Shown: piece by piece, positions 1 to 64,000 of the stretch
Numbering within the stretch: position 1 is the stretch's first letter
Layout of the letters: the number at the start of each line of letters is the position of its first letter
IMG/VR virus record: IMGVR_UViG_3300031952_000001
Location: 1 to 64,000 of that record
Strand: one strand, 5' to 3'
DNA length: 64,000 bases
Notes under the pieces: model-generated
What the model was told of the DNA's origin: nothing
What the model saw: only the letters and a program-made list of their open reading frames with translations
Database searches by the model: none
Position numbers and translations under genes: made by a program

Positions 1-1
1 C

Positions 2-175
2 GACGACGTCTCCGAGAAGGATCGTCTCGCGGCGGGCCCCATGCTGGAGGAGATCAAGGACCTCGACGCCGGGCAGCCGCTCACGCGGGCGGACTTGGAG
101 TACATCCAGGGCCACGGCTTCTACAAGTCCGTGAAGAACTGGGCGCTGACGACCCACGCAGAGCGCTGGAGCTAG
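2..175 (+). CDS. 3' end of a hypothetical protein truncated by the window edge
   Basis: Open frame from base 2 with GC-rich third positions (DDVSEKDRLAAGPMLEEIKDLD...WS), TAG at 173-175. Confidence 0.7.
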   Translation, partial: DDVSEKDRLAAGPMLEEIKDLDAGQPLTRADLEYIQGHGFYKSVKNWALTTHAERWS

Positions 176-195
176 TTCTTCGGCCCTCTTCACAC

Positions 196-227
196 TTTAA
201 AAAATCGAAGTCGTTTCGTGGTACTCT
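196..227 (+). promoter_or_regulatory. Putative phage late promoter, copy 1 (TTTAAAAAATC-N15-TACTCT)
   Basis: Intergenic; same 11-mer and identical 15-nt spacing to a TAnnCT box as at 7878-7909. Confidence 0.6.
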
Positions 228-264
228 GAGACAGACGGGACTCGTCTACTTTGCGAGGTGATTC

Positions 265-720
265 ATGGGTAGAATGCGGCATAGGGTGGTCGAGGTCGAG
301 CTGGCGGACGGAGAAGAAATCCGCATCACGGATGCTCCCAACAGCGACCCCTTGAGGAACCTGACCATCACGGTGGCCCCTCTGTACGACGGGCCCCTCG
401 TTCCCGCTGGCGGCGGCAACGTCGTGTGCAAGATCTTCTACGGGGGAGGCTACGCCCAGCCGGCCGCGGTGTTCGGGCCGAACTACGAGACGGGCGTCCA
501 GCAGGGCGGTGTCGTGAATCTCGCGTCCGGATCCGCCCTTCCGCGTCGGATCTACACGGACACGGGCATCTGCACTCCGGACCGGTGGAGGGACGGCACC
601 ACGGTTCGCGAGGATGCGAACCTCGCGAGGGCGCTGCACCTGTACAACAACACGGGCGGCGGTTTTACGTTCCGCTGCAAGGTCATGTTCGACTCCGAGG
701 AGCTGAACGAGGCCACCTAG
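265..720 (+). CDS. Hypothetical protein (151 aa, beta-rich)
   Basis: ORF with GAGGTG RBS and host-like codon usage. Confidence 0.75.
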   Translation: MGRMRHRVVEVELADGEEIRITDAPNSDPLRNLTITVAPLYDGPLVPAGGGNVVCKIFYGGGYAQPAAVFGPNYETGVQQGGVVNLASGSALPRRIYTDTGICTPDRWRDGTTVREDANLARALHLYNNTGGGFTFRCKVMFDSEELNEAT

Positions 721-731
721 AGGAGGACCCC

Positions 732-1115
732 ATGCAAGAGTTTCTCGACATCCTGGTTCAGTACGGTCCGTACATCGGGCTCGCGGTCATCGTCGCCGGA
801 ATCGTGCAGTCCTTGAAGCTCGCCTTCAAGAAGTTCTTCACGCAGACCACCGTGGGGATGCGGCTGATGCCCTTCATTCCGTTGGTGCTCGGCATGGTCG
901 GCGGGCTCGTTCTCCCGCAGGAGACCCTCGCGTCGAAGCTGATGGTGGGTGGTGCCTTGGGGACGATGTCGTCGGTGATCTACAACGTCATCACGCGCAC
1001 GTTCGCGAGAGGGACCACCCTCCAGCAGAAGATCGATACGAAGATCGGCAACGGGGCGTCCACTTCGGTAGAGCCTATGGAGCCCCCAGCAGGCCCTGAG
1101 GGCGAAGTGAAATGA
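732..1115 (+). CDS. Holin-like membrane protein (127 aa)
   Basis: AGGAGG RBS before ATG 732; about three hydrophobic helices and a charged C-terminal tail; precedes a spanin-like pair. Confidence 0.6.
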   Translation: MQEFLDILVQYGPYIGLAVIVAGIVQSLKLAFKKFFTQTTVGMRLMPFIPLVLGMVGGLVLPQETLASKLMVGGALGTMSSVIYNVITRTFARGTTLQQKIDTKIGNGASTSVEPMEPPAGPEGEVK

Positions 1116-1477
1116 AGACCCTGGGGAAGATCTGGGCGTGGGTGAAAGCCCACTGGAAGTGGGCCGTCGCCGGCCTGGCGGTGGTCGTCGCGCTCATCGT
1201 GGGTGCGCGCATCGCGAAGGGGCAGGTAGGCCCTCCGCCCATCCCGGAGAAGACCCAGAAGCGCAAGGAGAAGGTCGCCTTCTTGCAGGGTGAGATCAGC
1301 CAGCTCGAAGGTCAGAAGACCGGCATCAAGGCGAAGGAGACCGCGGCCGAGGGCGAGATCGAGGACCTCACCAACCAGGTCACGGAGCTGGACGGGAAGA
1401 TCGCTGTTGCCCGAGCAGAGGTCCCAACACTCTCTGCCGAGGAGAAGCTGAAGCGGTTCAAGGAGCTGGGGTACTGA
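1112..1477 (+). CDS. i-spanin-like protein (N-terminal TM helix + coiled coil)
   Basis: WKWAVAGLAVVVALIVGA TM segment followed by heptad coiled coil; ATGA overlap with the holin. Confidence 0.5.
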   Translation: MKTLGKIWAWVKAHWKWAVAGLAVVVALIVGARIAKGQVGPPPIPEKTQKRKEKVAFLQGEISQLEGQKTGIKAKETAAEGEIEDLTNQVTELDGKIAVARAEVPTLSAEEKLKRFKELGY

Positions 1478-1926
1478 TGCGGTGGTTCATTCTCACGATC
1501 TTCGTGGTCCTCCTGGCGGCGCTGCCGGCGCACGCGCAGGACAGCGGCAGCGTCGTCCTCGTGAACAAGGGTGTGACCGGCTTCTGGTTCCCTGAGCCTG
1601 TCGCGACGAAGATGCTCCAGGACCTCGCAGAGCTTCCGCTGCTCCGGACGAAGGTTGCTGCGCTGGAGCTGAAGGTCTCTCGGATGGAGGATCTGAATCT
1701 GCTGATGAAGGACGAGCGCTCTGTCACCGAGCAGATCAGCGCGAAGTGGAAGATGGCGTTCGACGAGCAGTTGAAGATCACGCAGGAGCAGCAGGCCTAC
1801 TACGAGGAGCAGCTCGCGCGTGAGAAGAAGTGGTACAAGTCGCCGGTCCTGTGGTTCAGCGTCGGGGTGATCGCAACGGCTGCGCTTGCCATCGGGCTGA
1901 ACTACGGACTCGCAAAGACACGATAG
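1477..1926 (+). CDS. Secreted coiled-coil protein with C-terminal TM anchor (spanin-partner-like)
   Basis: Signal peptide ending AHA|Q, coiled coil, C-terminal WYKSPVLWFSVGVIATAALAIG; no Cys; TGATG coupling. Confidence 0.5.
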   Translation: MRWFILTIFVVLLAALPAHAQDSGSVVLVNKGVTGFWFPEPVATKMLQDLAELPLLRTKVAALELKVSRMEDLNLLMKDERSVTEQISAKWKMAFDEQLKITQEQQAYYEEQLAREKKWYKSPVLWFSVGVIATAALAIGLNYGLAKTR

Positions 1927-1935
1927 GAGATTCCC

Positions 1936-2316
1936 ATGGCGGTTCTCAACATTCTCGGCAAGATGACGTTCCCGGGCTCGCCCAGCGGAGCGAACAACCC
2001 AGTGATGATCGGCGCTCCGACGGTGCCGGCTACCTCGACGACGGGGTTCTCGCTGAACTACAACGAGACCGCGCAGTTCGAGTACGTGGTTCCCGCGGCG
2101 GGCACGCGCGTGGTGAACTTCGGCTCCATCGCGACGGGGAAGTTCCTGTACATCGGCACGGACCAGCCGATCACGTACACGATGAACGGCGGCGTGGAGG
2201 TCTTCTCCTTGTCAGCCGGCGGCTTCCTGCTGATCGCAATGGGGAGCCTCTCTGCGCTGACGATCATCGCAGGGGCGCAGGAGGCCCGCGTCTTCGTGCT
2301 GGTGCTGGGAGACTAG
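1936..2316 (+). CDS. Putative small virion structural protein
   Basis: Beta-rich, Gly/Thr/Ala-rich 126 aa; GGAG RBS; sits in the structural cluster. Confidence 0.55.
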   Translation: MAVLNILGKMTFPGSPSGANNPVMIGAPTVPATSTTGFSLNYNETAQFEYVVPAAGTRVVNFGSIATGKFLYIGTDQPITYTMNGGVEVFSLSAGGFLLIAMGSLSALTIIAGAQEARVFVLVLGD

Positions 2317-2319
2317 ACC

Positions 2320-3228
2320 GTGATCATCCAGCCGGGAGTAGAGCAGCCTTCGGTTGCGAGCATGATCGAGCTTGCTCGGACGAACTCGGTTCGCCGGGTG
2401 GACATCGAGCTGCAAGACTCGACCGGGGCCCTTGTCGACATCGACGCCACCCCGGGACCCGGAGGGGAGCCGAACGGCGTTCTCGACCTGGAGATCACCG
2501 ACGTCGGCGGGATGTCGATCTACAAGGAGTCGTACTACCCCCCGACGCTAAGCGTGCTGGAGCCGAGGATCAAGAAGGCCGCTCCCGGCAGGTACTACAT
2601 CGATCTCGGCAAGGTTCCTCACGAGACGGACAACCCGCAGGCGCTGCTCTTCAACTGGCACTCTCGACAGTCCCTCCTTTCCGAGGAGGTCTACCGCACC
2701 CAGGTCGTCGAGGTGGTGTCTCCGAGGATCCTGTCCCTGCTCCCGTCTCTCCGGTTGCTGATCGACAAGACCGTCAAGCCGAACCTCCCGGAGAAATACT
2801 GCTTCATCGGATACACTGACGGGATGCTGATTCTTTTTCTCAAGATGGGTCTTTCAAAAATAAACGAGTACGAGCCGTACCCTGTCTGGGGGCACATCGA
2901 TCACTTCCCCATCGAGCTGTACTCGAACATCCTCCTGCGGGCTGCTCTGTTCCAAGGCATCACGAGCCAGACGCTCTTCTCCATCGATACGGACGTTCCG
3001 CAGTTCTCGGACTCCGGGCATAGTTTCGTCCTTCAGCACGCGACTCCGTTGGCGGCGTTCCTGGACCGACTGCGTGACGAGCTGGACAAGAGCGTGCCCA
3101 ACCTGAAGCGCAAATTCGTAAACAGCGGCACAATATCTATCGAGATGCGATGCGACCTTGCGTTCAGCATGATGCTTTCATCGGCTCCCTATGGATCTTT
3201 GTTCCGAAACCTTTGGGCTGCGATGTAA
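2320..3228 (+). CDS. Putative head-tail adaptor/neck protein
   Basis: 302 aa, N-terminal beta domain plus C-terminal helical domain; position upstream of neck and sheath genes; function inferred from synteny. Confidence 0.45.
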   Translation: MIIQPGVEQPSVASMIELARTNSVRRVDIELQDSTGALVDIDATPGPGGEPNGVLDLEITDVGGMSIYKESYYPPTLSVLEPRIKKAAPGRYYIDLGKVPHETDNPQALLFNWHSRQSLLSEEVYRTQVVEVVSPRILSLLPSLRLLIDKTVKPNLPEKYCFIGYTDGMLILFLKMGLSKINEYEPYPVWGHIDHFPIELYSNILLRAALFQGITSQTLFSIDTDVPQFSDSGHSFVLQHATPLAAFLDRLRDELDKSVPNLKRKFVNSGTISIEMRCDLAFSMMLSSAPYGSLFRNLWAAM

Positions 3229-3257
3229 TAGTTGTTCGATTGGTACTTATGGGTCTC

Positions 3258-3285
3258 TTGACATCGTTCTTTTGATGGTTACATT
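3258..3285 (+). promoter_or_regulatory. sigma70-type promoter upstream of HNH gene (TTGACA-N16-TACATT)
   Basis: Consensus -35 and near-consensus -10 in an AT-rich intergenic region. Confidence 0.5.
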
Positions 3286-3292
3286 AGAGGTC

Positions 3293-4192
3293 ATGGAAGA
3301 CGAACAGAAAAAAGACGACCTTCGAGTGTGCCGGAAGTGCGGGGAACCCAAGGACCTCTCCCAATTCGGAGTGAATCGGCGTACTCAAGACGGTATCCAG
3401 AATTTCTGCAAAACCTGCGTACAGGCCAAGAGCAAAAGGCAATATTACAATACCAATGCGGACAGGCCTCGCCGGTCTCCGAAGCTGAGCGATGAGGAGC
3501 TTTCTCGCAGAAATGCGGCTCGTGCGAAGCGCTGGCGTGAGGAAAAGGGTGAGGTTCTCAACGAGGAGCGGAGGGCCTACTACGAGGCGCACAAAGAAGA
3601 AGTGCGAGGGTCTCAGCAGCGCTACTATCTCCGGAACAAAGAATATTTCCAGGAGCGGAATAAAGAATGGCGTGAAGCTCACAAAGAAGAGCATCGGGAG
3701 AAAAATGCGGAATGGCGGGCTGCGCACCCAGGGTATCGATCTCCGGGAACGCAAGGAAAGACCCTGGAGGGTATAGATCCTGCGTTGAAACGCAACATGC
3801 AGTGCTCTCCGACTGAAAGAAAGAGACGGTACGCAAAGGTTGCTGCGAAGAGCGATCCTGCTACGCACTTGAGGGGTGTTCTGCGGGTTCGGATTAACCA
3901 TGCTCTGCGCTCAGGAAAGAAAACCGGCTCCGCCGTTCGTGATCTCGGCTGCACCGTTGAGGAGCTGAAGACGTACCTGGAGTCCAAGTTCCGCCCACAC
4001 CCGGAGACTGGCGAACTCATGACGTGGCAGAACCACACGACGGATGGCTGGCACATCGATCACATCGTGCCGTTGTCGAGCTTCGACTTGACCGATCCTG
4101 AACAGTTCCGGAAGGCGTGCCACTACACGAATCTCCAGCCGCTCTGGTGGCATGAGAACCTTCAGAAGAGCGCGAAGGTCGAGGCCGCCTGA
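3293..4192 (+). CDS. Freestanding HNH endonuclease with N-terminal CxxC zinc motifs
   Basis: CRKC...FCKTC; C-terminal GWHIDHIVPLS...CHYTNLQPLWWHENLQK HNH motif; start could also be ATG 3275. Confidence 0.85.
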   Translation: MEDEQKKDDLRVCRKCGEPKDLSQFGVNRRTQDGIQNFCKTCVQAKSKRQYYNTNADRPRRSPKLSDEELSRRNAARAKRWREEKGEVLNEERRAYYEAHKEEVRGSQQRYYLRNKEYFQERNKEWREAHKEEHREKNAEWRAAHPGYRSPGTQGKTLEGIDPALKRNMQCSPTERKRRYAKVAAKSDPATHLRGVLRVRINHALRSGKKTGSAVRDLGCTVEELKTYLESKFRPHPETGELMTWQNHTTDGWHIDHIVPLSSFDLTDPEQFRKACHYTNLQPLWWHENLQKSAKVEAA

Positions 4193-4446
4193 TGGAAAAA
4201 GAATTGGTATGCGATTTGTTCGACGAATCCGCGCCCGAGAACGAATCCTTGGCGCGTCTCGTCGATGACGGTCTGTGGCAGGAGCTGATCTCCAAGGCCG
4301 AGAGGATCGAGCCGCCGAAGGTTCTCGAAGAGGACAGGGGCTTCGCGATGGATGGATCTCAGAGGAAGGAGCCTTCCGCCGGCCAGGAAGAGGATGCCGC
4401 AGATCCTCTCGCGGCGCTCGTCCAAGAGCTGATCGAGGGCGTGTAG
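4192..4446 (+). CDS. Small acidic hypothetical protein
   Basis: TGATG overlap with the HNH stop; fills the gap to the next gene. Confidence 0.6.
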   Translation: MEKELVCDLFDESAPENESLARLVDDGLWQELISKAERIEPPKVLEEDRGFAMDGSQRKEPSAGQEEDAADPLAALVQELIEGV

Positions 4447-4447
4447 C

Positions 4448-5476
4448 ATGGTTGAGACCACACAGCGCGGCTGCAAGGTCCCGGGCTCCAACATGGCCGT
4501 CGGCTACTGGGGCCGGGACATCCACGCGCAAGTCTTCGCCGAGCAGCAGCTGGGCAAAGAGCGCGCGTTGCTCCAGGAGCAGATCCTCCTCGGCGGCCTC
4601 CGCATGGAGTTGTGGCAGGAGGCCCCTGCCGGGCCCGTGTGCGCCTGCTACAACACGATCAACCTGATGGCGGACCGGAAGTGCATGGCCTGCCACGGGG
4701 TCGGCAGGGTGCCCGGGTACCTGAAGTTCGGGTACAACACGCTGTGGATGTCGGCCTCGGACCCGGACAACATGCTCACGGACCTCCGCCTCACCCGGAA
4801 CTACCAGTCCTCGAAGCTGGAGTTGGTCGACGGTGCGCTCGTGGGGACCGTCGAGAGTGCTGACAAGCCCTTCTCCAGGACGGTGTTCGGGGCTACGTGG
4901 GGTACAAGTGTCCAGTGCTACCTGATGGAGTCGGACTACTCCTCCATCACGGTGGAATACTCGCTCGACGCTGGGGTGATCTGGGCGGCGCTGTCGAACC
5001 TGCCGGCGGAGGTTGCGCAGACGGGCATGATCCGCTTCCGGGCGACCCTGACCCGTACCGAGACCGCGGCGCGCTCGCCGTTGTTCGAGATGCTCAGTGC
5101 GCGGTACGCGACGATCCCTCTGGCGAATCCCGACGTGAACGGCGTGTACCGGAAGGGTCCTTGGATCCTCATCATGCGCGAGCCTCCGTCGACCGGTCAC
5201 CGCAAGCAGGACTACGGCGACCAGCCCATCGAAGAGGGCTTGGAGATGTGGACCGCGGGGTTGTCGATGTTCGACGCTGCGATCCCGGCCGGGAGCATGG
5301 GCGAGGTGATCAAGGGGCCTGAGGTCCTGATGCAGCTCCTCGACGGTGCTCGCGTGGGCAACAGGTACATGGCGACGGCTTGGAAAAACTCGGACCCGAT
5401 GGCGTACATCCTTGTGTCGCAGACGTTCAAGATGCGCATCACCGATGACGTCGATCCGATGAAGTTGGTGTGGTAG
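4448..5476 (+). CDS. Neck/head-closure protein
   Basis: CACY...CMACHGVG cysteine motif like neck proteins of large myoviruses; upstream of the sheath. Confidence 0.6.
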   Translation: MVETTQRGCKVPGSNMAVGYWGRDIHAQVFAEQQLGKERALLQEQILLGGLRMELWQEAPAGPVCACYNTINLMADRKCMACHGVGRVPGYLKFGYNTLWMSASDPDNMLTDLRLTRNYQSSKLELVDGALVGTVESADKPFSRTVFGATWGTSVQCYLMESDYSSITVEYSLDAGVIWAALSNLPAEVAQTGMIRFRATLTRTETAARSPLFEMLSARYATIPLANPDVNGVYRKGPWILIMREPPSTGHRKQDYGDQPIEEGLEMWTAGLSMFDAAIPAGSMGEVIKGPEVLMQLLDGARVGNRYMATAWKNSDPMAYILVSQTFKMRITDDVDPMKLVW

Positions 5477-5485
5477 GAGAAGGTC

Positions 5486-5980
5486 ATGAAAAAAGGCATC
5501 ACCCCAGAGGCAGCTCAGCGACTGGAGGCGTTCCTTCAGAAGAGGGCGCAGCAAGGTTACAACCCGGAGGATTGGAGCCCGGCTGACTCCGTGGAGGACA
5601 TCCTCTCTGGTCCGGCGGGTGTGGCCCTTCTTCGAGCTTTTTCCACTCCCGTGGCATCCCTGGAGAACGACGTGATCGGGATTCTCGATAGTGCTTACGA
5701 TCTTTCCAACCAAGAGATTGAAGCAAGTCTCCAGAAGGGTATCGACGGGGCGGGCGCAGCCGTTTCCGCAGAAGGTTTTTCGATTCCAGATCCTGCGGTT
5801 TGGGAGGGGCTGAAGCAGGGTTACGCTGACATGTACAGCACTGTTCTTGGGGAGCTTCGACAAAAGATCTATGACGCTTTTGATAACGCGGCAGCCAATC
5901 TTGCGTATGCGTACCAAGATGCTGCCCTTCAGGAGTTCAAGAAGGCTGCCGCGGGCACGCCTGGGGGGATGGTACCATGA
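5486..5980 (+). CDS. Hypothetical helical protein
   Basis: GGAG RBS; ORF fills the space between neighbours. Confidence 0.65.
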   Translation: MKKGITPEAAQRLEAFLQKRAQQGYNPEDWSPADSVEDILSGPAGVALLRAFSTPVASLENDVIGILDSAYDLSNQEIEASLQKGIDGAGAAVSAEGFSIPDPAVWEGLKQGYADMYSTVLGELRQKIYDAFDNAAANLAYAYQDAALQEFKKAAAGTPGGMVP

Positions 5981-6687
5981 GACGCAACGCTGGCGGGATC
6001 ACGGACGATGGCTTCAGCCGGCTCGCGTCTTTCGTGCAGGCCAAGGAAGAGGACAAGCCCGAGGAGGAGAAGGACTCGGACGAGGGTGGATCGGACAAGG
6101 ACATCAAGCAGGAGCTGGTCGAGTTCCTCAAGGACAATCCGAACCCCGAGGACGAGCTGGTCCACGAGTGGGCCGAGGAGAACGGCTACGAGGTGGACGA
6201 CATCGAGGCCCTCCTGTACGAGCTTGCCACGGACTACGTGGAGTCGAACGATCCGGACTCGGAGGACCTGATCCCCGGCGGCAAGGCCGACGATGTTCCC
6301 GACGAGGACCTCCCGATGGAGCAGATCCTGAAGGGGATCAAGGTCGAGATGGAGCACACGGACGACCCGGACCTCGCGAAGGAAATCGCGTCCGATCATA
6401 TTGAAGAATTTCCGGATGGGGATTACTACGACGCTCTGGCGGACATGGAAGACGAGCTGAAGAAGGAAGGCCGGCTCCCGGGCTGGCCGTCCTCGAAGCC
6501 TTCCGGCTGGGGCTGGCGCGAGGAGATCGCCCCTCCTCGGTGGACCCCCGAGATGGAGAGAGCGGAGGAACCCGACCCACGCGAAGGGTTTGGATCCTGT
6601 CCTGGATGCGGTCAGGATGTTCCTGATCTCCCGGAGGGGGAGCTGTGCGACGTGTGTGACCGTAAGACTCGGAACATGCAGGAGTAG
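5977..6687 (+). CDS. Acidic protein with DUF5661-like motif
   Basis: GIKVEMEHTDDPDLAKEIASDHIEEFPDGDYYDALADME resembles the G-x-x-VE-x-EH...DH...YY-x-x-L-x-x-ME motif (from memory); C-terminal CxxC/CxxC. Confidence 0.55.
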   Translation: MRRNAGGITDDGFSRLASFVQAKEEDKPEEEKDSDEGGSDKDIKQELVEFLKDNPNPEDELVHEWAEENGYEVDDIEALLYELATDYVESNDPDSEDLIPGGKADDVPDEDLPMEQILKGIKVEMEHTDDPDLAKEIASDHIEEFPDGDYYDALADMEDELKKEGRLPGWPSSKPSGWGWREEIAPPRWTPEMERAEEPDPREGFGSCPGCGQDVPDLPEGELCDVCDRKTRNMQE

Positions 6688-6690
6688 CCC

Positions 6691-7854
6691 GTGCCGCAGA
6701 ACGACTTCTCAGGACCGCGCGAGTACCGTGGGACCATCCCACGGGACCCCCGCAACCCGCCGCGTTTCGGTCAGCTGATCGAGACGGTGAAGGACGCCTT
6801 CGCCGCGGAGCTGTACCGGTTCTTCGAGTCCAAGTCGGACGACATCCGGGCGAAGCTGGGCGAGTTCCCTGCCATCGAGAAGTTCGCTATCGGTGCCGGC
6901 AGCACCTCGTCGAGCATGGAAACCGTGATGAACCTCATCATGTCCTACGGGAACACCCTGGACAAGTACCCGATGATCGCCATCACCTCCGCCAACGACA
7001 AGGAGTTCGTCCTCGGGCTGGGATCGACCATCGTTTGCGACGGGCAGCAGGCTCCGCGGCTGACAGGTGGCGAGGGCCCCTTCAACCTTCAGGATGGCTG
7101 GACGCTCAGGATCCGGACGTGGCCTCTCGGCCTTGATGGCGATCCGGTGGAGTCGACCTACGAGTTCAAGGACTTCCTGTTCCCGGACATCGCCAACGCC
7201 ACGGTGCAGGACGTCATCCAAGCCATCAACGCGCAGGCGCTGTACACCCAGGCTCGGGAGTCTGGTAACGGGTTTCTCCAGATCGTTTCTGGAGGTCCTT
7301 GCGCTTCGGGGGCGAAGAACGGTCTGGAGATCATCGGAGGCACGCCTGACTGCCTCCTGGCGCTCGGCTACTCCGAGGGGCAGATCGACCTGTACACCGA
7401 CCACACGTCAGGCTCAGCGTCCCCTGTGCAGCGCTACGGCGTGGCCGGGAAGATGACGATCAACTTGGACGTGATCTCTGACGACATGAACACGAGGACT
7501 CAGCTCGCGGATCTCGTGAGAGCTTTTTTCACCTTCTACGTGGATCGCCAGTATTTTCAGTTCCAAGGGCGGTCGTACCTGGACGATTCGATAGACCCTC
7601 CTGAATGGTACCAGATCGTGCTGGACCGGAAGTTCTCGTGGGCCGGCGAGTACCAGCGGGCCCGCCAGGGCGGTGAGCAGAAGTCCTACCTGTACTCGAT
7701 CCGGGGTGCTGTTCCGGTCTTTGCGGCGGACTTCATCGACCGTCAGGTGAACCGCGGTACCGCAACATTTGTCCAGTCCCAGGGTCTCATCCACAAGGAA
7801 GATTTTCCCACGGGAGACTACTTCGGGGTCAATTACCTGAAGCTCGGCCAGTAG
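6691..7854 (+). CDS. Putative tail completion/terminator protein
   Basis: 387 aa immediately upstream of the sheath; contains an inserted beta domain also seen in the sheath. Confidence 0.5.
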   Translation: MPQNDFSGPREYRGTIPRDPRNPPRFGQLIETVKDAFAAELYRFFESKSDDIRAKLGEFPAIEKFAIGAGSTSSSMETVMNLIMSYGNTLDKYPMIAITSANDKEFVLGLGSTIVCDGQQAPRLTGGEGPFNLQDGWTLRIRTWPLGLDGDPVESTYEFKDFLFPDIANATVQDVIQAINAQALYTQARESGNGFLQIVSGGPCASGAKNGLEIIGGTPDCLLALGYSEGQIDLYTDHTSGSASPVQRYGVAGKMTINLDVISDDMNTRTQLADLVRAFFTFYVDRQYFQFQGRSYLDDSIDPPEWYQIVLDRKFSWAGEYQRARQGGEQKSYLYSIRGAVPVFAADFIDRQVNRGTATFVQSQGLIHKEDFPTGDYFGVNYLKLGQ

Positions 7855-7877
7855 GCTCTCCAGTCCTTCGACTTCGT

Positions 7878-7909
7878 TTTAAAAAATCCGACAGCTCCCA
7901 CGGTATACT
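7878..7909 (+). promoter_or_regulatory. Putative phage late promoter, copy 2 (TTTAAAAAATC-N15-TATACT)
   Basis: Intergenic, directly upstream of the sheath; matches 196-227 in motif and spacing, both with GG before the -10 box. Confidence 0.6.
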
Positions 7910-7956
7910 AGCCTCACGACAGAGGCCTTTCACCACCTCCAGGGAGGTTTTCTACG

Positions 7957-10461
7957 ATGGCAATCAGCATTTCGAAATATGTCGATCCAGGCGTGTACAT
8001 CGCGGAAGTGATTGTCCCTGGTGCGATTTCCGTCACTTCTGAGCGCACGCTGGGGATCATCGCCATCGCTCCGCGCACCCGTCGCAGTGTGGATGAGCCG
8101 GTCACCCGCGGGAAGATCTACGCGGAGGTGCTGACTCTGTCCGTGGGGTCTCCCCATGTGGGGACCTTGGCGAACACCTCGAACAGGTCCAGGAACAACG
8201 CGCAGCTGTACATGAACGGGAACCCCTTGGGGCTCGCGGACTGGCAGTTCCTGGCTGCGCGCCTGGTGGGCACCGAGTGGGCTGGCGCGACGGTGGACGT
8301 CTCCCTGGCGACCGGTACCCCCTACTTCACCCTGTCCCTCGACGGGAAGCGCGCCGTCACTCTGAACTTCGATGCCCTGGTGCCGCTGGTTGGCGGTGTT
8401 CAGGCGGTCGCGACTCCGACGGACATCTGCAACGCCATCAACTACGCCCTGGCGAATGCGCTCGGGCCGTTCTTCTCGATCTACGGCCTGACCTACGCCG
8501 CGGTGGCGACCCACGCGGTGGGCCTGGTGAATGAGATCATCACCCTCACGTCGCCCTCGACGGAGCCCACTTCCGATCTGAAGGTGTTCATCTCCCCGAA
8601 CGCGGCGCTCGACGGTGCGTCCACGATCTCGACCGCTGCGTGGACTCCCGCGGTGGGCGCGGGTGTTCAAGCCACCACACGTCTCCAGGTGTTCGACGCG
8701 GCGTACACATCGTCCGCGGTCTACACCTTGGACTACGTGTCGGTCGACGTGCTGGTCGATGCGCTGGACAATGCCGGCACCTCTACCCCGCTGTCGGACA
8801 TCAACTACCTCGGTTCGTACCCGGGCGGTGTGGACTACACGAAGAACACGGACTACGAAGTCGGCATCGCCAACGATGTCGACTGGGACGTGACTACCTG
8901 GGTGCAGGCGACGGCGACCACGTTGGATTTCGTCGCCTTCCCGCCGACCATCGTGGCGGCCACCAACGACAAGCTCCTGATGTCCATCAACAACCGCACC
9001 CAGGTCCTCGTGACCTTGACCCCGGGCGCTCCGACGACTCCGGCGATTGTGGCCGCGGACATCAACGCCGCGCTGGCCTCGATTGCGAGTGCGTACGGCC
9101 CGGAGTTCTCGCACATGGCGGTCGTCGTGGGCAACACGGTGCGGATCCGGTGCCCGGACGACTTCGAGAACTACCTCCCGGAGAAGGGTGTCGCCAGCTC
9201 GATTCAGTTCCGGGCGACCGCTGCGAACGCCTTCACGACGCTGTTCGGCGCGATCACGCTGCCCTACACGGCCCAGGGCACCGGGAAGCGACCGGCGTTC
9301 GGGACGAACTACTACTGCACGTACGACTACGTCCGCCCGGCCACGGACTACACGACGGGACACCGTGTGTACGATCCGGATCAGCTCTACCAGTACACGA
9401 CCAAGCTGACGATGCAGAACTACCTGGTCAACAAGCTCTGCGTGGCGGGGGAGATCGCGTTCGAGAACGGCATCTCCTCGATGTACCTCTTCCAGATCAA
9501 CGACTCGGTGGCCCCCGGCACCCCGACGCAGCTGGAGATCAACACCGCGCTCGACGCCGCGAAGGAGTATTCGACCGTCACGGACGTCGTCACCATCGAC
9601 ACGAGCCTGGACACCGCGGTGTACCAGATGCTCCACGTCGCGGATCAGTCGTCGATGCTCGAAAAGCACTACCGCCGCGGCTGGTTCAGCATGGCACGGA
9701 ACACGGACGTCGGTGATCCCGACACGCCGGACACGTTCGTCTACCGGTCGACCAAGACCTTGCAGCCGGGCAACACCTCCCCGGGCCGCGGCCGGCTGTT
9801 CCTGATCGCTCCGGGCAACGCGACCAGAACCATCAAGCTCGACACGAGCCAAGAGATCGATCTCAACGTGGACGGCACGTACATCGCCGTCGCCGTCGCG
9901 TCGGTGTTCACCGCCCTCCCGAGCCCCTCGTCGGCGCTCATCGGGCGCTTCATCACGGGCTTCAAGACCGAGGGCTTCGGGACGTACCTCCGCGGCGAGC
10001 GCCACACGCTGGCGGACAAGGGCGTTCTCGTGGTCACGCTCGACGCCGGCCGCCTGGTCATGCTCGACCCGATCTCCACCGAGGCCGGCGGTGCCAAGGT
10101 GGTGCAGTTCGAGGAGCCGGCCTCCAGCGCGCAGAAGGACGCGGTCACGAAGACCGTCGACACCCTGCTCGCGGGCAACGTCATCGGTGTGGTTCCGGAC
10201 GATCTGAGCGACTTCATTTCGGACTGCAAGAAGTGGATCTTGCTCGGCATCACGGCGAACATCACCAATGGCTCGATTGCGGCCTACCGCGACCAGTCGG
10301 GGCTGCCGCGTGACATCGACGCTACGACGGACATCGTGGTGTACCAGTCTACGACTGATCCCAGGACCTTCTACTTCAAGTATTGGTACAACCTGAAGTA
10401 CCCGGCCAAGAGGTTCTTCGGTGAATACTCGGTCGACAACCCGTTCTTCAGCCCCGCCTAG
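7957..10461 (+). CDS. Contractile tail sheath protein (834 aa)
   Basis: N-terminal YVDPGVY motif typical of sheaths; C-terminal sheath-like domain (...RTFYFKYWYNLKYPAKRF); followed by tube genes. Confidence 0.9.
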   Translation: MAISISKYVDPGVYIAEVIVPGAISVTSERTLGIIAIAPRTRRSVDEPVTRGKIYAEVLTLSVGSPHVGTLANTSNRSRNNAQLYMNGNPLGLADWQFLAARLVGTEWAGATVDVSLATGTPYFTLSLDGKRAVTLNFDALVPLVGGVQAVATPTDICNAINYALANALGPFFSIYGLTYAAVATHAVGLVNEIITLTSPSTEPTSDLKVFISPNAALDGASTISTAAWTPAVGAGVQATTRLQVFDAAYTSSAVYTLDYVSVDVLVDALDNAGTSTPLSDINYLGSYPGGVDYTKNTDYEVGIANDVDWDVTTWVQATATTLDFVAFPPTIVAATNDKLLMSINNRTQVLVTLTPGAPTTPAIVAADINAALASIASAYGPEFSHMAVVVGNTVRIRCPDDFENYLPEKGVASSIQFRATAANAFTTLFGAITLPYTAQGTGKRPAFGTNYYCTYDYVRPATDYTTGHRVYDPDQLYQYTTKLTMQNYLVNKLCVAGEIAFENGISSMYLFQINDSVAPGTPTQLEINTALDAAKEYSTVTDVVTIDTSLDTAVYQMLHVADQSSMLEKHYRRGWFSMARNTDVGDPDTPDTFVYRSTKTLQPGNTSPGRGRLFLIAPGNATRTIKLDTSQEIDLNVDGTYIAVAVASVFTALPSPSSALIGRFITGFKTEGFGTYLRGERHTLADKGVLVVTLDAGRLVMLDPISTEAGGAKVVQFEEPASSAQKDAVTKTVDTLLAGNVIGVVPDDLSDFISDCKKWILLGITANITNGSIAAYRDQSGLPRDIDATTDIVVYQSTTDPRTFYFKYWYNLKYPAKRFFGEYSVDNPFFSPA

Positions 10462-10486
10462 TAGGGGTAGGGGAGGAGGATAGCAG

Positions 10487-10933
10487 ATGCAAGTCCCGTA
10501 CACAGGAATTCGTACTAGCCATGCGATCTCCATCCGCGTGGGCAGCACGACCATCGGCCAGATCCAGACCTGGGCTCCGACCCAGTCGAGGACCATCACG
10601 CCGGCCTACGAGCTGCGCTCCGAGACTTCCGGAGAGGTGACTGAGAACATTCCCGGGAACGTCACGGGCCTGACGATCCAGGTGAGCCGCTACGACTTGT
10701 TCACCGCCAAGATGGAGCAGGTCTGGGGCACCTCGAAGGCGCTGTGGATGCTTTCGAATCAGAATATCCCCCTCACGGTCGAGGAGAAGTGGCGCAATCC
10801 GAACATGATCGTCGAGAAGTTCGTCTACGAGGGCTGCTGGTTCTCTCAGCTCGGGCGCAACATGCAGGCGCAGGGTGACAGGATCGTCCTCGTCAACGCC
10901 ACCCTCGCCTACGTCAAGTGCCGCCCGTACTAG
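10487..10933 (+). CDS. Tail tube protein, paralog 1
   Basis: 148 aa right after the sheath; IGQIQTW...YEGCWFSQLGR tube-like pattern; GGAGGA RBS. Confidence 0.8.
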   Translation: MQVPYTGIRTSHAISIRVGSTTIGQIQTWAPTQSRTITPAYELRSETSGEVTENIPGNVTGLTIQVSRYDLFTAKMEQVWGTSKALWMLSNQNIPLTVEEKWRNPNMIVEKFVYEGCWFSQLGRNMQAQGDRIVLVNATLAYVKCRPY

Positions 10934-10939
10934 AAACCC

Positions 10940-11545
10940 ATGCCTGTACCGCGTACTGATCTCCGAACAAGTCACGCCATAACGCTTCGTGCAGCGGATA
11001 AGACGATAGGGCGGATCCAGAGCTGGGGTCCTTCGCAGGGCCGGGACGTCAAGCTCAAGTTCGAGATCAATGCGGTCGGTACCGGAGCCCCTATAGAGGC
11101 CGTCCCCGGCATTGCGACTTCCCAGGTTATTCAGGTGGCTCGCTACGATCTCTACGTTCAGAAAATGGAGGAGATCTGGGGTATGCCGAGGCCTCTGTGG
11201 GCCCTGACAGACCAGCACAACCCCATCGACATCGAAGAGAAGTGGATCAAGTTTGGAACGAAAGAAAAACCACTGATTCCGGGCATGGAGACTGTCACAA
11301 CTTCCTCCTTGCTGGATAAGGTCGGGTCGACGAAGTTCGGAAAAGCACTGGGGATCGGAACCGCGAACGAGCTGGGAGGCATAGACATCGGACCTGCCGG
11401 CGCTGGTCAGGAAATAACGGTTGAGAAGAACTGGTATTCGGGATGCTGGTTCACGAGCATGGGCCGTGTGATGCAGGCACAAGGAGACCGTTTAGTGCTC
11501 GTAAACGCCACTTTGGTGTATGTGAAGATGCGACGTTTGATGTAG
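10940..11545 (+). CDS. Tail tube protein, paralog 2 (with ~50-aa insertion)
   Basis: Colinear with paralog 1 (RTSHAI, IGRIQSW, YDL..KMEE.WG, QAQGDR.VLVNATL). Confidence 0.8.
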   Translation: MPVPRTDLRTSHAITLRAADKTIGRIQSWGPSQGRDVKLKFEINAVGTGAPIEAVPGIATSQVIQVARYDLYVQKMEEIWGMPRPLWALTDQHNPIDIEEKWIKFGTKEKPLIPGMETVTTSSLLDKVGSTKFGKALGIGTANELGGIDIGPAGAGQEITVEKNWYSGCWFTSMGRVMQAQGDRLVLVNATLVYVKMRRLM

Positions 11546-11600
11546 AGTTCGTCATCGACAAAACACCCCGGAAACCCCGGGAGAAGGGAGCGAAAGCGCC

Positions 11601-12131
11601 ATGTCGAACGAAACGACCAACCCCAAGAGAATATTGGACGATCTCGCGAGGGAACTCGACGGAGACTGCCTGGAGGACACCTTCACCTGGAAGGGCCGGA
11701 AGTTCAAGATCAAGCTCTTGAACGAGGAGGAGTCGAACTGGAGGAACGGGTTCGTGAACATGGGTAGTGGGTTCTCGACCATCACGTCGTGGCGGCTGCC
11801 TACCCTCGCCATCGGAATCCGGGAGATCGACGACGTCCCTGTGTTCGAGTTCTTCCGCTCCGAGTGGGAGGCGACCGAGAAGGGCCGGGAGGTCGTGCGT
11901 CTCATGGAAGGTCGCGGCACCTTCAGCATGAAGTATTTCTCTGCTGAGCACCTCATGCAGTACCTGGGGCGGCGTCCTCCCGAGGCTCTGGAGGAGATGT
12001 GGAAATACTACAAGATGCTGGAGGACCGTCGTGAGGAGGCCCAAGACAACGTAAAAAAATCCTCAGGGGAGGGTTCGGAGAAGGCCGAGAGGCCGAGTGG
12101 GACCGAATCTTCCCCGTCTGGAGAAGAGTAG
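11601..12131 (+). CDS. Tail assembly chaperone (G-like, short form)
   Basis: Between tube and tape-measure genes; contains a slippery site near its 3' end. Confidence 0.75.
   Translation: MSNETTNPKRILDDLARELDGDCLEDTFTWKGRKFKIKLLNEEESNWRNGFVNMGSGFSTITSWRLPTLAIGIREIDDVPVFEFFRSEWEATEKGREVVRLMEGRGTFSMKYFSAEHLMQYLGRRPPEALEEMWKYYKMLEDRREEAQDNVKKSSGEGSEKAERPSGTESSPSGEE
12053..12115 (+). promoter_or_regulatory. -1 programmed ribosomal frameshift signal (A AAA AAA + 13-bp stem)
   Basis: Heptamer 12053-12059, 6-nt spacer, GGGGAGGGTTCGG (12066-78) pairs with CCGAATCTTCCCC (12103-15); the -1 frame is open from 12035 to 12880. Confidence 0.85.
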
Positions 12132-12880
12132 TCTCCCGGTTCAAGATCAAAGCGAAGATCTTGACTCGGCGGATGATGTGTCTTGGCGACCCCCGGCTGA
12201 AGGGGATGAACGACACCCAGTGGGTGTTCGAGCTGGAGGCCATGAATCTTCAGGACAAGGAGAAGTATGACGACCTGCGCATGCTCTCCGACATCACGAA
12301 GAAGCAGATCATCTCCATGCTGGGGCTGAATCTGCTTCCCGTGGAGGACGAGAAGACTGGCCTGCTTCGTCAGCCCGAAGAGCACGAGTGCCTGCCCCTC
12401 GCCATCATGATCGGCAGGGACGACATCCTGGCGGCCATCAAAGAGCGCCAGGAGCAGTACGGCACTCAGGAAGAGGTTCGCGCACAGCTTGAGTCTTCTG
12501 ATGCGCTCATGGGATCCGGAAAGGCGGAAGATACGGGTGTTGTGGAGATGAGTCCTGACGAGCTGGAGGAGTTCATGAAGGATGAGGGGGACGTCGAGTT
12601 CGAGAACGCCCCTGAAGATCTCCGCAAGGCCATGAAGTGGGGCGGGCGCGATACCCAGATGCTCTTGGAGAACCTCGTGCTGTCCAAAGACGATCTTGGA
12701 GATGATCCTCTGGAGGATCTACCGGCAAGGACTTTGGGGAGGGCCCGTTCGGACATCAAGGATTCCCTGAAGACACGTCCAGTAGTCAGTGGCATCGAAG
12801 TCGAGGAGGTAGAGTTAAGGTCTACGAAGGGCCTTGAGGTAAAATCAGATCGACCTGTGGTGACGTTGGACATCGAGTGA
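12059..12880 (+). CDS. Tail assembly chaperone frameshift extension (T part of a ~426-aa GT-like fusion)
   Basis: -1 frame reads ILRGGFGEGREAEWDRIFPVWRRVVSRFKIKAKILTRRMM... with GC3-rich codons and continues into ORF 12161-12880. Confidence 0.8.
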   Translation: MLRGGFGEGREAEWDRIFPVWRRVVSRFKIKAKILTRRMMCLGDPRLKGMNDTQWVFELEAMNLQDKEKYDDLRMLSDITKKQIISMLGLNLLPVEDEKTGLLRQPEEHECLPLAIMIGRDDILAAIKERQEQYGTQEEVRAQLESSDALMGSGKAEDTGVVEMSPDELEEFMKDEGDVEFENAPEDLRKAMKWGGRDTQMLLENLVLSKDDLGDDPLEDLPARTLGRARSDIKDSLKTRPVVSGIEVEEVELRSTKGLEVKSDRPVVTLDIE

Positions 12881-12884
12881 GGGA

Positions 12885-15218
12885 ATGGCCGAGGTTCAGA
12901 CATACCTGCTCAAGTGGGACCTGGACAAGTTCCGTGACCAGATCGCGGACTCGCAGGCCACGTACACGAAATTCGGGTCCGCCCTGCGTGACCTTGTCGG
13001 AGCGGTTTCAGGAGACCTGACCGCCCTTCAGCAGCGTGCCTCGGCGGTCTCGTCTACCCTGGTAGGCCTCACTCCCCAGATCGAGCGGTCGGTTCAGACG
13101 TTGAGGGAGGGGTCTTCTTCGGCGAACCAACTGCTGGAGTCCATCGCGAGAAGCGGCTCCAGGATCGCAGCGGACATGTCCAGGGCGACCGCTGGGGCCC
13201 CTGGAGCGGGTAAGGGTCCCCAAGGAAGCCCTCCCGGTGTCGACAAGGCAGAAGCCCAGGTAGAGGGCGTAAAAGCGTCTGCCATCATCGCCTTGGACAT
13301 GGCGAATGAAGCCTTGTCCAAGGTGAGTGAGGCGCTGAAGATCATCGAGCGCAACAAGAAGGCCTTGAAAGCGGAGATGACTGCGGCCGAGAAGCTCATG
13401 AAGGATGAGCTGAAGAACGCTGCCGCCAAGGTCAAGGAGGTGGTCAGTCACATGCCCGGAGGGGTTCTGTCGAGCGGTCTCCTCGGCGGCCTTCTGGGGG
13501 CCATGATCCTGGGGTACACCGAGACGGACCGCGTCAAGGCCCTCTCCGGAGAGGTCCTGAACGTCTTTGAGGCTACGGGGGAGTCTCTGTCGTCCAAGGC
13601 TGGGATCAAGGCTCGGGAGTTCTTTACGGGTCCGAATGGTTTCGTAGAGAAGGCGCAGTGGTTCTATGGGATCTCGAAGGAAGAGTCCATGGGAGTCCTG
13701 AAGACCATGGTGGACGCCGGCTACAAGGGCAAGCAGATCAGTGCGTCGTTCAACAAGTCCCTCGGAGAGGTCGGTTCGAACGTTGCAGTTTTGTCCATGG
13801 CGGTGGACAAGCACTTCAACCAGGACACGGGGACCTCCATGAACAACATCATCCAGATCACGACGTCTCTGGGAGATTCTCTGAAGGACGCGACAGACAA
13901 GTACACCAGGCTCGCGTTTGCCGGCCAGCGAAGCGCCATGGGGGTCAGCAAGTTTACGGACTCCGTGATCTCTGGAGCGTCGGCGATGCAGCAGTACGGT
14001 GTCGACGTGGAAGATGTCGCGAGCATGATGAGCACTGTTCAGAAGCACTACCAGGACATGGGACTGAGCCCTCAGTACGCAGGAGACCGGGCTACGCAAG
14101 CCGTCTCAGGCCTGATGACCAGCATGGCGAACATGAACCCTGCGGTGAAGGCTCTCGTCATGCAGCGGATCAACCCCGGTCTCTCCGGTCTGGACGCTCG
14201 GCAGGCGTTCGAGGACGGGTTCAAGAGGGTGATTTCCGGAGAGGACAAGAACTTTGCGTCGAAGGCCGCTATGGCGTTGTACCAGTACGCGGCTGAAGGA
14301 CGTGACCGGAGCGGTGCTATAAAAATCTTGGAGGGTGTTGCCGGCATGCAGAACCAGCCGGCCGCTACTTTGGTGGACACGAAGGGTGAGCTTGTCAAGG
14401 TGAATGCCCTCACGGAGTTGAATCAAAAGGAGACGGCCAACCTGAAGAATTCTCTCATAACCGAAGGTGAGAGGCTCTCTGCTCTCGCTAAGATGCAGCG
14501 GGAGCTGTACAAGGCGATTGCTTCTATAGGCAAGGGGCTTTTGAAGATCCTCACCGGCCTCGTTGGGGTCCTTGTGATGGGCTTTAAGTCTCTTCCTGTG
14601 CTCATCATGGCCCTTATACCAGGCTCTCAGGTTGGGTGGGCTGAGCTAAATGAGCTATCCCGAAAATTCGATGCTCTGAGCACGAGCATAAGCTCCGGTG
14701 CTCAGGACATGAAGACCGGTTTTGGAATGCTTCCTGACATTTTCGGTAAGGAATTTTCAGATGATCTGAAGCCCTTGCTCGATGTGCTCAAGTACGACGT
14801 GCCGAAGTACGCCAGTGGGGGTGTAGAAATGCCCTCCCCGTTTGAATCTATGGAGGAGAACGCTAGAAGAGTTAAGGCCATAAAAGAGGAAATGATAAGT
14901 GATATTACAGAACTTGTTGCTGACGAAGATACACGTAACATGTTGATCGGTGAAATCAAGTCCGGTGTTGTTACGTCGCGAGGTCTTGCGTCCTACATTA
15001 AGAGTCGAGAAGACGCGAAGACTCGGGAACGGTTTGAAGGGAAAAAAGAAGCAGTAACCCCCAAACTCAAAATGAAAGACGTTGGCCTCAAGTATAAACC
15101 CCTCAACACGGCAGAGATACGGGCTGCCGCTAAGAAGGGAGCAATACTTACAGCAGGGCAGCAGAGGTCTTTGACGTTGAAGGTGGACAGGGACATCCTC
15201 AAGCACATGGGGCAGTAA
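12885..15218 (+). CDS. Tape measure protein paralog 1 (777 aa)
   Basis: Follows the chaperone; long helical A/S/G/K-rich protein; homologous to the next two genes. Confidence 0.75.
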   Translation: MAEVQTYLLKWDLDKFRDQIADSQATYTKFGSALRDLVGAVSGDLTALQQRASAVSSTLVGLTPQIERSVQTLREGSSSANQLLESIARSGSRIAADMSRATAGAPGAGKGPQGSPPGVDKAEAQVEGVKASAIIALDMANEALSKVSEALKIIERNKKALKAEMTAAEKLMKDELKNAAAKVKEVVSHMPGGVLSSGLLGGLLGAMILGYTETDRVKALSGEVLNVFEATGESLSSKAGIKAREFFTGPNGFVEKAQWFYGISKEESMGVLKTMVDAGYKGKQISASFNKSLGEVGSNVAVLSMAVDKHFNQDTGTSMNNIIQITTSLGDSLKDATDKYTRLAFAGQRSAMGVSKFTDSVISGASAMQQYGVDVEDVASMMSTVQKHYQDMGLSPQYAGDRATQAVSGLMTSMANMNPAVKALVMQRINPGLSGLDARQAFEDGFKRVISGEDKNFASKAAMALYQYAAEGRDRSGAIKILEGVAGMQNQPAATLVDTKGELVKVNALTELNQKETANLKNSLITEGERLSALAKMQRELYKAIASIGKGLLKILTGLVGVLVMGFKSLPVLIMALIPGSQVGWAELNELSRKFDALSTSISSGAQDMKTGFGMLPDIFGKEFSDDLKPLLDVLKYDVPKYASGGVEMPSPFESMEENARRVKAIKEEMISDITELVADEDTRNMLIGEIKSGVVTSRGLASYIKSREDAKTRERFEGKKEAVTPKLKMKDVGLKYKPLNTAEIRAAAKKGAILTAGQQRSLTLKVDRDILKHMGQ

Positions 15219-15224
15219 TTTTAG

Positions 15225-17531
15225 ATGGTGGAACAGTTCTACATAGATCTTGATTTGACCGGGCTGGAGAGCCAGCTCAGTGATGTGCAGCATTCGTACA
15301 CCGAGCTGGGAACCGCCATCCAGCAGATCACGTCCGACTACAAGAAGTCCCTTTCTGACATGGCGGGTCTTGCGACTCAGACCGTTGCCCCGATGGACAT
15401 CCCTCCTACACTGGAACCCGGCCTGAACCAGCTGATGGCTCAAATGAACGAGATGCAGAGGAACGTCCCTGCTGTGCAGGCTGCGTTGAAACAGTTGGAG
15501 GGTCTGCATGAGGCTCGTAGAGCCGCAGCAGCTTCTGCGGGCCCCCGTGTTGCGGGGAATCAGCCCCCTCCAGGTCTTCCGGATCCGGAGCGTATTCGTG
15601 CCGTCGCTGAGCAGGGGCAGGAGCTGGCTTTGAAGACCCTGGCGGCGGTGGACAAGGCGTTGGACGAGAACGAGAGCTGGAAGTCCCGCGTACAGAAGCT
15701 CATCGAGTCGGAGATGAAGAAGGTTCGTGCGAAGATCAGTGAAGTTTTGAGTAACCTTCCAGGACAGGTTTCTACAGGATTTTTTGGGGCCCTCATGGGC
15801 TCTATGGTGCTGGGGTACACGGAAAAAAATCGCCGTCGAAAAGAGATGGGGGAGATGGCGAACATGTTCGAGGGTGGTGTCAACGCCCTGTTTTCGAAAG
15901 GCTCCCGGGATGTTGTTCGAAAGTTCTCGCAGTGGGGGGAGAACGCGCAGTGGCAGTGGGGTGTTGGCCGAAAAGAACTTCAAGGTGGGATAAAGCTGAT
16001 GGTGGACAACGGTCTCACCCAGGCGCAGATGTCCAAGAGTTTTGGTAGGGGTCTGGGCGATGTCGGTGAGAACGTGGTCACACTGACTATAGGTCTTGCA
16101 AAGCATTACAACTTCTCTACTTCTGATGCTATGGAAGACGTTGTGAGCCTGGTTCGGGATTACGGGATGGGGCTCTCGAACGCGGCAGACCTCATGGTGA
16201 AGATGGCTGCCGCGGGTCAGGGAAGTTCTATAGGTGTGAAGAACTTTTCTCGAATCGTATTGGCTTCTGCGGACCCACTGTCGCGCATGGGCGTCAAAGC
16301 TGAAGATGTCGGTGTTTTCGTGGATCGGTTGTTGAAGGGCTACAAGTCTGCGGGGTTGGACGCTCGGTATTCTGGACGACAAGTCGAGGGTGTGGCGGTC
16401 GACATGATGACAGCGTTCAGTAACATGGACAATGCGATGAAGCTCGCCATCGCCCGGGACATGTATAAGGACCCGGAAGGGGACGCGATGGGGCTCTTGA
16501 TTCGTTTTGAAGATGGCGTTACTCGATTGGCGCGGAAGGAAAGCTCTGACTTTTTGGACAAGCTGATTACTTCGTTCTTCCACGTCGTGGTCGACCGGTC
16601 GACCAACGAGAGGTCCCCTGCCATCCAGGTGATCATGTCCTCTCTGAATGTGGAGAACACCACGGCTTCCAGGATGTTCGACTTCAGGGCTATTCTGGAG
16701 AAAGGTGGTGAGCTGAACTCGATGGACAAGAAGTCCAAGAGGGAATTCCGTAATGCGTTTGTTTACGAGTCTGAACAAGTTTCCGATCTGTTCAAGACGA
16801 AGAGGGAGATGATCCTTGGCGTCGGTAAGATGGGCGAGGGCATTCTTGCCCTCATTGTCGACATGGTCGGTATGGCAATGATCGGAATGCAGGGTATGGC
16901 AGCTTCTGCAAGCGCTCCAAAGGGTCAGCAGGCTGCTGTGAACATGCTCATCTACTTTAAGCAGTTGGAGATCTATCGCAACATGGGTCGCGATTTGGCG
17001 CTCATCAAGGAGGGCGCAGGTCTGGCGGTGGGCGCTCTTCCAAAAGAGTTTGCGGACACCTTTGCTCCTGTAGTGGAAGCCTTTAAATCGGATGTTTTTG
17101 AAGGATCCGGACTTTACAACCAGGCATACAATCAAGTATTGGCGCACCCTATAGATAATTTGAAGAGTGTTATGGGGTTTGCTGAGAGTATGCAGCCTTG
17201 GAATCTTATTAAGAGTAAAGAGTCTTCCACTCCTGGTACGCCGAGTGCTCTGGATATAGTAACTGGGGATTTTCTAGGAAATGGTCCCGGTAGCTCTGAG
17301 CTGGTGGCGGCGTACCTAAGGAGGCAGGCTGCTGCAAAACTCCAGGTAAAGACGCCCCCGGAGGTGAAGAAGGTGAAAGACAAGCCGCGGGTAGACCAGG
17401 CGGATGAATCCGGAACACCGAAAAAGAATCCTCAGGAACCTGAAGTTTCCGGGTTGGGCCTGGCGGAGAGACTCATGCAAGCGCGCCAAGCTATCGCGGC
17501 TGAGGACTCAAACAGGATGAGCACCCAGTGA
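15225..17531 (+). CDS. Tape measure protein paralog 2 (768 aa)
   Basis: Colinear with paralog 1 (LGYTE.NR...GE..N; AQW..G; MVD.G). Confidence 0.75.
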   Translation: MVEQFYIDLDLTGLESQLSDVQHSYTELGTAIQQITSDYKKSLSDMAGLATQTVAPMDIPPTLEPGLNQLMAQMNEMQRNVPAVQAALKQLEGLHEARRAAAASAGPRVAGNQPPPGLPDPERIRAVAEQGQELALKTLAAVDKALDENESWKSRVQKLIESEMKKVRAKISEVLSNLPGQVSTGFFGALMGSMVLGYTEKNRRRKEMGEMANMFEGGVNALFSKGSRDVVRKFSQWGENAQWQWGVGRKELQGGIKLMVDNGLTQAQMSKSFGRGLGDVGENVVTLTIGLAKHYNFSTSDAMEDVVSLVRDYGMGLSNAADLMVKMAAAGQGSSIGVKNFSRIVLASADPLSRMGVKAEDVGVFVDRLLKGYKSAGLDARYSGRQVEGVAVDMMTAFSNMDNAMKLAIARDMYKDPEGDAMGLLIRFEDGVTRLARKESSDFLDKLITSFFHVVVDRSTNERSPAIQVIMSSLNVENTTASRMFDFRAILEKGGELNSMDKKSKREFRNAFVYESEQVSDLFKTKREMILGVGKMGEGILALIVDMVGMAMIGMQGMAASASAPKGQQAAVNMLIYFKQLEIYRNMGRDLALIKEGAGLAVGALPKEFADTFAPVVEAFKSDVFEGSGLYNQAYNQVLAHPIDNLKSVMGFAESMQPWNLIKSKESSTPGTPSALDIVTGDFLGNGPGSSELVAAYLRRQAAAKLQVKTPPEVKKVKDKPRVDQADESGTPKKNPQEPEVSGLGLAERLMQARQAIAAEDSNRMSTQ

Positions 17532-20365
17532 CAGGCATTATCGACATCAAGCAGCTGGACGAAGCGCGCTTCAGGTTCACTGAGCTGGGTGACGCCATCA
17601 GCGGTATGTCCCAGGCGAACGTCGAGTCGATGGACTCGTTGATAGCGAGCCTTAAAGAGGGCTTCAAGTCCGTTATTGAGGAGGTGTCTCACGATCCGCG
17701 ACTGATCGGAGGGGGTAGAGTGGCCGGCGTCAGCGAGCAGTACGTTTCCTCCATCGCAGGGAAGTTCAGCGGCATGTCGCAAGGGGTGACGCACTCCTTT
17801 GAGAGCTTGGAGCGCACCTTGACGGGTGTTGAGAAGAGCTTTGGTACGATGGCGGATGACGCTCGTGCCAAGATCTCGGGGGTCGGTGGCGAGGCGGATC
17901 ATGATGGCGAGGGTGCTGACACCGAAGGTGAGGCGAAGGATCCGAAGCAAAAAGGCACGGACAAGAAGAAGAAGGGCATCGCCGGCATCGTTCAAGCTGA
18001 GGGTCGGAATCTCAAGGGCCGTGTTCAAGGCATGCTGTCGCGCATGAAAATACCAAACAAGGTCGGCGCTGTCATGGCCGGTGGGCTCGGCATCCTCACC
18101 TACGGGTACATGGACCGGAATCGCGTCCGTGCCGAGGCGGGAGAGGTCAAGAACATCCTCATCGCGGCGTACGACGATGGTGTGAAGGGTTCCCTGGCTG
18201 CGGGTACTGCGAGCCTTTCGAGAATGCAGGAGGCCTTTCAGAAGTACAAGGGGATCCAGCGCGAGGAGATCCAGAACACCGCGCAGGCTCTTGTGGATGG
18301 TGGCTTCAGTGTGGACCAGATGCTTCGGGAGGTGAGTGGGAACATTCGCGATGTGCAGTCCAGTGCGTTGTCGACGACCCTCGCCTTGGACAAGATGTTT
18401 GAGCTGCCGGGCGGCGAGAGCGCGAAGCGCATGGTCTCCATGATGGCGCTCTACGGCAAGAACTCGAACGATGCTCGGGAGTCCCTCACGAGGATGTACC
18501 TGGTAGGTCGGGACTCCGGAATCGGAGCGATGCAGTTCGTGAAGAACGTCGAGGACGCCAGCTCTGAGCTGTCGGTGATGGGCTTCAACATCGACCATGT
18601 CGTCGACATCTACGCCTCAGTCACGGAGTCGTTCGAGAAGATGGGCGTCCCCAAGCAGTTTGCCGGTCGTCAGGCGGCGCTGGGCATGCAGCAGATCTCC
18701 AGTGGGATCGCCAAGATGTCTGACAACTGGATGGTTGTTCTCGGTGAGCGGATGGGTCACGGCCGCGGATTGGAAGCCCGCCAGGGGATGATGGATGCCT
18801 TCACTCGGGTCTTGAAAGATCGCGACGTCAACGAGCTTCAGAAGATCATCTCTACGGTTTGGGACATGGCCTTGAAGGCAACCGGTGGGAACGAGGAGGC
18901 TGCTCGGTACTACGTTGAGAAGCAGGTGGGTTGGGGCTACGAAGGTGCTCGTGTGGTTCAGAACATTGGACGCATGGCTAAGGAAGGCCGTATGGTCGAG
19001 TCGGCGAAGGCCACCGCGGACAGCTTTGCGATCTTGAAGGAGTCCTTCGAAACGGAGAAGGAGAAGGCCAGCCAATTTGAACTCATGATGAACACCTGGA
19101 TGAAGGGCTTGGCTTTTATGGGGCAGGCGATTCTTGGCATGGTTGTGCAGTTCATTGCATGGATGATTGCCTACTTCAAGGCCCTTCCTCAGTTTTTTTC
19201 GAATTTGAAGAACTTGGATTTTGAGGCCAACACTCGTCTTGCGGCGGATTTAAATCACACTTTCTGGAACATGGGTGCACATCAGGATCAACTCAAATCT
19301 GCTGCATCACAGATGGCTAACACAGCAGGGGCGATGTTTACGGATGTTTTGGGTAATTCTATGCGCTCCCTGGACACCGCTTGGAACTTCGATCCTACGG
19401 GGAAGAGACCCCCAGCCCCTGCTTCGGCTCCTGGAGGGGGTGGTGCAGGAGGTGGGGGTGGGGGTGGTGCCCCCCGCATCATCACGATTCCAGTGCCCGT
19501 GGCGGGGGCGGGAGGCAGCCAATCCATCCCAGCTACACCACCTCCGGCGTCCGTTGTGGGGGGTGTTCCTACGGACCAGTGGGCGGGGGGTGGAGTTACC
19601 TTGAGTGTCGAGGGTCCTGACCCCTTAGGGAACCTCACGGTCATGCTCGGAGGAAATTGTCCCCGGTGCGGTTACAGCTTTGCAGAAGGGGGAGCAGCAG
19701 CTCCAGAAACCGAATCTCCCGGTGGGGATCCATGGGGTCACTACGAGAGTGGCGCTGCGGGTGCTACTGCCGGTCCCGCCACTGCCGCTGCTGCTAGTGT
19801 CGGCCCTGGCTCGGCCCCAGGCCCTGGAGCCAGTGCTGGTGGTGGAGCGGGTGCTCCTGCGGCCATGTCAGGCTACCAGGGCGCTCCAGGGACATTCTCT
19901 AGCATGGGTTTGGCCCCTGAAGGAAAGTTCTCAGGTGACGACGTAGAGGCTCTGGCGAGGATGATGCAATCTGAAACCGGCGGCCTGCGCGCAGACAGGA
20001 AGAATGAGCAGCTCGGTACTGCGTGGACGGCGTTGAATAGGCGGGGTGCACGGGAGGGTGGGGGGAGTCTTCAGAAAACCATAACTAAGGACAAGGGTTG
20101 GGGCAAGAGTGATGCTGGCGTGCTTCCCGGGGGGCGGCGGCAGTTTGCTTCCGGGGCTAAACCTGGTCAGCCTATGATAGACTTTGCACGATCCATTTTG
20201 AGAGGTGACGAAGGAACTGCGGACCCAACCGGAGGTGCCACGTCATTCGTACATCGTCCAATTGGAGCGAAGTATGGTCATAAAAATGCTCCAGGGGAGA
20301 AGGAATTAGTTTCGTTTGCAATTCCAAAGGATCCTAAGCACCGGGAAGTCACATTCTTCAAATAG
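17528..20365 (+). CDS. Tape measure protein paralog 3 (945 aa) with C-terminal SleB/Hydrolase_2-like cell-wall hydrolase
   Basis: Same core; Gly/Ala/Pro linker; VEALARMMQSE...TAWTALNR...DPTGGATSF is SleB-like with the catalytic Glu present. Confidence 0.75.
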   Translation: MTGIIDIKQLDEARFRFTELGDAISGMSQANVESMDSLIASLKEGFKSVIEEVSHDPRLIGGGRVAGVSEQYVSSIAGKFSGMSQGVTHSFESLERTLTGVEKSFGTMADDARAKISGVGGEADHDGEGADTEGEAKDPKQKGTDKKKKGIAGIVQAEGRNLKGRVQGMLSRMKIPNKVGAVMAGGLGILTYGYMDRNRVRAEAGEVKNILIAAYDDGVKGSLAAGTASLSRMQEAFQKYKGIQREEIQNTAQALVDGGFSVDQMLREVSGNIRDVQSSALSTTLALDKMFELPGGESAKRMVSMMALYGKNSNDARESLTRMYLVGRDSGIGAMQFVKNVEDASSELSVMGFNIDHVVDIYASVTESFEKMGVPKQFAGRQAALGMQQISSGIAKMSDNWMVVLGERMGHGRGLEARQGMMDAFTRVLKDRDVNELQKIISTVWDMALKATGGNEEAARYYVEKQVGWGYEGARVVQNIGRMAKEGRMVESAKATADSFAILKESFETEKEKASQFELMMNTWMKGLAFMGQAILGMVVQFIAWMIAYFKALPQFFSNLKNLDFEANTRLAADLNHTFWNMGAHQDQLKSAASQMANTAGAMFTDVLGNSMRSLDTAWNFDPTGKRPPAPASAPGGGGAGGGGGGGAPRIITIPVPVAGAGGSQSIPATPPPASVVGGVPTDQWAGGGVTLSVEGPDPLGNLTVMLGGNCPRCGYSFAEGGAAAPETESPGGDPWGHYESGAAGATAGPATAAAASVGPGSAPGPGASAGGGAGAPAAMSGYQGAPGTFSSMGLAPEGKFSGDDVEALARMMQSETGGLRADRKNEQLGTAWTALNRRGAREGGGSLQKTITKDKGWGKSDAGVLPGGRRQFASGAKPGQPMIDFARSILRGDEGTADPTGGATSFVHRPIGAKYGHKNAPGEKELVSFAIPKDPKHREVTFFK

Positions 20366-20431
20366 AATTGTTTAGGGGATATTGGATCTATTGTAGTGCA
20401 AAAAAAGTTCTAGAAGAAAAAGGTTTGAAAC

Positions 20432-21187
20432 ATGCCTACATTTTTGGAAAATATGAAGCAGGCTTTCGGTCCCAGCAACGGGATGCCGGTGCCTACAGTA
20501 GAGCGGATTCTCGACCGCATTCTGAACCCGTACGAAGATGTTGCGTACCGAGTGCCGTTCATCTTCACTTCGGATCAGAGGATCAAGGACGCGATCCCTC
20601 CAGTGCGGATGAAGATGAATCCGGAGACCGTGACGTTCTCGCAGAACAAGAGGATCACGCGGCGTGATACGCAGTCCGGTGCGGTCTTCTTCCACTGGAC
20701 GAACGCCAAGGGGCAGAACAACGATGTCATCAACATCAGCTTCGCCGGCTCCACGGGGAACATCAACCTGAGGACCGGGGCCCAGCGCAACAGCAAGATT
20801 GCGTCCGACCAGATAAAGAGGTTCCGAGACTGGATGAAGTCCGCTACGAAGCAGGAAGGTCTCGACGTGGAGACGCTGGCGGGTGCGTCTAAGCTCGTGA
20901 ATTTCTGGAATCTCTACAACCTGACCGTGGAGCCGGTGATCGATCCATTCAAAGGCTACCAGAACAAGTTCTACTTCATGTACTCCAGCCCGATCCTTGG
21001 AAACGCCTTGATTCAGTTCATCGGCCATTTCGACAAGGTCTTGGAGTTCACGGACGACGCGGCCAACCCGTTCAACAAGAACTACTCCTTCAGCTTCGTG
21101 GCGACGGAGACGATTCCGTCCATGGATGCCATCTTCAGGTACATCTCTCAGGCCTTGGGTACTCAGTTCTTCAATGAGTTGGAGTAG
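20432..21187 (+). CDS. Baseplate tube-initiator/hub-like protein
   Basis: MKMNPETVTFSQNKRITRRDT...HW...INISFAGSTG pattern typical of post-tape-measure tube-fold proteins. Confidence 0.6.
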   Translation: MPTFLENMKQAFGPSNGMPVPTVERILDRILNPYEDVAYRVPFIFTSDQRIKDAIPPVRMKMNPETVTFSQNKRITRRDTQSGAVFFHWTNAKGQNNDVINISFAGSTGNINLRTGAQRNSKIASDQIKRFRDWMKSATKQEGLDVETLAGASKLVNFWNLYNLTVEPVIDPFKGYQNKFYFMYSSPILGNALIQFIGHFDKVLEFTDDAANPFNKNYSFSFVATETIPSMDAIFRYISQALGTQFFNELE

Positions 21188-21189
21188 CT

Positions 21190-23661
21190 ATGGAACTCGG
21201 AAGCACACTGGAGAGGCAGAAGTACGGCATCACGTCGCAGAACGGGATCTACCGTGCAGCGTTTCCCGCTTTCAGGGTCTTCATCTACGGTGAAGAGGTT
21301 TCGGGTGACGTCGTCGAGGTGCGTGTGAATCAGTCCGGTGGGAGCATGGATCGCTCCCCAGGCACGTTCTCTGTCTCTCTGGCGAACATAGGGGACAAGT
21401 ACATTCTCGACCACAACGATATGGTGGCCCTGTCGGAGTCTCGGGACAAGCTCATTAACACACTCGGAGAGAACGCGGACGCCTATGAATACTTGATGAG
21501 TTCCCTCAGGGACTCCGCAGGCGAGGATGAAAACGTCATTTCTGAGATGGGTCGCATGCTGTCCAGCTCGGGTCGTTTCAGTGATCTGGCGGAATACTAT
21601 TCGTCTTATTACTCAGAGCTTTTGAAGACGGGATATTATCAAGGTGCCTGGGACGAGAATAGGGTTCCGGATCACCTCAAGTGGAGTGTCGTTCAGAAGA
21701 AGGCACCTCTCGTGGTGCCTGGCTGGCAGGCGTTCTACGAGGAGTTCAAGAAGGACGGAACCTACTTGACCAAGTTCTTCCTGAACAAGGAGGGGTTCAT
21801 TTACCCCTTCGCAGAGGGTGATTGCATCTTCCACCCCAACGATCCCGTTCGGATCGCCTTCAGGGATCCTTTCGATCCCTCGATCTGGTACTGGTCTTTC
21901 ACTGGGTTCGTAGATGGTTTCGTAGAAGACCGTGGAGCGAACCAGGAGTCCATAGTAACAATCACGGGTACGGACGTCACGAAGATGGCCCGGTACTCTA
22001 TGTTCCAGACTTCCACGGACGCAGTGCGGGATGCAGCCATCACGAAGTTGTTCCCCATCTTCGAGTCGACCACCACGGAGGTAAAGTGGACTGCGTATTC
22101 TGAGCTGTTTGCACACTTCACTATCTTCGAGATGCTGGAGCTGCTGTTCTTTGGACTTGAGTCCTACAAGGAGTCTGTCACAGAGTTCGTGCAGAGAGCC
22201 TGCACCCAGATGGACCCCTCTGAGGTGGACCAGTTCCTCATCCACTCTGCGACCAAGCAGAGCAGCGAGGAGCTGAAGAGCATGGCCTATAACGAGAAGG
22301 TCGCTCTCATGAAGACCTATATGGGCGGGGACAAGACTACGCGGTTCGAGGGTGCGCGCTTCCCGCCATTACAGACGCCGCAAGGTACGAAGTTCCAACG
22401 GAAGGACGAGAAGTACGGAACCTATGCGTTCTTCATTGGGAAGGCGGATAACTACGACAAGTCCATGGGTGTGGAAGTTCCTATCACGGAGTTGAGAAGT
22501 CTTAACGATTTCTTGAACCATCGAGTTACTGAAAATGATCCTCTGAGCATGGGTGCCAACTCCAAGGCGAAGACCTATTGGGTTCCATCCATAACCCTGA
22601 ACGACGTCATTACCCATATAGGCAGAAATATAGAAGACTACCCCGTCGGTTCTGGGCGCGTGGTGTACGTTGCACCATCCGGGCTGGGCCTTGGCGTCTC
22701 TTCCGGTGTCATGGACGAGGTCATGAACGCCGCGGGTGGTGGTCTGCATTCGGAGTTTAAGGACCGGTTGACCTACCTGTACGATCTGGCAGAGCAGATT
22801 CAGTTTTGTTTCTATGCGACCCCTCGTGGGGACGTTGTGTTCGAGATGCCGTTCTATGATTTCGATCCGTGGGTTTGGGATAGCGCGGGTACCTTCTTGT
22901 CGAACGACACCCTGGACACCGCCGCTTCCGCTAGGAGGAAGACCCTTGAAGATCTGCGCCTGAACGTAGAGGCGTGGTCCAAGGGCAGTATCAAGTATTC
23001 CGAGGCCGACATCTACAAGATGATGCAGCTTTCCTCCGACTTGCAGTTGGTCCAGGAAGGATTTTCGCTGACGGAGTCCGAGACCTCCGCGACGAACTAT
23101 TCCGACTACTATACGATCAACAAGCACGAGACCTATGGTTACAGCAATGCTCTAAATGATAGTGGTTTGAAAACATTCGCTCGCTGCGCCCCCTACGTCA
23201 TGGAGCGTATGGGTGAAGGTTTTAACCCCATAGACATGAGGGAGTATCAGTTTGTGTACGTTCCGTCTCTTGCGCCCCTTCTTGGGTTCAGGGCAGCTTC
23301 AGACAAGAGTCCTTGGACACAGGTAACTTCCGCTGAGGGTGCCCAGATTTTCGCTTCCCTGGATCTCAGGAAGTGCAATGCAGAAGCCCGGACTTTGAAC
23401 ATTCAGGTTCTTCCGCATTTCGGCTTCATGGTGAACAGGACTTTGTACTGGCGTCAGCGCAACTACGTTGCCAATATCGTCAGCTGCTCTCATAGTATCG
23501 CCGTGAACAGCTCCTGTGAAACTCAAGTCAACGTGAACTACGCGCGTGCGTGGATGGGTGATTACGCTGAGGGTAGCAAGAGCCCCAAGATGGAAGTTTT
23601 TCGCCATTTCGGTGGAGATCTTCCGTTCAGCTATGCAGCATTGTTGGACGCGAACAAGTAA
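21190..23661 (+). CDS. Baseplate hub protein (gp27/VgrG-like, 823 aa)
   Basis: Synteny; N-terminal SPGTFSVSLAN...FTGFVD...ITGTDVTK beta pattern; C-terminal YVANIVSCSHSI...TQVNVNYAR. Confidence 0.6.
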   Translation: MELGSTLERQKYGITSQNGIYRAAFPAFRVFIYGEEVSGDVVEVRVNQSGGSMDRSPGTFSVSLANIGDKYILDHNDMVALSESRDKLINTLGENADAYEYLMSSLRDSAGEDENVISEMGRMLSSSGRFSDLAEYYSSYYSELLKTGYYQGAWDENRVPDHLKWSVVQKKAPLVVPGWQAFYEEFKKDGTYLTKFFLNKEGFIYPFAEGDCIFHPNDPVRIAFRDPFDPSIWYWSFTGFVDGFVEDRGANQESIVTITGTDVTKMARYSMFQTSTDAVRDAAITKLFPIFESTTTEVKWTAYSELFAHFTIFEMLELLFFGLESYKESVTEFVQRACTQMDPSEVDQFLIHSATKQSSEELKSMAYNEKVALMKTYMGGDKTTRFEGARFPPLQTPQGTKFQRKDEKYGTYAFFIGKADNYDKSMGVEVPITELRSLNDFLNHRVTENDPLSMGANSKAKTYWVPSITLNDVITHIGRNIEDYPVGSGRVVYVAPSGLGLGVSSGVMDEVMNAAGGGLHSEFKDRLTYLYDLAEQIQFCFYATPRGDVVFEMPFYDFDPWVWDSAGTFLSNDTLDTAASARRKTLEDLRLNVEAWSKGSIKYSEADIYKMMQLSSDLQLVQEGFSLTESETSATNYSDYYTINKHETYGYSNALNDSGLKTFARCAPYVMERMGEGFNPIDMREYQFVYVPSLAPLLGFRAASDKSPWTQVTSAEGAQIFASLDLRKCNAEARTLNIQVLPHFGFMVNRTLYWRQRNYVANIVSCSHSIAVNSSCETQVNVNYARAWMGDYAEGSKSPKMEVFRHFGGDLPFSYAALLDANK

Positions 23662-23670
23662 GGTGCTTCA

Positions 23671-25140
23671 ATGGGTGGTAGCGGTCGACAAAACATGAAT
23701 CCGAGTACGTCCTCCATCTTGGAGGATCGTAGGCTACATCGTGAGTTCTACTCGTCCATACATCGAGTTGTGGTTACAGACCTTCATCTGAGTAAGGGAA
23801 CTGTCGGTGTTAAGTTCCTTAACGGTGGGGACCCTCGTGAGGTCTCTATCCCGTTGGTCGGGTTTTCTATGCCTGCGAAGGCAAATGATTCTGATAAGAA
23901 TTACTTGAGGGCATCCTGGGGTGTGTATTTTCCGCAAGTGGGTGATGTTCTCAAGGTTGGATTTAGCGTCTCGGGGCAGGCCTACACCCTGGGGTATGAC
24001 ACCATCGATTTCAGCGTTTTTGAGCGCTTTGACACCGCTACGGAGCCTACCGGCGGTATCGGCTGGGGCGATGCGTCGGGGAAGCGTCTCCGACCGGGTG
24101 ACTGGAGTTTCAAGAGCGCGCGGGGCTGCGCATTCTACATGGGCGACCGCATTTCGTTGACGGCTGGTCCGCACTCGATCACATTGGATAAGCCCCAGAA
24201 CGAGGTGAGGATCCAGTCGGATCTCATCCACCAGCGCTACGGCGGGGCTTCGGAGTCGCGGTCGGGCTCCGTGAAGCGCCTTTTGACACCTGTCGACACC
24301 TCGGAGATGCCGGTCTACGACGTGGTCTTCGGAAGCGTTGCGCAAGAGCACACGCACTACGTTAAGCGGGCGACGATCCCCTTCCCTGCGGGCCAGGTCA
24401 TGGTCCGGACCTCCGAAGGTGAGGTGGTCGACGACCTGACGGCACAGATCGTGCCTCCAGCGACCTTCTCTCCGGACCTCGCGGTAGCGCTCACGGGGAC
24501 GGGGGTGCGGATCCTGCGGGAGGTCATGGATGACGCCAAGGGCGTGGTTCCGATGTGGATGGAGCTGGTCGACAACCTGGGGAACTGGGGCATGTCGGCC
24601 AAGACCGCCATCGGACTCCAGTGGTTCACGCCGGCCTCAACCTGGACAGTGTTGAACAACATGGTCTCCTGGACGACCGCGGCGAAGTATGATCTGATCG
24701 TCGGGGCCGACTACAGCGTGACCGTGGGTGGGAAGATGTCGTTCACGGTGGGGGGCCTGGCCGAGATGACGGCCGGCGGTGTCCTCAACCTGACTGCCGC
24801 GGCGGCGATGACCTTGAAGGCGGCATCCATCGCTCTGGCGGCCCCCTCGATCTCCCTGGGGGCGAGTCCTTGCGTGATGTCGTGCGCAGGCGGCCCTTTG
24901 ACGCTCGATTCTCCGCTGATGCTCCTGGGCATCGCGGCGTCGGAGCCCCTGATCAAAGGCACGATGTTCAAAGCAGCATTGGATGGCTACTTGACGGCGT
25001 GTAGCCTGGCTTTCACGGCTCTTGCGGGGCTACCACTGCTTGCCCCCGCGACAGCTCAGTTCACGGCCTTGGCGACCGCGGCAGGGGTGCTCTCTGCCGC
25101 TTTGAGTGGTACGTTGTCGACGAAGTCGATGACGCTGTAG
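23671..25140 (+). CDS. Baseplate central spike (gp5/GpV-like)
   Basis: N-terminal OB-fold-like region (VVTDLH..KGTVGV...PQVGDVLKVGF), C-terminal beta-strand repeats (YSVTVGGKMSFTVGG...). Confidence 0.65.
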   Translation: MGGSGRQNMNPSTSSILEDRRLHREFYSSIHRVVVTDLHLSKGTVGVKFLNGGDPREVSIPLVGFSMPAKANDSDKNYLRASWGVYFPQVGDVLKVGFSVSGQAYTLGYDTIDFSVFERFDTATEPTGGIGWGDASGKRLRPGDWSFKSARGCAFYMGDRISLTAGPHSITLDKPQNEVRIQSDLIHQRYGGASESRSGSVKRLLTPVDTSEMPVYDVVFGSVAQEHTHYVKRATIPFPAGQVMVRTSEGEVVDDLTAQIVPPATFSPDLAVALTGTGVRILREVMDDAKGVVPMWMELVDNLGNWGMSAKTAIGLQWFTPASTWTVLNNMVSWTTAAKYDLIVGADYSVTVGGKMSFTVGGLAEMTAGGVLNLTAAAAMTLKAASIALAAPSISLGASPCVMSCAGGPLTLDSPLMLLGIAASEPLIKGTMFKAALDGYLTACSLAFTALAGLPLLAPATAQFTALATAAGVLSAALSGTLSTKSMTL

Positions 25141-25147
25141 GTGGAAC

Positions 25148-25648
25148 ATGGCTCTGACCCCTGGTGGAACCGTTGTGAAGTGCATCCTGGAGTGGCTGTA
25201 CGCCCAGGTTGCACCTCTCTTGGAGGCGCTGAAGGCGATCCTTCTCGCGATCATCCAGTTCATCGACCTCCAGGTTCAGTTCCTGAAAGCCCTGCTGTCC
25301 CAGCTCGACATCCTGAAGGTCATCGAGGAGGCTGCCTGGGCCATCGTTCAGGCCGTGATCGATAAGGTCCGGGACACCCTGACAGCGATACCTGAGGGGC
25401 CCCTCAAAGAGCTGTGCCCTGAGTTCTACCAGATGTTTACGGACCCTGCGTTGCAGATTTTCGATACCTTGGTCTCAGGGCTATCCATCTACAGGGAACG
25501 CTACAAAAATGTGTTATCCTTCATGGACGAAGTTGAGGTCCTCTTTCAGTATTGGGAGGGGATCAAGAGCGAGTTGGTCGCACTGGTAGAGTCCATCGAC
25601 GACGCGATATATTGGGCCAAGATGGAAGCAGCATCGGCGGTGCCGTAA
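25148..25648 (+). CDS. Hypothetical helical protein in baseplate cluster
   Basis: Well-spaced ORF with phage-like codon usage. Confidence 0.6.
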   Translation: MALTPGGTVVKCILEWLYAQVAPLLEALKAILLAIIQFIDLQVQFLKALLSQLDILKVIEEAAWAIVQAVIDKVRDTLTAIPEGPLKELCPEFYQMFTDPALQIFDTLVSGLSIYRERYKNVLSFMDEVEVLFQYWEGIKSELVALVESIDDAIYWAKMEAASAVP

Positions 25649-25649
25649 G

Positions 25650-26084
25650 ATGAGCTGGACTTTCAAAGTGATGAACGGGGACATTGTTCGGAAGCCTGCG
25701 AACAACGGGTACGACTCGGTTACGGGTCTGGACAAGCTGCGTCAGGAGTGCCGCATGGTGCTCACGTCGGGCGTGCGCCGCAGCGGAATTGGTACCGGTC
25801 TGGAGCGCATCCTGGGCCGCGCGACGGACAACGAGCCTGATCTCGGGTGGTCATCCCCACCCATGCTTCAGTTCCAGCAGTGGGTCCGGGACGGTCTCAG
25901 CAGGTATCGGTACGTGCAGAGGAGCTTCCAGTTCAGTCGTCGAACCCCGGCGGAGCTTCTCGACGACTTCTCTCCGGTCCAGATCTGGATGGACGAGACC
26001 GATCCTCGGGTCTTCAGGTGGCGTGTCGATTTCTACACGTTAGGGAAGCTGCCGAACTTCGCCTTGGGCGGCACGACGAGGTAG
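25650..26084 (+). CDS. Baseplate wedge protein (gp25-like)
   Basis: 144 aa between spike and baseplate J; size and position typical. Confidence 0.55.
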   Translation: MSWTFKVMNGDIVRKPANNGYDSVTGLDKLRQECRMVLTSGVRRSGIGTGLERILGRATDNEPDLGWSSPPMLQFQQWVRDGLSRYRYVQRSFQFSRRTPAELLDDFSPVQIWMDETDPRVFRWRVDFYTLGKLPNFALGGTTR

Positions 26085-26087
26085 CGC

Positions 26088-27518
26088 ATGGTTATCCAGA
26101 GAAAAACAGTAGCTCAGTTCGAGGATCAGCTTTCCAACGGGGTCGCGTCTCGTGACGAGACCATCGATACCTACATCGGCTCGATCCGAGATCTTTTCAT
26201 CACACCGCCCGCTGAGGTCATGAAGAGCGTCCACGACAACATCGTGTATCTCAGCCAGCTGACCAGCATGATCAACGCGGAGCGGTTCAATCCCGAGGAT
26301 CTCGACGCCATCGTCTACAACGAGAACGTCATCCGGTGGACCGGATCAGGGTCGTATTCGATTGTGACCTTCTCGCGCCTGCTGCCTCCGACGACAGACA
26401 TCCCGATCCCGGTAAACTTCCCTCTGTCGACCTCTCAGGATCCTCGGACGGGAACCGTTGTGAACTTCAGGACCATCGAGTCACAGGTCATGTATGGGCC
26501 ACTGACGGTTCCGTCTTCGTCGTACTACAACGCGACGACGGAGCGCTACGAGATCGATGTCGCGGTGGCGAGCGTCGTCGTAGGCACGGAGGCTTCCGTC
26601 GGGGCCTACACCATCACGCAGTTCCGAAGAGCGTTTCCGGACTTCGAGTACGTCACGAACAAGTCGGCGACGACGAGTGGCCGTGGGGTCGAGACGAACA
26701 CCGACTTGGCGATCAGGTACCAGACCCGGATCACCGGCAACCAAGAGGCGACTCCGTCGGGGCTCAAGCTGTTCTCTCTGGACAACTTCAGCAACATCTC
26801 GGATGCCTACGTCGTCTACGGAACCGACGTCAACTTGGAGCGCCACACCTCCGATGCCGGCGCGGTGGACGAGTGGGTCAAGACATCTGCACCACTGACG
26901 CACTCCTACGACACGTACTACAGAGCCTTGCGTGAGCTGATCCCCTTGCCCAAGCAGCCGCTCGTTTCGATCATCTCGGTTTCCAGCGGGGCCACCTACT
27001 ACACCGAGGGTACGGACTTCGAGAAGTCCACGGGTGACGGGATCTACGCCTACAGCGACCGGGGGCACGACGGCATTCGATTCCTCATCGGAGGGGCGGC
27101 CCCCGCGCCCAACGCTCCGTTGAAGATCGTGTACTCCTACAACTCGATGATCAACATCCTCACGGCGTACTACAAGCAGCAGGAGTATTACGTCATGGGC
27201 TCGGACATGCTCTTCCGCTGGGCTCAGCAGAAGAACATTGTCATCGAGGCGGAGCTGAAGGTTGGCTCCGGCAACCCGGACACCGTACTGTCGTTGGTCA
27301 GAGCCAAGATTCTGAGCTACATCAACAACTTGAAGTTGGGTGCTGACGTCGAGGAGTTCGACATTGACTCCCAGGTAGCTCTCGTCGGAGGTGTAGACAA
27401 CTGGGTGTATGTCACTCTGGCTGTGAAGGGCTCTTCTGGCGTGGGTGACATTCCGATAGGTCCGATGGAGTACGCCTACTTGGATGAGGCGGATCTCATC
27501 ATCAGCCTCGTTTCGTAG
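26088..27518 (+). CDS. Baseplate J-like protein
   Basis: GSIRDLFI...DLDAIVYNE...GRGVETNTDLAIR pattern of the baseplate J family. Confidence 0.75.
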   Translation: MVIQRKTVAQFEDQLSNGVASRDETIDTYIGSIRDLFITPPAEVMKSVHDNIVYLSQLTSMINAERFNPEDLDAIVYNENVIRWTGSGSYSIVTFSRLLPPTTDIPIPVNFPLSTSQDPRTGTVVNFRTIESQVMYGPLTVPSSSYYNATTERYEIDVAVASVVVGTEASVGAYTITQFRRAFPDFEYVTNKSATTSGRGVETNTDLAIRYQTRITGNQEATPSGLKLFSLDNFSNISDAYVVYGTDVNLERHTSDAGAVDEWVKTSAPLTHSYDTYYRALRELIPLPKQPLVSIISVSSGATYYTEGTDFEKSTGDGIYAYSDRGHDGIRFLIGGAAPAPNAPLKIVYSYNSMINILTAYYKQQEYYVMGSDMLFRWAQQKNIVIEAELKVGSGNPDTVLSLVRAKILSYINNLKLGADVEEFDIDSQVALVGGVDNWVYVTLAVKGSSGVGDIPIGPMEYAYLDEADLIISLVS

Positions 27519-27529
27519 AGGGCGGTGTT

Positions 27530-28528
27530 ATGGGTTACTACTCACTGTTCAAGTACGGCACGGGCGTTCTCTACGGGCCCGATACTACGATCAGCGCGGT
27601 GTCCCCCATCGAGGGCCCTGCTCCAGGAGGAAATGCCTTCGTCATCACGGGGACCGGGTTCGATCCTCGCCAGTGGGACGACTACTTTACCGGCCTGGTC
27701 TTGGACCCTGTGAAGTGGACGGACGTGTCGGTTGGTGGTTCAGTCTCGACAGGGTCCTACCACCTGGAGCTGTTCACCGGAGCGGTTCCAGGCTCTACCG
27801 CGGGGATCGAGTCTGTGATGTTGTGGGGCTCCACGCAAGGAGAAGCTCGGGTGGTTATCTCCAACCCGGCGTCCTTGCCGTTGTCTGATGTCGACGTCTT
27901 CGCTTTGACTCTATGGATCAACGCCACGAACTACGCGGAGATGTACGTGCGTCTGGACAAGTTCGGCGTCTTGAAGCTCTACTGCGAGGCCTGGGTGGGC
28001 GGGGTGAAGTCGGATGAGCTGAAGAGCCCGTTGTCGTGGACGACGGGGCTCTCTGTTTTCAAGATCTTGAGGTACAACTCGGATCTCTACTTCATCGCGA
28101 ATGGCTCGGTCGTCTGCCGTCTGCCCGGGTTCCTGTCGACCCCGGCGTACTTCCGGATGTCCTCTCGAAACCTGGCAGCTGCGTACGATGCCAGTGTCAC
28201 CCGGGTCGAGTGGTTCTACTACCGCCCCTTCGCTGTTTTTCAGAACCAGCCCGTGCACGACACTGTGGTCGTGGGTGATCGTCGGATGCGGGGGCTTGTG
28301 AGTGCGAGCCGGGACGTGACGTGGCAGTTCGCCGCGTACGATGGTCCTGTCGATGTCTCTGTGGTCGCGAACAGCGTGGTCACGAGCCCGAGCGCATACA
28401 AATACTACTACGTGTATGGCATGAAATCCATTGCCAGCACCCAGGCGGGCTTGGAGTTGTCCATTATCAATGATGCACAGCTCGTGACTCCTGACGGTGA
28501 GGTCAAAGGCCTCGGGGGAGGATACTGA
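27530..28528 (+). CDS. Virion protein with N-terminal IPT/TIG (Ig-like) domain
   Basis: ISAVSPIEGPAPGGNAFVITGTGF is the IPT/TIG signature; rest is a beta-sandwich. Confidence 0.6.
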   Translation: MGYYSLFKYGTGVLYGPDTTISAVSPIEGPAPGGNAFVITGTGFDPRQWDDYFTGLVLDPVKWTDVSVGGSVSTGSYHLELFTGAVPGSTAGIESVMLWGSTQGEARVVISNPASLPLSDVDVFALTLWINATNYAEMYVRLDKFGVLKLYCEAWVGGVKSDELKSPLSWTTGLSVFKILRYNSDLYFIANGSVVCRLPGFLSTPAYFRMSSRNLAAAYDASVTRVEWFYYRPFAVFQNQPVHDTVVVGDRRMRGLVSASRDVTWQFAAYDGPVDVSVVANSVVTSPSAYKYYYVYGMKSIASTQAGLELSIINDAQLVTPDGEVKGLGGGY

Positions 28529-28529
28529 A

Positions 28530-31500
28530 ATGGCCCTGGTGGGTGTCAACCGCTACGCGGACATGATCAAGTCGATCATCAGTGGGCCTTTCTACGAGTC
28601 CCGCGGGACCGTGGTCCCCTATCGTCACGGCAATACGGACATTCGCTTGATGGCGGACTACCCGAACACCGTGTACAGCCTCTCGATTAACGAGGTGTAT
28701 GAGGGAACGGTCACTTCCGACAGCGAAGGGAATGTGGTCTTCAGTCGGCACCTGGCTCTCGGTGACAACGAGATCACCCTGACTAACCTGACTCTGGGGA
28801 CCAAGCTGAGCAGTTGGCTCACGACCCGTGAGTATGCGATCTGGCTGATCTCTTATGCAGAGGCGTTCGAGAGTATCGATGATGACTGGAAAGAGTCGAA
28901 GGATGACCTCTTCATAGCGAGTGCCACTATCAACGGTATCGAGGATCACTTCGGCCGGGACCTTGGTATCTACAATCTCTTTGGGCAGGACCTGGACTCC
29001 TACAGGTGGATGCTTCACGAGATGCGGAATGCTTTCCGCGATCATGGCGGGAAATTCCGTGGTGTCGAGTCCGCCGTGGTAGCTCTTACGCAGGTTCCCC
29101 CGTTCGGATATACGCGCCGGTTCTGGGGTCCGAACTGGGTGCTCGACCAGTCCATGCTCGCGAACCACCGCTTCTTGAAGAGGTCTTGTGATCTGGCGTT
29201 CTTCGGAGGGGGTATCTCGGGGGTGACGCTCAAGAGTGTGGAGTCCGATGTTCTCGAAGGTCCCTTCTCGGGAGTGGTCCAGTATAATCCCGCTACGAAG
29301 TTGATTCGCTGGGGTAGCTTCGGACCAGGTCCGTGGGTTCCGGCGACTGAGGGTGATCTCTTCATCCCCGGGCCACCGTCCCTTGTGGACCCCTTCATCT
29401 TGGGTCTTGCGGGGCCATTCTTGCTCAGCTTGACGAAGCGCATGCTGTACTTGAACATTGGAGCGGGTACGGTGGCTATCGATCTGAGCCTGTGTCCGGG
29501 GTTCCCCGCACCGACAGTGGCGCAGCTCGTTGCGTTCATCAACCTCGCCATGGGCGTTGTAGTGGCCTCTTCCTACAACCTGAAGCTCATGCTCTCCTAT
29601 GCAGCGGACTGGATTCGGATCGAGCCAGGACCTCGTAACGCCGCATTGGAGTTGTTCGGGAATGATCCCGGTGACTTGGTGTTCGCAGAGTCCGGTGTCC
29701 TCGATGGGGTGACGTTTCGGAAGATCACGGGGCCCATCGACATCGCGACGGACTCTGTCTTGGAGTACGAGTACAGCGGCTTGGTTTCTCCGGCAACGCA
29801 ACGTCTTCGGTGGGCCTCTCCCGGGGGTTCTTGGCCCCCGCTGCTCGGGTGGGTCACGCTTACTGACGACGGGGTGTACATCCTCACGGACGCTCTCGGG
29901 AACACCTTGGAGATCCACTGCATCATCGAGGACATCCCGACCTACGGTGCGGTCCTGATCACGCAGACGCTTTCGTTCTCGGTGAACTACAGCCGCACTG
30001 CGAAGCGCGTCATGGAGACGGAAGGGCTGTACGTGTACATCACGGAGTCCTTGCTCCCGGCGGCCCCCATCTGGGACGTTGTTGCCGTCACCGGAGATGC
30101 CTCTCCGGCGAATCCTGAGGCTCCGGACTGGTGGTGGGTGGGGGCGTGGAACGCGGGCGCTACAGGGGTCTTCCAGCCCTCTATGGTGGATACGGACCGG
30201 GAGGACGACTACAAGCCTTGCACGGCGTTCCGCTACCTGTACTCCGACGCTGCGGCCTCCGACGTCGAGCTGTTCGGTCACGTTCTCCAGTACCCCAACC
30301 CCCAACCCGACAAGGGCGGGCTGTATCCACAGAAGAACCCAGGCCTTCTGTACGACTACGAAGGCTTCGAGGTGAAGTTCTCGGCGTGGTTCCTGAGCCA
30401 CACGGCGAGCCTGGTTTCCGTGGACCTCAGCTTCACCTTCGATGCAGGGGCTACGTGGGTTGCCGGTGTTCCTGTCATCGTAGCTGCGGATGCGGCCGGC
30501 GCTGGACTGGAGGATCCGACCTACCTTGAGTTCTCGGCCATCATCCCGGCGGAGGTGACCGCGGACAACGTCTGGGTTCGCATCCGAGCTGCGCAAGGGG
30601 TCCCGGGGATCTCATTCTCTGTGGACGCTCCGCATGTCGACGTCAAGTACATCACGTCTCGTGCTCTGGGAGACACGACGGTGGCGCGTAGTCGACACCG
30701 GCAGTTCTTCGGTGAGCTGGTCTACTTGTGGTCTCCAGAACCGTTGACTACGGTAGAGCAGAAGTTTTTGGGGTTGCAGCACAAGGAGGCGGATCGGAAC
30801 AGCCCACTCGCGGGGGTGGTGCTCACGAGCGTCTCGACGAGTACGCCCACAGGGGCCAGCACCTTCGAGTACGAGTACAACAGCGCGGGCCCGAGTCAGA
30901 AGCTCCGATGGAGTTCGTCCGCAGGCTTGTGGGGCGCAGGTCTTGGGTGGGTGGTCGTTTTGAGCGACGGTTCCTACACACTGGATTCCCCGGACGGATC
31001 TTCCATCGGTGTGACGGTCGTATTGTCGGCACTCCCGTTACTTGCGGGGACTCCGCCGGCTGCGGTGTACTCGAAGTCGATGACGATTTCGGACATCAGC
31101 GTCAACCAGGGCATCACGAGAAGGATCTCTCCGGCGCACGAGTCCATCGACATCTTCGATGCGACCGAGTACGACACCAGTGGGGTACCCATCAACTTGA
31201 AAGGGATCATTTCCGAGGTCGATTTCTCGTTGGCTACGTTGGTCAACCTCGAAATCTTCCCGGCCACGCCGTTCCGGTACTCGTTTCTCACTCCCACGAT
31301 CTTGCCGGTGGTGGATGAGCAGTTGGTGTTCGCGGGGATACCACCTCACACGGCGTCTCTACTCTACGACTCGGATCAGGATCAGGACGAAGCCATCCTC
31401 TTTGAGAACGGCGTCCCATTCCCAAATAATCTTTGGCAGTTCAACAGCTCGAACCAGGTGCTGATCATCAATCCCGCGGACTACAACCCCGCAGCGGTGT

Positions 31501-32123
31501 ACTCGATCAACTACAACCCTCTGTTCCAGATCACTACGCCGCTGATCGACCTCGGGTCGCTGTTCCAGGACTACATGTGGCTCGCGGATTTCGCTTTGTG
31601 GGATCGGATGGAGCACGACCCCTTGTCCCATGAGGCCATCGTTCCGGTGTACTTCACCAAGGAGACCGGGCAGGCGAAGCTGCACCGCCGCTCCGACATG
31701 GTGAAGACGAACTCGACCTTGTACTACGAGGACCCCAACGGGCGCGTCGAGATTTACCCTTCGAGCTGGAGGTTCATCGATCCCTTCACGGTAGCTATCG
31801 ACACCTCGCAGTTCGTTGAGGGGGCTCAATACTACCTCGAACACGGAGAGCAGAGGATCTACCCGACGAGCAGCTTGACGGTGAAGTTCGAGCACCGCTC
31901 CGGTGTAGACTCCCCGGCGTGCCTGGCGGCGGCTTGGTCGGAGATCTCTCGAAACCAGAACGTCACGGTGCACCAACCTGCCGGCGGGCATGTCATCCAC
32001 CAGCTCCGGTTGTCCGTGAGCAGCATCCGGGATCTGAGGGACTTCAGAATACGGTCTGTGGTGCTCAAGGGGCTCCATATTCATGGTGCGACACCGTACC
32101 TTCAAGGGCTCACGAATGTCTAA
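28530..32123 (+). CDS. Large baseplate wedge/fibre-attachment protein (~1197 aa)
   Basis: Follows baseplate J; ATINGIEDHFGRDLG...DSYR...RNAF segment like gpI/gp7-type wedges; internal repeated modules. Confidence 0.6.
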   Translation: MALVGVNRYADMIKSIISGPFYESRGTVVPYRHGNTDIRLMADYPNTVYSLSINEVYEGTVTSDSEGNVVFSRHLALGDNEITLTNLTLGTKLSSWLTTREYAIWLISYAEAFESIDDDWKESKDDLFIASATINGIEDHFGRDLGIYNLFGQDLDSYRWMLHEMRNAFRDHGGKFRGVESAVVALTQVPPFGYTRRFWGPNWVLDQSMLANHRFLKRSCDLAFFGGGISGVTLKSVESDVLEGPFSGVVQYNPATKLIRWGSFGPGPWVPATEGDLFIPGPPSLVDPFILGLAGPFLLSLTKRMLYLNIGAGTVAIDLSLCPGFPAPTVAQLVAFINLAMGVVVASSYNLKLMLSYAADWIRIEPGPRNAALELFGNDPGDLVFAESGVLDGVTFRKITGPIDIATDSVLEYEYSGLVSPATQRLRWASPGGSWPPLLGWVTLTDDGVYILTDALGNTLEIHCIIEDIPTYGAVLITQTLSFSVNYSRTAKRVMETEGLYVYITESLLPAAPIWDVVAVTGDASPANPEAPDWWWVGAWNAGATGVFQPSMVDTDREDDYKPCTAFRYLYSDAAASDVELFGHVLQYPNPQPDKGGLYPQKNPGLLYDYEGFEVKFSAWFLSHTASLVSVDLSFTFDAGATWVAGVPVIVAADAAGAGLEDPTYLEFSAIIPAEVTADNVWVRIRAAQGVPGISFSVDAPHVDVKYITSRALGDTTVARSRHRQFFGELVYLWSPEPLTTVEQKFLGLQHKEADRNSPLAGVVLTSVSTSTPTGASTFEYEYNSAGPSQKLRWSSSAGLWGAGLGWVVVLSDGSYTLDSPDGSSIGVTVVLSALPLLAGTPPAAVYSKSMTISDISVNQGITRRISPAHESIDIFDATEYDTSGVPINLKGIISEVDFSLATLVNLEIFPATPFRYSFLTPTILPVVDEQLVFAGIPPHTASLLYDSDQDQDEAILFENGVPFPNNLWQFNSSNQVLIINPADYNPAAVYSINYNPLFQITTPLIDLGSLFQDYMWLADFALWDRMEHDPLSHEAIVPVYFTKETGQAKLHRRSDMVKTNSTLYYEDPNGRVEIYPSSWRFIDPFTVAIDTSQFVEGAQYYLEHGEQRIYPTSSLTVKFEHRSGVDSPACLAAAWSEISRNQNVTVHQPAGGHVIHQLRLSVSSIRDLRDFRIRSVVLKGLHIHGATPYLQGLTNV

Positions 32124-32598
32124 AGTGAAGTGCATTCTCGGGTTCTTCTGGGCGATCCCGATGTCCATCTTCGGATGGCTGCTCGGGCTGTTCCTGCTTT
32201 TTACCTGGCAGGTGGAGTCCATCGAAGTTCGAGAGGACTGGACATTTGTCTGGGATCTGAAGAACTGGGGCTGGTTCCAGAAGAAGGCGATGGAGATCCG
32301 CGGTTGGGCGGGGTTCTCCATCGGGAATAACGTCTTCATCAAGGACGTGGTGGGCAAGCGCTGGCCGAGGACCTTGGCTCACGAGGTTGCGCATTGCCAC
32401 CAGTGGTACCTTTTAGGAATCCTATTCCCGTTGGTGTACATTCTTGAATGCGTGCGCTTGTACATTTTCAAGAAAGAACTCCATTCGTATTACGACAATC
32501 GTTTCGAAGTGGAGGCTCGTAAGTGTGCAGGACAACCGGTAAAAATACCGAGGACCTCGTGGAAAGACGGCCCGAACGACCGATGGGCCTGGTGGTAG
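32116..32598 (+). CDS. Small HExxH zinc-metallopeptidase-like membrane protein
   Basis: LAHEVAHCHQW...YYDNRFEVEAR (HExxH plus downstream Glu); hydrophobic N-terminal segment. Confidence 0.55.
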   Translation: MSKVKCILGFFWAIPMSIFGWLLGLFLLFTWQVESIEVREDWTFVWDLKNWGWFQKKAMEIRGWAGFSIGNNVFIKDVVGKRWPRTLAHEVAHCHQWYLLGILFPLVYILECVRLYIFKKELHSYYDNRFEVEARKCAGQPVKIPRTSWKDGPNDRWAWW

Positions 32599-32619
32599 CA
32601 CGAGGCTAATGAGGCTGTA

Positions 32620-33630
32620 GTGGATCCTTTGATCACATCCAAAAGATGTTCCTCCTGCAAAATGGAGAAGCCTCTTTCTGATTTTGGTTTTAGAAAGAGG
32701 TCCAAGGACGCACATCATTACAAGTGCAAGGTGTGTACGAACCTGTACACGCGGAAAACACGAAGTCCTGATTTTGTATCCACCCGCAGGAAGGTGGAGG
32801 TGGTTGATGGTCTCCTGAAGTGTACTAGGTGTAATGAGATAAAGCCTTTAACTGCGTTTTCGAAGAACCGTAGCAGTCATACAGGTCTTGATTACTGCTG
32901 CAAGGACTGTACCAGGAGGATTTCTAAAACCAGATTGGATAATCTCAGGGTTATTGGAGTTGTGCAGAAAGTTGGTAGGAAAGTTTGTTCACACTGTGGC
33001 GTTGAGAAGGACATTACCCTCTTTAGGATTCTTATTGGCGGGTCTGGAGGAAGATCCAGAGTGTGCAAAGATTGCATTAACTCTTCGGAGCGGGAGCGCC
33101 AAAGCTCACAAAATCACGTCCCGGATCTTCAAGGTACCAAGGTTTGTAGTTCTTGTGGTTTATTGAAAAAGAACACTGAGTTTTATAAGTTCAAACACCA
33201 CAAGGACGGGTTGGATTCTGCATGTAAAGACTGTGTTCAACTACGCAAGAGTAGCTATTTTAGGAAGAACGTGGTAGCCCAGCTTAGATTTAAGATCAGA
33301 CGACGTTTGGGGTACTACGCAAAGCGTAATAAGTGCTTGAATAAAGACTATGCAATTTTGTTTCTTGGGTGTTCTCTTCATGAGTTGCTGTCATACTTAG
33401 AAATTAGGTTTTATTCCGACCCTAGAACCGGGGAGGCTATGACTTGGGATAATTATGGACAGCGGGGTTGGCACATCGATCATATCTACCCCTTGTCCAA
33501 GGTGAATCTTCTTGATGATTTGGAATTTAAGAGGGCTTGTCACTATACGAATTTGCAGCCACTTTGGTGGTGGGAAAATCTTGAAAAAAGTTCTAAAATC
33601 ACTTCGGACTTGAAGTCTGAGGTTGTTTGA
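32620..33630 (+). CDS. Freestanding HNH endonuclease with repeated CxxC zinc modules
   Basis: Four CxxC...CKxC repeats; GWHIDHIYPLS...CHYTNLQPLWWWENLEK; lower GC (26/60 at 32941-33000). Confidence 0.85.
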   Translation: MDPLITSKRCSSCKMEKPLSDFGFRKRSKDAHHYKCKVCTNLYTRKTRSPDFVSTRRKVEVVDGLLKCTRCNEIKPLTAFSKNRSSHTGLDYCCKDCTRRISKTRLDNLRVIGVVQKVGRKVCSHCGVEKDITLFRILIGGSGGRSRVCKDCINSSERERQSSQNHVPDLQGTKVCSSCGLLKKNTEFYKFKHHKDGLDSACKDCVQLRKSSYFRKNVVAQLRFKIRRRLGYYAKRNKCLNKDYAILFLGCSLHELLSYLEIRFYSDPRTGEAMTWDNYGQRGWHIDHIYPLSKVNLLDDLEFKRACHYTNLQPLWWWENLEKSSKITSDLKSEVV

Positions 33631-33640
33631 GGAGGATTCT

Positions 33641-36600
33641 ATGAGAGGTAGCCTCTACCCTAACGGGGTCACTGTTGATCAAGTCGCTCTTCGTCGGACG
33701 GAGCTGAGCAAAGCTCAAGAGATCCTTCGAAACCGCGTTGACTGGACCTGCCGCGGTGTCTTCAGCGGCGGGTTGGTCACGGTGAACCTGCTCGACGACA
33801 CCCGCATCGACATCATGCAGGCGTCTGGATTCGCCCCGAACGGCGAGTACGTCGAGACGGACAGCCCGTACTACAGCATCGCTCTCGCGGACTACGCCGT
33901 GGGGGTCGTGAACTACGTGTGCCTCGTGTACACGGAGGTGGATTCCTACCGTCAGCCCCACGAGAGTGATGGTCAGCGATACTACACCCGGGCGGCGATG
34001 GCTTGGAGGGTCCGTGTCTACAGCGCGGCGCAGTACGCTCTGCTGCCGGCCTCGGACGAGAACCTGGCGAACGACTCGCAGGACCGGATCATCTTCTTCT
34101 CGAAGGTCACCGCGAATGGTGTGGGCATCTCCTTGACGCCGAGCAGCATCACGAGCCCGCGCTCTTTCAACAACATCATGTACACGGTCCCGAGGAAGTG
34201 CGTGACAATCCTCGGCATCGACATCTTGTCAGCGTCCTCGGGGAGCCCCCTCGGAGCCGGCACACTCACGTACGACTTCACCCCCGGGACCCCTCCGACG
34301 TACCAGCTCACCTGGTCGACGTCGAATGGGGCCGGTGCTCCAGTAGCGGTCGCTGCGGACGGCAACTACACCCTGCTCGATGGAGCCGGCGAGTTCATCA
34401 CGGTCAAGGTCGCGCTGACGGTACTTCCGACGTTCGTGGTTGCTACGACCGTCACCGAGACCATCACGATCTTCAATCTGTACTACCAGGAGATGCCGCG
34501 GCTGAGCGCGGAGGACCACCTCCACAGGAACTACATCGGCACAGGCACGATCTCTCCGCAGAACCCCCACGGGAACTCCCTGGACGACTTCTCCGGTGAG
34601 ACACTCTCCATGCTCGACGAGCACCAGGACGTCCTTCACTGCAACGGCATCTGGAGGGGCTCCGCGTCGTCGATCTTCCAGATCACGGTGCTCACCGCCC
34701 CCGTGGCGGACACCTTCAACCTGGTGGCCCCCGCGGGAGGGGACCTGTACTACGTCAACGGCATCAAGCTGGACAGCATCGACATCTCGGTGGGTGTCTC
34801 GATCCTTCCGCCGGTCGTGCAGGGTGCCTACTTCTACGAGATCTGTGTCTCGGACGAGGCGACCGTCGAGTGCAACAAGAAGGCGGCTTATCCTGCGGTG
34901 CGCGCGGTGACCGGTACCTGGATCGTCGACATGAGCAGGGACTACCCCTTCGGGAGCTTTGCGTTGACCTGCACGACGACTCCAGGCCCTTTTACTCCGA
35001 GGGTGTTTACTTGGGATGGTGGAAAACCCGTTACCTTCACTCCACTGTCGGATCCGTCGCAAGCGATACGCCTGTACTCTGCGGACGGCGAGCACTGGAT
35101 CGATCTCTGGGTGAACACCAACCCCAGCGTCGTTCCCGATGAGGCCTTGCCAACGGCTCCTGGCACGGTCACGGACACCATCACGGTCTTCTCATCACTG
35201 ACGGACGGTTCGAACCAGTTCATGCAGATCGGGGCTCTCTCGTACTGGTACGACGCGACATCTGTGAAGTGGGTCCTCGGGTACCATCCTCTGGCTGCCA
35301 ACCGGAACGCGGTCGACAAGCGCATCTGGGGTAACACCGGCACCGAGAACATGGCGACCTGGGCTCTGGAGGACTTGGCGTACCTGCCGAACAACGAGCT
35401 GGGTCGGTCCGGAGCGCTTCTTCGCAGGAATGGTGCGTACAACGAGTTCCAGTACACCTACGGGGGTGCCGGTTTCAACATCTCCGTGAACGGCGGATCT
35501 TTCTACTGCCGGGGTCAGAGAATCTCGGTGAAGTCTACGCAGAGCCTCATTGCGGTGCCGAGTGCGGTGCAGCTGATCTGGGCGGACATGGCCGGAGTGT
35601 ACCACATCCTCAACGTCACGGGGACCTTCGGTGGAGACCTCCAGGCGGCGATGAGGTACGTCCTGGGGTCCACCCAGAACATCCCCTCGGTTTCTGATTT
35701 CTACCACTATTCGGACGCTGGAGATGCTCCTGAGAGGGGCATTTTGCTCTACTGCTTGGTGACCGATGCGACCGACATCGATCCTCTGGGGATCGTCGAC
35801 TTCACGCAGAACGTGAACCGAGTGGACGATCCCTGGTCTGTGGGTTCTCGAATCTCCACGACGGTGAATGCAGTGCACGCGCAGGCGGCTTACGACAACT
35901 TCTTCACGGCCTTTGAGTACGCGAAGTATTCGATGTACGGGACGGAGAACAAGGGGTCGGTCACACTCACAGTGATCGGCACCGTCGAGGTCGGCTTCAA
36001 GGTCACGCAGCCCGAGTATGTGAACGTCCGCGGCACCCGCGGGGTTTCGATCCCCTACAAGAGCATCGTTCGCGTCACCGGTACCGACGCCTGGGGATCT
36101 TGGCTACTGAGCTTCGGTTGCAAGGTTTCAAATCTCAGTGTGTACAATACTTCAACCACACTGCCGGCGATAGGTCTCAACCACTATGCGACCGTGGAGG
36201 AGTGCTTCTTCGTCTCCTCCGGCGGAGAGCCCTTCAGAGCCTCTGCCTCAGGTGCTCTTTCGTGCAACGGTGTAGTTCTTCGGAACAACATTTCTTCGGG
36301 GTCTGCGTTGATTTCCTCGGTCAGTCTTGCGAACGGGTACACCGGGTGGATCATCACGGGGAACGAGGTCCTCGCAGTTCCTTCTGACTCCCGTGCAGCG
36401 ATACAGCTGCTGGGCGCGGAGAAGCTCCTCATTTCGGGAAACATCATTGATGTTCCTAACTCCAATGACCAGCTCGTCAATGCCTCCGGTGGCATCCGTG
36501 TGGGATCCAGCGGGTTCCAGTGTCAGGACGTCACCATCCGCGACAACTACATCTCGGTGGGGAACAACGCGGCCGGTCAGCTGAACTCCGTTGCCGGCAT

Positions 36601-38389
36601 CCATTTGCAAGACGTGTGGTTCGCGACCGTCAGCGGGAACACCGTTCGTAGGTCTTCCGGGTCGGTTACCCAGATCGGTGTTGGGCTTTACCTGGAGGGT
36701 CTCTTGCAGTCTTCCGTTGTGGACAACAAGATCGCCTTCATGGGCGGCGGCATCTATATCGTGGGGTATCTCTATGAGACTGAGATCTCTAGGAACAAGA
36801 TGCAGGGTTTGTTCCATTCGGGGATCAGCGCTTTTGTGAACGACTTCCCGGTGCTGAACATGGCTTACGGCGTCCGCGTGGATGGTAATGATGTTTACAT
36901 GATGCCTCTTAAGGGGTTGACAGGGGGTCTTTTCACCAGTGCAGATCTTTTTGGCGTTGCGGTGTATTTTGATCTCACTCCCGCAAACTCCTCGTTGAGT
37001 GGAGTATCGGTATCGAAGAACTGCGTCTCCGGGATTGGATCTATACTTTCTGGGGCCAGCGTTTACGGCATTATGTTGGGTGTTAATGGGGGTACGGGGT
37101 TTTGCAGATCTCTCAGTATAGATGACAACGTCGTGAACACCCTGGATTCCTCCATTGGAGATTTGGTCGGTATCAATGTTTACGTGTCGGGAATGGCGCA
37201 GGCAGCAGAGCAGGTTTCTTTGAGCAGAAACCATGTGACATTCGCACCCAAAACTACGTCCCCTACAGTGATGGGCATCTACACCGCTGCTCACCTGATC
37301 GGCTCATCCATTAACAACAATACCTCCATTTTGGAGTCTAGTGATGACACTGCTGAAGGTATTGCATTGTACTCTGGGGTCTGGCAGCCCTCCAATACTA
37401 CAGTGTCTGGAAACATTCTTCTGGGACTGTCGGCGGGCGCATACATTATCGCCTCATCATCTCTGAAGATTTCTGATAACATCATCTACGGAAAGGGCGG
37501 AGGTCTCCATGTAGGTGGTGCCCCTACGAAGGGCACTCTCGTTCAAGGAAACAGGATCCAAGTCGATGCGTACATTGAGAGTCCTTATGCTCCCGATGCA
37601 GGCTGGGTGGGGGCGCACTGTCTCAGCGTAGATCTCGGTGCTTCAGGAATAACCTTGAGGGACAACTTCTTGTATCTTAACGGGGTAGATCGCCCCGGTG
37701 CTGGCGTCAACGATGTACCCGACGGAAGCACTTGTGTCACTCTTGTGGACCTGAGTAATGTGTGCATCGATGGATGCAGCATGTATTCCGACACTGCTAC
37801 GGTGGATAACACTGATGGTACGGGGGCCGTAAGAGGGTACCTTTGCCTTTGCAGAGCGGGCCATTCGGGTGCGGGGAAGAAAACTACGATCACGGTTACC
37901 GACTGCATTTTTGATGACAGGGTCGAGGCAGCGGGCACCTCCAGAACGCCACTGTACGGTCTATACATTATACCCGACTTTAATTTTAAACATGATGATG
38001 GGGACGTTCTCTGTGCTTCGATAAAGGGCAACACATTCTTCACTTCCAACACGGATAGGTCCTCTACTTATCATTTTAATGAGGAAGGTCGTCCAGCAAC
38101 AGCTACCCCAGCTCCAGCATTTAGGCCCTATGTAATATATGTTCCATCTACTTATGGTCTCATTTTTGCGGATACGAGATCTCATGTCTACTTTGTTGGG
38201 AATTCCATACACGGGCTACCCTTAACAGAGGATTCCCGCCCCTACGTTTATATGTGTCTCCATGAGGCAGCATTTGGTGGTGGCATTCTTGGGCATTGTA
38301 TCTACGAGCCTGAATCTCGGGTAAACTTCGTGAACCAAAATGGAGAGCCTTTCCCTACCCCGGATTACGCTTGGGCGGTGTTTCCATAA
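33641..38389 (+). CDS. Tail fibre/receptor-binding protein with parallel beta-helix (pectin-lyase-like) C-terminal region (~1582 aa)
   Basis: GGAGGA RBS; repeated I.GN.I / V.NN / I.DN beta-helix rungs from ~36100; last gene of the virion module. Confidence 0.75.
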   Translation: MRGSLYPNGVTVDQVALRRTELSKAQEILRNRVDWTCRGVFSGGLVTVNLLDDTRIDIMQASGFAPNGEYVETDSPYYSIALADYAVGVVNYVCLVYTEVDSYRQPHESDGQRYYTRAAMAWRVRVYSAAQYALLPASDENLANDSQDRIIFFSKVTANGVGISLTPSSITSPRSFNNIMYTVPRKCVTILGIDILSASSGSPLGAGTLTYDFTPGTPPTYQLTWSTSNGAGAPVAVAADGNYTLLDGAGEFITVKVALTVLPTFVVATTVTETITIFNLYYQEMPRLSAEDHLHRNYIGTGTISPQNPHGNSLDDFSGETLSMLDEHQDVLHCNGIWRGSASSIFQITVLTAPVADTFNLVAPAGGDLYYVNGIKLDSIDISVGVSILPPVVQGAYFYEICVSDEATVECNKKAAYPAVRAVTGTWIVDMSRDYPFGSFALTCTTTPGPFTPRVFTWDGGKPVTFTPLSDPSQAIRLYSADGEHWIDLWVNTNPSVVPDEALPTAPGTVTDTITVFSSLTDGSNQFMQIGALSYWYDATSVKWVLGYHPLAANRNAVDKRIWGNTGTENMATWALEDLAYLPNNELGRSGALLRRNGAYNEFQYTYGGAGFNISVNGGSFYCRGQRISVKSTQSLIAVPSAVQLIWADMAGVYHILNVTGTFGGDLQAAMRYVLGSTQNIPSVSDFYHYSDAGDAPERGILLYCLVTDATDIDPLGIVDFTQNVNRVDDPWSVGSRISTTVNAVHAQAAYDNFFTAFEYAKYSMYGTENKGSVTLTVIGTVEVGFKVTQPEYVNVRGTRGVSIPYKSIVRVTGTDAWGSWLLSFGCKVSNLSVYNTSTTLPAIGLNHYATVEECFFVSSGGEPFRASASGALSCNGVVLRNNISSGSALISSVSLANGYTGWIITGNEVLAVPSDSRAAIQLLGAEKLLISGNIIDVPNSNDQLVNASGGIRVGSSGFQCQDVTIRDNYISVGNNAAGQLNSVAGIHLQDVWFATVSGNTVRRSSGSVTQIGVGLYLEGLLQSSVVDNKIAFMGGGIYIVGYLYETEISRNKMQGLFHSGISAFVNDFPVLNMAYGVRVDGNDVYMMPLKGLTGGLFTSADLFGVAVYFDLTPANSSLSGVSVSKNCVSGIGSILSGASVYGIMLGVNGGTGFCRSLSIDDNVVNTLDSSIGDLVGINVYVSGMAQAAEQVSLSRNHVTFAPKTTSPTVMGIYTAAHLIGSSINNNTSILESSDDTAEGIALYSGVWQPSNTTVSGNILLGLSAGAYIIASSSLKISDNIIYGKGGGLHVGGAPTKGTLVQGNRIQVDAYIESPYAPDAGWVGAHCLSVDLGASGITLRDNFLYLNGVDRPGAGVNDVPDGSTCVTLVDLSNVCIDGCSMYSDTATVDNTDGTGAVRGYLCLCRAGHSGAGKKTTITVTDCIFDDRVEAAGTSRTPLYGLYIIPDFNFKHDDGDVLCASIKGNTFFTSNTDRSSTYHFNEEGRPATATPAPAFRPYVIYVPSTYGLIFADTRSHVYFVGNSIHGLPLTEDSRPYVYMCLHEAAFGGGILGHCIYEPESRVNFVNQNGEPFPTPDYAWAVFP

Positions 38390-38399
38390 TCCTATCTTG

Positions 38400-38428
38400 T
38401 TGACATCCCGATCCTCCTTTGCTATATA
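38400..38428 (+). promoter_or_regulatory. sigma70 promoter (TTGACA-N17-TATATA, TG-extended -10)
   Basis: Consensus spacing in the intergenic region; followed by inverted repeat GATCTC-N6-GAGATC (38439-38456). Confidence 0.7.
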
Positions 38429-38467
38429 GTACATGTTGGATCTCCATAGTGAGATCAGGAGGACCCG

Positions 38468-38926
38468 ATGGTTTCTGCGGCTACGACGACGGAGATTCGT
38501 GACCTGCTGCGCGAGCGGATTCTCGCCGCCCTGGAGGCACTCCGTGTGGAACACGACTGGGTGTCCACCGAGATGGTCCAGAAGGTCATCATGATGCAGC
38601 ACGGCATCAACTACTCCCTGTCGAAGGTGGGGAACAACCTGCGGTGCCTCCGAGAGCACGGGGTTGTGGAGGACCAGACGAAGCACGGAACGCGACACTG
38701 GAGCCTTACGGGCCGGGCATACACCCCCGACACCCCTAAGAAGCTCCTCATCAGCTTCCCAGGACCCCTTCACAACATGATCGTGGACTTCTCCCGCCGT
38801 GGAGGCCTCTCGAAGAACGCTTTTGTGGTCAACATGGTAGCCTCCGGGATCCAGCAGCTCGCCGCAGCCCAGTTGGGCTCTAAAAGACGAGAGTCCAAGG
38901 CTGAAGAAGCCTCTCCGGCCTCGTGA
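38468..38926 (+). CDS. Putative transcription regulator: winged HTH + ribbon-helix-helix
   Basis: YSLSKVGNNLRCLREHGVVE...HWSL (wHTH) then KLLISFPGPLHNMIVDFSRRGGLSKNAFVV (RHH-like). Confidence 0.55.
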   Translation: MVSAATTTEIRDLLRERILAALEALRVEHDWVSTEMVQKVIMMQHGINYSLSKVGNNLRCLREHGVVEDQTKHGTRHWSLTGRAYTPDTPKKLLISFPGPLHNMIVDFSRRGGLSKNAFVVNMVASGIQQLAAAQLGSKRRESKAEEASPAS

Positions 38927-38936
38927 TTTTTCCCTC

Positions 38937-38964
38937 TTGACAGCCCCCAGGCCATGGTTATGTT
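38937..38964 (+). promoter_or_regulatory. sigma70 promoter (TTGACA-N16-TATGTT)
   Basis: Intergenic upstream of the lipoprotein; AGGAGG and GGAGG follow. Confidence 0.55.
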
Positions 38965-39008
38965 ACTGGTTGCCAGGAGGGATCTGGCTGAACAAAGGGA
39001 GGTTCGAG

Positions 39009-39494
39009 ATGAAGACGGTTCTGTTGGTCATGGCTCTGGTTCTGTTCGCCGGCTGTGCGGAAGACGGTTCTCTTCTCTTTGATGAGGACGCGGGAGCTGA
39101 CGGCGGGGGTTCCGATTCGGACTCCGATTCCGACTCGGACTCGGACTCGGACTCGGACTCGGACTCGGACTCGGACTCGGACTCGGACTCGGACTCGGAC
39201 AACGACTGCTCGGACGGTTGCGACAACCTGCCGCTGTCCATTTGCGATGAGTACGGGAACTTGGTTCAGTACAACTCGGGAACCTGTGTCGAGGGGGGGT
39301 GCATCTACGCCTTTGAACTTATCAAGTGCGACTATGGGTGCACGGACGCCGGGTCCGAGGAAGACGACTATTGCACAGAGAACTCGGACACGGATGACTG
39401 CAACCCCGACAGCTGTATGGTGGGGTGCACAGATAATGCTTGTGAGGCGGGGGTGTGCATCGACGGCGAATGCGAGTGTTTTGGCTGTCCCTGA
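39009..39494 (+). CDS. Lipoprotein with (Ser-Asp)15 repeat and Cys-rich C-terminal domain (161 aa)
   Basis: Lipobox LFAG|C; SD repeat; multiple Cys in the acidic C-terminal half. Confidence 0.8.
   Translation: MKTVLLVMALVLFAGCAEDGSLLFDEDAGADGGGSDSDSDSDSDSDSDSDSDSDSDSDSDSDSDNDCSDGCDNLPLSICDEYGNLVQYNSGTCVEGGCIYAFELIKCDYGCTDAGSEEDDYCTENSDTDDCNPDSCMVGCTDNACEAGVCIDGECECFGCP
39111..39200 (+). repeat. Hexanucleotide tandem repeat encoding (SD)15, including perfect (TCGGAC)11
   Basis: TCCGAT TCGGAC TCCGAT TCCGAC then TCGGAC x11 (39135-39200). Confidence 0.95.
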
Positions 39495-39531
39495 GTTCCG
39501 CTTCCAACCTCTCGATTCCGATCCTTTCCTG

Positions 39532-39561
39532 TTGACACCACCCCTTCTCTGATCGTAAGGT
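39532..39561 (+). promoter_or_regulatory. sigma70 promoter (TTGACA-N18-TAAGGT)
   Basis: Lies in a 176-nt intergenic region. Confidence 0.5.
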
Positions 39562-39670
39562 TGGTCGTTCGCTTTGTACGTGCTTTTTAAGGCGGTGCAG
39601 AACAACTACACCAAAACTCGTGCCGGATAATTCTGGTGCGTTTTCGGCTATTTGGCCGCTGGAGGATTCG

Positions 39671-40864
39671 ATGTCGGACGAAGCCAACACTGGTGATCTC
39701 GTGGGGTGCCCGGATCCAGAAATCTTCAAGTGCAGCATCTGTGGAAAGGATAATTTCACAAGTGCAAGGTACCTGAAGACGCACATGACGGCGAAGCACT
39801 CGGGGAAGAAAAAGCCCACGGATGGTCCCGTGGAAGCTCCCGGACCCGAGACTGCCACCCCGCCGCCAGCTGATCCACCTCCGGAGGCCCCTGAGGCCAC
39901 CCCGCCGCCGTCTCGGGCGGAGAAACGGAAGGCTTCCGCTTCGGAAACGGCCGCTCAGGTGTCGGAAGTGGCTGCGGTGCCACCGGCCACCCCTCCAGGG
40001 GTCCCTCCTGCGACCCATCTGGATCTCCCGGTGGGCTCTGTCTTGCAGCTCGATGGCCCGACATGGCGGCAGGATGCCGTCACAGGTGCGTGGACCAGCG
40101 CAGCGGTCTCGAAGTTGACCGTACAGGTGTTCAGTAAGGCTGAATCCGCGGGGGACGTGATGCTCCTCTGCCGGGCCGAAGGGGATCCCTCGACTTGGTC
40201 CGTTCAGCAGGCCTACGCGCTCTCCGGTGCCGTGAACATCCTGAAGGTCGCCCCTTCGGTGTTTCCGGTGCCACCGGCCGGTCCTCCGCCGATCCCGGGC
40301 ACCGCTGCGCAGTCCGAGCCCGTCGAGGATCCGGAGAAGGTGCGTGCCGAGCAGGAAGAGCAGGAGCGCCAGCGGCTCGCAGCCGAAGAGGCGAAGCGAC
40401 TCGCGATGGAGGAGAGCAAGAGGGCCGCGGAAGCCGAGCACCAGAAGAGGAACGACCTGGCCGAGTTCCGGCTCATGGCCTCTACCTATCTTGAGAAGCA
40501 AGAGGCTTTCAGTCTTGCCCAAAGAGATTTCGAGTCCTACAGCTCCGCCTACACGAAGCACTTCGCGGACTGCATCCAGAAGTACGGTTCCGAGGGCTGC
40601 CTGGAAGCCGAGGGCTTCGTGGTCCAGATCTCGGATGACCCCGAGGGCTCCCCGTTCCAAGACGAGGCTGCACTCATCGAGTGGTGCCAGGAGTCTGGGA
40701 ACGACGACCTCCTGACCCTGAAGATCGACAAGGTGAAGTGGGCACGCTTCAAGGAGCAGGTCGAGAAGGGTTCTTCTCCGGAAGCAGGAAGGCTGGACGT
40801 TCGAGTGGTTCTTGCGCAGATGGAAGGCGAGCCCCAGAAGAAGCTGTCGATCCGGAAGTTGTAG
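39671..40864 (+). CDS. Hypothetical protein: C2H2 zinc finger, Pro-rich linker, coiled coil, C-terminal domain weakly Gam/Gp157-like
   Basis: GGAGGA RBS; FKCSICG...YLKTHMTAKH; DEAALIEWCQE...LKIDK. Confidence 0.6.
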   Translation: MSDEANTGDLVGCPDPEIFKCSICGKDNFTSARYLKTHMTAKHSGKKKPTDGPVEAPGPETATPPPADPPPEAPEATPPPSRAEKRKASASETAAQVSEVAAVPPATPPGVPPATHLDLPVGSVLQLDGPTWRQDAVTGAWTSAAVSKLTVQVFSKAESAGDVMLLCRAEGDPSTWSVQQAYALSGAVNILKVAPSVFPVPPAGPPPIPGTAAQSEPVEDPEKVRAEQEEQERQRLAAEEAKRLAMEESKRAAEAEHQKRNDLAEFRLMASTYLEKQEAFSLAQRDFESYSSAYTKHFADCIQKYGSEGCLEAEGFVVQISDDPEGSPFQDEAALIEWCQESGNDDLLTLKIDKVKWARFKEQVEKGSSPEAGRLDVRVVLAQMEGEPQKKLSIRKL

Positions 40865-40885
40865 GAGGCGTGGGAACCCGTTTCT

Positions 40886-41040
40886 GTCATGCGCTATCAG
40901 CTACAACTGACGGCTTGTCCGTCTCCTCCCCGGTTTTCCAGACCGGATCGTTGGAGCGAACTTAGGGGGCGCATGACTCGCCCCATCCTCGCTCAGAGCT
41001 TGCCGAGCGAGGATACCGCGCAACCGGATGTTGTGCGCGG
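40886..41040 (-). ncRNA. Predicted TnpB omega-RNA scaffold overlapping the tnpB 3' end (guide follows at 40885 downward)
   Basis: Established TnpB architecture plus the observed right-end hairpin; 5' boundary is a guess. Confidence 0.45.
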
Positions 41041-42103
41041 CGTTGAGATCAGCATGAAGGCTGTGCCCGCAGGCCTTGCAGAGGAAGAGGTTGCCTTGGC
41101 GGTTGGAGGCTTCAGTGTGACCGCATCGAGAGCACCCCTGGCTGGTGTACCGGGGGTCGATCCCCACTACTACCATTCCGAGCCCTTCAGCTTTGTAGGT
41201 GATGAACTTTCGGAGCTGACCGTAGGCCCAACGTCCAATTTCTCGGCGTTGAACTTTGCGGAGCCGGCGATTCCGGATACCTTCGAGGTCTTCGATGGCG
41301 ATCACAGGGCATCCTGTCCTCTCGGCGAAGGTGACCACTGCCTTGCCGACCTCGTGATTGACTGCTCGCATGAATCGCGCCTCTCGGCCAGACAGCCGTT
41401 TGAGGACCTTAGCGACGGAGCGCGTCGGGTGCTCTGCCTTTCTCTTTTGGAGAGACGCGCGAACATTCGAGTATCGATCACGAAGATGCTTGGTGTGCCC
41501 ACCCTTGCGCATCCAGTGGCGTTTGCCATCTGTGGCGCAGGCGAGGACGTTGATGCCGCGGTCTACGCCGATGACGGCGTCGTTCGGGGCTGTTCTTTGT
41601 TCAACCTCCTTCTTGAAGCTGAGGGTCAGGAAAACGTGCTTCCTGGACACCGAGAGGCGACCATCCCCAAGATTCCAGTTGTTCAACTTGTCTTCGAGGT
41701 CTGGAGGTCCCTGGAAGGGAACTGCCTTGAAACGTCCGTCGACCGTCCAGATAGAGAGTCCGGATGCGCGCAGGGAGACGTCGCGCCCGCGTGTCCCTCC
41801 TTGCAGTATGACGGCTTGTTTTCGGAATTGGCAAGGGGCTTTGGGGCTGCGCTTGTTAGAACGGATGGCCGCATACTCACTGGCGACATGTCGTATGCAG
41901 GAGCCAGCAAGTTGGGCAGACAAACCGACTTCCTTAGCGGGTCTGTAAGCCAATTTTTGAAGTCGAATGGCATTCGACAAACAGCCGTTTTCAAAAGCGA
42001 TCCTGCTCACGAGGTTGCAGGCTTCGGTCCAAGTATTAAGTGTTCGAACAGCAGCTTCTCGGGGCAGGTTGATTTTGATTTTGACTGTTCTCGCTATTTC
42101 CAT
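40901..42103 (-). CDS. tnpB: RNA-guided endonuclease TnpB (400 aa)
   Basis: RuvC-I VIGVDRGI, RuvC-II IAIEDL, zinc finger CSRCG...CKACG, RuvC-III HADLNAAHNI; start MEIARTVKIKI. Confidence 0.93.
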   Translation of the reverse strand: MEIARTVKIKINLPREAAVRTLNTWTEACNLVSRIAFENGCLSNAIRLQKLAYRPAKEVGLSAQLAGSCIRHVASEYAAIRSNKRSPKAPCQFRKQAVILQGGTRGRDVSLRASGLSIWTVDGRFKAVPFQGPPDLEDKLNNWNLGDGRLSVSRKHVFLTLSFKKEVEQRTAPNDAVIGVDRGINVLACATDGKRHWMRKGGHTKHLRDRYSNVRASLQKRKAEHPTRSVAKVLKRLSGREARFMRAVNHEVGKAVVTFAERTGCPVIAIEDLEGIRNRRLRKVQRREIGRWAYGQLRKFITYKAEGLGMVVVGIDPRYTSQGCSRCGHTEASNRQGNLFLCKACGHSLHADLNAAHNIRLRGILARQALSEDGASHAPPKFAPTIRSGKPGRRRTSRQL

Positions 42104-42113
42104 CACATCCCCA

Positions 42114-42142
42114 AGTCTAATCATTCTGTCGGAATTTGTCAA
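42114..42142 (-). promoter_or_regulatory. sigma70 promoter of tnpB (TTGACA-N17-TAGACT)
   Basis: Minus strand reads TTGACAaattccgacagaatgatTAGACT, 10 nt before the ATG. Confidence 0.75.
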
Positions 42143-42173
42143 GTGGGCTTTTTTCCGGTTGACAGGATTCAGC

Positions 42174-43721
42174 ATGCCTAGAGTTTTACTTATAGATGGA
42201 AATCCTTTCCTCTGGCGTGCTGCGCACTCCAGTCCGATGGAGATGGTCGCGAACAAGATCCTGACCTACATCTTCGAGGTCTTGGGCCAGTTCACCCCCG
42301 ACGATATGATCATCTGCTGGGACCGCGGAAAGTCGCGGTGGCGCAGCGAGCTGTACGAGGACTACAAGGCCCACCGCCTCCAGCAGAAGAGGGACAGCGA
42401 CCTGGACCTCGAAGCTCTCAACGAGCAGGGGATCCTCGTACAGCGCTACTTGACCTCGGTCGGGGTTCGCCAGGTGTTGGTCTCCGGCGTCGAGGCGGAC
42501 GACACCCTCGCCTGGCTGTCGGACCACTTCAAGAGCCTCCCCGGGGACTGGCACATCGTGCTCGTGACCGGGGACCGGGACTTGTGGCAGCTCGTCGACT
42601 TCAAGCTCAACGTCTGGGACCACCAGCGCCAGCTCCTCGTCACCCCGGGGGTCGTCGAGGAGGACCTCGGGGTGCCTCCGGACAGGATCGCCGACTTCAA
42701 GGCTCTCGTCGGGGACCCCTCCGACAACCTTCCCGGGGTGAAGCAGGTCGGAGAGAAGACCGCGGCCAAGCTGCTGAAGAAGTTCGGCAGTCTCGGGGAG
42801 ATCCTGAGTCTTGAGAACGTGGAGTTCTTGGAGAAGCGGAAGACGACCGCCCGGGTCCTCCCTGAGGGTGAATTCGTCGCGGAAATGTACCGCCTCGTGA
42901 AGCTGCCGACCTTGCGGGAGGCCGCCGAGTGCCTTTCGAAGGAGGAGCATGATCTTCTCGTCGAAAACCTCACGGTTCCGCTGTCGAGGGACGCCTTCCG
43001 GTCGCAGGTGTTGTCGGAGCGGATCGGCCCTACGTTCCTCACGAGCGTAGGGCGGCTCCCAGCCTACTCTTCGGACCTGACGGGCATGGTGGCGTGCATG
43101 GATCAGAACAGCGGTCAGAATCGGTCCTGGGCCTCCCTGGGGGAGGTCGACTTGGCGATCTCGCAGTGCAACCGGTGCGCCTTGCGGAAGGACTGCGATC
43201 CGGAGGGCCCAACCTACCCCGAGGGCTCGTCCGACCGGCAGATCATGATCCTCGGGAGGAACCCCGGGCTCCAGGAGCGGCGATACGGTCAGCCGTTCTT
43301 CCCTGAGGCTCCTGCCGGCGGTCGGCTGGATCGGTTCTTGGAGGAGGCCGGCATCGACCGGCGGGAGTGCTGGATCACGAACACCTGCAAGTGCTACTCC
43401 CAGGACGACCGCCCGCCGACCTACCCCGAGATCCTGCTCTGCCTGCCGTACCTGAGGGCCGAAATCGACCTCTTGAAGCCCAAGCTGATCATCGCTTTCG
43501 GAAACGAGGCGATGATGGCTGTAACTCCGTACAGGAGCAGGGTCACGAAGCACTGCGGGGAGATCCTGGAAAACCCTGAGGGCCTCATAGGGCCCATCGA
43601 GGCCTACGTCGCCATCAGCCTGCACCCGTCAGCCGCGTGTCGGTCGCCGCAGAACGACAGAGACGTGGAGTACGCTGCCACGGTGGTCCATGACTTTTTA
43701 GCGAAAAGGACGACAAAGTGA
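42174..43721 (+). CDS. Fusion of 5'-3' exonuclease/flap endonuclease and family-4-like uracil-DNA glycosylase (515 aa)
   Basis: LLIDG, YKAHR, GVEADD, TGDRDL, GDPSDNLPGV..VGEKTA (FEN); CNRC, GRNPG, PFF, NTCKC, HPSA (UDG with 4 Fe-S Cys). Confidence 0.88.
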   Translation: MPRVLLIDGNPFLWRAAHSSPMEMVANKILTYIFEVLGQFTPDDMIICWDRGKSRWRSELYEDYKAHRLQQKRDSDLDLEALNEQGILVQRYLTSVGVRQVLVSGVEADDTLAWLSDHFKSLPGDWHIVLVTGDRDLWQLVDFKLNVWDHQRQLLVTPGVVEEDLGVPPDRIADFKALVGDPSDNLPGVKQVGEKTAAKLLKKFGSLGEILSLENVEFLEKRKTTARVLPEGEFVAEMYRLVKLPTLREAAECLSKEEHDLLVENLTVPLSRDAFRSQVLSERIGPTFLTSVGRLPAYSSDLTGMVACMDQNSGQNRSWASLGEVDLAISQCNRCALRKDCDPEGPTYPEGSSDRQIMILGRNPGLQERRYGQPFFPEAPAGGRLDRFLEEAGIDRRECWITNTCKCYSQDDRPPTYPEILLCLPYLRAEIDLLKPKLIIAFGNEAMMAVTPYRSRVTKHCGEILENPEGLIGPIEAYVAISLHPSAACRSPQNDRDVEYAATVVHDFLAKRTTK

Positions 43722-44428
43722 CAGAACATTCAGAATCTCCCAAAGGTACCAACATCTGGAATAACGGTTCCATGATGCTCAAAGAGGAACCTGCCAACCG
43801 TGACGATGTCGTACTTTGGCCCCCTCCAGAGAAGAAGGAGGGGGTGGAGCCCGCCGCGGAGCTTGCTATCGCGGTGGTGGTAGATTCTGCCATGAAAGTG
43901 GAAGAGCCTCTACCTGAGGCGGTTCCTGTAGACTCCAGCCCGCCTCCCTACGGAATGTCCCCCCGGGGGAAACCTGATCCTGTGCGCTACCACCTGGCGG
44001 ACGAGCGCAAGAGTCGTACCTGCAAGTTCCGCTTGGCGAGCCAGTCTGATGAAGGAGATCTCATCACGGTGGAGGGCTACTTCACCGTGAGTGTGTACGA
44101 TGACGGCACCCCCGGCGAGGTGTTCATCGAGATGGGCAAGTCCGGTCACGAGATGAACGGCTTTGCGAACTGCTGGGCCATCGCGATCTCGATGTTGCTT
44201 CAGTACGGGGTACATCCGAAGAAGCTCTACGACAAGTTCAAGCTCCGGGAGTTCTCCCCCAAAGGGATAACCACCCTCACAGGGGTGCCCATCGCCAAGT
44301 CGGTTCCGGACCTCGTGATGCGGTGGATGGAGTACAACCTGCCGCCAACCAAGCAGGAGAAGCTCTCGGAGCACGCCGAGGACACGGACTGGATGAAGCT
44401 CGTGCAAGAGGTAGATGCGAAACGATGA
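43718..44428 (+). CDS. Standalone TSCPD domain protein (class II ribonucleotide reductase C-terminal/NrdJb-like)
   Basis: GYFTVSVYDDGTPGEVFIEMGKSG...AIAISMLLQYGV...SVPDLV. Confidence 0.75.
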   Translation: MTEHSESPKGTNIWNNGSMMLKEEPANRDDVVLWPPPEKKEGVEPAAELAIAVVVDSAMKVEEPLPEAVPVDSSPPPYGMSPRGKPDPVRYHLADERKSRTCKFRLASQSDEGDLITVEGYFTVSVYDDGTPGEVFIEMGKSGHEMNGFANCWAIAISMLLQYGVHPKKLYDKFKLREFSPKGITTLTGVPIAKSVPDLVMRWMEYNLPPTKQEKLSEHAEDTDWMKLVQEVDAKR

Positions 44429-44859
44429 AAATCATCGCCCAGATAGGCTACCGCAAGATCTCGAACCGCAGCCGGGACGGACAGCTCGTCCAGGTGTGGG
44501 TGAACGACATCGAGTGCTCTTGGGCGACCCTCAAGGAGGGCGGCAGATACATCACCCCTAAAACGGAGTCTGCGAAGGGCGTGTTGTGGTACCTCTGGCA
44601 GGGTCAAGTCGGAAATGAGGATACCATCCGACTTTCCGTCAAGACCTCCATCGCGAAGGTCGGTACTGACGAGAAGCGCACCTTCGACGTTCTGTACGCG
44701 GTGCGGGAGAACGTTGCTGTTCGGGAGATCGTAGTGCCTGGTGTCGGGCACCGCGGGTACCCGTTGCTGAAGGGCCGGCTGGTGGAGATCGCGTCCGTAT
44801 CGGAGCAGGACAAGCGGGCCGCGGATCTCGAAGAGTTTATGGAGCAGGAGGACTTTTGA
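44425..44859 (+). CDS. Hypothetical protein
   Basis: ATGA overlap; GC3-rich codons. Confidence 0.65.
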   Translation: MKIIAQIGYRKISNRSRDGQLVQVWVNDIECSWATLKEGGRYITPKTESAKGVLWYLWQGQVGNEDTIRLSVKTSIAKVGTDEKRTFDVLYAVRENVAVREIVVPGVGHRGYPLLKGRLVEIASVSEQDKRAADLEEFMEQEDF

Positions 44860-46667
44860 TTACGATCCTTCTCAAGGACCGTAAGATCTGCGCGCAGCTC
44901 GACATGCGCCATCCGGCGTACACGAACCTGTGTCTGATCATCCAGTCCCTGCTGTCCGCCAGGGCCATCGACGACTGCACCTGGTCGATCTCCTACAACG
45001 ACCTCCAGAGGCTCCGACGCGCTCTGGACTACAGCGGGCTGGTCGAGGGCAGGAACGTCACCGAGGATGCCTTCCAGTTCGTCTCGTGGATTCACTCTCA
45101 GAGGGAGAGGAACGACCAGATCAAGAAGGGGGTCAACAACGAGCACATTCGGGCGATTCTCAACCCGCGCTTGAAGGTCACCCCTTACGAAGACCAGTAC
45201 ACCGGGGTGGCATACGCGGTGAACAACCGCAGGGTGGGCATTTTCGACGACATGGGCTGCGGCAAGAGCTTAGAAGCATTGTCGTCTGTTGTATTTCTGG
45301 GTTCTGCGATTCGTAAGACGCTTCTCGTCAGCCCTTACACTGTTCAGATCGGCTTCGCCCGGGAGATCGCGGAACATACGAACCTGAAAGGGCTCCCGGT
45401 ACCAAGCGGCCGGCAGCAGGCGCTGGAGTTCATCAAGTCGAACATGCACACGTCCTGGGACATCATGATGACCCACCCTGAGAACATCATCGGGACGAAG
45501 AATTCTAGCGTCGGTGGTGAGATCCTGAACCTCATCATGAGCATGACGTGGGACATGATCATCATCGATGAGTTCCACATGTACAAGAACCTGGACGCCA
45601 AGCGGACCCAGTGCATCTTGTCCCTGTTGAACGACACCCGGGACCGTGCGGGAAAGCGGCCCCGGGCCATCGTCATGACTGGAACTCCGATCAGTGAGAG
45701 CCCGATGAATGCCTACGTGGTGCTGAAGGTGCTCTCGTACGACTACATTCCGCACATCACACGCTTCGAGGACCACTTCGTCGTGAAGCAGGAGGTCTCG
45801 TACGGCGAGAAGGGTAAGCACCTCAAGGTCACCGGCTACAAGAATCTCGACGAGCTGAAGGAGCTTCTGGAGGCGGTCTCCATCAGGCGCTCCAAGGAGG
45901 ACATGGTCGGCTTCCCGGATCGGGTTTTCATGATTCGCGACGTCGTGCTTGAAGGCCGGCAGCTCAAGCTCTACCAGGCGCTCTGTGGAGAGGTCATTCG
46001 GGATCTCCCCCAGGACAGCCAGATCAACATGGAACAGCTGTTCAGCTCCAACCGGATGCTCCGTCTCCGTCAGCTCATGAACCATCCTTCGATTCTGGAC
46101 GAGAAGGGGGACTCGGCGAAGTACCAGGGCTGTGATGCCCTCTTGGAGGAGATCTTGGCCGACCCCGAGGCCAAGGTCGTGCTCTGGACGGAGTTCCGTC
46201 CCGCGGTCGACCTGCTGTACGAACGCTACAATGACCTCTATGGGGCTGTGAAAATATACGGAGGTGTGGATAATGTTGCGCTTTTGCGCATCAAGCAGGA
46301 GTTCGAGGAGTCTGAGCGCCCACGGGTAGCCGTCTGCATTCCGGCGAAGGCAGGCACCGGGGTCGACTTCCTGGCGAGGGCCCGTACCGCCATTTATTTG
46401 GACAGACCTCACTCTTTCACGCACTTGAAGCAGTCGTTGGACCGGATTCATCGTCGAGTTGCCGCTGAAAAGAAGACTCGGCTGGATTTTATTCGTTCTA
46501 AGCCTGCTACGGTCATTTTCTTGGATGTGGTCAACTCGATAGACGTGCTGATCCGAGAGAATTCCATTAGAAAACAGAACCTTGTCGATGCCGTGACCGT
46601 GTCAGACGAAAAGTTGATCCGGCTCGGCAGATCGGATATATTGCGGTACCTCGGAAAGGCGGCCTGA
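44856..46667 (+). CDS. SNF2/SF2 helicase
   Basis: DDMGCGKS (motif I), IIIDEFH (II), MTGTP (III), LRLRQLMNHP, QSLDRIHR (VI). Confidence 0.9.
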   Translation: MITILLKDRKICAQLDMRHPAYTNLCLIIQSLLSARAIDDCTWSISYNDLQRLRRALDYSGLVEGRNVTEDAFQFVSWIHSQRERNDQIKKGVNNEHIRAILNPRLKVTPYEDQYTGVAYAVNNRRVGIFDDMGCGKSLEALSSVVFLGSAIRKTLLVSPYTVQIGFAREIAEHTNLKGLPVPSGRQQALEFIKSNMHTSWDIMMTHPENIIGTKNSSVGGEILNLIMSMTWDMIIIDEFHMYKNLDAKRTQCILSLLNDTRDRAGKRPRAIVMTGTPISESPMNAYVVLKVLSYDYIPHITRFEDHFVVKQEVSYGEKGKHLKVTGYKNLDELKELLEAVSIRRSKEDMVGFPDRVFMIRDVVLEGRQLKLYQALCGEVIRDLPQDSQINMEQLFSSNRMLRLRQLMNHPSILDEKGDSAKYQGCDALLEEILADPEAKVVLWTEFRPAVDLLYERYNDLYGAVKIYGGVDNVALLRIKQEFEESERPRVAVCIPAKAGTGVDFLARARTAIYLDRPHSFTHLKQSLDRIHRRVAAEKKTRLDFIRSKPATVIFLDVVNSIDVLIRENSIRKQNLVDAVTVSDEKLIRLGRSDILRYLGKAA

Positions 46668-47824
46668 TGGACTTTCTGGAGCAGATGGTCAAGGCGGAGC
46701 TGACGGGAGGATCCGTACCCCCGCCGGAAGACCAACACCTAAAGCCGATTTATTTCAATAGTGAAAACCAGCTGAATCCGGAGCCGTTCTACGGTGAGAT
46801 CATCGACCTCTCTCGGCAGATCTGGACGTACCGCGGGTACACGGGTTTTGCGAAGCCTTGGCATGACCAGGACCCTTACAAGTTTTTGAGGATCCGCAAG
46901 GAGGGCTTTCGGGGCTTCTTCCGCTCGATGGAAGAGGAGGACATCAACTGGAAGAGCTACCTCTTTCTGTTGTTCTTGATGACACCTTACGAGATGTGGG
47001 AGCGTCCAACTCTCCTGGTCTTGCAGAACAGTCGATTGAGCTGGTTTCGGAAGCTCCGGGCTGCTGCCGGCTCCAAGGAGGCTTTCGACAAGGTCGCCTC
47101 CTTCATGACGGAGTTCGTCAGCCTCCAGGTCCAGAGGGGCAAGGACCTTGGGATGCCTTTGGGCATTTTCGTAGCGCCTGATCTGACTTTTAAAGGACCC
47201 AAGAGCAGGAAGGGCGCTCCTCCAAAACACCTCGTGCTCTACCATCATGTACTGGACAGAATTTCAGTCCTGACGAACCTCGGCGTAGATCCCCTAGAGT
47301 GGCTCCAGGTGAAGTACGCGCGCTGCGTGGAATTCAAAAAGGACCAGGGCTCCATTGTTCCGATTGCCATGATCTTGAACATCAACTCCCTGGATCCGGA
47401 CCCGGAGGACATCAAGACCATGCAGCGGGACCCTTGGAGGGGGGTTCGCAAGTTCCTGGGTCTCTCTGCACAGTGCCAGCTCAAGGACAACTGCCTCCCG
47501 AAGGGCTGGAGACCTTCCTCGGAGGATGCTGACGACGCTTCCAGGATTTACTGCATCACCGCGGACGGGTACTACTACCGCGAAGATGGCACCCAGCGCC
47601 GGGGACGCCGGCACTACGCCCAGAACAAGTACCTGAACATCTGCTGCGTCCCCTCGAACTTCCAGCTCTTCCAGAAGCAGTGGGACGATCCCCGGCTGCT
47701 GTCCGCGGAGCCCACCTGGGAGGAGTATTCGAAGTGGGGTCTCTACTTGGGACTCTGGAACGAGAGTGGGACCAACATCTCGAAGTACACCGGTCTGAAA
47801 GACGTGAAGTGGAGGAAGCCATGA
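46667..47824 (+). CDS. Hypothetical protein (385 aa)
   Basis: TGATG coupling; no recognised motif. Confidence 0.7.
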   Translation: MDFLEQMVKAELTGGSVPPPEDQHLKPIYFNSENQLNPEPFYGEIIDLSRQIWTYRGYTGFAKPWHDQDPYKFLRIRKEGFRGFFRSMEEEDINWKSYLFLLFLMTPYEMWERPTLLVLQNSRLSWFRKLRAAAGSKEAFDKVASFMTEFVSLQVQRGKDLGMPLGIFVAPDLTFKGPKSRKGAPPKHLVLYHHVLDRISVLTNLGVDPLEWLQVKYARCVEFKKDQGSIVPIAMILNINSLDPDPEDIKTMQRDPWRGVRKFLGLSAQCQLKDNCLPKGWRPSSEDADDASRIYCITADGYYYREDGTQRRGRRHYAQNKYLNICCVPSNFQLFQKQWDDPRLLSAEPTWEEYSKWGLYLGLWNESGTNISKYTGLKDVKWRKP

Positions 47825-48516
47825 GCGAAGAGGTCTGGGTCGTTCCCGAAGTGGCTTTGGCCTTTGTTCAAGGGTTGCAGTTCCCCCCGAAGCCCGAGTT
47901 CGCAGGGTTCGCGCAGTGCGATAACAGCATCCGCTGCTTCTGGACCACTCTGAAGAAGGCCTGCTTCACACCGCGCTCCTTGGCGGAGACTGACACGACG
48001 CACAAGCAGGTCATCCCCTATACGGTGGTCACCTCTGAAGGGCGCTATCTGTCCTACGAGCGGTCCGGTGGGAACGAGGCGCGGCTGGACAAGAAGTTTT
48101 CGATAGGCGTCGGTGGGCACATCAACCCAGAGGATGAGCTGACCAATTGGAAGAGGGTCGTGTTCTTCTCGGCTATGCGGGAGATCGATGAGGAGCTGTG
48201 CACTCTGGAGAACAACCGACGCTTTCCGGCCAGCTGGGCTGTGTACGACCAGCTGATGATCAAGGGGATCCTCTACGACGACTCTGACGAGGTCGGGCGC
48301 GTGCACGTCGGGGTGGTCCTACATGCTGACGTCAAGCCGGAGGTGGCGAAGCTCTTTCAGATGATCTCCGAGGGCAAGAACCTGACGTGGATGACGCCCG
48401 AGGAACTGCGGGCCTTGGGGGAGCGCCTGGAGGGGTGGTCGAGGAAATCGTTGAGGGCGCTCGAAGCCGGCGCGGTGGGGTGCTCGACCTCGCTGAGAGA
48501 TCTTTCTGAAGGATGA
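47821..48516 (+). CDS. NUDIX-family phosphoesterase (YmaB/COG4112-like)
   Basis: KQVIPY...EARL..KFSIGVGGHIN...MREIDEEL...GILYDDSDEVGRVHVG. Confidence 0.8.
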   Translation: MSEEVWVVPEVALAFVQGLQFPPKPEFAGFAQCDNSIRCFWTTLKKACFTPRSLAETDTTHKQVIPYTVVTSEGRYLSYERSGGNEARLDKKFSIGVGGHINPEDELTNWKRVVFFSAMREIDEELCTLENNRRFPASWAVYDQLMIKGILYDDSDEVGRVHVGVVLHADVKPEVAKLFQMISEGKNLTWMTPEELRALGERLEGWSRKSLRALEAGAVGCSTSLRDLSEG

Positions 48517-49259
48517 GTGACTGGTCTCCATTGAAGGCGCGGATCCAGGGCAGCTGTCCTGTGTGCTCCGGTACGGGTTTCGTCGGTGACGAGCTGTGCA
48601 CCTGCGCCATTAAGTTCCGAGTGTATAACCGGATGACGAAGGGGGGCTTCCACGAGGCGACTCTGGACCTTGTGAGTTCTCCGGAGTATCGGTGGCCTCT
48701 CATCGAGCAGGGTGCTGCTGAGCTGACCTACTTCGTGGGCAACCCCTTCGAGGTCCTGTCTCACGGTCTGGGTCTGTACCTGTTCTCGAAGGAGAACGGC
48801 CGCGGGAAGACGACGTTGGCGCACTACCTCGTGTACATGCTCTTGTGGGAGTTGTCGAAGACCGAGAACTATAGCCCGGATCGGACCTACTCTTTCGAGA
48901 ACATGCACGAGATGTGTGAGAAGGAGCGCCGGGGCTGGGATGACGAGACCTGGAAGTCGACGATCTTGGTGATCGACGACATCGGGACCGAGTCGCGGAG
49001 TGTGCAGTGGAAGAAGGACATCGCGCTCACGATGATGCACCGGATACTGCACTTCCGGCAGGACTACAGGCTCCCAACGATCTTCACCTCGAACTACGCG
49101 CCGAGCAGCGTCTCATCCTTCTACGAGGGGGTGCTTGATTCCGTGCTGGAGATCCGACCTGACGGCGTGATCGGGGGTCGCTCCCTGCGCCAGGTCGAGG
49201 TCGGCGGTGGTGAAGACTATCGGTTACAGCAAGGCGATCAAGGCGGGTGGCCGGTTTGA
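48513..49259 (+). CDS. DnaC/IstB-like AAA+ helicase loader
   Basis: N-terminal CPVC...CTC zinc motif; GRGKTT; ILVIDDIGTE; PTIFTSN. Confidence 0.8.
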   Translation: MSDWSPLKARIQGSCPVCSGTGFVGDELCTCAIKFRVYNRMTKGGFHEATLDLVSSPEYRWPLIEQGAAELTYFVGNPFEVLSHGLGLYLFSKENGRGKTTLAHYLVYMLLWELSKTENYSPDRTYSFENMHEMCEKERRGWDDETWKSTILVIDDIGTESRSVQWKKDIALTMMHRILHFRQDYRLPTIFTSNYAPSSVSSFYEGVLDSVLEIRPDGVIGGRSLRQVEVGGGEDYRLQQGDQGGWPV

Positions 49260-50623
49260 AGATCGATGTCAAAATCGAGGCCGAGTTCCTCGCCGCCGCG
49301 GTCCAGAAGCCGGGCATGATCGATCCTGACGTTCTGGCGGTAGTGGAGCCCGAGCACTTCCAGATCCCATCCTACAAGTGGCTGGTGAAGCTCCTGAAGG
49401 ACCGGAAGTGGAAGCCTCCTGTGTGGGACTTTCTCGATCAGGAGCTGCTCTCGGTCAAGGACCCTGAGGAGCTGAACAAGTACCGTGCCCAGCTGTGGTA
49501 TCTGTACACACTCCCACTCACGTTCCTGGAGGACGCTACTGAAAAGTTCCGGGCGTACGTTTCGTTCTGCATCATCAATTCGACGGCGCACGCGGCCTTC
49601 GAGGGGTTCTCGCAGACCCCTCGTGTGGACTACCTTTTGGAGGCCCTCGGGAAGGGGGTCCTGGAGGCCCGGAACGTTGTTCAAGGGCGAAAGCTGCGGG
49701 TCGTCGACTACGCCGACAACTACTCCGAGCGCATGTCCCGTCGGAGGGTGGCGCGCGACAACCCCAACCTGAACCCGCGGTTGATGACGGGGATCCGTGG
49801 GCTCGATGTGCAGTTTGTCATCAAGGCCCCCATGGTGTGCGACTTCATTGCCCCCTTCAAGCGGTACAAATCGATCTTCCTGAACGCCATGGGCTACGCG
49901 CTCCTGCTCCAGGGCTTCAACGTGCTCCACGTCACCTATGAGAACTCCGAGGAGATGACGATGGGCAGGTACGACGCGATGTTCAGTGAGCTGAACTACC
50001 AGCGCATCTCGAACCTGCTGCTCACTCAGGAGGAGAAGGACAACCTTGATCGGACCTTCGCGTGGATGAAGACCTGGGGTAACCGGCTGAAGATCGTGAA
50101 GGCGACCGCGGAGGAGACCACCGTGGCAGAGGTTGAGGTAGAGGTCGAGCGCTTCCGAGATCAAGAGGGGTGGTCTCCGGATGTCGAGATCTGGGACTAC
50201 TTGAACATCATCGCTCCCAGCGTCCGGTTCAAAGGCGAGGAGCGGCGCGAGCAGAAGCAGATCGTTTGGGACCTGAAGAGGCACGCAGAGAAGTTCAACA
50301 TTGCGATCTTCGAAGCGAGCCAGGCGAACATGGCCGGCGTGAAGGCTGACCGCCTCTCCCTGGAGCACCGCGGCCTGAGCATCGACATCTCCAGGGCACT
50401 GGACCTTTGTATAGCTATCGATCAGACGGACGACGAGCGTGATGAGGGGATCATCATCTTGAGCCCGCAGTTCGCGCGAGACGGATCGATCACGATCCCC
50501 GAGATCGTTCTCGATGCCGATCTGGCGCGGATGTCCATCTCCCGGGAACTGCACCGGTTGTGGGAACACGCTGCCAAGATCAATCCTTTCGTCGTTGACA
50601 AACCAGAGGTGCCTATAGTATAG
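49247..50623 (+). CDS. dnaB: DnaB-like replicative helicase with non-canonical Walker A
   Basis: TGIRGLD; APFKRYKS; VLHVTYE; IWDYL; IFEASQAN; DLCIAI; lies between loader and primase. Confidence 0.7.
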   Translation: MAGLKIDVKIEAEFLAAAVQKPGMIDPDVLAVVEPEHFQIPSYKWLVKLLKDRKWKPPVWDFLDQELLSVKDPEELNKYRAQLWYLYTLPLTFLEDATEKFRAYVSFCIINSTAHAAFEGFSQTPRVDYLLEALGKGVLEARNVVQGRKLRVVDYADNYSERMSRRRVARDNPNLNPRLMTGIRGLDVQFVIKAPMVCDFIAPFKRYKSIFLNAMGYALLLQGFNVLHVTYENSEEMTMGRYDAMFSELNYQRISNLLLTQEEKDNLDRTFAWMKTWGNRLKIVKATAEETTVAEVEVEVERFRDQEGWSPDVEIWDYLNIIAPSVRFKGEERREQKQIVWDLKRHAEKFNIAIFEASQANMAGVKADRLSLEHRGLSIDISRALDLCIAIDQTDDERDEGIIILSPQFARDGSITIPEIVLDADLARMSISRELHRLWEHAAKINPFVVDKPEVPIV

Positions 50624-50624
50624 A
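50595..50624 (+). promoter_or_regulatory. Possible sigma70 promoter upstream of primase (TTGACA-N18-TATAGA)
   Basis: Overlaps the helicase 3' end; AT-rich gap follows. Confidence 0.35.
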
Positions 50625-50662
50625 ACAAGGCTCTGATACGTGCCTTTTACGTGACTTTGTAG

Positions 50663-51607
50663 GTGAGAATGGATCCGAGAGACTACATCCTTTCCCGACT
50701 GCCTGGTATGGCGTTCAATTCCTCGGGGCAGATCCATACTAGGTGCCCGTTCCACAACGACAATTCCCCGTCTTTCTCGATCCGAGAGGACGGCGTTTTC
50801 GTGTGCGGGTCCCCGAAGTGCGGTATCCGCGGCTCGTTCGCCTACTTCTACAAGCTGATGGAGCACATCGAGTCGTGGGCGCAGGTCTACAAGGACCTCC
50901 GCCTCACGAACGTGACTCCTGACCTCGAAGAGTTGTTCGCCGAGAAGAAGGGCGAGACGAAGAAATACTGGATTTCCGACTTCCCGCAGCCACCGATGAT
51001 CGAGCCGATCAGGTCCATCAAGTACCTCGCTGACCGCGGTTTAGGACCTGATATTGTGTCCAGGTATGGTCTTTGGTATGGGGTCGGTGGGGCAAGCGCC
51101 GGTATCGCCATCTCGGACTCCATCGTCGCACCTGTCTACGATCTCAACGGGGCCTATGTCACCTTCCAGGTTCGGTACCTCGCGCCCTCGGCTCCGCAGC
51201 GGTGGAAGATGCCGAGCGGTTCTGCGGCTCAGACTATTCTCTACGGCGGGTGGCTGGTAGGTTCGGTGGTCAGCAAGCACCTCTGGATCGTGGAGGGCGC
51301 GAGTGACGTTTGGAAGCTGGCGAGCTTCGGAGCCCAGGCCGTGGGACTCTTCACGAGCAAGGCCTCTGCATCCCAGCTCAACCGAATCCGAGATCTCTGT
51401 GTCTGCCACTCCTTGCAGCCTGTTGTGTGCCTGGACGGGGACGCGCGGTTCGTGAAGGGGGGCAAGGAGATCGATCTCGGTCTGAAGATAGCGAACGAGC
51501 TGGCGGCTTTCGGGCTCGATGCGCTGTTGGTCCATCTGGACAAGGTGGAGGATCCCGGGTCTTTGACATACGACCGGCTCCGAGAGCTGAATGGGGCGCT
51601 GTCTTGA
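50663..51607 (+). CDS. dnaG: DNA primase (CHC2 zinc finger + TOPRIM)
   Basis: CPFHNDNSPSF...CGSPKC; IVEGASD; CLDGD. Confidence 0.88.
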   Translation: MRMDPRDYILSRLPGMAFNSSGQIHTRCPFHNDNSPSFSIREDGVFVCGSPKCGIRGSFAYFYKLMEHIESWAQVYKDLRLTNVTPDLEELFAEKKGETKKYWISDFPQPPMIEPIRSIKYLADRGLGPDIVSRYGLWYGVGGASAGIAISDSIVAPVYDLNGAYVTFQVRYLAPSAPQRWKMPSGSAAQTILYGGWLVGSVVSKHLWIVEGASDVWKLASFGAQAVGLFTSKASASQLNRIRDLCVCHSLQPVVCLDGDARFVKGGKEIDLGLKIANELAAFGLDALLVHLDKVEDPGSLTYDRLRELNGALS

Positions 51608-52365
51608 AGAGTGCTCTGCAAAAACAGATTTTGACTATCACGGAGGCTCTGAAGCGCGACGATTCTGAGCAGGCGCAGGTTTTCTGCAAGATGGCTCCTT
51701 TCGTTTTCAAGTCGGTGGTCCGGATCGCTCAGATGACCAATACTTCCGAGGAAGACATCCTCGGAGAAGTCCTCTGCGTGTTCTCTGCTGCTTGTGATCT
51801 CTACAAGGCCCCTGTCTACAAGTACCGTGAGTCCTTGTACCAGTGTCGTGGGGAGGAGGGGGGACTACTTCTTCTGGAGACCCCGAAAGGGAACAAGATT
51901 CGAAGGTCTCTGAGAGTGGAGAAGTCGAAGGTCACCGAAGTACGCCGAGCAGAGTTCTTCAACTTCCTTTACAAAAAGATCCAGCAGCAGTGTGTTGATA
52001 TTTTGCGGGGATCTTTCATGTGTAAGAGGGCTGTTTCTACCGAGGTGATCTCTTTGGAGGGTTGCGATGACGGCATGCTCGGTGCGCGGGTTGATTTTTC
52101 CAGCGATCCAGAGAGCCTCTTCTCGGCGGCGCAGATGTACTATGAAATCGTTCCGCAGCTTTCTGATCAGGCACGAAAAGTCTTTGATCTCTTTATAGAG
52201 GGTGCGTTTAAGTCGAACAAGGGTTTGTCGAACAGTCTGCGGATGAGCATGCGCAGCGTCTCGGCGGCGAAGCAGGAAATACTTCGTGCCTACTACCGCA
52301 CGGAGCGCTCTTTCGTTCAGGATTCGGAGTTGCAACCCATCTACCTAACGGCGGGTGACTTTTGA
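51604..52365 (+). CDS. Putative phage sigma70-family factor
   Basis: Region-2-like helices (EEDILGEV...FFNFLYKKIQQQCVDILR), VISLE, region-4-like LSDQARKVFDLF...LSNSLRMSMRSVSAAKQEI; TTG start. Confidence 0.5.
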   Translation: MKSALQKQILTITEALKRDDSEQAQVFCKMAPFVFKSVVRIAQMTNTSEEDILGEVLCVFSAACDLYKAPVYKYRESLYQCRGEEGGLLLLETPKGNKIRRSLRVEKSKVTEVRRAEFFNFLYKKIQQQCVDILRGSFMCKRAVSTEVISLEGCDDGMLGARVDFSSDPESLFSAAQMYYEIVPQLSDQARKVFDLFIEGAFKSNKGLSNSLRMSMRSVSAAKQEILRAYYRTERSFVQDSELQPIYLTAGDF

Positions 52366-53516
52366 TAACGATTCAGGACAACGGCTTCATCGTCGACTAC
52401 CACTTGATGACCGACTTCTGTCGAGCCCTGGAGAAGTGCAACCCCAAGAACGACTACGTCTACCTGTCCTACGATGGCGCGGTTTTCAGCATGTTCTCGC
52501 AGACCGTTACTGCTTCCGTCATCGTGTCTCTCAACGCGACAGGAGGCAAGACCTTTGGTTTCGGTGTCGAGTCGGGGAAGTTTTTGTCCTTGTGGAAGAA
52601 GCTGTATGTGGGCAGCACCATTAAGTTCAAACCTTCCCGGGAGCAGCTCATCATCTCGGAGGACAACATCTCGGTGAAGTTCCCGACGGTACAGCACATC
52701 AAGCACTACAAGTTTCCCGAGATGATCACGGTATTTGGTCCACATGTCGAGGAGCTGACGAAGGCCTTGTCGATTTGTGAGGTCTCCGTTGGCGCGAACA
52801 AGCAGGCTCCGGGGATCCTGATCGACAACACCGCTCCGGGGATGTGCCGGGTGGTTAAGATCGGGAATTACTCCTACCGGATGTGCTCTTGCAGCAAGCA
52901 ATCGTTCGGGGATGTCCGTATCGTCGTTTCGGACGAGTTCTGTTCCGCGGTTTCCGCGCTTTCGAAATGGTCTAAGTCTTCGTCCTTGTTCGGGTCCATC
53001 ACGGCGCTTATGGTGTCTCCGGCCAAGGTCGGAGCTGTGCTGAGCAGCGGCGTCCAGTTCTACATGCCCACCTTGCACGACGCGATCCCGTCGTCCTATG
53101 TGTACGACTTCCGGTTGCTGCCGAACAGCCTGGAGCAGGTCGCTCGTGAGGGGCGTGTCTACACGTTCAGCCAGAAGCGGCTCTCCGAGGTGCTCGATCT
53201 GGTGGCTGCGGTGATCGGGACCGAGGAGTCAATGCTCCTGATGGAGATCGATGGTCTGGCAGCGGCGTCCGGCAATCCAGTGTTCAAGATCAGCGCGAAG
53301 ACCCACGACGGCTGCGAGGTCTCGGAGTTGGTAGAGGCCCTTTCGAAGGGCCCGACGGATCTGGAACCCTTTAGGGTAAACAAGAGTCAGGCGCTCTTGG
53401 CACTCAAGAGCTACGAAGGAAATCTGGTTCTTATCGACCGGCTCAACAACCCCCTGCTCGTCCTGCAAGACGAGTCCGGGAGGGACGTGACGTTCCTCCT
53501 CAAAGCTCCGGCGTGA
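52362..53516 (+). CDS. Putative DNA sliding clamp (beta-clamp-like, 384 aa)
   Basis: Length, alternating alpha/beta three-domain pattern, C-terminal PLLVL...VTFLL; DnaX-like loader nearby. Confidence 0.55.
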   Translation: MITIQDNGFIVDYHLMTDFCRALEKCNPKNDYVYLSYDGAVFSMFSQTVTASVIVSLNATGGKTFGFGVESGKFLSLWKKLYVGSTIKFKPSREQLIISEDNISVKFPTVQHIKHYKFPEMITVFGPHVEELTKALSICEVSVGANKQAPGILIDNTAPGMCRVVKIGNYSYRMCSCSKQSFGDVRIVVSDEFCSAVSALSKWSKSSSLFGSITALMVSPAKVGAVLSSGVQFYMPTLHDAIPSSYVYDFRLLPNSLEQVAREGRVYTFSQKRLSEVLDLVAAVIGTEESMLLMEIDGLAAASGNPVFKISAKTHDGCEVSELVEALSKGPTDLEPFRVNKSQALLALKSYEGNLVLIDRLNNPLLVLQDESGRDVTFLLKAPA

Positions 53517-54274
53517 AAGGTGGTCCCATGGCGAAGGCTAAGGCTAAGGCGAAAGAGAAAGTGAAGACGAAGAAGGAGCAACCGACGGAACCCGTGGTCC
53601 TTGGGCAGAAAGTTGTTCTGGACTCGGAGATCCTCGGGGAGATCAATCGCCACTACTCCGCGCGCCTCGGTGACGAAGTTCTCGGCCGTGAGTGCTTCTC
53701 CGATCCCAAGCTGGACAGCCACATTTGCAGCGTCCGGTCGAAGGTTCCCGGAGGGGATACCTGCAAGTCCTGCGGTGGCATCGAGGGGCGGCCTTGCACT
53801 GTCACCTGCCATGTGCATCATTTCTGCCTGGCGACCTACGCTACCCGGCTGGGCATCGGGGTGACGAAGAAGACCCTGCTCGTGAAGTGGATCAAGCACA
53901 ACATCAGTGAGCTGACCTACGCGGAGCTGTACGATCTCGTGGTGTCCCGCAAGGCTCTTTTGGAGGAGGCGAAACCCGAAGAGGTCCTTGAGCAGCCGAT
54001 CAAGGACCGTGCTCAGACGGATCTGAACCTTCCGGATCCTCCACCGGCCGAGAAGAGGCCTGTGCGCCCCGAAGCACTCATCGACAAGGATGCTCTGGAG
54101 GTGGAGGGCTTGATAACGATGAAGACCGCGGCAGAGATCTTCGGTTGCTCGTACATGAATATGATGGGGCATGTGCGCCGCGGGAACCTCAACACGGTAC
54201 AGAAGTCGGGAGCCACTTTCTTGAAGAAAGAGGAAGTCCTTCAGCTGAAAGAGCGTGTAGGGAAAACCCAGTGA
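53513..54274 (+). CDS. Cys-rich protein with C-terminal excisionase/MerR-like HTH
   Basis: Several Cys/His; LITMKTAAEIFGCSYMNMMGHVRRGNL. Confidence 0.55.
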   Translation: MKGGPMAKAKAKAKEKVKTKKEQPTEPVVLGQKVVLDSEILGEINRHYSARLGDEVLGRECFSDPKLDSHICSVRSKVPGGDTCKSCGGIEGRPCTVTCHVHHFCLATYATRLGIGVTKKTLLVKWIKHNISELTYAELYDLVVSRKALLEEAKPEEVLEQPIKDRAQTDLNLPDPPPAEKRPVRPEALIDKDALEVEGLITMKTAAEIFGCSYMNMMGHVRRGNLNTVQKSGATFLKKEEVLQLKERVGKTQ

Positions 54275-54846
54275 TGAAACCTCTCAGAGTCTCTGAATTC
54301 GGGGACACGAGCGCCCTGGTTGAGGTCTACCAAAAGACGGTGGAGCCCTCCCAGAAGACGTTCTTCGATGTGGTGTGCGCATCGGAGTGCGTTGAGGGGA
54401 CGACTCGCTACCTTTCACCCCTGGTGAGGATCCCCAGCATCCCACATTTGGTCGTTGCGGTCATGGAAGCCATGACCTACATTTCGGATCGGCATAAGGA
54501 GATCCGGGACGCAGACTGCGGACCTCCTGTGCTCCTGGAACAGCCGCAGCGTGTCATTCGGTTCCTCGAAGAGGGACCCTCGGAGGCGTTCCAGCTGAAG
54601 TACAGTGGGATCAAGGAGTTCAAGAGTGGCTCCGTCATTGGGGAGCTTCTGGTCTCCGAGGAAAACGGGACTCAGGTATTCTACGTTTGCTGCTGGAGGG
54701 AGTTCACGAACAACGGTGCTCGGGTGCGGGATTTCTTCATCCAGCAGCGGGATCTCCGAAGCCTCGTCACTGTCCTGATGCGCGCGTGGATCTACTTCCA
54801 GGAACACTGGGGAAGCCACTCTCCAGTGGAAAGCCGCAGGTGGTAG
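54274..54846 (+). CDS. Hypothetical protein (190 aa)
   Basis: TGATG coupling with the upstream gene; ends directly before the polymerase ATG. Confidence 0.65.
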   Translation: MKPLRVSEFGDTSALVEVYQKTVEPSQKTFFDVVCASECVEGTTRYLSPLVRIPSIPHLVVAVMEAMTYISDRHKEIRDADCGPPVLLEQPQRVIRFLEEGPSEAFQLKYSGIKEFKSGSVIGELLVSEENGTQVFYVCCWREFTNNGARVRDFFIQQRDLRSLVTVLMRAWIYFQEHWGSHSPVESRRW

Positions 54847-57063
54847 ATGTTTTTCTCTAACATCGAGGTCCCGAAGACCTATCACCTGATCGACAGCCCC
54901 AAGAAGTTCTCGTGGCTGGCTTCGGTGTTGCTCGACTCGAAGGAGTTCTCCTTCGACATCGAGACCAACTACCCCACCTCCAAGTCGATGAAGGACAAGA
55001 TCCCGAGGAACTACCCTCACAAGGTGTGTGGCATCTCCTTCTCTTGGGGGCGGACGGAGATCGTTCGCCCTTGGACTCCCGGGAACGCGGCCTACATCCC
55101 GTTGAGCCGTTCTGACGATTCGCCTTTTTGGGGATCCCGTCAGGTCCATATCGAGGGTCTCCTCAAGGAGATCCTTGAGAGCCCCATTCCGAAGGTGGCT
55201 CAGAACGGCAAGTTCGATGTTCGGCAGCTCGCGAACCTCATGCAGATCTACACAAGGGACTTGAAGTTCGATACGATGCTCGCACACACGCTTCTGGACG
55301 AAGACTGCGTGACCTCTTCGCACGCCTTGAAGTCCAACTTCAATGTCGAGGGGAAGGTGACCAAGCTGGGCATCTCGGATGCGTACTTGGACACCGCGGC
55401 GAGCCAGTTCAAGGGTGATCTCGATCAGGCTTTGAGGTTCTACGATCCCCAGATGCTGCGCTACTCCAAGGTCCCGCTGAACGTCCTCTACCCCTACGGT
55501 TGCGCCGACGCCGATCTGACCCTGTCGTTGAAGTACGTGTTCATGCCGCTTCTGGAGGCTGAGGAACTCATTGCGTTGAACGACAACCTGATCATTCCGT
55601 TGCAGCACACCTTGATGCTCATGGAGCTGCACGGGGTTCCTTTGGACCTGCATCGGGCTCAGCAGGTGAAGGCTGAGCAGGAGCAGATCATCGAGGTCAA
55701 CACTCAGCGCATCCAGGCGATCTGCAACGCGAAGTTCAACGTCAGCTCCACGGATCAACTCGGGAAGCAGCTTTTCGAGGTCATGGGGATACCCGGAAAG
55801 CACACTGCTGACGGCTCCTGGAGCACGGACATGGACTTTATCAGGGGTTTGGACCACCCCATTCGTGAGCCCCTCCTGGAGTTCCGTCGCGCGCAGCAGA
55901 TCCACAACCTCTATGCCGAGCCGGCGCTGAACAAGGTTGTCGAGATCACGAACCAGGGCTACATTGGCTGGGTCCACCCGGAATACTGGATGGACTCGAA
56001 GACCGGACGCCTGAAGCTGAGGGACCCCAACTTGACGACGTTGCCGCGCCCCGAGAACGGCGGCCTCGTCGTGAAGTCGATGTGGTGCACGGACGACGCG
56101 CACCGGATGGTCTTCAAGGACTTCTCTCAGATCGAGCTGAAGGTCATCGCGCACATCTCGGGAGAGCCGGTCTGGGTGGACGGCTTCAACAACGGCTACG
56201 ATATGCACGCCGCGATGGCGAAGAAGATCTGGAACCTTCCTTGTGAGGTTCATCAGGTGAAGGACCTGTACTCCAAGGAGCGCTCTCATGCCAAGACCAT
56301 CAACTTCGGCATCGCGTACGGGCAGAGTGAGAAAGCTCTTGCTGAGAGCCTCGGGATCTCACAGGAGGAGGCTCACAAGCTGATCTGGGAGGACTACTTC
56401 GGAGCGGCTCCGGTGCTGAAGCAGTGGATCGACGATACCCATGAGTTCGTCAAAAACTACGGTTACGTTCGGAACATCTTCGGTCGCAGGCGGCACCTCC
56501 CTGAGGCTAGTACAGTGGTCCCCAAGGGTGTTCCCGGGCCCACCTGGGAGAAGCGCCCCACTTGCTACAAGAAGGACGGTCCGTATCCGAAGTGGTTGGG
56601 CATCCCTCTGGAAGAACTCTACCCGATGCCCATAGACGTGTTGCAGGACCACCTCAAGTCGAAGAAGGGGAACACGTTTAGCTCTTGTAGAAGCTGTCAC
56701 TACGTTCGGTCCTGTGTCATCAACCACGAGGTACTCCGGGCTCAGAGCATCGTCAACAGGGCGCTCCGTCAGTCCGTGAACAGCCCCATCCAGGGCTCCG
56801 CGGTCGACATGGCGTCTCTGTCTTTGGTTTGGATCAGTAGGGAGATCATCAAGCACGGCTTGAAGGCTGCTCCGATCCTCCACATCCACGACGAACTGGT
56901 GGTCCACTCGCACGTCGAGTGCGTTGAGCAGGTGAGCCGCCTCATGGACGACTGCATGACGACCCGGCTGCGAGAGGTCACGCAGTTCAGGGTGCCATTG
57001 ACGGTCGACACGGAGGTTTGCCAAAGGTGGAGCGACCGTTATCGACACAAAGAAGAGGCGTGA
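54847..57063 (+). CDS. polA: Family A DNA polymerase with 3'-5' exonuclease domain
   Basis: FDIET, QNGKFD, DTML (exo); TGRL...PNL, DFSQIELKVIAH (A), RSHAKTINFGIAYG (B), IHDEL (C). Confidence 0.95.
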   Translation: MFFSNIEVPKTYHLIDSPKKFSWLASVLLDSKEFSFDIETNYPTSKSMKDKIPRNYPHKVCGISFSWGRTEIVRPWTPGNAAYIPLSRSDDSPFWGSRQVHIEGLLKEILESPIPKVAQNGKFDVRQLANLMQIYTRDLKFDTMLAHTLLDEDCVTSSHALKSNFNVEGKVTKLGISDAYLDTAASQFKGDLDQALRFYDPQMLRYSKVPLNVLYPYGCADADLTLSLKYVFMPLLEAEELIALNDNLIIPLQHTLMLMELHGVPLDLHRAQQVKAEQEQIIEVNTQRIQAICNAKFNVSSTDQLGKQLFEVMGIPGKHTADGSWSTDMDFIRGLDHPIREPLLEFRRAQQIHNLYAEPALNKVVEITNQGYIGWVHPEYWMDSKTGRLKLRDPNLTTLPRPENGGLVVKSMWCTDDAHRMVFKDFSQIELKVIAHISGEPVWVDGFNNGYDMHAAMAKKIWNLPCEVHQVKDLYSKERSHAKTINFGIAYGQSEKALAESLGISQEEAHKLIWEDYFGAAPVLKQWIDDTHEFVKNYGYVRNIFGRRRHLPEASTVVPKGVPGPTWEKRPTCYKKDGPYPKWLGIPLEELYPMPIDVLQDHLKSKKGNTFSSCRSCHYVRSCVINHEVLRAQSIVNRALRQSVNSPIQGSAVDMASLSLVWISREIIKHGLKAAPILHIHDELVVHSHVECVEQVSRLMDDCMTTRLREVTQFRVPLTVDTEVCQRWSDRYRHKEEA

Positions 57064-57085
57064 GGACGCCCGAGGGAGGATCGAG

Positions 57086-58183
57086 ATGCAGAAGCAAAGA
57101 TTGACGGCGCGGGAGGTGGACAAGTTCTTCTCCAAGGAGCGCCCGGTGTTCGTTCGGAACGTTTTCAAGGGCCAGATCAGCATGATGCTGGAGCGGGAAG
57201 GAAGGCCCTTGAGCTTTTTGATACCTCGGGGGGACAACTGGTTGCGGCTGGATTTCCCCTTCGAGGTCCTCAAGAACTCGGTCGACCTCAAGAGGTTCCT
57301 CCTCAAGCCGAACCCCCCGATGCAGCTGTGGCTCGGAAAGAAGGCTCCGAAGGGGTACAAGCTCCAGCAAGCAACCCACTCTTTCGATGTGGTACCAATC
57401 CCCGAGCTTGAAGAGATCACGATGCCCCCGGTGGACCCCAACGTCGTCCACCCTTCACCGGGTAGGGACGCCTTCGGGATCATGACTTTCAACAAGGTCG
57501 TGGAGGCCTTCGCGGAGGAGCACGAGGCGCTCCTCACGCAGATCGACTTCCACCACAGGAGCCTGGAGGTCGCCGAGGCTCGTTTCAACGAGGTGGACCC
57601 CGTCTATGGCGTTCTCGTGTGGTTGAAGGAGAACGTGTTCGACGAAGAGCCGAAGAAGCAGCTCATCCGGAACGCTCTGTTCGGGAAGGACGAGCCTGGC
57701 GTGGGCGAGAAGGCGGACTACACACTGCCGAGGACCTACAGCGCTCTCAAGGAGTGGGTGAAGGTGATCTCGTCGAACGGCAAGTACGCCAACCTCCAGG
57801 AGAGGTTCAAGGCATACAAGGCGGGCGCTCGGAACGGATACAACCCCAAGGAGGAGTCGGTCGAGTCCCTCGGTCTCCATGCCAAGGAGGCTGAGGCCGC
57901 CCCGAAGGCGGCGCACACGCTTCGGTCCGTACCTGAGATGAAGGCTCAGGCTCTTCAGGATCAAGAAGGGGCTCATTTGAAGCGCGCTTTCGACCTGATG
58001 AACGGGGAATCCGATCCGGCTGTCGAGCAGGCAGAAGACGACATCCAGAAGTCCCGTGACATCTCGAAGAAGCTCGTTTGCGACGTTTGCGGATTCGTGG
58101 CGAAGAGTTCGAAGGGCCTCGGGCCCCACAAGGCCAAGGCGCACGGCAAGAAGGCTTCTCGGTCGAAGAGGAAGGGAAGGTAG
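57086..58183 (+). CDS. Hypothetical protein with C-terminal C2H2 zinc finger
   Basis: GGAGG RBS; VCDVCGFVAKSSKGLGPHKAKAH. Confidence 0.7.
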   Translation: MQKQRLTAREVDKFFSKERPVFVRNVFKGQISMMLEREGRPLSFLIPRGDNWLRLDFPFEVLKNSVDLKRFLLKPNPPMQLWLGKKAPKGYKLQQATHSFDVVPIPELEEITMPPVDPNVVHPSPGRDAFGIMTFNKVVEAFAEEHEALLTQIDFHHRSLEVAEARFNEVDPVYGVLVWLKENVFDEEPKKQLIRNALFGKDEPGVGEKADYTLPRTYSALKEWVKVISSNGKYANLQERFKAYKAGARNGYNPKEESVESLGLHAKEAEAAPKAAHTLRSVPEMKAQALQDQEGAHLKRAFDLMNGESDPAVEQAEDDIQKSRDISKKLVCDVCGFVAKSSKGLGPHKAKAHGKKASRSKRKGR

Positions 58184-58185
58184 CC

Positions 58186-59061
58186 ATGGCGAAGGCACAA
58201 TGGGTTCGTTGGAAGGACGGCGGGGGCCCTCGGGTCATCGGATCCGTCGGGTTCAACCCCGCGCAGCCCTGGGGGCCCTGGACGAAGGTCCTCGGCGTGG
58301 TCGCGCGTTGCGAGGGCAACCACGACACCGTCGTCATGTACGACGGCACGGGGGTGACCTGGGGGTTCCTACAGTGGACTTTCACCAGCGGCCGGCTCCA
58401 GAAGCTCCTGGAGAGCTTCAAGTCGATCCCGCTGGAGAACGGACACCACACCTTGTTCGATCAGGTGTGCTTGGAGGCTATCGGGGGTCCTCAGGTCTTC
58501 TCCCGGTTCGGCTTCCAGATCAGAGATGGGAAGTTCTGGGTTGGTGGAGTGGCCCTTGACCCCAGCAATTCTGCCAGCAAGAAGTGGATCGTCGACATCT
58601 GCATGGGTGTCGAGTTGGCTAACCCGAACAAGACGGCGCTCGCGCTCGCGCAGCTGTTCGCGGACATGGGTGCGAAGCCCGGTGTCCCCGAGGCCCAGCT
58701 CGCGTACGCCAAGGCCGAGTTCGCCCGGCAGCTCGACTACCCGAGGCCTCCGCTGGGAGGGAGGACCATCAGGGACCTGCTCAAGGCGGACAACCCGGCG
58801 TCGTGGGACTCCGCTCTGGTCGCGTTGTTCTTCAACCTGTGGCAGAACAACCCGGGGGCGGCCTACAAGCTGTTCTTGAAGGCCACGTCCAGCTCCAGTG
58901 ATCTCGTCGAGGACTACTTCCGGAAAGCCTGGAAGATGACGAACCTCTCGACGTTCGGGCAGTGGGGCTGGAAGAACGACCCGAAGAGCCCGAGGTGTTT
59001 GCGCATCGCCAAGGCGATCAAGGAGTTCTACGGCATCGCTTTGCCGTTCTATAAACCTTGA
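58186..59061 (+). CDS. Putative endolysin/lysozyme-fold glycosidase
   Basis: VVARCEGNHDTVVMYDGTGVTWGFLQW resembles the catalytic Glu helix plus beta-hairpin of lysozyme-fold enzymes. Confidence 0.55.
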   Translation: MAKAQWVRWKDGGGPRVIGSVGFNPAQPWGPWTKVLGVVARCEGNHDTVVMYDGTGVTWGFLQWTFTSGRLQKLLESFKSIPLENGHHTLFDQVCLEAIGGPQVFSRFGFQIRDGKFWVGGVALDPSNSASKKWIVDICMGVELANPNKTALALAQLFADMGAKPGVPEAQLAYAKAEFARQLDYPRPPLGGRTIRDLLKADNPASWDSALVALFFNLWQNNPGAAYKLFLKATSSSSDLVEDYFRKAWKMTNLSTFGQWGWKNDPKSPRCLRIAKAIKEFYGIALPFYKP

Positions 59062-60143
59062 TGCAGTACGCGGTAAAATACCGACCTGCGACGTTCGCAC
59101 AGGTCGTCGGCCAGCCGGTGACGTGCCGGATCTTGAGGAACTCGATTCTGATGGACCGGGTACCGGCGGCGATCCTCTTCGCCGGTACTCGGGGCACCGG
59201 GAAGACCACCCTGGCACGGTTGTACGCTCGCGCGCTGAACTGCGAGAACTTCAAGACCGTGGGCGACCTGTGCGGAACGTGTCCTTCCTGTCGAGAGGCG
59301 GCTGACTCCCACCTCTCGATCCTTGAGCGTGACGCGGCCTCTTACAACGGGGTCGACGACGTGCGAGACCTGGAAGGGATCCTGCACCAGACGGTGATCC
59401 ACAAGTACCGCGTCCTGATCCTCGACGAGTGCCACATGCTCTCGAAGCAGGCCCAGGCCGCGCTGCTCAAGCAGGTCGAGGACCCTCCGCCGCGGACCGT
59501 GTTCCTGCTGGCGTCCACGGATCCTCAGAAGGTCGAGGATACCCTGCGGTCGAGGTGTCTCTCAGCCCCTCTGAGGGTGCTCAACTCGAAGGAAGTCGCG
59601 GACAACGCGAGGATGATCCTCACCGCTGAGGGCCGGCAGTACACCGAGGACTTCGTGGACCGCTTAGGGCTTCTTGGCGGAGGCTCTCTCCGGGACGCCC
59701 AGCAGATCCTCGAAAGCATGGTCTTGGCCGCGGGAGACGGCGTAGTTGACATCAACCTCCTCCGGGATTCCGTTGGTGTCATCTCTCGGGAGGAGTACGG
59801 ACAGCTCGCGGAGATGCTCGACAGGAAGGATTTGAGACTTTTTTTAGAAAAAATTCGATGCTGGTACTACGAGGGTTTGGACCTTCAGAACCTCTTTATG
59901 GAAGGAATTCCTGTCTTGTTACGCGACTTTTCAATGTTTCTTGCAGGTATTCCTTCAGAAAATGTCGAGTGCTTAAGTGGCCTGGGATTCGAATCCTTTT
60001 CTCGTAACTTAAGATTAGGGCTCCCTGACGTTGAACGCCTGGTTCGGGAGTGGGAGGTGACCGTCGAGTTCATGAGGATGACTTCGAACCCGATGGTCAT
60101 CTGGAGCATGTTCGCAGTGAAGGCGTGTGAGTGTGGGCGGTGA
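59061..60143 (+). CDS. dnaX: Clamp loader, DNA polymerase III gamma/tau-like
   Basis: AVKYRPATFAQVVGQ; GTRGTGKTT; CGTCPSC; ILDECHMLS; LRSRC; GSLRDA. Confidence 0.92.
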   Translation: MQYAVKYRPATFAQVVGQPVTCRILRNSILMDRVPAAILFAGTRGTGKTTLARLYARALNCENFKTVGDLCGTCPSCREAADSHLSILERDAASYNGVDDVRDLEGILHQTVIHKYRVLILDECHMLSKQAQAALLKQVEDPPPRTVFLLASTDPQKVEDTLRSRCLSAPLRVLNSKEVADNARMILTAEGRQYTEDFVDRLGLLGGGSLRDAQQILESMVLAAGDGVVDINLLRDSVGVISREEYGQLAEMLDRKDLRLFLEKIRCWYYEGLDLQNLFMEGIPVLLRDFSMFLAGIPSENVECLSGLGFESFSRNLRLGLPDVERLVREWEVTVEFMRMTSNPMVIWSMFAVKACECGR

Positions 60144-60495
60144 GGAGTACAAGCCCCCTTGGTTCGTGAACATTCAGTGCCCGGAGTGCCGGAGGTGGAT
60201 GCGGAGAAGGGGTACGTTCGAGACCGAAAAGTACGTCGACTTGACGGTCTACTGTGGGAACTGTGGGATCGAGGACAGTGTCCGGCTGACTCCGGAAGAG
60301 TACAGGAGATTGGTTCATGACGACACAATCGGAAGCCTTCCAGAGCATAGCGGAGTTCGTGGGCCCGAAGGGCGACCGCTGGGTGCTCGACGAGTCTCTG
60401 AAAAAGATGGCGGAGGAGCTGGTCGAGCGGTATTCGGAGGATCTCGGACACGTCAAATTGGGGCACGTCGTATTCGTTCGCGCGATAGGGGTTAG
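60127..60495 (+). CDS. Small zinc-ribbon protein (3' part overlaps the next gene)
   Basis: CPEC...CGNC; codon usage degrades after ~60316. Confidence 0.45.
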   Translation: MSVGGEEYKPPWFVNIQCPECRRWMRRRGTFETEKYVDLTVYCGNCGIEDSVRLTPEEYRRLVHDDTIGSLPEHSGVRGPEGRPLGARRVSEKDGGGAGRAVFGGSRTRQIGARRIRSRDRG

Positions 60496-61009
60496 CAGTA
60501 CGACGTGGCTCGGCAAGATCAAGTACCTCGGGAACGCTCCGGACCCGCTCATCGCGCGCTACGTCCTCGCGACCCTCGGGTCCATGGGTATGCTCGATCT
60601 CACGCAGCTGCGTGGTCTCGAAGCCGACCTGATGGACATCAGGTACGTCGTCATGATCAACGACACCGCCATGCGCGCCAAGTCCGGTGCGAGCGCGAAC
60701 GCGGAGATGCTCCGGGCGACCTTGGAGAGGATCACGCTGTACCATGAGCTGACTCACATCAAGCCGGCTATGGACGGGCTCGTTCCTCACGACACCCAGG
60801 ACTTCAAGAGGGTGCTGTACCGGTTCGGCGTGTACTGGTCCTCGGGGATCATCAACCAGACCGATCCCGTCGATTTGGCGGCTGCCGAAGACGCGGCCTC
60901 CAGATTCGCGGAGCAGCTGAACAAGGGTGGCGCGACCTTCGAGGTAGCCGTGCACCACGGGATTCCGTCGGGTGTGCCCTCTGGGGTTCCCGAAGGCCCC
61001 AAGGAGTAG
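60317..61009 (+). CDS. Putative phage metallopeptidase
   Basis: ITLYHELTHI...PHDTQDF (HExxH...HD), preceded by YVVMIN. Confidence 0.7.
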   Translation: MTTQSEAFQSIAEFVGPKGDRWVLDESLKKMAEELVERYSEDLGHVKLGHVVFVRAIGVSSTTWLGKIKYLGNAPDPLIARYVLATLGSMGMLDLTQLRGLEADLMDIRYVVMINDTAMRAKSGASANAEMLRATLERITLYHELTHIKPAMDGLVPHDTQDFKRVLYRFGVYWSSGIINQTDPVDLAAAEDAASRFAEQLNKGGATFEVAVHHGIPSGVPSGVPEGPKE

Positions 61010-61012
61010 AAC

Positions 61013-61675
61013 TTGTCGGGAAGGTACTCCATAGCCATCAAGGGCAGCCAGGTGAACGTCGCGCTGGACGAGAGTCTTCTCCAGCAGGACGTCGAGGACA
61101 TGCTGACCTTCAACCCGGAGGACGTGGAGCACCTTTTGAGGACCCATTCCGGCAACCAGTCGTACTGGGAGGCACTGTCGATCCGCCTGTCTTCCAGGCA
61201 CGAGAACTTCGTGGACGTCTGGGCGAAGAAGTGGTGGGCGCACAGCAACACCTATGCTCGGGCGGTTCTGGCTGCGTACGGGGACACCAAGCCTACAGGT
61301 CCCGCGGTTCAGGACATGGCGGTGCAGATCTACGCCGCGGACACGTCCGAGGTCGAGCGCAAGAAATACGCGGCGCAGGCTCACGACCTCGCGGCCAAGA
61401 AGCTCTCCGTGGGCACCTTCGACGAATACTACAAGGACATGTACAAGTACCAGATGCTGACACCTCCATGGTACTTCGAGACCGTCAGCGAGACGGCGTC
61501 GAAGCTCAAGGAGGATGCGGATCTGGTGAAGAGCATCGCGTCCAAGCTGCATGACAAGTCCTTCCACTTGGGGGCCTACGCCAGGGCCTTCATGGCGAAG
61601 TACGGGAACGTGGGACCTATGAATGTGAACGAGGCCGCCATCATGGAGGCGGCTGGTGGATACAGGAAAAGCTAA
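61013..61675 (+). CDS. Helical hypothetical protein, possibly a UvsY-like recombination mediator
   Basis: All-helical; sits upstream of SSB-like and recA genes; function from synteny only. Confidence 0.4.
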   Translation: MSGRYSIAIKGSQVNVALDESLLQQDVEDMLTFNPEDVEHLLRTHSGNQSYWEALSIRLSSRHENFVDVWAKKWWAHSNTYARAVLAAYGDTKPTGPAVQDMAVQIYAADTSEVERKKYAAQAHDLAAKKLSVGTFDEYYKDMYKYQMLTPPWYFETVSETASKLKEDADLVKSIASKLHDKSFHLGAYARAFMAKYGNVGPMNVNEAAIMEAAGGYRKS

Positions 61676-61707
61676 CTGCCGCCAGTGAGGCGGTGAGGAG
61701 GAAGCCT

Positions 61708-63462
61708 ATGGGCGAGTTTTCGATGCCGTATCAGAGAGAGCGTGACAACGAGGACCGAAAGGGGCCGCTCGTGAAGGAGCTGTGGCGTCCGCTTCCGAAC
61801 AAGGAGGGGATGATGCACTTCAACAACGTGCTCCTCCCGCTGTTCACCCCGCACGCCTGGAAGATGTTCAATCCGACGGAAGAGATGCGCCGGAAGTACC
61901 ACATGTGCGCCCCCACCCCAGGGTCCACTCTGGTGGGTCTCGATCCGTCGAACCCGATCTTCACGTTCTACTTCAAGCTCCCGATCCACCAGGTCGACAA
62001 GTTCAACCGGCCGGACGGCAGCACGGGTTTCGCTTCGGTACTCTGCCCCCTCGGCACCAACAAGTACCTTCAGGAGTCCTTGGGACGCGGTCCGTTGTTC
62101 GAGCAGCCCGTGCGTTGCGCCCACTGCGAGGAGTCGCAGCGTCAGTGGGATCTCTTCAACGCCCGGTGGGAGGCTCTCGGGATCGACAAGAAGGCTCTCT
62201 CGTCGGACGGCTACCGGGACATGTGCACGCGGGATCCTGTCTTGGCGGTGACGAAGAGGGCTGCGAAAGACATCGGAGCTTGGGACAAGTATTTCTTGGC
62301 GATTTTCGACCACGACAAGTTCGTGGGGGCGCGTCCCTTGGGTGAGGGCGACGATCCGGCCACGCTGCACCAGGCGTGGTTCGCTCCGAAGTCGGTGCAC
62401 TCGAAGCTGCTCCGGCTGTTCGATGGCGGGGCTCAGTCTGGTGGGGCTCCGCAAGGACTTCGGTTCTTCGAGAACACTCAGGGCGGATTCCCGATCATCT
62501 CCATCGTGAAGGACACGAGCAAGTGCAAGAAGAACAACCTGCGGGACACGGAGTACGATGCCGTGTTCAACAATCGGTTCTTCCAGTACCCGCCCGAGTG
62601 GCTCGCGTACATCCAGAACTACGCCGCGTTGGTCGATCCGACGGAGACCCTGGTTCACCTTGTCACCTACGAGGAAGGGCTCCACTACGTCAGCCAGACG
62701 AAGTCCTCGGGGAACGACTACCAGCAGGCGCAGCAGCAGATGACCGGCGGGGCAGCCCCTGGTGGGATGCCTCCGGGGATGGTCGGGGCCCCACAGGGAC
62801 AGCCCCCGTATGGCGCTCCTCCGGGCAGCCCTCCGGCAGCCGGTTGGGCGGGCGCGACGGGGTACCCTCCGGTCGGGAACGCCGGCCAGATGCCCATGAT
62901 GCCTCCTCCGGGAATGCCCGCTGGTCTGCCCCCCGGTGCGAACCCTCTGGGGGCTCCTCCGGGACAGCCTCCGATGGGACAGCCTCAGTACGGCCAGGCC
63001 CAGCCCCCGGCGCAGCAGATGCCCTACCAGGCCCCTCCGGGCCAGGCTCCTGGGCCGGCTCCGTACCCGGGCATGGCTCCGGTTCAGCAGGCTCCGGCTC
63101 CGCAGTATCCGGCGCAGCAGCAGTACAACCCAGCTCCTGGGCAGATGCCCCAGGGAATGCCTCCAGGAGCGCCCCCAGCGGCTCAGCAGCCTCCGCAGCA
63201 GTACGGGCAGCCCCAAGGTCAGATGCCCCCGGGGACGCCCCCCATGGTCGGTGGAGCCCCTCCGCAGGGGATGCCTCCGATGGCTCCGCCGCCCCAGCAG
63301 TCGTACGGTGGGGCTCCGGTGCCGAATCAGCCGCCGGCCGTTCCCCCTCCGGGCACGGTTCCGCCGATTGGGGTGGTGCCCGGCTTCGCTCCGCCGCCGC
63401 CCGACAGGGCTCCGACGCCACCCGCTGAGGGTGCTGGTGGTCCGCCGATGCGGCAATGGTAG
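61708..63462 (+). CDS. Putative gp32-like single-stranded DNA-binding protein with ~245-aa P/Q/G-rich tail
   Basis: AGGAGG RBS; Cys/His cluster (HMC, LCP, CAHC); YFLAIFD...WFAPKSV...YDA; directly upstream of recA. Confidence 0.55.
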
Positions 63463-63476
63463 GAAGGGGGCCTCTC

Positions 63477-64000
63477 GTGGTGAAGGACAAAGAGAAGAAG
63501 GCCGCGGAATCTGTGGTCGAGCCGGCAGTGGACATTCTCCGCAAGATCCAGGCGGAGAAGGAAAGCCAGGTGTACGGGATCCAGATGCTGGAGGGCACGA
63601 AGATCGAAAACGTGCCACGGTCTTCTTCCGGCATCTTGAGCGTCGACATCGCTCTGGGGGGTGGGTATCCCTTGGGTCGTGTCGTTGAGATCTACGGATC
63701 TGAGGCCTCCGGGAAAACGACCCTCACCCTTCATGCCATCGCAGAGGTGAATCGCAAGGGTGGGACCGCGGCGATCATCGATCTGGAGAACGCCTTGGTC
63801 CCTGCGTACGGGAAGGTGCTGGGTGTCGACTGGTCGAAGACCTTGATCTCGCAACCCGATAACGCAGAGGTCGCGCTGAACCTGGTCGAGCACCTTTGCG
63901 GCCACATGAAGTCGGGCGACATGATCGTCGTGGATTCGGTGGCTGCGCTCACCCCCGAGGCTGAGATGAGCGGGGAGATGGGGGACTCGCACATGGGTCT
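63477..64000 (+). CDS. recA: RecA recombinase, 5' part (runs off the window; absent from the ORF track)
   Basis: [41 protein letters not shown]...ISQPDNAE...[25 protein letters not shown]. Confidence 0.96.

What the first reader, a model, noticed from the sequence alone, without database searches (positions are those of the whole stretch)
196..7909. A non-sigma70 promoter motif (TTTAAAAAATC-N15-TAnnCT) heads two virion operons
Seen: the same 11-mer occurs at 196-206 and 7878-7888. In both cases it is intergenic and followed after exactly 15 nt (ending GG) by TACTCT or TATACT. In contrast, genes after 38.4 kb have canonical TTGACA promoters. Inference: a phage-specific late promoter class, possibly read by the sigma-like protein at 51604. 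Only two copies were found by eye.
Basis: partly seen in the sequence, partly recalled or inferred. Interest (0 to 1): 0.6.

Follow-up and report, generated by a model that had tools for sequence, protein, structure and literature searches.

The report
Phage late promoters with A/T-rich box
The two look-alike sequences belong to a conserved family of at least 13 phage-specific promoters that sit in front of the virion genes of an uncultivated 212-kb phage, and a very divergent sigma factor encoded by the phage itself probably reads them; this is a well-known way for phages to time their late genes, seen here in a new sequence version.

Summary
The window is the first 64 kb of a 211,982-bp IMG/VR phage record. 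The motif TTTAAAAAATC-N15-TAnnCT at 196 and 7878 is real.

Genome-wide there are about 13 independent sites of TTTA(A/G)AAATC(C)-N14-17-TAtAcT. All are intergenic and all point the same way as the next gene. Their -10 ends 20-72 nt before a start codon. Most lie in the virion module (tail sheath, terminase, major head protein operons).

A syntenic relative at about 45-70% protein identity keeps box and -10 in front of the orthologous genes, while spacers and flanks have diverged. About 47 other promoters in the genome are a uniform host-type class, TTGACA-N16-TACATT, mostly before small early genes.

The ORF at 51604 has no Pfam hit. Protein-language-model neighbours, a pLDDT 90 model, structure searches and a family profile hit to SigA region 4 all indicate a two-domain sigma-70-family protein. 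It is translationally coupled to the primase-like gene.

Best reading: late promoters read by host core RNA polymerase carrying this phage sigma. The promoter class is about 0.9 likely; the sigma link is inferred, at about 0.55. No start-site data could be obtained. It is a new member of a known kind, of moderate interest.

The parts
196..227 (+). Late-type promoter 1: box TTTAAAAAATC (196-206), 15-nt spacer, -10 TACTCT (222-227). It lies 38 nt before the ATG at 265.
   Evidence: An orthologous site lies before the orthologue in relative G001 and in relatives with 78-98% major head protein identity.
265..7854 (+). First late operon: about 12 tightly packed ORFs (265-720 through 6691-7854) between the head genes and the sheath gene. 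Their functions are unknown.
   Evidence: ORF lists. Pfam and PHROGs give no hits. Synteny with G001 is kept.
3258..3285 (+). Host-type promoter TTGACA-N16-TACATT embedded in the first late operon, before ORF 3293-4192, in a lower-GC stretch.
7878..7909 (+). Late-type promoter 2: box TTTAAAAAATC (7878-7888), 15-nt spacer, -10 TATACT (7904-7909). It lies 48 nt before the ATG at 7957.
   Evidence: Alignment A1 with seven relatives shows box and -10 kept while spacer and flanks diverge.
7957..10461 (+). Tail sheath gene (834 aa), first gene of the second late operon.
   Evidence: tblastn to the annotated tail sheath of Bacillus phage G: 27% identity over residues 483-793, E 2e-9. Orthologues have 68-95% identity in relatives.
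10487..10933 (+). Tail-tube-like virion protein (148 aa), directly after the sheath gene.
   Evidence: phrog_985 virion structural protein, E 2.8e-6.
10940..32598 (+). Rest of the tail and baseplate operon, including the baseplate wedge gene 26088-27518. No further late-type promoter was found in it until 32412.
   Evidence: phrog_6 baseplate wedge, E 1.6e-25; promoter scan.
32412..32442 (+). Late-type promoter 3, with a weaker box: TTTAGGAATCC, 14-nt spacer, -10 TACATT. It precedes a low-GC 336-aa ORF (32620-33630) and the 1582-aa beta-helix, fibre-like gene (33641-38389).
   Evidence: The orthologous site in G001 lies directly before the 1582-aa orthologue. NosD beta-helix hit.
38400..39561 (+). 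Three host-type promoters (38400-38430, 38937-38964, 39532-39561) at the start of the replication module.
51604..52365 (+). Gene for a 253-aa divergent sigma-70-family protein. It has a sigma-2-like helical domain carrying a beta insertion, a linker, and a sigma-4-like helix-turn-helix. Its TTG start overlaps the stop of the primase-like gene 50669-51607.
   Evidence: A syntenic orthologue exists in G001.

Best explanation
The two sites are members of a phage-specific late promoter class. Each has an 11-bp A/T-rich box (consensus TTTA-A/G-AAATC-C), which would span about -38 to -28 if transcription starts about 7 nt after the -10. In place of a TTGACA -35 element, this box sits 25-26 nt (from its first T) upstream of a sigma-70-family-type -10, TAtAcT.

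Proposed sequence of events:
1. Early in infection, the host holoenzyme uses the roughly 47 TTGACA-N16-TACATT promoters.
2. Those at 38.4-39.6 kb drive the replication module, which contains the divergent sigma gene at 51604.
3. The sigma protein then binds host core RNA polymerase. Its sigma-4-like domain reads the box and its sigma-2-like domain reads the -10.
4. This switches on about 13 late promoters in front of the tail sheath, terminase, head and other virion operons.

**Shown by computation:** the motif class, its placement, its conservation, and the sigma-like fold.
For: **Motif is non-random and strand-specific.** 8 forward, 0 reverse and 0 control matches genome-wide. Above PWM score 14 there are 33 overlapping windows on + against 2 on -, and 1 and 0 in the two reversed controls.

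**Placement.** All 12-13 independent sites are intergenic and co-directional, with the -10 ending 20-72 nt before a start codon. The chance of 12 out of 12 being intergenic is about 4e-13.

**Unbiased check.** 7-mer enrichment in upstream regions returns only two families: TTGACA/TGGTTACATT, and TTAAAAA/TTTAAAA/AAAAATC at 14-28 fold.

**Geometry.** The distance from TTTA to the -10 is 25 or 26 nt in 21 of 22 sites in two genomes.

**Downstream genes.** They include the tail sheath, the terminase large subunit operon and the major head protein operon, and the fibre-like gene.

**Conservation.**
- In G001 (sheath 68% identical), 9 of 10 pattern sites and one further PWM site precede orthologues of the G000 genes. 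One of these orthologues has moved to a different place in the genome and kept its site.
- Alignment A1 shows box and -10 conserved in otherwise diverged spacers.
- Relatives with 78-98% major head protein identity keep both sites that flank the head gene.

**Sigma-like protein.**
- All ten best named language-model neighbours are sigma-70/ECF clusters, at score 0.96-0.97.
- In the pLDDT 89.6 model, residues 1-140 align to sigma domain 2 and residues 166-241 to sigma domain 4. About 30 of the top 50 chains among 48,161 PDB representatives are sigma factors, with Z 6.4-8.3.
- A family profile hits SigA regions 3.2-4 at E 5e-4.
- One family member hits Pfam Sigma70_r2 at E 5e-5.
- The gene is conserved at the same place in G001.
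- It overlaps the primase-like gene's stop, so it is expressed with the replication genes.

**No alternative machinery detected.** No MotA, AsiA or T7-type polymerase was found.

**Distant relative.** Rctr197k carries a related box (TTTAGGACC) but a downstream element that is not TAnnnT. This is hard to reconcile with a host primary sigma.
Against: - There is no transcript evidence: no RNA run was listed, and the host is unknown.
- The -10 (TAnnnT) is equally what a host primary sigma reads.
- The box contains TTAAAA, a 4-of-6 match to TTGACA at an 18-19 nt spacer, so weak recognition by the host holoenzyme is not excluded.
- All evidence for the sigma fold is individually weak: no Pfam hit, Foldseek E only 3e-3, and Z about 8, which is a level the tool warns is common for helical proteins.
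- The sigma orthologue in G001 is only about 23% identical, while the promoter consensus barely changes. That is not the tight co-variation one might expect.
- No homologue of the sigma was detected in Rctr197k, though that record is partial and poorly assembled.
- Three sites (74241, 96336, 98115) precede genes of unknown function or a TnpB gene, not recognisable virion genes.
- The gene calls are from my own crude caller.
Confidence: 0.55

Rival explanations
1. The sites are late or middle promoters, but the host primary-sigma holoenzyme reads them with help from a phage activator that binds the box. This would resemble sigma appropriation by T4 MotA and AsiA, or activation by Mu Mor and C. 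The 51604 protein would then have another role.
For: - The -10 is of the same TAnnnT type as in the early class.
- The box replaces the -35 at about the position of a MotA box.
- An 11-bp conserved box is longer than a usual -35 element.
- The phage encodes helix-turn-helix proteins behind early promoters, for example the triple-HTH protein at 158853 with a weak Mor hit.
Against: - No MotA or AsiA domain was detected.
- The 158853 protein has no orthologue in G001, which keeps the promoter class.
- A conserved sigma-like gene is present at the syntenic place in both genomes.
- The box is not a dyad, unlike Mor and C sites.
Confidence: 0.2
2. The sites are ordinary host-holoenzyme promoters of a second flavour: a weak -35 TTAAAA at an 18-19 nt spacer, with an A-tract acting like a proximal UP element. 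No phage factor would be needed, and timing would be set by something else.
For: - There is a 4-of-6 match to TTGACA at spacers of 18-19 nt in most sites.
- 4 of 12 sites have TGn directly before the -10 (read from the site sequences).
- A/T-rich upstream DNA generally favours polymerase binding (established knowledge).
Against: - The two classes are sharply separate, with no intermediates. The early class is extremely uniform at a 16-nt spacer.
- Conservation extends over ATCC, which lies outside any TTGACA-like hexamer.
- The box is kept across relatives although the genome is about 60% GC.
- The generic sigma-70 scan does not pick up either site.
- The sites are nearly confined to the structural module.
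- Rctr197k pairs the related box with a downstream element that is not TAnnnT.
Confidence: 0.12
3. The sites are not promoters. They could be a repeated DNA or RNA signal of another kind, such as a binding site for a packaging, replication or nucleoid protein, or an RNA processing site.
For: Only sequence evidence is available. A/T-rich boxes in a GC-rich genome can serve many DNA-binding proteins.
Against: - The box always comes with a TAnnnT hexamer at a fixed 25-26 nt distance.
- It is always on the coding strand and always shortly upstream of a start codon.
- The pair travels with its gene when gene order changes between relatives.
- No consistent hairpin or T-run that would mark a terminator was seen at the two window sites.
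Confidence: 0.05

Closest known systems
Middle and late promoters of Bacillus phage SPO1, read by phage sigma factors gp28 and gp33/gp34, and the phiEco32 / phage 7-11 gp36 sigma system (PMC4331800; PMC13401047)
   Same: Host-type early promoters are followed by a second promoter class with its own -35 and -10 consensus in front of later genes. A small phage-encoded sigma-70-family protein redirects host core polymerase to this class.
   Different: - The consensus sequences differ (from memory, SPO1 middle promoters are AGGAGA / TTTnTTT).
- Here the -10 stays TAnnnT-like, and only the upstream element is new.
- The sigma here has no detectable sequence match to those proteins and carries a beta insertion in domain 2.
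- Nothing here has been tested experimentally.
T4 middle promoters (MotA box plus a sigma-70 -10; sigma appropriation by MotA and AsiA)
   Same: A host-like -10 is combined with a phage-specific box that replaces the -35 element at roughly -30 to -38.
   Different: - No MotA or AsiA homologue was found.
- From memory, the MotA box is TGCTTtA, about 12 nt from the -10. Here the box ends 14-17 nt from the -10.
- A sigma-like gene is available here as an alternative reader.
T4 late promoters (TATAAATA, read by gp55 and gp33 with the sliding clamp)
   Same: A phage-encoded sigma-like factor made together with the replication genes turns on virion genes.
   Different: T4 late promoters have no upstream element at all. 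Here an 11-bp upstream box is the most conserved part, and the protein has a sigma-4-like domain that gp55 lacks (established knowledge).
Sigma factor genes of the jumbo phage group containing Pseudomonas phage PaBG and Lu11, and Mieseafarmvirus (PMC7412058)
   Same: This is a distantly related head lineage: the major head protein hits Lu11 and Erwinia jumbo phages at 25-27% identity. Those phages also carry sigma genes so divergent that only profile methods recognise them, and a fused 5'-3' exonuclease and UDG next to polymerase genes.
   Different: That paper describes no cognate promoter motif. I found no sequence link between their sigma and the 51604 protein.
Virus Rctr197k (KX853510.1), the closest GenBank record
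   Same: Its major head protein is 60% identical and its sheath 37%. It has 4 forward and 0 reverse copies of a related box, TTTAGGACC, including one before its sheath gene.
   Different: Its downstream element is TCTTATCC after 17 nt, not TAnnnT. No homologue of the 51604 protein was detected, but the record is partial.

Membership tests
Housekeeping sigma-70 / sigma-A promoter (TTGACA-N16-18-TATAAT) | -10 hexamer with T at position 1, A at position 2 and T at position 6 | tested here: met
   All 22 sites in G000 and G001 have TAnnnT; the consensus is TATACT.
Housekeeping sigma-70 / sigma-A promoter (TTGACA-N16-18-TATAAT) | -35 hexamer close to TTGACA at a 16-18 nt spacer | tested here: not met
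   The best match is 3-4 of 6 (TTAAAA or TAGAAA), mostly at 18-19 nt. The generic scan misses both window sites. The genome's real TTGACA class is uniform at 16 nt.
Phage late promoter class served by a phage-encoded sigma-70-family factor | A consensus of its own, distinct from the host-type promoters of the same genome | tested here: met
   Two separate families emerge from unbiased 7-mer enrichment and from the pattern scans.
Phage late promoter class served by a phage-encoded sigma-70-family factor | Sites sit in front of virion and morphogenesis genes | tested here: met
   They precede the sheath, the terminase and major head protein operons, the baseplate operon and the fibre-like gene. 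Three sites precede genes of unknown function or a TnpB gene.
Phage late promoter class served by a phage-encoded sigma-70-family factor | The phage encodes a sigma factor | tested here: inconclusive
   Pfam gives no hit. Four weaker lines agree on a sigma-2 plus sigma-4 protein.
Phage late promoter class served by a phage-encoded sigma-70-family factor | Initiation at the sites depends on that sigma and occurs late | not testable with these tools
   No RNA run was listed. The host is unknown and the phage uncultivated.
Sigma-70 protein family (for the 51604 product) | Region 2 domain (core binding, -10 recognition) | tested here: inconclusive
   P0001 has no Pfam Sigma70_r2 hit; one of 76 family members hits it at E 5e-5. 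Model residues 1-140 align to sigma domain 2 of SigE, SigK, sigma-70, RpoS and Taq SigA at Z 6.6-7.9. A conserved aromatic cluster is present: Y67, Y72, Y74, Y79.
Sigma-70 protein family (for the 51604 product) | Region 4 helix-turn-helix (-35 recognition) | tested here: met
   The family profile hits SigA regions 3.2-4 at E 5.4e-4. Model residues 166-241 align to sigma-4 of F. nucleatum SigH (Z 8.3), E. coli SigE on -35 DNA (Z 7.7) and SigD4 (Z 7.4).
T4-type sigma appropriation (MotA/AsiA) | MotA and AsiA homologues present | tested here: not met
   PF09114 and PF09010 give no match at E <= 1 in six frames. Remote analogues cannot be excluded.
UP element (alpha-CTD site) | A/T-rich element located at about -40 to -60, upstream of a -35 hexamer | tested here: not met
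   The box spans about -38 to -28 relative to the inferred start, so it occupies the -35 position itself.
Phage-encoded RNA polymerase promoters (T7-type) | A single-subunit polymerase gene in the genome | tested here: inconclusive
   PF00940 gives no match, but the control genomes did not ring either. The 1353-aa and 1009-aa proteins have no Pfam or PHROGs hit.

The most novel reading that the evidence does not exclude
The 51604 protein would represent an unannotated, fast-evolving branch of the sigma-70 family, with these features:
- at least 80 clusters at 50% identity in metagenomes, almost all without a Pfam hit;
- a small beta-barrel-like insertion inside domain 2;
- an unusually long 11-bp A/T-rich upstream box, read about 19-20 bp from a TAnnnT -10.

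On this reading, box and -10 co-evolve with the sigma across a large clade of environmental 160-210-kb phages, and the Rctr197k variant (TTTAGGACC-N17-TCTTATCC) is a second specificity.
Probability: 0.35. Interest if true: 0.55.

Novelty: new member of a known kind. Interest (0 to 1): 0.4.

Why it matters
It gives a ready transcription map for a large clade of uncultivated 160-210-kb phages: about 47 host-type early promoters, about 13 late promoters, and a candidate late sigma. At least 100 related contigs carry a major head protein relative; the 80 kept are 57-98% identical.

It also supplies a matched pair of promoter and candidate sigma that can be tested in vitro or in a heterologous reporter without knowing the host. 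If the pairing holds, it adds an orthogonal sigma/promoter pair and a sigma sub-family that current domain libraries miss.

It does not change the general picture of how phages time their genes.

Tried and rejected
- **Megablast of window 1-12000 against GenBank phages:** no match.
- **RNA evidence:** no RNA run was listed for window 1-10000.
- **Sequence searches with the 51604 protein:** no Pfam, PHROGs or PDB sequence match with the single protein or the 9-sequence profile. No Sigma70_r2, r4 or r4_2 match above cut-off anywhere in the genome. The two weak HTH matches (102449, 158892) are N-terminal HTHs of other proteins.
- **The triple-HTH protein at 158853 as box-binding activator:** rejected as the common factor, because G001 keeps the promoters but has no orthologue.
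- **The search for related loci with the 291-aa protein of 167089:** found nothing. With the 224-aa and 302-aa proteins it found only close relatives.
- **The G000-type pattern in Rctr197k:** 0 hits. A related but different motif was then found by eye.
- **Relatives with 68% or lower major head protein identity (many AT-rich):** no recognisable box in the +/-5.5 kb around the head gene. The few matches are mostly on the wrong strand. The motif as defined is therefore confined to a subclade.
- **Homologues of the 51604 protein in GenBank phages:** none by tblastn. The helicase search did not list Rctr197k among its five displayed rows.
- **MotA, AsiA and T7-type polymerase domains:** none.
- **The large proteins after the 74241 site (1353 aa, 1009 aa):** no family hit, so their role, including any polymerase-like role, stays open.
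- **Whole-chain Foldseek of both models:** only E about 3e-3. Domain-wise alignment was needed.
- **Known alternative-sigma consensus sequences** (sigma-28, sigma-B/F, sigma-H, sigma-54; compared from memory): none fits.
- and was re-sent without that item.

Full report
**What the window is.** The window is bases 1-64000 of a 211,982-bp IMG/VR virus record, rated 100% complete by CheckV. The record is 59.8% GC and almost all of its genes in the window are on the + strand. Record positions 1-1321 and 210615-211930 overlap at 88% identity. This is either an imperfect terminal repeat or a mixed-strain assembly. Either way, the motif copy at 210810 is the same site as 196.

**Checking the observation.** TTTAAAAAATC stands at 196-206 and 7878-7888. 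Each copy is followed by 15 nt ending GG and then TACTCT or TATACT, and both are intergenic.
- In the window, the 11-mer with up to one mismatch is found only at these two places, against 0.12 expected from shuffles.
- In the whole record it occurs 8 times forward, 0 times reverse, and 0 times when the pattern is read backwards as a control.
- Every one of these copies is followed by a TAnnnT hexamer.

**The full family.** I used a relaxed pattern, and then a two-block weight matrix trained on 12 sites (so the training sites match by construction). Together they give these independent sites (genome coordinates of the box):
- 196, 7878, 74241, 96336, 98115, 167038, 169857, 180279, 183760, 189938, 190510, 204596;
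- a weaker site at 32412;
- still weaker candidates at 157574 (minus strand), 165283 and 114912.

Above score 14 there are 33 overlapping windows on + against 2 on -, and 1 and 0 in the two reversed controls. All strong sites are intergenic under my crude gene calls, in which 9.2% of the genome is intergenic. The chance of 12 out of 12 being intergenic is about 4e-13. All point toward the next gene, and the -10 ends 20-72 nt before its start codon.

Unbiased 7-mer enrichment in upstream regions returns just two families: CTTGACA/TGGTTACATT, and TTAAAAA/TTTAAAA/AAAAATC.

The distance from the first T of TTTA to the -10 is 25 nt in 13 sites, 26 nt in 8 and 27 nt in 1, after correcting one -10 coordinate that I had entered one base off (site 169857). 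If transcription starts about 7 nt after the -10 (an assumption), the box covers about -38 to -28. That is the place of a -35 element, not of an UP element.

**The contrasting class.** About 47 intergenic promoters of the form cTTGACa-N16-TACATT (or TATAGT) stand before small genes. They lie on both strands at 115-132 kb, and at 38.4-39.6, 88.9-112 and 152-160 kb. In the window they are at 3258-3285, 38400-38430, 38937-38964 and 39532-39561. The late sites match TTGACA at only 3-4 of 6 positions, mostly at 18-19 nt spacers. The generic sigma-70 scan does not report them.

**What lies downstream.**
- **7878:** the 834-aa gene is a tail sheath (Bacillus phage G tail sheath, E 2e-9). It is followed by a tube-like protein and, further on, a baseplate wedge gene.
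- **183760:** heads the operon containing the terminase large subunit gene.
- **204596:** heads the operon containing the major head protein gene.
- **32412:** heads a 1582-aa beta-helix protein.
- **196:** heads about 12 ORFs without any family hit. They lie between the head genes and the sheath gene.
- **74241 and 98115:** precede unknown genes.
- **96336:** precedes a TnpB (IS605 OrfB) gene.

The structural module thus runs from about 165 kb, across the record's end, to 38 kb, and it holds most of the sites.

**Conservation.** Relatives were found through the sheath protein.
- In alignment A1, relatives with 68-73% sheath identity keep TTTARAATCC and TATACT, while the spacer and the flanks have diverged.
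- I laid out the 192-kb relative G001. It carries 10 pattern sites on the coding strand against 1 on the other strand.
- Nine of those ten, plus one more found with the matrix, lie before orthologues of the G000 genes. The orthologue of the gene at 180374 sits elsewhere in that genome and has kept its site.
- Contigs with 78-98% major head protein identity keep the two sites that flank the head gene.
- Contigs at 68% identity or lower show no such box.
- The nearest GenBank record is Virus Rctr197k (head protein 60% identical). It has four forward copies and no reverse copy of TTTAGGACC-N17-TCTTATCC, one of them before its sheath gene. The box is related, but the downstream element is not TAnnnT.

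**The proposed reader.** The ORF at 51604-52365 starts at a TTG that overlaps the stop of the primase-like gene. It lies between the DnaB-like helicase and primase genes and the DNA polymerase A gene. Homologues conserve the N-terminus from that start.

Sequence searches with the single protein gave no Pfam, PHROGs or PDB hit. Other lines do point to a sigma factor:
- **Language-model neighbours.** They score 0.96-0.97 and are all sigma-70/ECF clusters.
- **Family size.** An exhaustive profile search found 80 cluster representatives of 105-352 aa.
- **Sequence links.** The 76-sequence profile hits SigA regions 3.2-4 at E 5.4e-4. One member hits Pfam Sigma70_r2 at E 5e-5.
- **Structure model.** With that alignment the model reaches pLDDT 89.6. 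It shows three helices, a five-strand beta insertion (residues 71-113), a fourth long helix, a flexible linker and a four-helix HTH domain.
- **Structure comparison.** Against 48,161 PDB representatives, about 30 of the best 50 chains are sigma factors. Residues 1-140 align to sigma domain 2 and residues 166-241 to sigma domain 4, at Z 6.4-8.3 (similar). These Z values are middling by the tool's own warning, and whole-chain Foldseek gives only E about 3e-3.

The case therefore rests on agreement among weak lines, not on one strong one. G001 has a 282-aa orthologue at the same position, also overlapping the primase-like gene, but only about 23% identical.

**Mechanism.** I take the sites to be late promoters (about 0.9). 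I take the 51604 protein, bound to host core polymerase, to be their most likely reader (about 0.55).
- **Host sigma plus an unidentified activator** is the main rival. MotA and AsiA domains are absent. The one early-expressed multi-HTH protein with a weak Mor hit is not conserved in G001.
- **Host holoenzyme alone** is less likely. The two classes are sharply separate, and conservation extends outside any TTGACA-like hexamer.
- **A non-promoter role** fits the fixed box-to-hexamer geometry and the placement poorly.

**Known relatives of the idea.** The scheme is that of SPO1, phiEco32 / phage 7-11 and, more loosely, T4 (from established knowledge; PMC4331800 and PMC13401047 are listed). The head lineage is distantly tied to PaBG, Lu11 and Erwinia jumbo phages. 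The PaBG paper reports sigma genes recognisable only by profile methods, and it describes no promoter motif (PMC7412058). I found no paper on this motif.

**Limits.**
- No RNA data were available, and the host is unknown.
- Gene calls come from my own simple caller.
- The weight matrix was trained on the sites it scores.
- Comparisons with published consensus sequences of other sigma factors are from memory.

Noticed in passing
G000 101345-101713 (L011:3345-3713), outside the window: The phage encodes a tmRNA (Rfam RF00023, 82 bits; ARAGORN tag peptide of 21 residues). It lies next to tRNA-Met and tRNA-Pro in a lower-GC island.
   Followed up: partly
window 63477-64000, continuing to G000 65795: The RecA gene (772 aa) is split by an insert of about 500 aa. 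The RecA core matches residues 32-205 and RecA_C matches residues 712-764, which suggests an intein.
   Followed up: no
G000 96336-98140 (L010:16336-18140): A TnpB (IS605 OrfB) gene and a 174-aa ORF sit between two late-type promoters. The relative G001 has one promoter and no TnpB there, so the element appears to have landed just behind a late promoter.
   Followed up: partly
window 32620-33630: A low-GC 336-aa ORF (weak Stc1 zinc-finger hit) is inserted between late promoter 32412 and the 1582-aa fibre-like gene. It is absent at this place in G001.
   Followed up: partly
window 3258-3285 and ORF 3293-4192: A host-type TTGACA-N16-TACATT promoter and a 299-aa ORF without family hits sit inside the first late operon, in a lower-GC stretch. 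This may be an inserted, early-expressed gene.
   Followed up: no
window 1-1321 and G000 210615-211930: The two ends of the record overlap at only 88% identity, whereas close relatives are classed as having direct terminal repeats. This is either an imperfect repeat or an assembly of two strains.
   Followed up: partly
window 42237-43721: One protein fuses a 5'-3' exonuclease to a uracil-DNA glycosylase domain. This is the same unusual combination reported for the PaBG group.
   Followed up: no
G000 158853-159395 (L018:1462-2004): A 180-aa protein with three HTH repeats (HTH_28, Sigma70_r4 and weak Mor hits) stands behind an early TTGACT promoter. It has no orthologue in G001.
   Followed up: partly
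G000 115.7-132 kb (L011, L012): Two divergent arrays of about 30 very small genes each have their own near-identical promoter and leader (TTGACA-N16-TACATT, then GGGG and a shared AACAACCGGGAGG-type ribosome site). This looks like a family of duplicated early gene cassettes.
   Followed up: no
KX853510.1 at 31242, 55065, 71946, 143665 (L070, L072, L074, L077): Virus Rctr197k has four same-strand copies of TTTAGGACC-N17-TCTTATCC, one of them before its sheath gene. This is probably the cognate late promoter of that phage, with a different downstream element.
   Followed up: partly
P0001 residues 71-113 (window about 51814-51942): The sigma-like protein carries a confidently modelled five-strand beta insertion inside its domain 2. 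On its own this insertion matches small SH3/KOW-like barrels in the Foldseek lists.
   Followed up: no

What the first reader, a model, noticed from the sequence alone, without database searches (positions are those of the whole stretch)
12885..20365. Three tandem, diverged tape-measure paralogs with an in-register core (359/360/359 aa): candidate hetero-oligomeric tail ruler
Seen: after the tail chaperone come three long helical genes (777, 768, 945 aa) that align colinearly. A shared motif (LGYTETDRVKALSGEV / LGYTEKNRRRKEMGEM / YGYMDRNRVRAEAGEV) starts at residues 209/196/192 (nt 13509, 15810, 18101). The equivalent residue of a downstream hydrophobic segment (GFK / GMQ / YFK; nt 14586, 16890, 19178) lies 359, 360 and 359 codons later, despite low identity. 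Established: tailed phages normally have one tape-measure gene acting as a homo-oligomer, at roughly 0.15 nm of tail per residue. Inference: such tight length conservation suggests the three chains run side by side as a heterotrimer (or 2+2+2 hexamer) with divided labour. Alternatives are serial end-to-end rulers or alternative tail lengths.
Basis: partly seen in the sequence, partly recalled or inferred. Interest (0 to 1): 0.85.

Follow-up and report, generated by a model that had tools for sequence, protein, structure and literature searches.

The report
Multi-copy tape measure genes in jumbo phage
An uncultured 212 kb phage, and a wide clade of its relatives, encode two or three diverged side-by-side copies of the tail "tape measure" gene where known phages have one, and only one copy carries a cell-wall-cutting enzyme, which suggests but does not prove a mixed-subunit tail ruler.

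Summary
ORFs A (12885-15218, 777 aa), B (15225-17531, 768 aa) and C (17528-20365, 945 aa) are real, colinear paralogs (BLASTP E 4e-73, 3e-33, 1e-21). The motifs start where stated. The spacing is 357/358/357 residues, not 359/360/359.

They are tape-measure-like by position, all-alpha models, flanking hydrophobic segments and fold: 86 and 89 BFVD matches at E<=1e-3, named top hits nearly all tape measures. Curated HMMs (PF10145, PF20155) stay below threshold.

The family has 465 representative clusters. Among 13 distinct loci, 8 have three copies, 4 have two and 1 distant GenBank virus has one. None of the 150 best-scoring representatives is a fusion of two cores. Gene junctions are tight (-4 to +7 nt). 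The tree indicates repeated duplication, or concerted evolution. In every multi-copy locus one paralog is the long type; a lytic-domain hit of differing family (Hydrolase_2, M23, CHAP/SLT) is on record for it in most.

Core length is no better matched within genomes than between them (p=0.40). A parallel hetero-oligomer remains the best guess (about 0.4). An end-to-end ruler, or one ruler plus tape-measure-derived cargo, is not excluded. It is a new variant of a known kind.

The parts
12885..15218 (+). Paralog A, short-type tape-measure-family protein, 777 aa
   Evidence: ORF. Homology to B and C. AF2 model all-alpha. Foldseek BFVD: 86 hits at E<=1e-3, named top hits tape measure or minor tail proteins. 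Orthologs in L001, L003, L005, L017 and L023.
15225..17531 (+). Paralog B, short-type tape-measure-family protein, 768 aa
   Evidence: ORF. Homology. Forms its own orthologous clade (100/100) inside the short-type clade. The gap after A is 6 nt.
17528..20365 (+). Paralog C, long-type tape-measure-family protein, 945 aa, with extra C-terminal modules
   Evidence: ORF. GTG start overlaps B's stop by 4 nt. AF2 model. Foldseek BFVD: 89 hits at E<=1e-3, tape measures on top. Member of the C-type clade, support 100/99.
13443..14618 (+). Conserved core of A, from hydrophobic segment H1 through hydrophobic segment H2
   Evidence: Alignment A2. pLDDT 80-89 over about 205-500. Core HMM E 1e-156.
15744..16922 (+). 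Conserved core of B
   Evidence: Alignment A2. Core HMM E 1e-150.
18035..19210 (+). Conserved core of C
   Evidence: Alignment A2. pLDDT 80-93. Core HMM E 6e-152.
13452..13520 (+). Hydrophobic, Gly-rich segment H1 of A (residues 190-212)
   Evidence: Kyte-Doolittle scan. Weaker in B and C.
14514..14627 (+). Hydrophobic segment H2 of A (residues 544-581). Equivalents are B 529-561 and C 525-554.
   Evidence: Kyte-Doolittle scan. Lies within a long helix in the models.
19598..19687 (+). Small beta unit of C (residues about 691-720) with a conserved GNCPRCG motif, between two disordered linkers
   Evidence: AF2 strands 691-697 and 703-708. The motif is nearly invariant in 50 C-type proteins. Function unknown.
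19895..20362 (+). C-terminal alpha/beta domain of C (residues 790-945), a probable SleB-type cell-wall hydrolase
   Evidence: pLDDT 90-97. PF07486 Hydrolase_2 matches 2 of 6 orthologous domains, best E 2.6e-7, and the C-type proteins of L015 and, weakly, L011. The window copy itself has no direct hit.
7957..10461 (+). Context: putative tail sheath, 834 aa
   Evidence: By position and strong conservation only (alignment A7). No family or PDB hit.
10487..10933 (+). Context: putative tail tube, 148 aa
   Evidence: phrog_985 virion structural protein, E 2.8e-6. The ortholog in L011 has a weak PF26461 Phi812_tail_tube hit.
10940..11545 (+). Context: tube paralog, 201 aa
   Evidence: 36% identical to the 148-aa protein, E 5e-42.
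11601..12880 (+). Context: two acidic small genes (176 and 239 aa), candidate tail assembly chaperones by position only
20432..21187 (+). Context: putative tube initiator, 251 aa
   Evidence: The ortholog in L003 has a weak PF23980 Phage_tail_tube_init hit. Orthologs lie next to the family in all loci.
26088..27518 (+). Context: baseplate wedge, Baseplate_J-like
   Evidence: PF04865 at 23.8 bits against a cut-off of 21.1. phrog_6 E 1.6e-25.

Best explanation
A, B and C are three diverged paralogs of one tail tape-measure-type protein of an uncultured, baseplate-bearing (probably contractile-tailed) jumbo phage. That part is well supported, about 0.9. Each has the same plan: a helical N-flank of about 170-185 aa, a Gly-rich or hydrophobic segment, a helical core of about 390 aa, a hydrophobic helix, and a C-flank. 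Only C adds a small beta unit and a cell-wall hydrolase domain. My proposed mechanism is inferred, about 0.4. The three are made together from one tightly coupled operon. With the upstream acidic proteins acting as chaperones, they assemble side by side as a mixed oligomer on the hub and tube initiator. The tube and sheath polymerise around this complex, so tail length is set by one paralog length (about 115 nm at about 0.15 nm per residue) and not by the sum. At infection the complex is expelled. The C subunit's hydrolase cuts peptidoglycan, and the hydrophobic helices of all subunits help form the membrane passage. Having the bulky enzyme on only a subset of the chains divides the labour and eases packing in the narrow lumen. 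Two-copy relatives would form mixed oligomers of a different ratio.
For: Paralogy. Tape-measure identity: the genes lie between tube-like genes and a tube-initiator-like gene, a large hub-position gene and Baseplate_J. The models are all-alpha. BFVD gives 86 and 89 hits at E<=1e-3, the named ones almost all tape measure or minor tail proteins. The same C model finds nothing below E 0.03 in 350,542 PDB chains, so the BFVD hits are not generic helix matches. PF10145 and PF20155 recur as sub-threshold hits over the core. Lytic C-terminal domains, typical of tape measures, occur in family members. For co-assembly: multi-copy loci occur in 12 of 13 distinct loci. Junctions of -4 to +7 nt with ATGA/TAATG overlaps are found in most loci. 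All paralogs keep the same N-flank length class and a shared N-terminal motif. Duplication appears to have recurred, each time leaving one lytic copy. None of the 150 best-scoring representatives, drawn from 1.84 billion proteins, exceeds 1045 aa, so none is a fusion of two full cores, although fusing would need only a small change at the junctions. The single-copy relative's protein (669 aa) is the size of one paralog, not of the sum. Published structures show tape measures as parallel coiled-coil trimers, sometimes hexamers, with the C-terminus on the spike (PMC11329794).
Against: There is no direct evidence of interaction, stoichiometry, virion presence or tail length. No multimer prediction was possible. 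Curated tape-measure HMMs are below threshold, and profile comparisons with TP901-1 TMP and P2 gpT are not significant (E 0.021-0.42). Core-length matching within genomes is no better than between genomes. In L006 the N-flanks of the two paralogs differ by 85 residues, so strict register at the N-end is not universal. Two-copy and one-copy relatives show that a 1:1:1 trimer is not required by the tail design. A 1:1:1 trimer would break the threefold symmetry of the hub. In L009 and L014 one paralog is separated from the other two by the tube-initiator gene.
Confidence: 0.4

Rival explanations
1. One paralog is the ruler and the others are cargo. In this reading one paralog (probably a short type) is the length-determining tape measure. 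The others are tape-measure-derived proteins carried in the tube lumen or hub and ejected into the host. C would deliver the cell-wall hydrolase and A or B would act mainly as membrane-inserting pilot proteins.
For: A tape-measure-related protein packaged inside a contractile particle as an effector with an exchangeable C-terminal module has been shown experimentally for Streptomyces Sle1 (PMC13277306). Here the C-terminal module of the long paralog is likewise exchangeable between lineages: Hydrolase_2, M23, CHAP, SLT and glucosaminidase. A single-copy relative exists, so one copy is enough to build a tail of this type.
Against: All paralogs retain the complete architecture, including the N-flank and N-terminal motif, with no reduction to a cargo-like fragment. 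All are kept over long divergence in the same tightly coupled operon. The lumen has little room for full-length extra chains unless they run alongside the ruler, which merges this reading with the hetero-oligomer model.
Confidence: 0.25
2. Segmented serial ruler. Each paralog forms its own homotrimer and the trimers stack end to end in the tube. C sits at the hub end, and the tail length reflects the sum of about 2490 residues (about 370 nm).
For: Tape measures commonly lengthen by internal duplication. This is established knowledge; see PMC3271669, listed. In most loci the gene order places the enzyme-bearing copy last, as the tip-proximal C-terminus would be in one long chain. Very long tails exist in some jumbo phages, for example 0305phi8-36 (PMC2147016).
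Against: None of the 150 best-scoring representatives is a fusion of two full cores, although fusion would be trivial and harmless under this model. In L010 the enzyme-bearing copy comes first. All paralogs keep homologous N-termini rather than complementary head-to-tail ends. The model implies a 3.7-fold range of tail length among relatives that share otherwise conserved tail genes: 669 aa in the single-copy virus against 2490 aa here.
Confidence: 0.2
3. Alternative rulers. The paralogs are used one at a time, giving tails of different length or properties in different hosts or conditions.
For: The short paralogs (768-777 aa) and the long one (945 aa) differ in length.
Against: A and B are nearly the same length, so they would give the same tail. 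The operon is tightly coupled, with overlapping stops and starts and no internal regulatory gaps. The extra length of C consists of disordered linkers and globular domains, not ruler helix.
Confidence: 0.05
4. Not tape measures at all. In this reading they are a different class of helical membrane-active virion or non-virion proteins that merely sit in the tail module.
For: No curated Pfam, PHROG or NCBIfam model reaches threshold. Profile comparisons with two characterised tape measures are not significant. TM-scores of the fold matches are low, 0.2-0.35.
Against: No other tape-measure candidate exists in the tail module between the tube and the baseplate genes. The fold hits are specific to tape measures and extend over 500-700 columns. 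The position, size, hydrophobic segments and lytic C-termini all fit.
Confidence: 0.05

Closest known systems
TP901-1-type tail tape measure proteins (Pfam PF10145 PhageMin_Tail / TIGR01760 core), e.g. Lactococcus phage TP901-1 TMP
   Same: It sits in the same position in the tail module. It is long and all-alpha, with a central region of short helical hairpins flanked by hydrophobic segments. The best fold matches include proteins labelled 'TP901 family, core region'. Weak HMM and hhalign matches fall on the same PF10145 region, TP901-1 residues 167-244.
   Different: Sequence similarity is below every curated threshold. TP901-1 and all characterised relatives have a single gene, whereas this clade has two or three diverged paralogs with one core each.
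Tape measures of contractile systems solved as parallel homotrimers (diffocin TMP, PMC11329794)
   Same: It is a helical protein expected to fill the tube lumen from the hub or spike (C-terminus) to the collar (N-terminus). This gives the physical model for a parallel oligomer.
   Different: The solved example is a homotrimer of one gene product. Here a mixed assembly of paralogs is proposed and unproven.
Tape measures with lytic domains (e.g. mycobacteriophage TM4, Staphylococcus phiIPLA35; cited in PMC12619734 and PMC11329794)
   Same: Paralog C and its counterparts carry a peptidoglycan hydrolase at the C-terminal end.
   Different: In those phages every chain of the homo-oligomer carries the enzyme. 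Here only one of the two or three paralogs does, and the enzyme family differs between lineages.
Sle1-type tape-measure-related effectors of actinobacterial contractile injection systems (PMC13277306)
   Same: It is a tape-measure-derived protein with transmembrane segments and an exchangeable C-terminal functional module, packaged in a contractile particle.
   Different: Sle1 is cargo of a bacterial phage-tail-like particle and pairs with an adaptor (Sle2). Here the proteins are in a phage genome, keep the full tape-measure layout, and no adaptor was identified.
Virus Rctr197k (GenBank KX853510), a metagenome-assembled 197 kb virus
   Same: It is the only GenBank record with a family member. 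It has the same tail-module gene order.
   Different: It has a single 669-aa copy, annotated only as 'similar to hypothetical protein'.

Membership tests
Tail tape measure protein (functional class) | The gene lies in the tail module between the tube and chaperone genes and the tube-initiator, hub and baseplate genes. | tested here: met
   Upstream lie tube-like genes (phrog_985; weak PF26461 in an ortholog). Downstream lie a tube-initiator-like gene (weak PF23980 in an ortholog) and Baseplate_J. The order is conserved in all loci. The neighbours' identities rest partly on weak hits.
Tail tape measure protein (functional class) | A long, predominantly alpha-helical protein with a fold like known tape measures. 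| tested here: met
   The AF2 models of A and C are all-alpha apart from C's C-terminal modules. BFVD gives 86 and 89 matches at E<=1e-3, dominated by annotated tape measures. The PDB control gives nothing significant.
Tail tape measure protein (functional class) | Protein length determines tail length, and the protein occupies the tube lumen. | not testable with these tools
   The phage is uncultured and known only from metagenomes. There is no EM, proteomics or genetics.
Canonical tape measure organisation (one gene, homo-oligomer) | A single tape-measure gene per tail module. | tested here: not met
   The window has three family members and no other in 64 kb. Of 13 distinct loci, 8 have three copies, 4 have two and 1 has one.
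Pfam PF10145 PhageMin_Tail / TIGR01760 TP901-family core | A match to the family HMM at the curated gathering score. | tested here: not met
   There is no hit for A, B or C at E<=0.1 and none in NCBIfam. Among 44 family members, 7 have sub-threshold hits, best E 2.2e-4; one example scores 17.6 bits against a cut-off of 33.2.
Pfam PF10145 PhageMin_Tail / TIGR01760 TP901-family core | Profile-level homology to a characterised member (TP901-1 TMP). | tested here: inconclusive
   hhalign gives E 0.056 with the 14-sequence profile and 0.021 with the 160-sequence profile, aligned to TP901-1 residues 167-244. Against P2 gpT it gives E 0.33-0.42. The template side was a single sequence, so power was low. 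The attempt to build a diverse template alignment returned only hits >=89% identical to the query.
Pfam PF20155 TMP_3 | A match to the family HMM. | tested here: inconclusive
   Three of 44 members match, best E 4.3e-5. None is from the window itself.
Pfam PF07486 Hydrolase_2 (SleB/CwlJ-type cell-wall hydrolase), for the C-terminal domain of C | A match to the family HMM. | tested here: inconclusive
   The window's own domain has no hit at E<=1. Two of 6 orthologous domains match, best E 2.6e-7. The L015 C-type protein has a recorded hit and L011 a weak one. The window domain aligns to these with 20 invariant positions. A profile search of PDB sequences found nothing. Catalytic residues were not examined.

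The most novel reading that the evidence does not exclude
This clade of jumbo phages builds an obligately heteromeric tape measure. In three-copy phages one chain each of A, B and C would run in parallel in the tube lumen. In two-copy phages the ratio would be two to one, or three plus three. A single enzyme-bearing chain would break the threefold symmetry of the hub. The state would have evolved repeatedly from a homo-oligomer by tandem duplication and subfunctionalisation. That would make it the first known tail ruler assembled from several gene products.
Probability: 0.35. Interest if true: 0.8.

Novelty: new variant of a known kind. Interest (0 to 1): 0.62.

Why it matters
The tape measure is the textbook case of a molecular ruler, and it is always described as one gene product forming a homotrimer or homohexamer. 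Three things point to a functional reason for mixing different chains in the tail lumen: a large, widespread phage clade keeps two or three diverged copies, seems to have reached that state more than once, and always has a single long-type copy, with a lytic-domain hit on record for it in most loci. If the chains co-assemble, this bears on several open questions. One is how a threefold hub templates an asymmetric ruler. Another is how much cargo the lumen can hold. A third is how the ejected complex divides wall digestion and membrane channel formation. Practically, the family escapes Pfam, PHROG and NCBIfam annotation. The profile built here would therefore let tape measures be annotated in many metagenomic jumbo-phage genomes. 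At least one recent survey of such genomes reported finding none (PMC12619734); whether that lineage is related was not tested.

Tried and rejected
- Direct family scans of A, B and C against Pfam, PHROGs and NCBIfam gave no usable hit.
- tblastn of A and C, and megablast of the 22.7 kb tail region, against 50,697 GenBank phages found no match.
- A profile of the full-length family against PDB sequences returned only designed coiled coils and TPR repeats, which I take as compositional noise.
- hhalign against TP901-1 TMP and P2 gpT, with 14- and 160-sequence query profiles, was not significant.
- A database search seeded with TP901-1 TMP, meant to build a diverse template alignment, returned only hits >=89% identical to the query and was useless for that purpose.
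- Foldseek of the C model against PDB found nothing significant and did not pick up the C-terminal domain, because the helical part dominated the query.
- Sequence and profile searches of PDB with the putative sheath, hub, initiator, tube and C-terminal hydrolase domain found nothing.
Five single-protein scans from other branches found nothing.
- Four literature searches for multiple, duplicated or heteromeric tape measures found no prior description. Phage Shady's 'two tape measure' phrase refers to chaperones, and the 0305phi8-36 split gene was attributed to a sequencing frameshift.
- I considered and rejected a programmed-frameshift chaperone upstream of A: the shifted frames show no extension.
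- I considered and rejected the within-genome length-matching argument.
- The marginal PF07223 UBA-like hit in C (23.0 bits against a cut-off of 22.8) lies inside the helical core, and I regard it as spurious.
Full report
**1. Observation**

The window is the first 64 kb of a 211,982-bp IMG/VR contig, UViG_3300031952_000001. GC is about 58% and essentially all real genes are on the + strand.

They are unmistakable paralogs:

| Pair | Identity | Aligned length | E-value |
|---|---|---|---|
| A/B | 28% | 647 aa | 4e-73 |
| A/C | 25% | 468 aa | 3e-33 |
| B/C | 22% | 404 aa | 1e-21 |

The shared motif starts at residues 209/196/192, as stated. The aligned residue of the downstream hydrophobic segment lies 357/358/357 residues later.

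**2. What the proteins look like**

All three share one plan:
- a helical N-flank of about 170-185 aa with a shared N-terminal motif;
- a Gly-rich or hydrophobic segment;
- a core of about 390 aa built of many short helices and modelled with confidence (pLDDT 80-93);
- a long hydrophobic helix and a further long helix;
- a C-flank of about 200 aa in A and B, and 384 aa in C.

C's extra length has four parts. The first is a disordered linker. The second is a small beta unit with a conserved GNCPRCG motif. The third is a second linker. The fourth is a very confident alpha/beta domain at residues 790-945.

That last domain is probably a SleB-type cell-wall hydrolase. PF07486 matches two of six orthologous domains (best E 2.6e-7) and other C-type proteins. 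The window's own copy has no direct hit, so the assignment is by transitivity.

**3. Are they tape measures?**

Curated models say nothing at threshold, and no GenBank phage matches A or C. The positive evidence has four strands.

- **Position.** The genes lie after a conserved 834-aa gene (sheath by position only), two tube-like genes and two acidic small genes. They lie before a tube-initiator-like gene, a large hub-position gene and a Baseplate_J wedge protein.
- **Fold.** The A and C models give 86 and 89 BFVD matches at E<=1e-3, and the named ones are almost all tape measure or 'minor tail' proteins aligned over 500-700 columns. As a control, the C model finds nothing below E 0.03 in the PDB.
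- **Weak HMM hits.** PF10145 (7 of 44 members) and PF20155 (3 of 44) recur below threshold over the core.
- **Typical accessories.** The family shows flanking hydrophobic segments and lytic C-termini.

Profile comparison with TP901-1 TMP and P2 gpT was not significant. I therefore file these as tape-measure-type by fold and context, not as members of PF10145.

**4. Relatives**

An exhaustive profile search found 465 representative clusters at E<=1e-3, 201 of them at E<=1e-30. The 150 best-scoring ones have lengths that look bimodal, about 740-830 and 900-1045 aa. None is longer than 1045 aa, so none is a fusion of two full cores.

I examined 13 distinct loci:

| Copies | Loci |
|---|---|
| Three | window, L001, L003, L005, L017, L023, L009, L014 |
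| Two | L006, L011, L013, L010 |
| One | Virus Rctr197k (GenBank KX853510), a single 669-aa copy |

Junctions between paralogs are -4 to +7 nt in most loci, many with ATGA or TAATG overlaps. That is consistent with coupled translation.

**5. Evolution**

A 160-tip tree splits the family into two groups. One is a long C-type clade. The other is a short-type clade in which A and B are sisters, next to an unduplicated short type.

A careful 27-protein tree rooted on the single-copy virus adds three points:
- The two L010 genes are each other's closest relatives (92/86).
- The three genes of the L009/L014 lineage form their own clade (84/89). Its enzyme-bearing copy is sister to one of its own short copies (100/99*).
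- B arises inside the short-type clade (100/99*).

Either tandem duplication happened repeatedly, or co-resident paralogs homogenise each other. I could not separate these two possibilities.

In every multi-copy locus one paralog is the long type, with a C-flank of 343-495 aa against 191-275 aa in the others. A lytic-domain hit is on record for that copy in most loci. The enzyme family differs between lineages:
- Hydrolase_2 in the C-type clade;
- Peptidase_M23 in L010;
- CHAP or SLT in L009/L014.

In L009/L014 the tube-initiator ortholog sits between the first and second paralog.

**6.

The core is a folded domain of 378-399 aa in all 27 proteins examined, including the singleton.

Permutation tests show that co-resident, anciently diverged paralogs are no better matched in length than proteins from different genomes:
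- Short versus C-type core length: p=0.10, or 0.34 after thinning related genomes.

The significant result over all loci (p=0.0025) is driven by the lineages whose paralogs are recent or homogenised. The length argument therefore fails.

**7. Mechanism**

I still rank a parallel hetero-oligomer first, at about 0.4, but on other grounds:
- near-universal co-occurrence of paralogs;
- a tightly coupled operon;
- the shared N-flank and N-terminal motif;
- recurrence of the 'one enzyme-bearing copy' pattern;
- no fused forms among the best-scoring representatives, although fusion would be trivial (fusion would be harmless for a serial ruler but harmful for a parallel one);
- a singleton that matches one paralog in size, not the sum;
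- the solved precedent of tape measures as parallel trimers with the C-terminus at the spike (PMC11329794).

The rivals are:
- one ruler plus tape-measure-derived cargo (0.25; precedent Sle1, PMC13277306);
- a serial segmented ruler (0.2);
- alternative rulers (0.05);
- not a tape measure at all (0.05).

What is shown: paralogy, architecture, fold class, synteny, copy-number distribution and junctions. What is inferred: lumen location, co-assembly, stoichiometry, tail length and enzyme activity.

**8. Novelty**

Four full-text searches found no description of multi-gene or heteromeric tape measures. The searchable library is incomplete, so absence there is not proof.

I rate this a new variant of a known kind. 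The family is a divergent tape-measure type, and its organisation as two or three conserved paralogs departs from the one-gene homo-oligomer rule.

Noticed in passing
window 10487-10933 and 10940-11545: The putative tail tube gene (148 aa) and the next gene (201 aa) are paralogs: 36% identity, E 5e-42, and the second has an insertion of about 50 aa. Both are conserved in relatives. The tube gene is thus also duplicated in this tail module.
   Followed up: partly
window 3191-4192 and 32620-33630: Two HNH / endonuclease VII-like genes (phrog_1035) are inserted in the structural region. They are paralogs of each other (44% identity over 142 aa, E 9e-35) and are likely homing endonucleases. Rctr197k also has an annotated homing endonuclease in its structural module.
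   Followed up: partly
window 41967-43721: A single 584-aa ORF combines 5'-3' exonuclease domains (PF02739, PF01367) with a C-terminal uracil-DNA glycosylase superfamily domain (PF03167).
   Followed up: no
window 19598-19687 (C residues about 691-720): A small beta unit with a nearly invariant GNCPRCG motif sits between two disordered linkers. It is conserved in 50 C-type proteins, and its function is unknown.
   Followed up: no
L009 6777-7553 and L014 11380-12168: In one lineage the ortholog of the window's 251-aa tube-initiator-like gene (37% identity, E 1.6e-43) lies between the first and second tape-measure paralog instead of after the last one.
   Followed up: partly
window 20366-20431; L001 17407-17472: A 66-nt non-coding gap follows paralog C in both the window and L001, although the genes before it are tightly packed. 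The window copy is AT-rich, which may mark a promoter or an operon boundary. It was not analysed.
   Followed up: no
window 33623-38389: A 1588-aa protein has right-handed beta-helix and NosD-like regions (PF13229, PF05048). It is probably a tail fibre or spike with depolymerase-like architecture.
   Followed up: no
window 5977-6687: A 236-aa protein carries DUF5661 (PF18905, E 9e-9) just upstream of a 387-aa gene in the head-gene region. The same domain is found at the same place in L001 and L006.
   Followed up: no
literature (PMC12619734): A 2025 survey of another metagenomic jumbo-phage lineage ('moraphages') reported that no tape-measure gene could be identified. I did not test whether that lineage is related to this one or carries this family.
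   Followed up: no

Follow-up and report, generated by a model that had tools for sequence, protein, structure and literature searches.

A small and very acidic lipoprotein is encoded next to the tail-spike gene of a large phage (Table 1). The window, the whole stretch of 64,000 nt that was analyzed, comes from an IMG/VR virus record of 212 kb (whole genome 211,982 bp). The phage context is confirmed by genes of that genome for a baseplate-J-like protein, a beta-helix tail spike, DNA polymerase A, an SNF2 helicase, and a 5′–3′ exonuclease. The lipoprotein gene lies 620 nt 3′ of the tail-spike gene, with one small gene in between.

Table 1. Features of the lipoprotein locus, with positions in the window
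Feature	Position	Strand	Remarks
Beta-helix tail spike, 1,588 aa	33623..38389	+	Pfam Beta_helix, NosD
Winged-helix regulator-like gene, 152 aa	38468..38926	+	phrog_2440, E 1e-4; conserved locus anchor
Sigma-70-like promoter TTGACA-16-TATGTT	38937..38964	+	10/12 consensus matches
Ribosome-binding site (RBS) GGGAGG	38997..39002	+	6 nt 5′ of ATG; invariant in four lineages
Lipoprotein precursor CDS (P0001)	39009..39494	+	stop included; 161 aa, stop-free; orthologues; dN/dS 0.16
Signal peptide and lipobox LFAG/C	39009..39056	+	Cys16 codon 39054–39056
Acidic tether, presumably disordered	39057..39206	+	residues 17–66; net charge about −22
(SD)15 tract	39111..39200	+	residues 35–64
Module 1, one 47-aa Cys repeat	39207..39374	+	residues 67–122; profile match 71–113; predicted long beta-hairpin
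Module 2, cysteine-stabilized (CS) alpha/beta, scorpion-toxin/defensin-like knot	39399..39491	+	residues 131–161
C2H2-finger/coiled-coil gene	39671..40864	+	downstream; no membrane segment

The reading frame, translated without an alternative genetic code, is genuine, because the orthologues keep all the aligned cysteines, dN/dS is 0.16, and residues 71–113 match a profile of bacterial repeats (see below). Across every part of the protein, dN/dS stays between 0.11 and 0.21; judged on these alignments, the gene is under purifying selection. The precursor starts as signal peptidase II substrates do, with a charged n-region (K2), a hydrophobic stretch (residues 3–13), and the lipobox L12-F-A-G-C16, its cysteine well within about the first 35 residues. 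In a scan of all ORFs of at least 50 aa in the 212-kb genome, just two have a lipobox-type N-terminus, P0001 being one of them, and no second convincing lipobox ORF was found. Residues +2 (Ala) and +7 (Leu) correspond to neither of the sorting signals of Myxococcus xanthus, where +2 Lys directs lipoproteins to the inner membrane and +7 Ala to the matrix (PMC3222651). The mature part (146 residues, 2% Pro) contains 16 cysteines beyond the lipid-modified Cys16, and 44 Asp or Glu with one Lys and no Arg, for a net charge of about −43.

The gene has expression signals of its own, as the initial annotation had claimed for a phage-encoded lipoprotein. Across four phage lineages, the −35 hexamer of the promoter is invariant and the −10 element retains TAnnnT. 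Promoter sites of the TTGACA type number 27 in the genome against ∼2–3 expected (with 73 occurrences of TTGACA), an ∼10-fold enrichment, and the regulator gene has its own TTGACA-17-TATATA at 38400. An inverted repeat in the 5′ UTR (38972–38988) shows no folding advantage over shuffled sequence (z 0.06), and an Rfam scan of the window gave zero matches.

The two cysteine-rich modules

The region after the tether had been described as a single Cys-rich domain. It is acidic and Cys-rich, but it consists of two modules, a Myxococcota-type repeat and a CS-alpha/beta knot. The 47-aa repeat family of module 1 occurs almost exclusively in Myxococcota genomes, with 2–15 tandem copies per protein in surface lipoproteins. 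Against a local profile of 65 bacterial repeat units, residues 71–113 score 38 bits (E 3.5e-13), and they have both the C-x7-C-x13/14-C-x4-C-x8-C-x3-C spacing and the PP/L-x-x-Y core of the repeat. In an exhaustive protein search, module 1 matches P0003–P0018, with phmmer matches to 15 multi-repeat proteins. P0001 and P0002 each have one unit and no DPCxGVxC linker, and thus stand apart from the tandem arrays joined by that linker. No Pfam model was found for the family.

The search with the Cys-rich domain, suggested at the outset as a guide to host taxonomy, leads in this way to the Myxococcota. The earlier statement that D-S/D-T Cys-rich lipoproteins occur there holds as well, since several members share with the phage protein the succession of lipobox, acidic (D-S/T/A)n, and repeat (MBW2276481.1 and ORFs in L071, L028, L074, L070, and L079). 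These bacterial proteins also bear large C-terminal domains of kinds typical of surface proteins (PKD, beta-helix/PMP, or RCC1-propeller), whereas the phage proteins end after one or two repeats or the knot, with no effector domain attached. The closest bacterial match is 33–48% identical, and no bacterial protein combining repeat and knot was found; the proposed derivation from a host is thus plausible as an old event only.

The shared layout raises the question of a host-surface mimic, a protein that would copy the anchor, the tether, and the first repeat of Myxococcota adhesin-like lipoproteins and alter cell–cell contact, matrix binding, or kin recognition. Such a protein might reach neighboring cells by outer-membrane exchange, instead of blocking phages. 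The surface domains of the bacterial counterparts agree with this, and a hypervariable head (see below) would suit a recognition function. We nevertheless regard mimicry as unlikely: none of the C-terminal effector domains is present, the identity to the bacterial proteins is low, and outer-membrane exchange is a putative trait of the host.

In the AF2 model of module 1, two strands (84–94 and 97–106; pLDDT 93–96) are predicted. Fold searches give Z ≤ 3 throughout, with a weak resemblance to chitin-binding domains of the CBM14/Avr4 type (Z 2.5–3.0); in this search, even values near 3 do not rise above noise. Among the Atlas structure neighbors are Myxococcota M23 peptidases and amidases bearing Cys-rich regions. 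These likenesses, together with the polysaccharide receptor suggested by the beta-helix spike, would fit a small carbohydrate-binding module for peptidoglycan, exopolysaccharide, or O-antigen, which on its tether might keep rival phages from reaching the cell wall or a polysaccharide receptor with their lysins or spikes. Besides the noise-level Z, module 1 has no sequence relatives among the structures of the PDB, and its extreme negative charge and few aromatics are untypical of CBM14; a glycan binder is in our view quite improbable.

The cysteines of the knot are arranged as C131-x4-C136-x3-C140-x9-C150-x4-C155-x-C157, plus one extra pair. The spacing, which is the same in P0002, fits the published pattern of cis-defensins, CX(2,18)CX(3)CX(2,12)CX(4,17)CXC (PMC11561630). 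The AF2 model (pLDDT 87–89) has a helix (133–142) bearing the CxxxC, packed on a hairpin of two strands (147–151 and 154–158) that bears the CxC, the predicted CS-alpha/beta fold. Scorpion K+ toxins occupy the top rows of Foldseek (TM 0.7–0.89, rmsd 0.5–1.5 Å, 28–32 aa), and scorpion toxins and nasonin those of VIA. In a PDB sequence search (E ≤ 10), all 22 matches are CS-alpha/beta peptides (best E 0.049). The knot also matches X-tox repeats, with a Cys spacing identical to that of X-tox units. No match was obtained with the curated models (Toxin_2, Defensin_2, Gamma-thionin; Pfam, NCBIfam), even at E 10. The knot resembles BmBKTx1, BmKTX, nasonin, lepidopteran X-tox, and xanthusin-1 in Cys spacing and in the predicted helix and beta-hairpin. 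It differs from them in being part of a lipoprotein, as its C-terminal domain, instead of a free peptide, in its strongly acidic character, in one additional pair of cysteines, in having no Pfam match, and in being encoded by a phage. Homology and convergence could both account for the likeness. We know of no earlier description of a CS-alpha/beta knot in a phage, and two papers on bacterial defensins make no mention of phages.

Antimicrobial and channel-blocking members of the superfamily are cationic. In the knot, the net charge is −6, with zero Lys or Arg in residues 131–161 and thus no cationic surface. Despite the predicted fold and the Cys pattern, and although bacterial cis-defensins are known, mostly from Myxococcota (PMC11561630; PMC8819291), it is extremely unlikely that the protein is an anchored or released defensin-like peptide acting on competitors as an antimicrobial or channel blocker. 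In addition to the charge, all the Pfam defensin and toxin models are unmatched, and three of the five alleles of related phages lack the knot while the gene is retained.

Variation of tether and head at the locus

The motifs first read in this gene (lipobox LFAGC, DAGADGGG, (SD)15, and a perfect (TCGGAC)11 run) are all present. DAGADGGG covers residues 27–34, and the last 11 of the 15 SD units (39135–39200) constitute the perfect run. Its array has a TRF score of 147, against at most 57 for all other arrays in the window. With units of 3–12 nt and at least five copies, it is the sole perfect tandem repeat in the 211,982-bp genome, and thus far beyond chance. Over 2,012 bp, an assembly from another sediment sample (L004) differs only in lacking one hexamer, with (SD)14 versus (SD)15, the rest being 100% identical. 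Tract length therefore varies in nature, as expected from in-frame slippage of hexamers, even if an assembly error might, in theory, have produced the shorter variant. The Logan contigs all end inside the repeat, and a pattern scan of viral contigs, a set that may leave out the record of the window, returned no additional tract-length variants. In the alleles, 31–50 residues separate Cys16 from the first Cys of the domain. Neutral slippage would explain the one-unit difference just as well as a “tunable stalk,” and slippage of the tether is probably near-neutral noise in a tolerated range rather than a switch.

A long (SD)n between anchor and folded domain, encoded by a slippage-prone repeat, recalls the staphylococcal Sdr/Clf MSCRAMM proteins. 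There, the anchor is a C-terminal LPXTG and not an N-terminal lipid, and the present protein belongs to a Gram-negative-type organism. The NCBIfam Sdr/Clf models reach 26 bits, against cut-offs of 1,000–2,500 (SdrC 1,700), over residues 35–66 only, which reflects composition and not membership. More generally, scans of the lipoprotein with Pfam, PHROGs, and NCBIfam gave solely compositional matches to the SD tract.

Related phages have five alleles of the lipoprotein, plus the one-hexamer variant, with two types of head. In three alleles (L005, L006, and P0141), a second repeat replaces the knot, giving two units; the total number of cysteines is even in all alleles. The DNA similarity to L005, L006, and L008 (83–91%) ends at 39183 and restarts at 39522. 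In contigs of runs X2 and X4, 416 other letters take the place of positions 39139–39524, although chimeric assembly could explain the X2 “recombinant.” The decapeptide LFAGCAEDGS is unchanged in all five alleles, which elsewhere are 54–78% identical. The regulator is 89.5%–95% identical in amino acids to those of the related phages (tblastn best segment 96%), versus 54–59% for the lipoprotein; in the same genome pair, dS is 1.9 for the lipoprotein (dN/dS 0.16) versus 0.39 for the adjacent regulator. At the level of the alignments, close relatives exchange the head like a cassette, with promoter, RBS, and signal peptide unchanged. In the more distant relative L009, the regulator is followed directly by the zinc-finger gene, and the lipoprotein gene is absent. 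The absence from a distant relative, the head swap, the dN/dS, and the conserved signals together mark the gene as an accessory gene (“moron”) with an exchangeable head in this clade of ∼200-kb sediment phages.

The only other nonhomologous block in the neighborhood lies in the tail spike, where, by blastn, the N-terminal half is conserved and the C-terminal half (about 36148–38389) has no DNA similarity to relatives. The co-variation of spike and head comes from one independent lineage pair, L005 and L008 being of the same lineage. A complex prediction between the C-terminal half of the spike and the lipoprotein head scored 0.00, a value that here speaks neither for nor against contact.

Two further readings are constrained by these comparisons. 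A neutral passenger, a piece of some host lipoprotein gene that is carried along and contributes nothing to infection, would agree with the absence of the gene from a related phage and with a microsatellite that expands freely in a protein whose function is not known. It is very hard to reconcile with the low dN/dS in all parts, with conserved aligned cysteines that are even in number in every allele, and with promoter, RBS, and lipobox invariant across diverged lineages.

Most phage lipoproteins of Gram-negative hosts are o-spanins, and an outer-membrane spanin subunit or another lysis accessory might be expected of the one convincing lipobox ORF. Pfam searches of the genome for the endolysin families PF00959, PF01510, and PF01464 found none, which leaves the lysis cassette unplaced and the spanin reading with that much room. 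It is nonetheless highly unlikely. Neither neighbor (winged-helix; zinc-finger/coiled-coil) has the membrane segment of an i-spanin; the mature part is long, folded, and Cys-rich instead of short and Pro-rich; the C-terminal module, which would need to touch an i-spanin, is exchanged among alleles while nothing nearby co-varies as a partner; and the gene is missing in L009.

Candidate function and host

Analogy and position weakly suggest that the lipoprotein is made early, is exposed at the surface and glycosylated, and serves superinfection exclusion. The explanation that we prefer, tentatively, is an exported outer-membrane lipoprotein for exclusion or for protection of progeny. After infection, host RNA polymerase would start transcription at the gene's own promoter, of the sigma-70 type. 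The product would be exported and lipidated at Cys16, with predicted default sorting to the outer membrane. There, the oxidized head, on its flexible tether, may swing and bind a variable component of the envelope, so as to mask or disable something that an incoming phage needs. The action would resemble that of T5 Llp or of Cor, to which the protein is unrelated. Llp, a small outer-membrane lipoprotein made early after infection, blocks the receptor FhuA (PMC9586334; bioRxiv 10.64898/2026.03.26.714494).

The position near the tail spike, the variation of the head, the conserved expression signals, the sorting residues, and the Llp precedent count for exclusion. Like Llp and Cor (of T1/phi80/N15-like phages), the protein is a small phage lipoprotein, predicted for the outer membrane and with its own promoter; its gene adjoins that of the receptor-binding protein, is presumably transcribed separately, and is nonessential across relatives (for Llp biology, see PMC9586334). 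It differs from them in being roughly double their length and in having an acidic repeat tether of 50 residues, eight predicted disulfides, and a cassette-swapped head. Against exclusion counts the lack of any similarity, in sequence or profile, to Llp, Cor, or other known exclusion proteins in PHROGs, Pfam, and NCBIfam. A tblastn search of 50,697 phage records gave no match to the lipoprotein, and a word search with the Cys domain and a scan of viral contigs found nothing. The neighboring receptor-binding protein is a beta-helix spike and not a binder of FhuA; it thus points to a polysaccharide as the probable receptor, and a lipoprotein of 15 kDa cannot cover such a target as Llp does by plugging FhuA.

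The host is supported indirectly as a member of the Myxococcota, probably a myxobacterium. With the aim of finding spacer-like or prophage matches, 20 kb of phage DNA were compared with 401 genomes, of Myxococcota only; almost all matches are to the hexamer tract, plus weak homologues of replication genes. A baseplate protein has no match in three Myxococcota genomes. TnpB was tried as a host marker and set aside, as its relatives are at most 80% identical and taxonomically mixed, and thus give no host signal. The genome encodes a single small serine recombinase and lacks a tyrosine integrase. The structural genes of the lineage have no PHROG or Pfam family matches. For this otherwise unrecognizable 212-kb phage lineage, the lipoprotein gene is a concrete lead to a host among the Myxococcota.

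A broader reading, possible though doubtful, is that the protein is the first example of a new class of exclusion or recognition factors in jumbo phages of Myxococcota. Such a lipid-anchored “knottin display” would present interchangeable disulfide-rich heads (a Myxococcota Cys repeat or a CS-alpha/beta knot) on a microsatellite-encoded tether, the heads being shuffled between phages together with receptor-binding specificity, and would contain the first phage-borne CS-alpha/beta domain. The 47-aa repeat is a newly defined, uncharacterized Cys-repeat family of Myxococcota surface lipoproteins, without a Pfam model, and the CS-alpha/beta knot is a fold apparently new to phages. The bacterial (Myxococcota) origin of the CS-alpha/beta fold and its spread to eukaryotes are debated; if the broader reading is true, phages would be possible carriers of that fold. 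The export and anchor signal is invariant, and around it the locus varies in three layers (gene presence, head cassette, and tether slippage), which makes the locus a good system for studying how phages diversify accessory proteins targeted to the envelope.

Lipoprotein layout and expression signals

The precursor P0001 starts with the signal peptide MKTVLLVMALVLFAG followed by the lipobox Cys (Cys16), then an acidic stretch that includes DAGADGGG, the Ser–Asp tract, and 97 residues with 16 Cys (see the table below). The initial annotation had read in this ORF the lipobox LFAGC, DAGADGGG, (SD)15 with its perfect (TCGGAC)11 run and an acidic Cys-rich domain, and all are present. The tether (residues 17–66) has a net charge of about −22 and the SD tract makes up 30 of its 50 residues. 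The hexamer array scores 147 in TRF (≤57 for any other array in the window), and the (TCGGAC)11 run is the sole perfect tandem repeat genome-wide (units of 3–12 nt, at least 5 copies).

Features of the lipoprotein gene and its surroundings
Feature	Position	Strand	Basis or content
Tail spike, beta-helix, 1,588 aa	33623-38389	+	Beta_helix and NosD matches in C-terminal half
Promoter-like TTGACA-16-TATGTT	38937-38964	+	motif scan
Lipoprotein ORF, 161 residues	39009-39494	+	translation
(SD)15 tract	residues 35-64 = 39111-39200	+	translation
Perfect (TCGGAC)11, last eleven Ser-Asp units	39135-39200	+	tandem-repeat scan
Module 1	residues 67-122		47-residue repeat profile, AlphaFold2
Module 2	residues 131-161		Cys spacing, AlphaFold2, Foldseek
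TnpB ORF	40901-42256	-	Cas12f1-like TNB and OrfB_IS605 domains

The gene was also expected to have its own sigma70 promoter, and a promoter-like site lies upstream, with GGGAGG as ribosome-binding site 6 nt ahead of the ATG; the −35 hexamer, a TAnnnT −10 element and the ribosome-binding site are kept in four lineages. Genome-wide, TTGACA-N15-18-TAnnnT occurs at 27 sites (19 on the + strand) versus about 2–3 expected given 73 TTGACA, so the phage appears to use promoters of this type, and the 27 sites are probably the set of its host-polymerase promoters. Sites of the TTGACA type at 38400, 38937, and 39532 provide one per gene for three consecutive small genes. The 5′ untranslated region of the lipoprotein gene contains a conserved inverted repeat, GCCAG-N7-CTGGC (38972–38988), a possible operator at which the neighbouring regulator could act; its RNA fold is no more stable than those of shuffled sequences.

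In-frame slippage of the hexamer had been anticipated. L004, a contig of 2,012 bp assembled from a different sample in the series, is identical to window positions 38041–40052 save for one hexamer fewer, giving (SD)14 and a lipoprotein of 159 aa. Logan contigs from four sediment runs all end within the tract. The other alleles carry a shorter, imperfect D-S/D-T tract, and the span from Cys16 to the first domain Cys ranges from 31 to 50 residues. The difference of one unit in length is real variation, but it does not support the proposed tunable stalk.

Two predicted disulfide-rich modules

Family scans and word search gave P0001 no family assignment. In the exhaustive search, 15 of 17 matches were long proteins with 5–10 tandem copies of a 47-residue unit (consensus CDSPPASTCKDATTLRTYEASGTCSAGACSYASTETTCEFGCEAGAC). 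Run against P0001, a profile built from 65 of these units finds residues 71–113 (38 bits, E 3.5e-13), and it finds two matches each in the proteins of the related phage loci L005 and L006. The repeat has neither a Pfam model nor a relative among solved structures. AlphaFold2 predicts for module 1 a long β-hairpin (residues 84–94 and 97–106, pLDDT 93–96). A fold search returned weak resemblances (Z ≤ 3) to CBM14/Avr4-type chitin binders; they are a lead only, to be kept in mind for the alternative that the lipoprotein is a glycan binder.

Module 2 has the Cys spacing C-x4-C-x3-C-x9-C-x4-C-x-C, shared with the orthologue P0002 and in agreement with the published CS-αβ expression (PMC11561630). 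Its model consists of a helix (133–142) followed by a β-hairpin (147–151 and 154–158). Nearly all of the best-ranked Foldseek matches are short K+ channel toxins of scorpions (BmBKTx1: target TM 0.89, rmsd 0.5 Å over 28 residues), with E-values that are poor, as expected for only 30 residues. All 22 PDB sequence matches at E ≤ 10 are CS-αβ peptides (best E 0.049), and phmmer also matched the lepidopteran X-tox protein Heli-7-tox, with identical Cys spacing. No curated family model matches, and the knot is strongly acidic with neither Lys nor Arg. We therefore call module 2 CS-αβ-like in predicted fold, a likeness to animal toxins in fold only, from which we conclude neither homology nor toxin or defensin activity; a defensin-like effector is an unlikely alternative. 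Both disulfide-rich modules are confidently predicted.

An exchangeable head beside the tail spike

The exhaustive search yielded the 151-aa orthologue P0002 (54% identity over the domain, E 7e-24), and locus and word searches gave three further alleles: P0142 (180 aa, identical in L005, L007, and L008), the L006 protein (176 aa), and P0141 (177 aa). All five share the N-terminus through LFAGCAEDGS, an even number of post-lipobox Cys (16, 14, 16, 16, 16), and the same flanking genes, one (152 aa) resembling a winged-helix regulator and the other encoding a C2H2-finger/coiled-coil protein. In the more distant relative L009 (192 kb), the regulator is directly followed by the zinc-finger gene and the lipoprotein gene is missing, which makes it an accessory gene (or “moron”). 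The dN/dS of 0.16 between the window and the related locus L002 (Nei–Gojobori; parts 0.11–0.21) indicates purifying selection, a value against which the alternative of a neutral passenger has to be weighed.

The heads are of two types, repeat plus knot in P0001 and P0002 and two repeats without the knot in P0142, P0141, and the L006 protein. The DNA of L005, L006, and L008 follows the window at 83%–91% identity as far as 39183 and from 39522 onwards, with no similarity between. Contigs from two sediment runs, X2 and X4, have 416 other letters in place of 39139–39524; the upstream flank of the X2 contig has no differences until 39059, three bases past the lipobox Cys codon, and this contig represents a recombinant or else a chimera assembled from co-occurring strains. 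Within the same genome pair, dS is 1.9 for the lipoprotein versus 0.39 for the adjacent regulator, which suggests that alleles were exchanged with a diverged pool and did not evolve fast in place. The sequences bear out signals for export and lipidation, an acidic and presumably disordered tether, purifying selection and conserved expression signals, as well as accessory status and cassette exchange.

Nearby, only the C-terminal half of the spike (about 36148–38389) is likewise non-homologous. The DNA of its N-terminal 840 residues is 84%–86% identical to relatives and that of the C-terminal half has no similarity, the pattern of a receptor-binding cassette swap. Since L005 and L008 belong to the same lineage, this co-variation of spike and head represents only one independent lineage pair.

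The phage record (211,982 bp, 60% G+C, with the window as its first 64 kb) belongs to an essentially uncharacterised lineage. Pfam and PHROG gave no family for most structural ORFs: the large ORFs (770–1,200 aa) of the structural region at 1–33000 have no match, except a weak Baseplate_J match (26088–27518) and an endonuclease VII/HNH-like protein (3191–4192). The window also encodes a family A DNA polymerase, an SNF2 helicase, and a 584-aa fusion (41967–43721) of a 5′–3′ exonuclease, with both Pfam domains, to a uracil-DNA-glycosylase-superfamily domain, kept in L009 (519 aa). An IS200/IS605-type TnpB element (40864–42175, with a promoter-like TTGACA site at 42142 on the minus strand) lies between the zinc-finger and exonuclease genes; it occurs in L005 (P0021, 99% identical), whereas L006 and L008, both closely related, lack precisely this element, which marks the insertion as recent. 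Elsewhere, the genome encodes a single small serine recombinase (with its resolvase domain at G000:C1:94025-94465, in a 331-aa frame) and no tyrosine integrase. The sole other lipobox candidate of at least 50 aa (G000:C1:92342-92893, +, outside the window) encodes a secreted, Cys-rich product of 183 aa that contains 16 Cys and the lipobox-like AIGSC and is weakly similar (E 2e-7) to Myxococcota repeat proteins.

Myxococcota relatives and possible role

A scan for the repeat linker motifs across 185,579 species, each represented by one genome, gave 79 loci, nearly all in Myxococcota (Polyangiaceae, Archangium, Myxococcaceae, Haliangium, Anaeromyxobacteraceae, Bradymonadales, and “Deltaproteobacteria” MAGs), with two archaeal-MAG outliers. 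Their 80 repeat ORFs have 2–15 repeats each, 44 with a lipobox-like N-terminus, and five loci (L071, L028, L074, L070, and L079) show the layout of the phage protein, lipobox, long (D-T/D-S/D-A)n, and repeats, as the initial annotation had suggested for Myxococcota-like deltaproteobacteria. The best bacterial match, L071, is 33% identical to P0001 over 202 aa and 48% to P0002 over 88 aa. Other domains of the Myxococcota proteins resemble those of surface adhesins (PKD, beta-helix/PMP, RCC1 propeller), of interest for the alternative of a host-surface mimic. DNA matching the searched window region occurs in 247 of 401 sampled genomes, Myxococcota being the sole phylum searched, and nearly all listed places are the hexamer tract itself (80%–96% identity), not always in the Ser–Asp frame. 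Such (TCGGAC)n-like tracts of 60–110 nt are present in most of the 401 genomes (e.g., L092–L095) and in dozens of unrelated contigs of four sediment metagenomes; that of L092 is (DS)17 within a long D-A/D-S linker ahead of a different Cys-rich domain. TnpB relatives gave no host signal. With the repeat loci nearly all in Myxococcota, and some of their proteins sharing the layout, a host from this phylum is the best, if indirect, inference and a fairly probable one.

The gene would be transcribed by the host RNA polymerase. In M. xanthus, +2 Lys directs lipoproteins to the inner membrane and +7 Ala to the matrix (PMC3222651); the +2 Ala and +7 Leu of P0001 match neither signal, and the protein would thus be sorted to the outer membrane. 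The head would fold by oxidation in the periplasm and then bind a variable envelope component. Among known systems, Llp of T5 comes closest as a working analogue: this lipoprotein, made early, sits in the outer membrane and blocks the receptor FhuA (PMC9586334; bioRxiv 10.64898/2026.03.26.714494). Because the gene adjoins the tail spike and spike and head vary in parallel, an exclusion or receptor-related role is favoured by analogy, tentatively and at somewhat less than even weight; against it stand the lack of homology to known exclusion proteins, the single independent lineage pair behind the co-variation, and the beta-helix spike, which implies a polysaccharide receptor. A spanin is very unlikely in view of the missing partner gene, the composition, and the conservation; searches with three Pfam endolysin families placed no lysis genes, which leaves this reading a small probability. 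Phage lipoproteins beside receptor-binding genes are already known. What is new is the combination, read from sequence, of microsatellite tether, Myxococcota Cys repeat, and CS-αβ knot in one lipoprotein, the predicted CS-αβ-like domain in a phage, and the interchangeable head.
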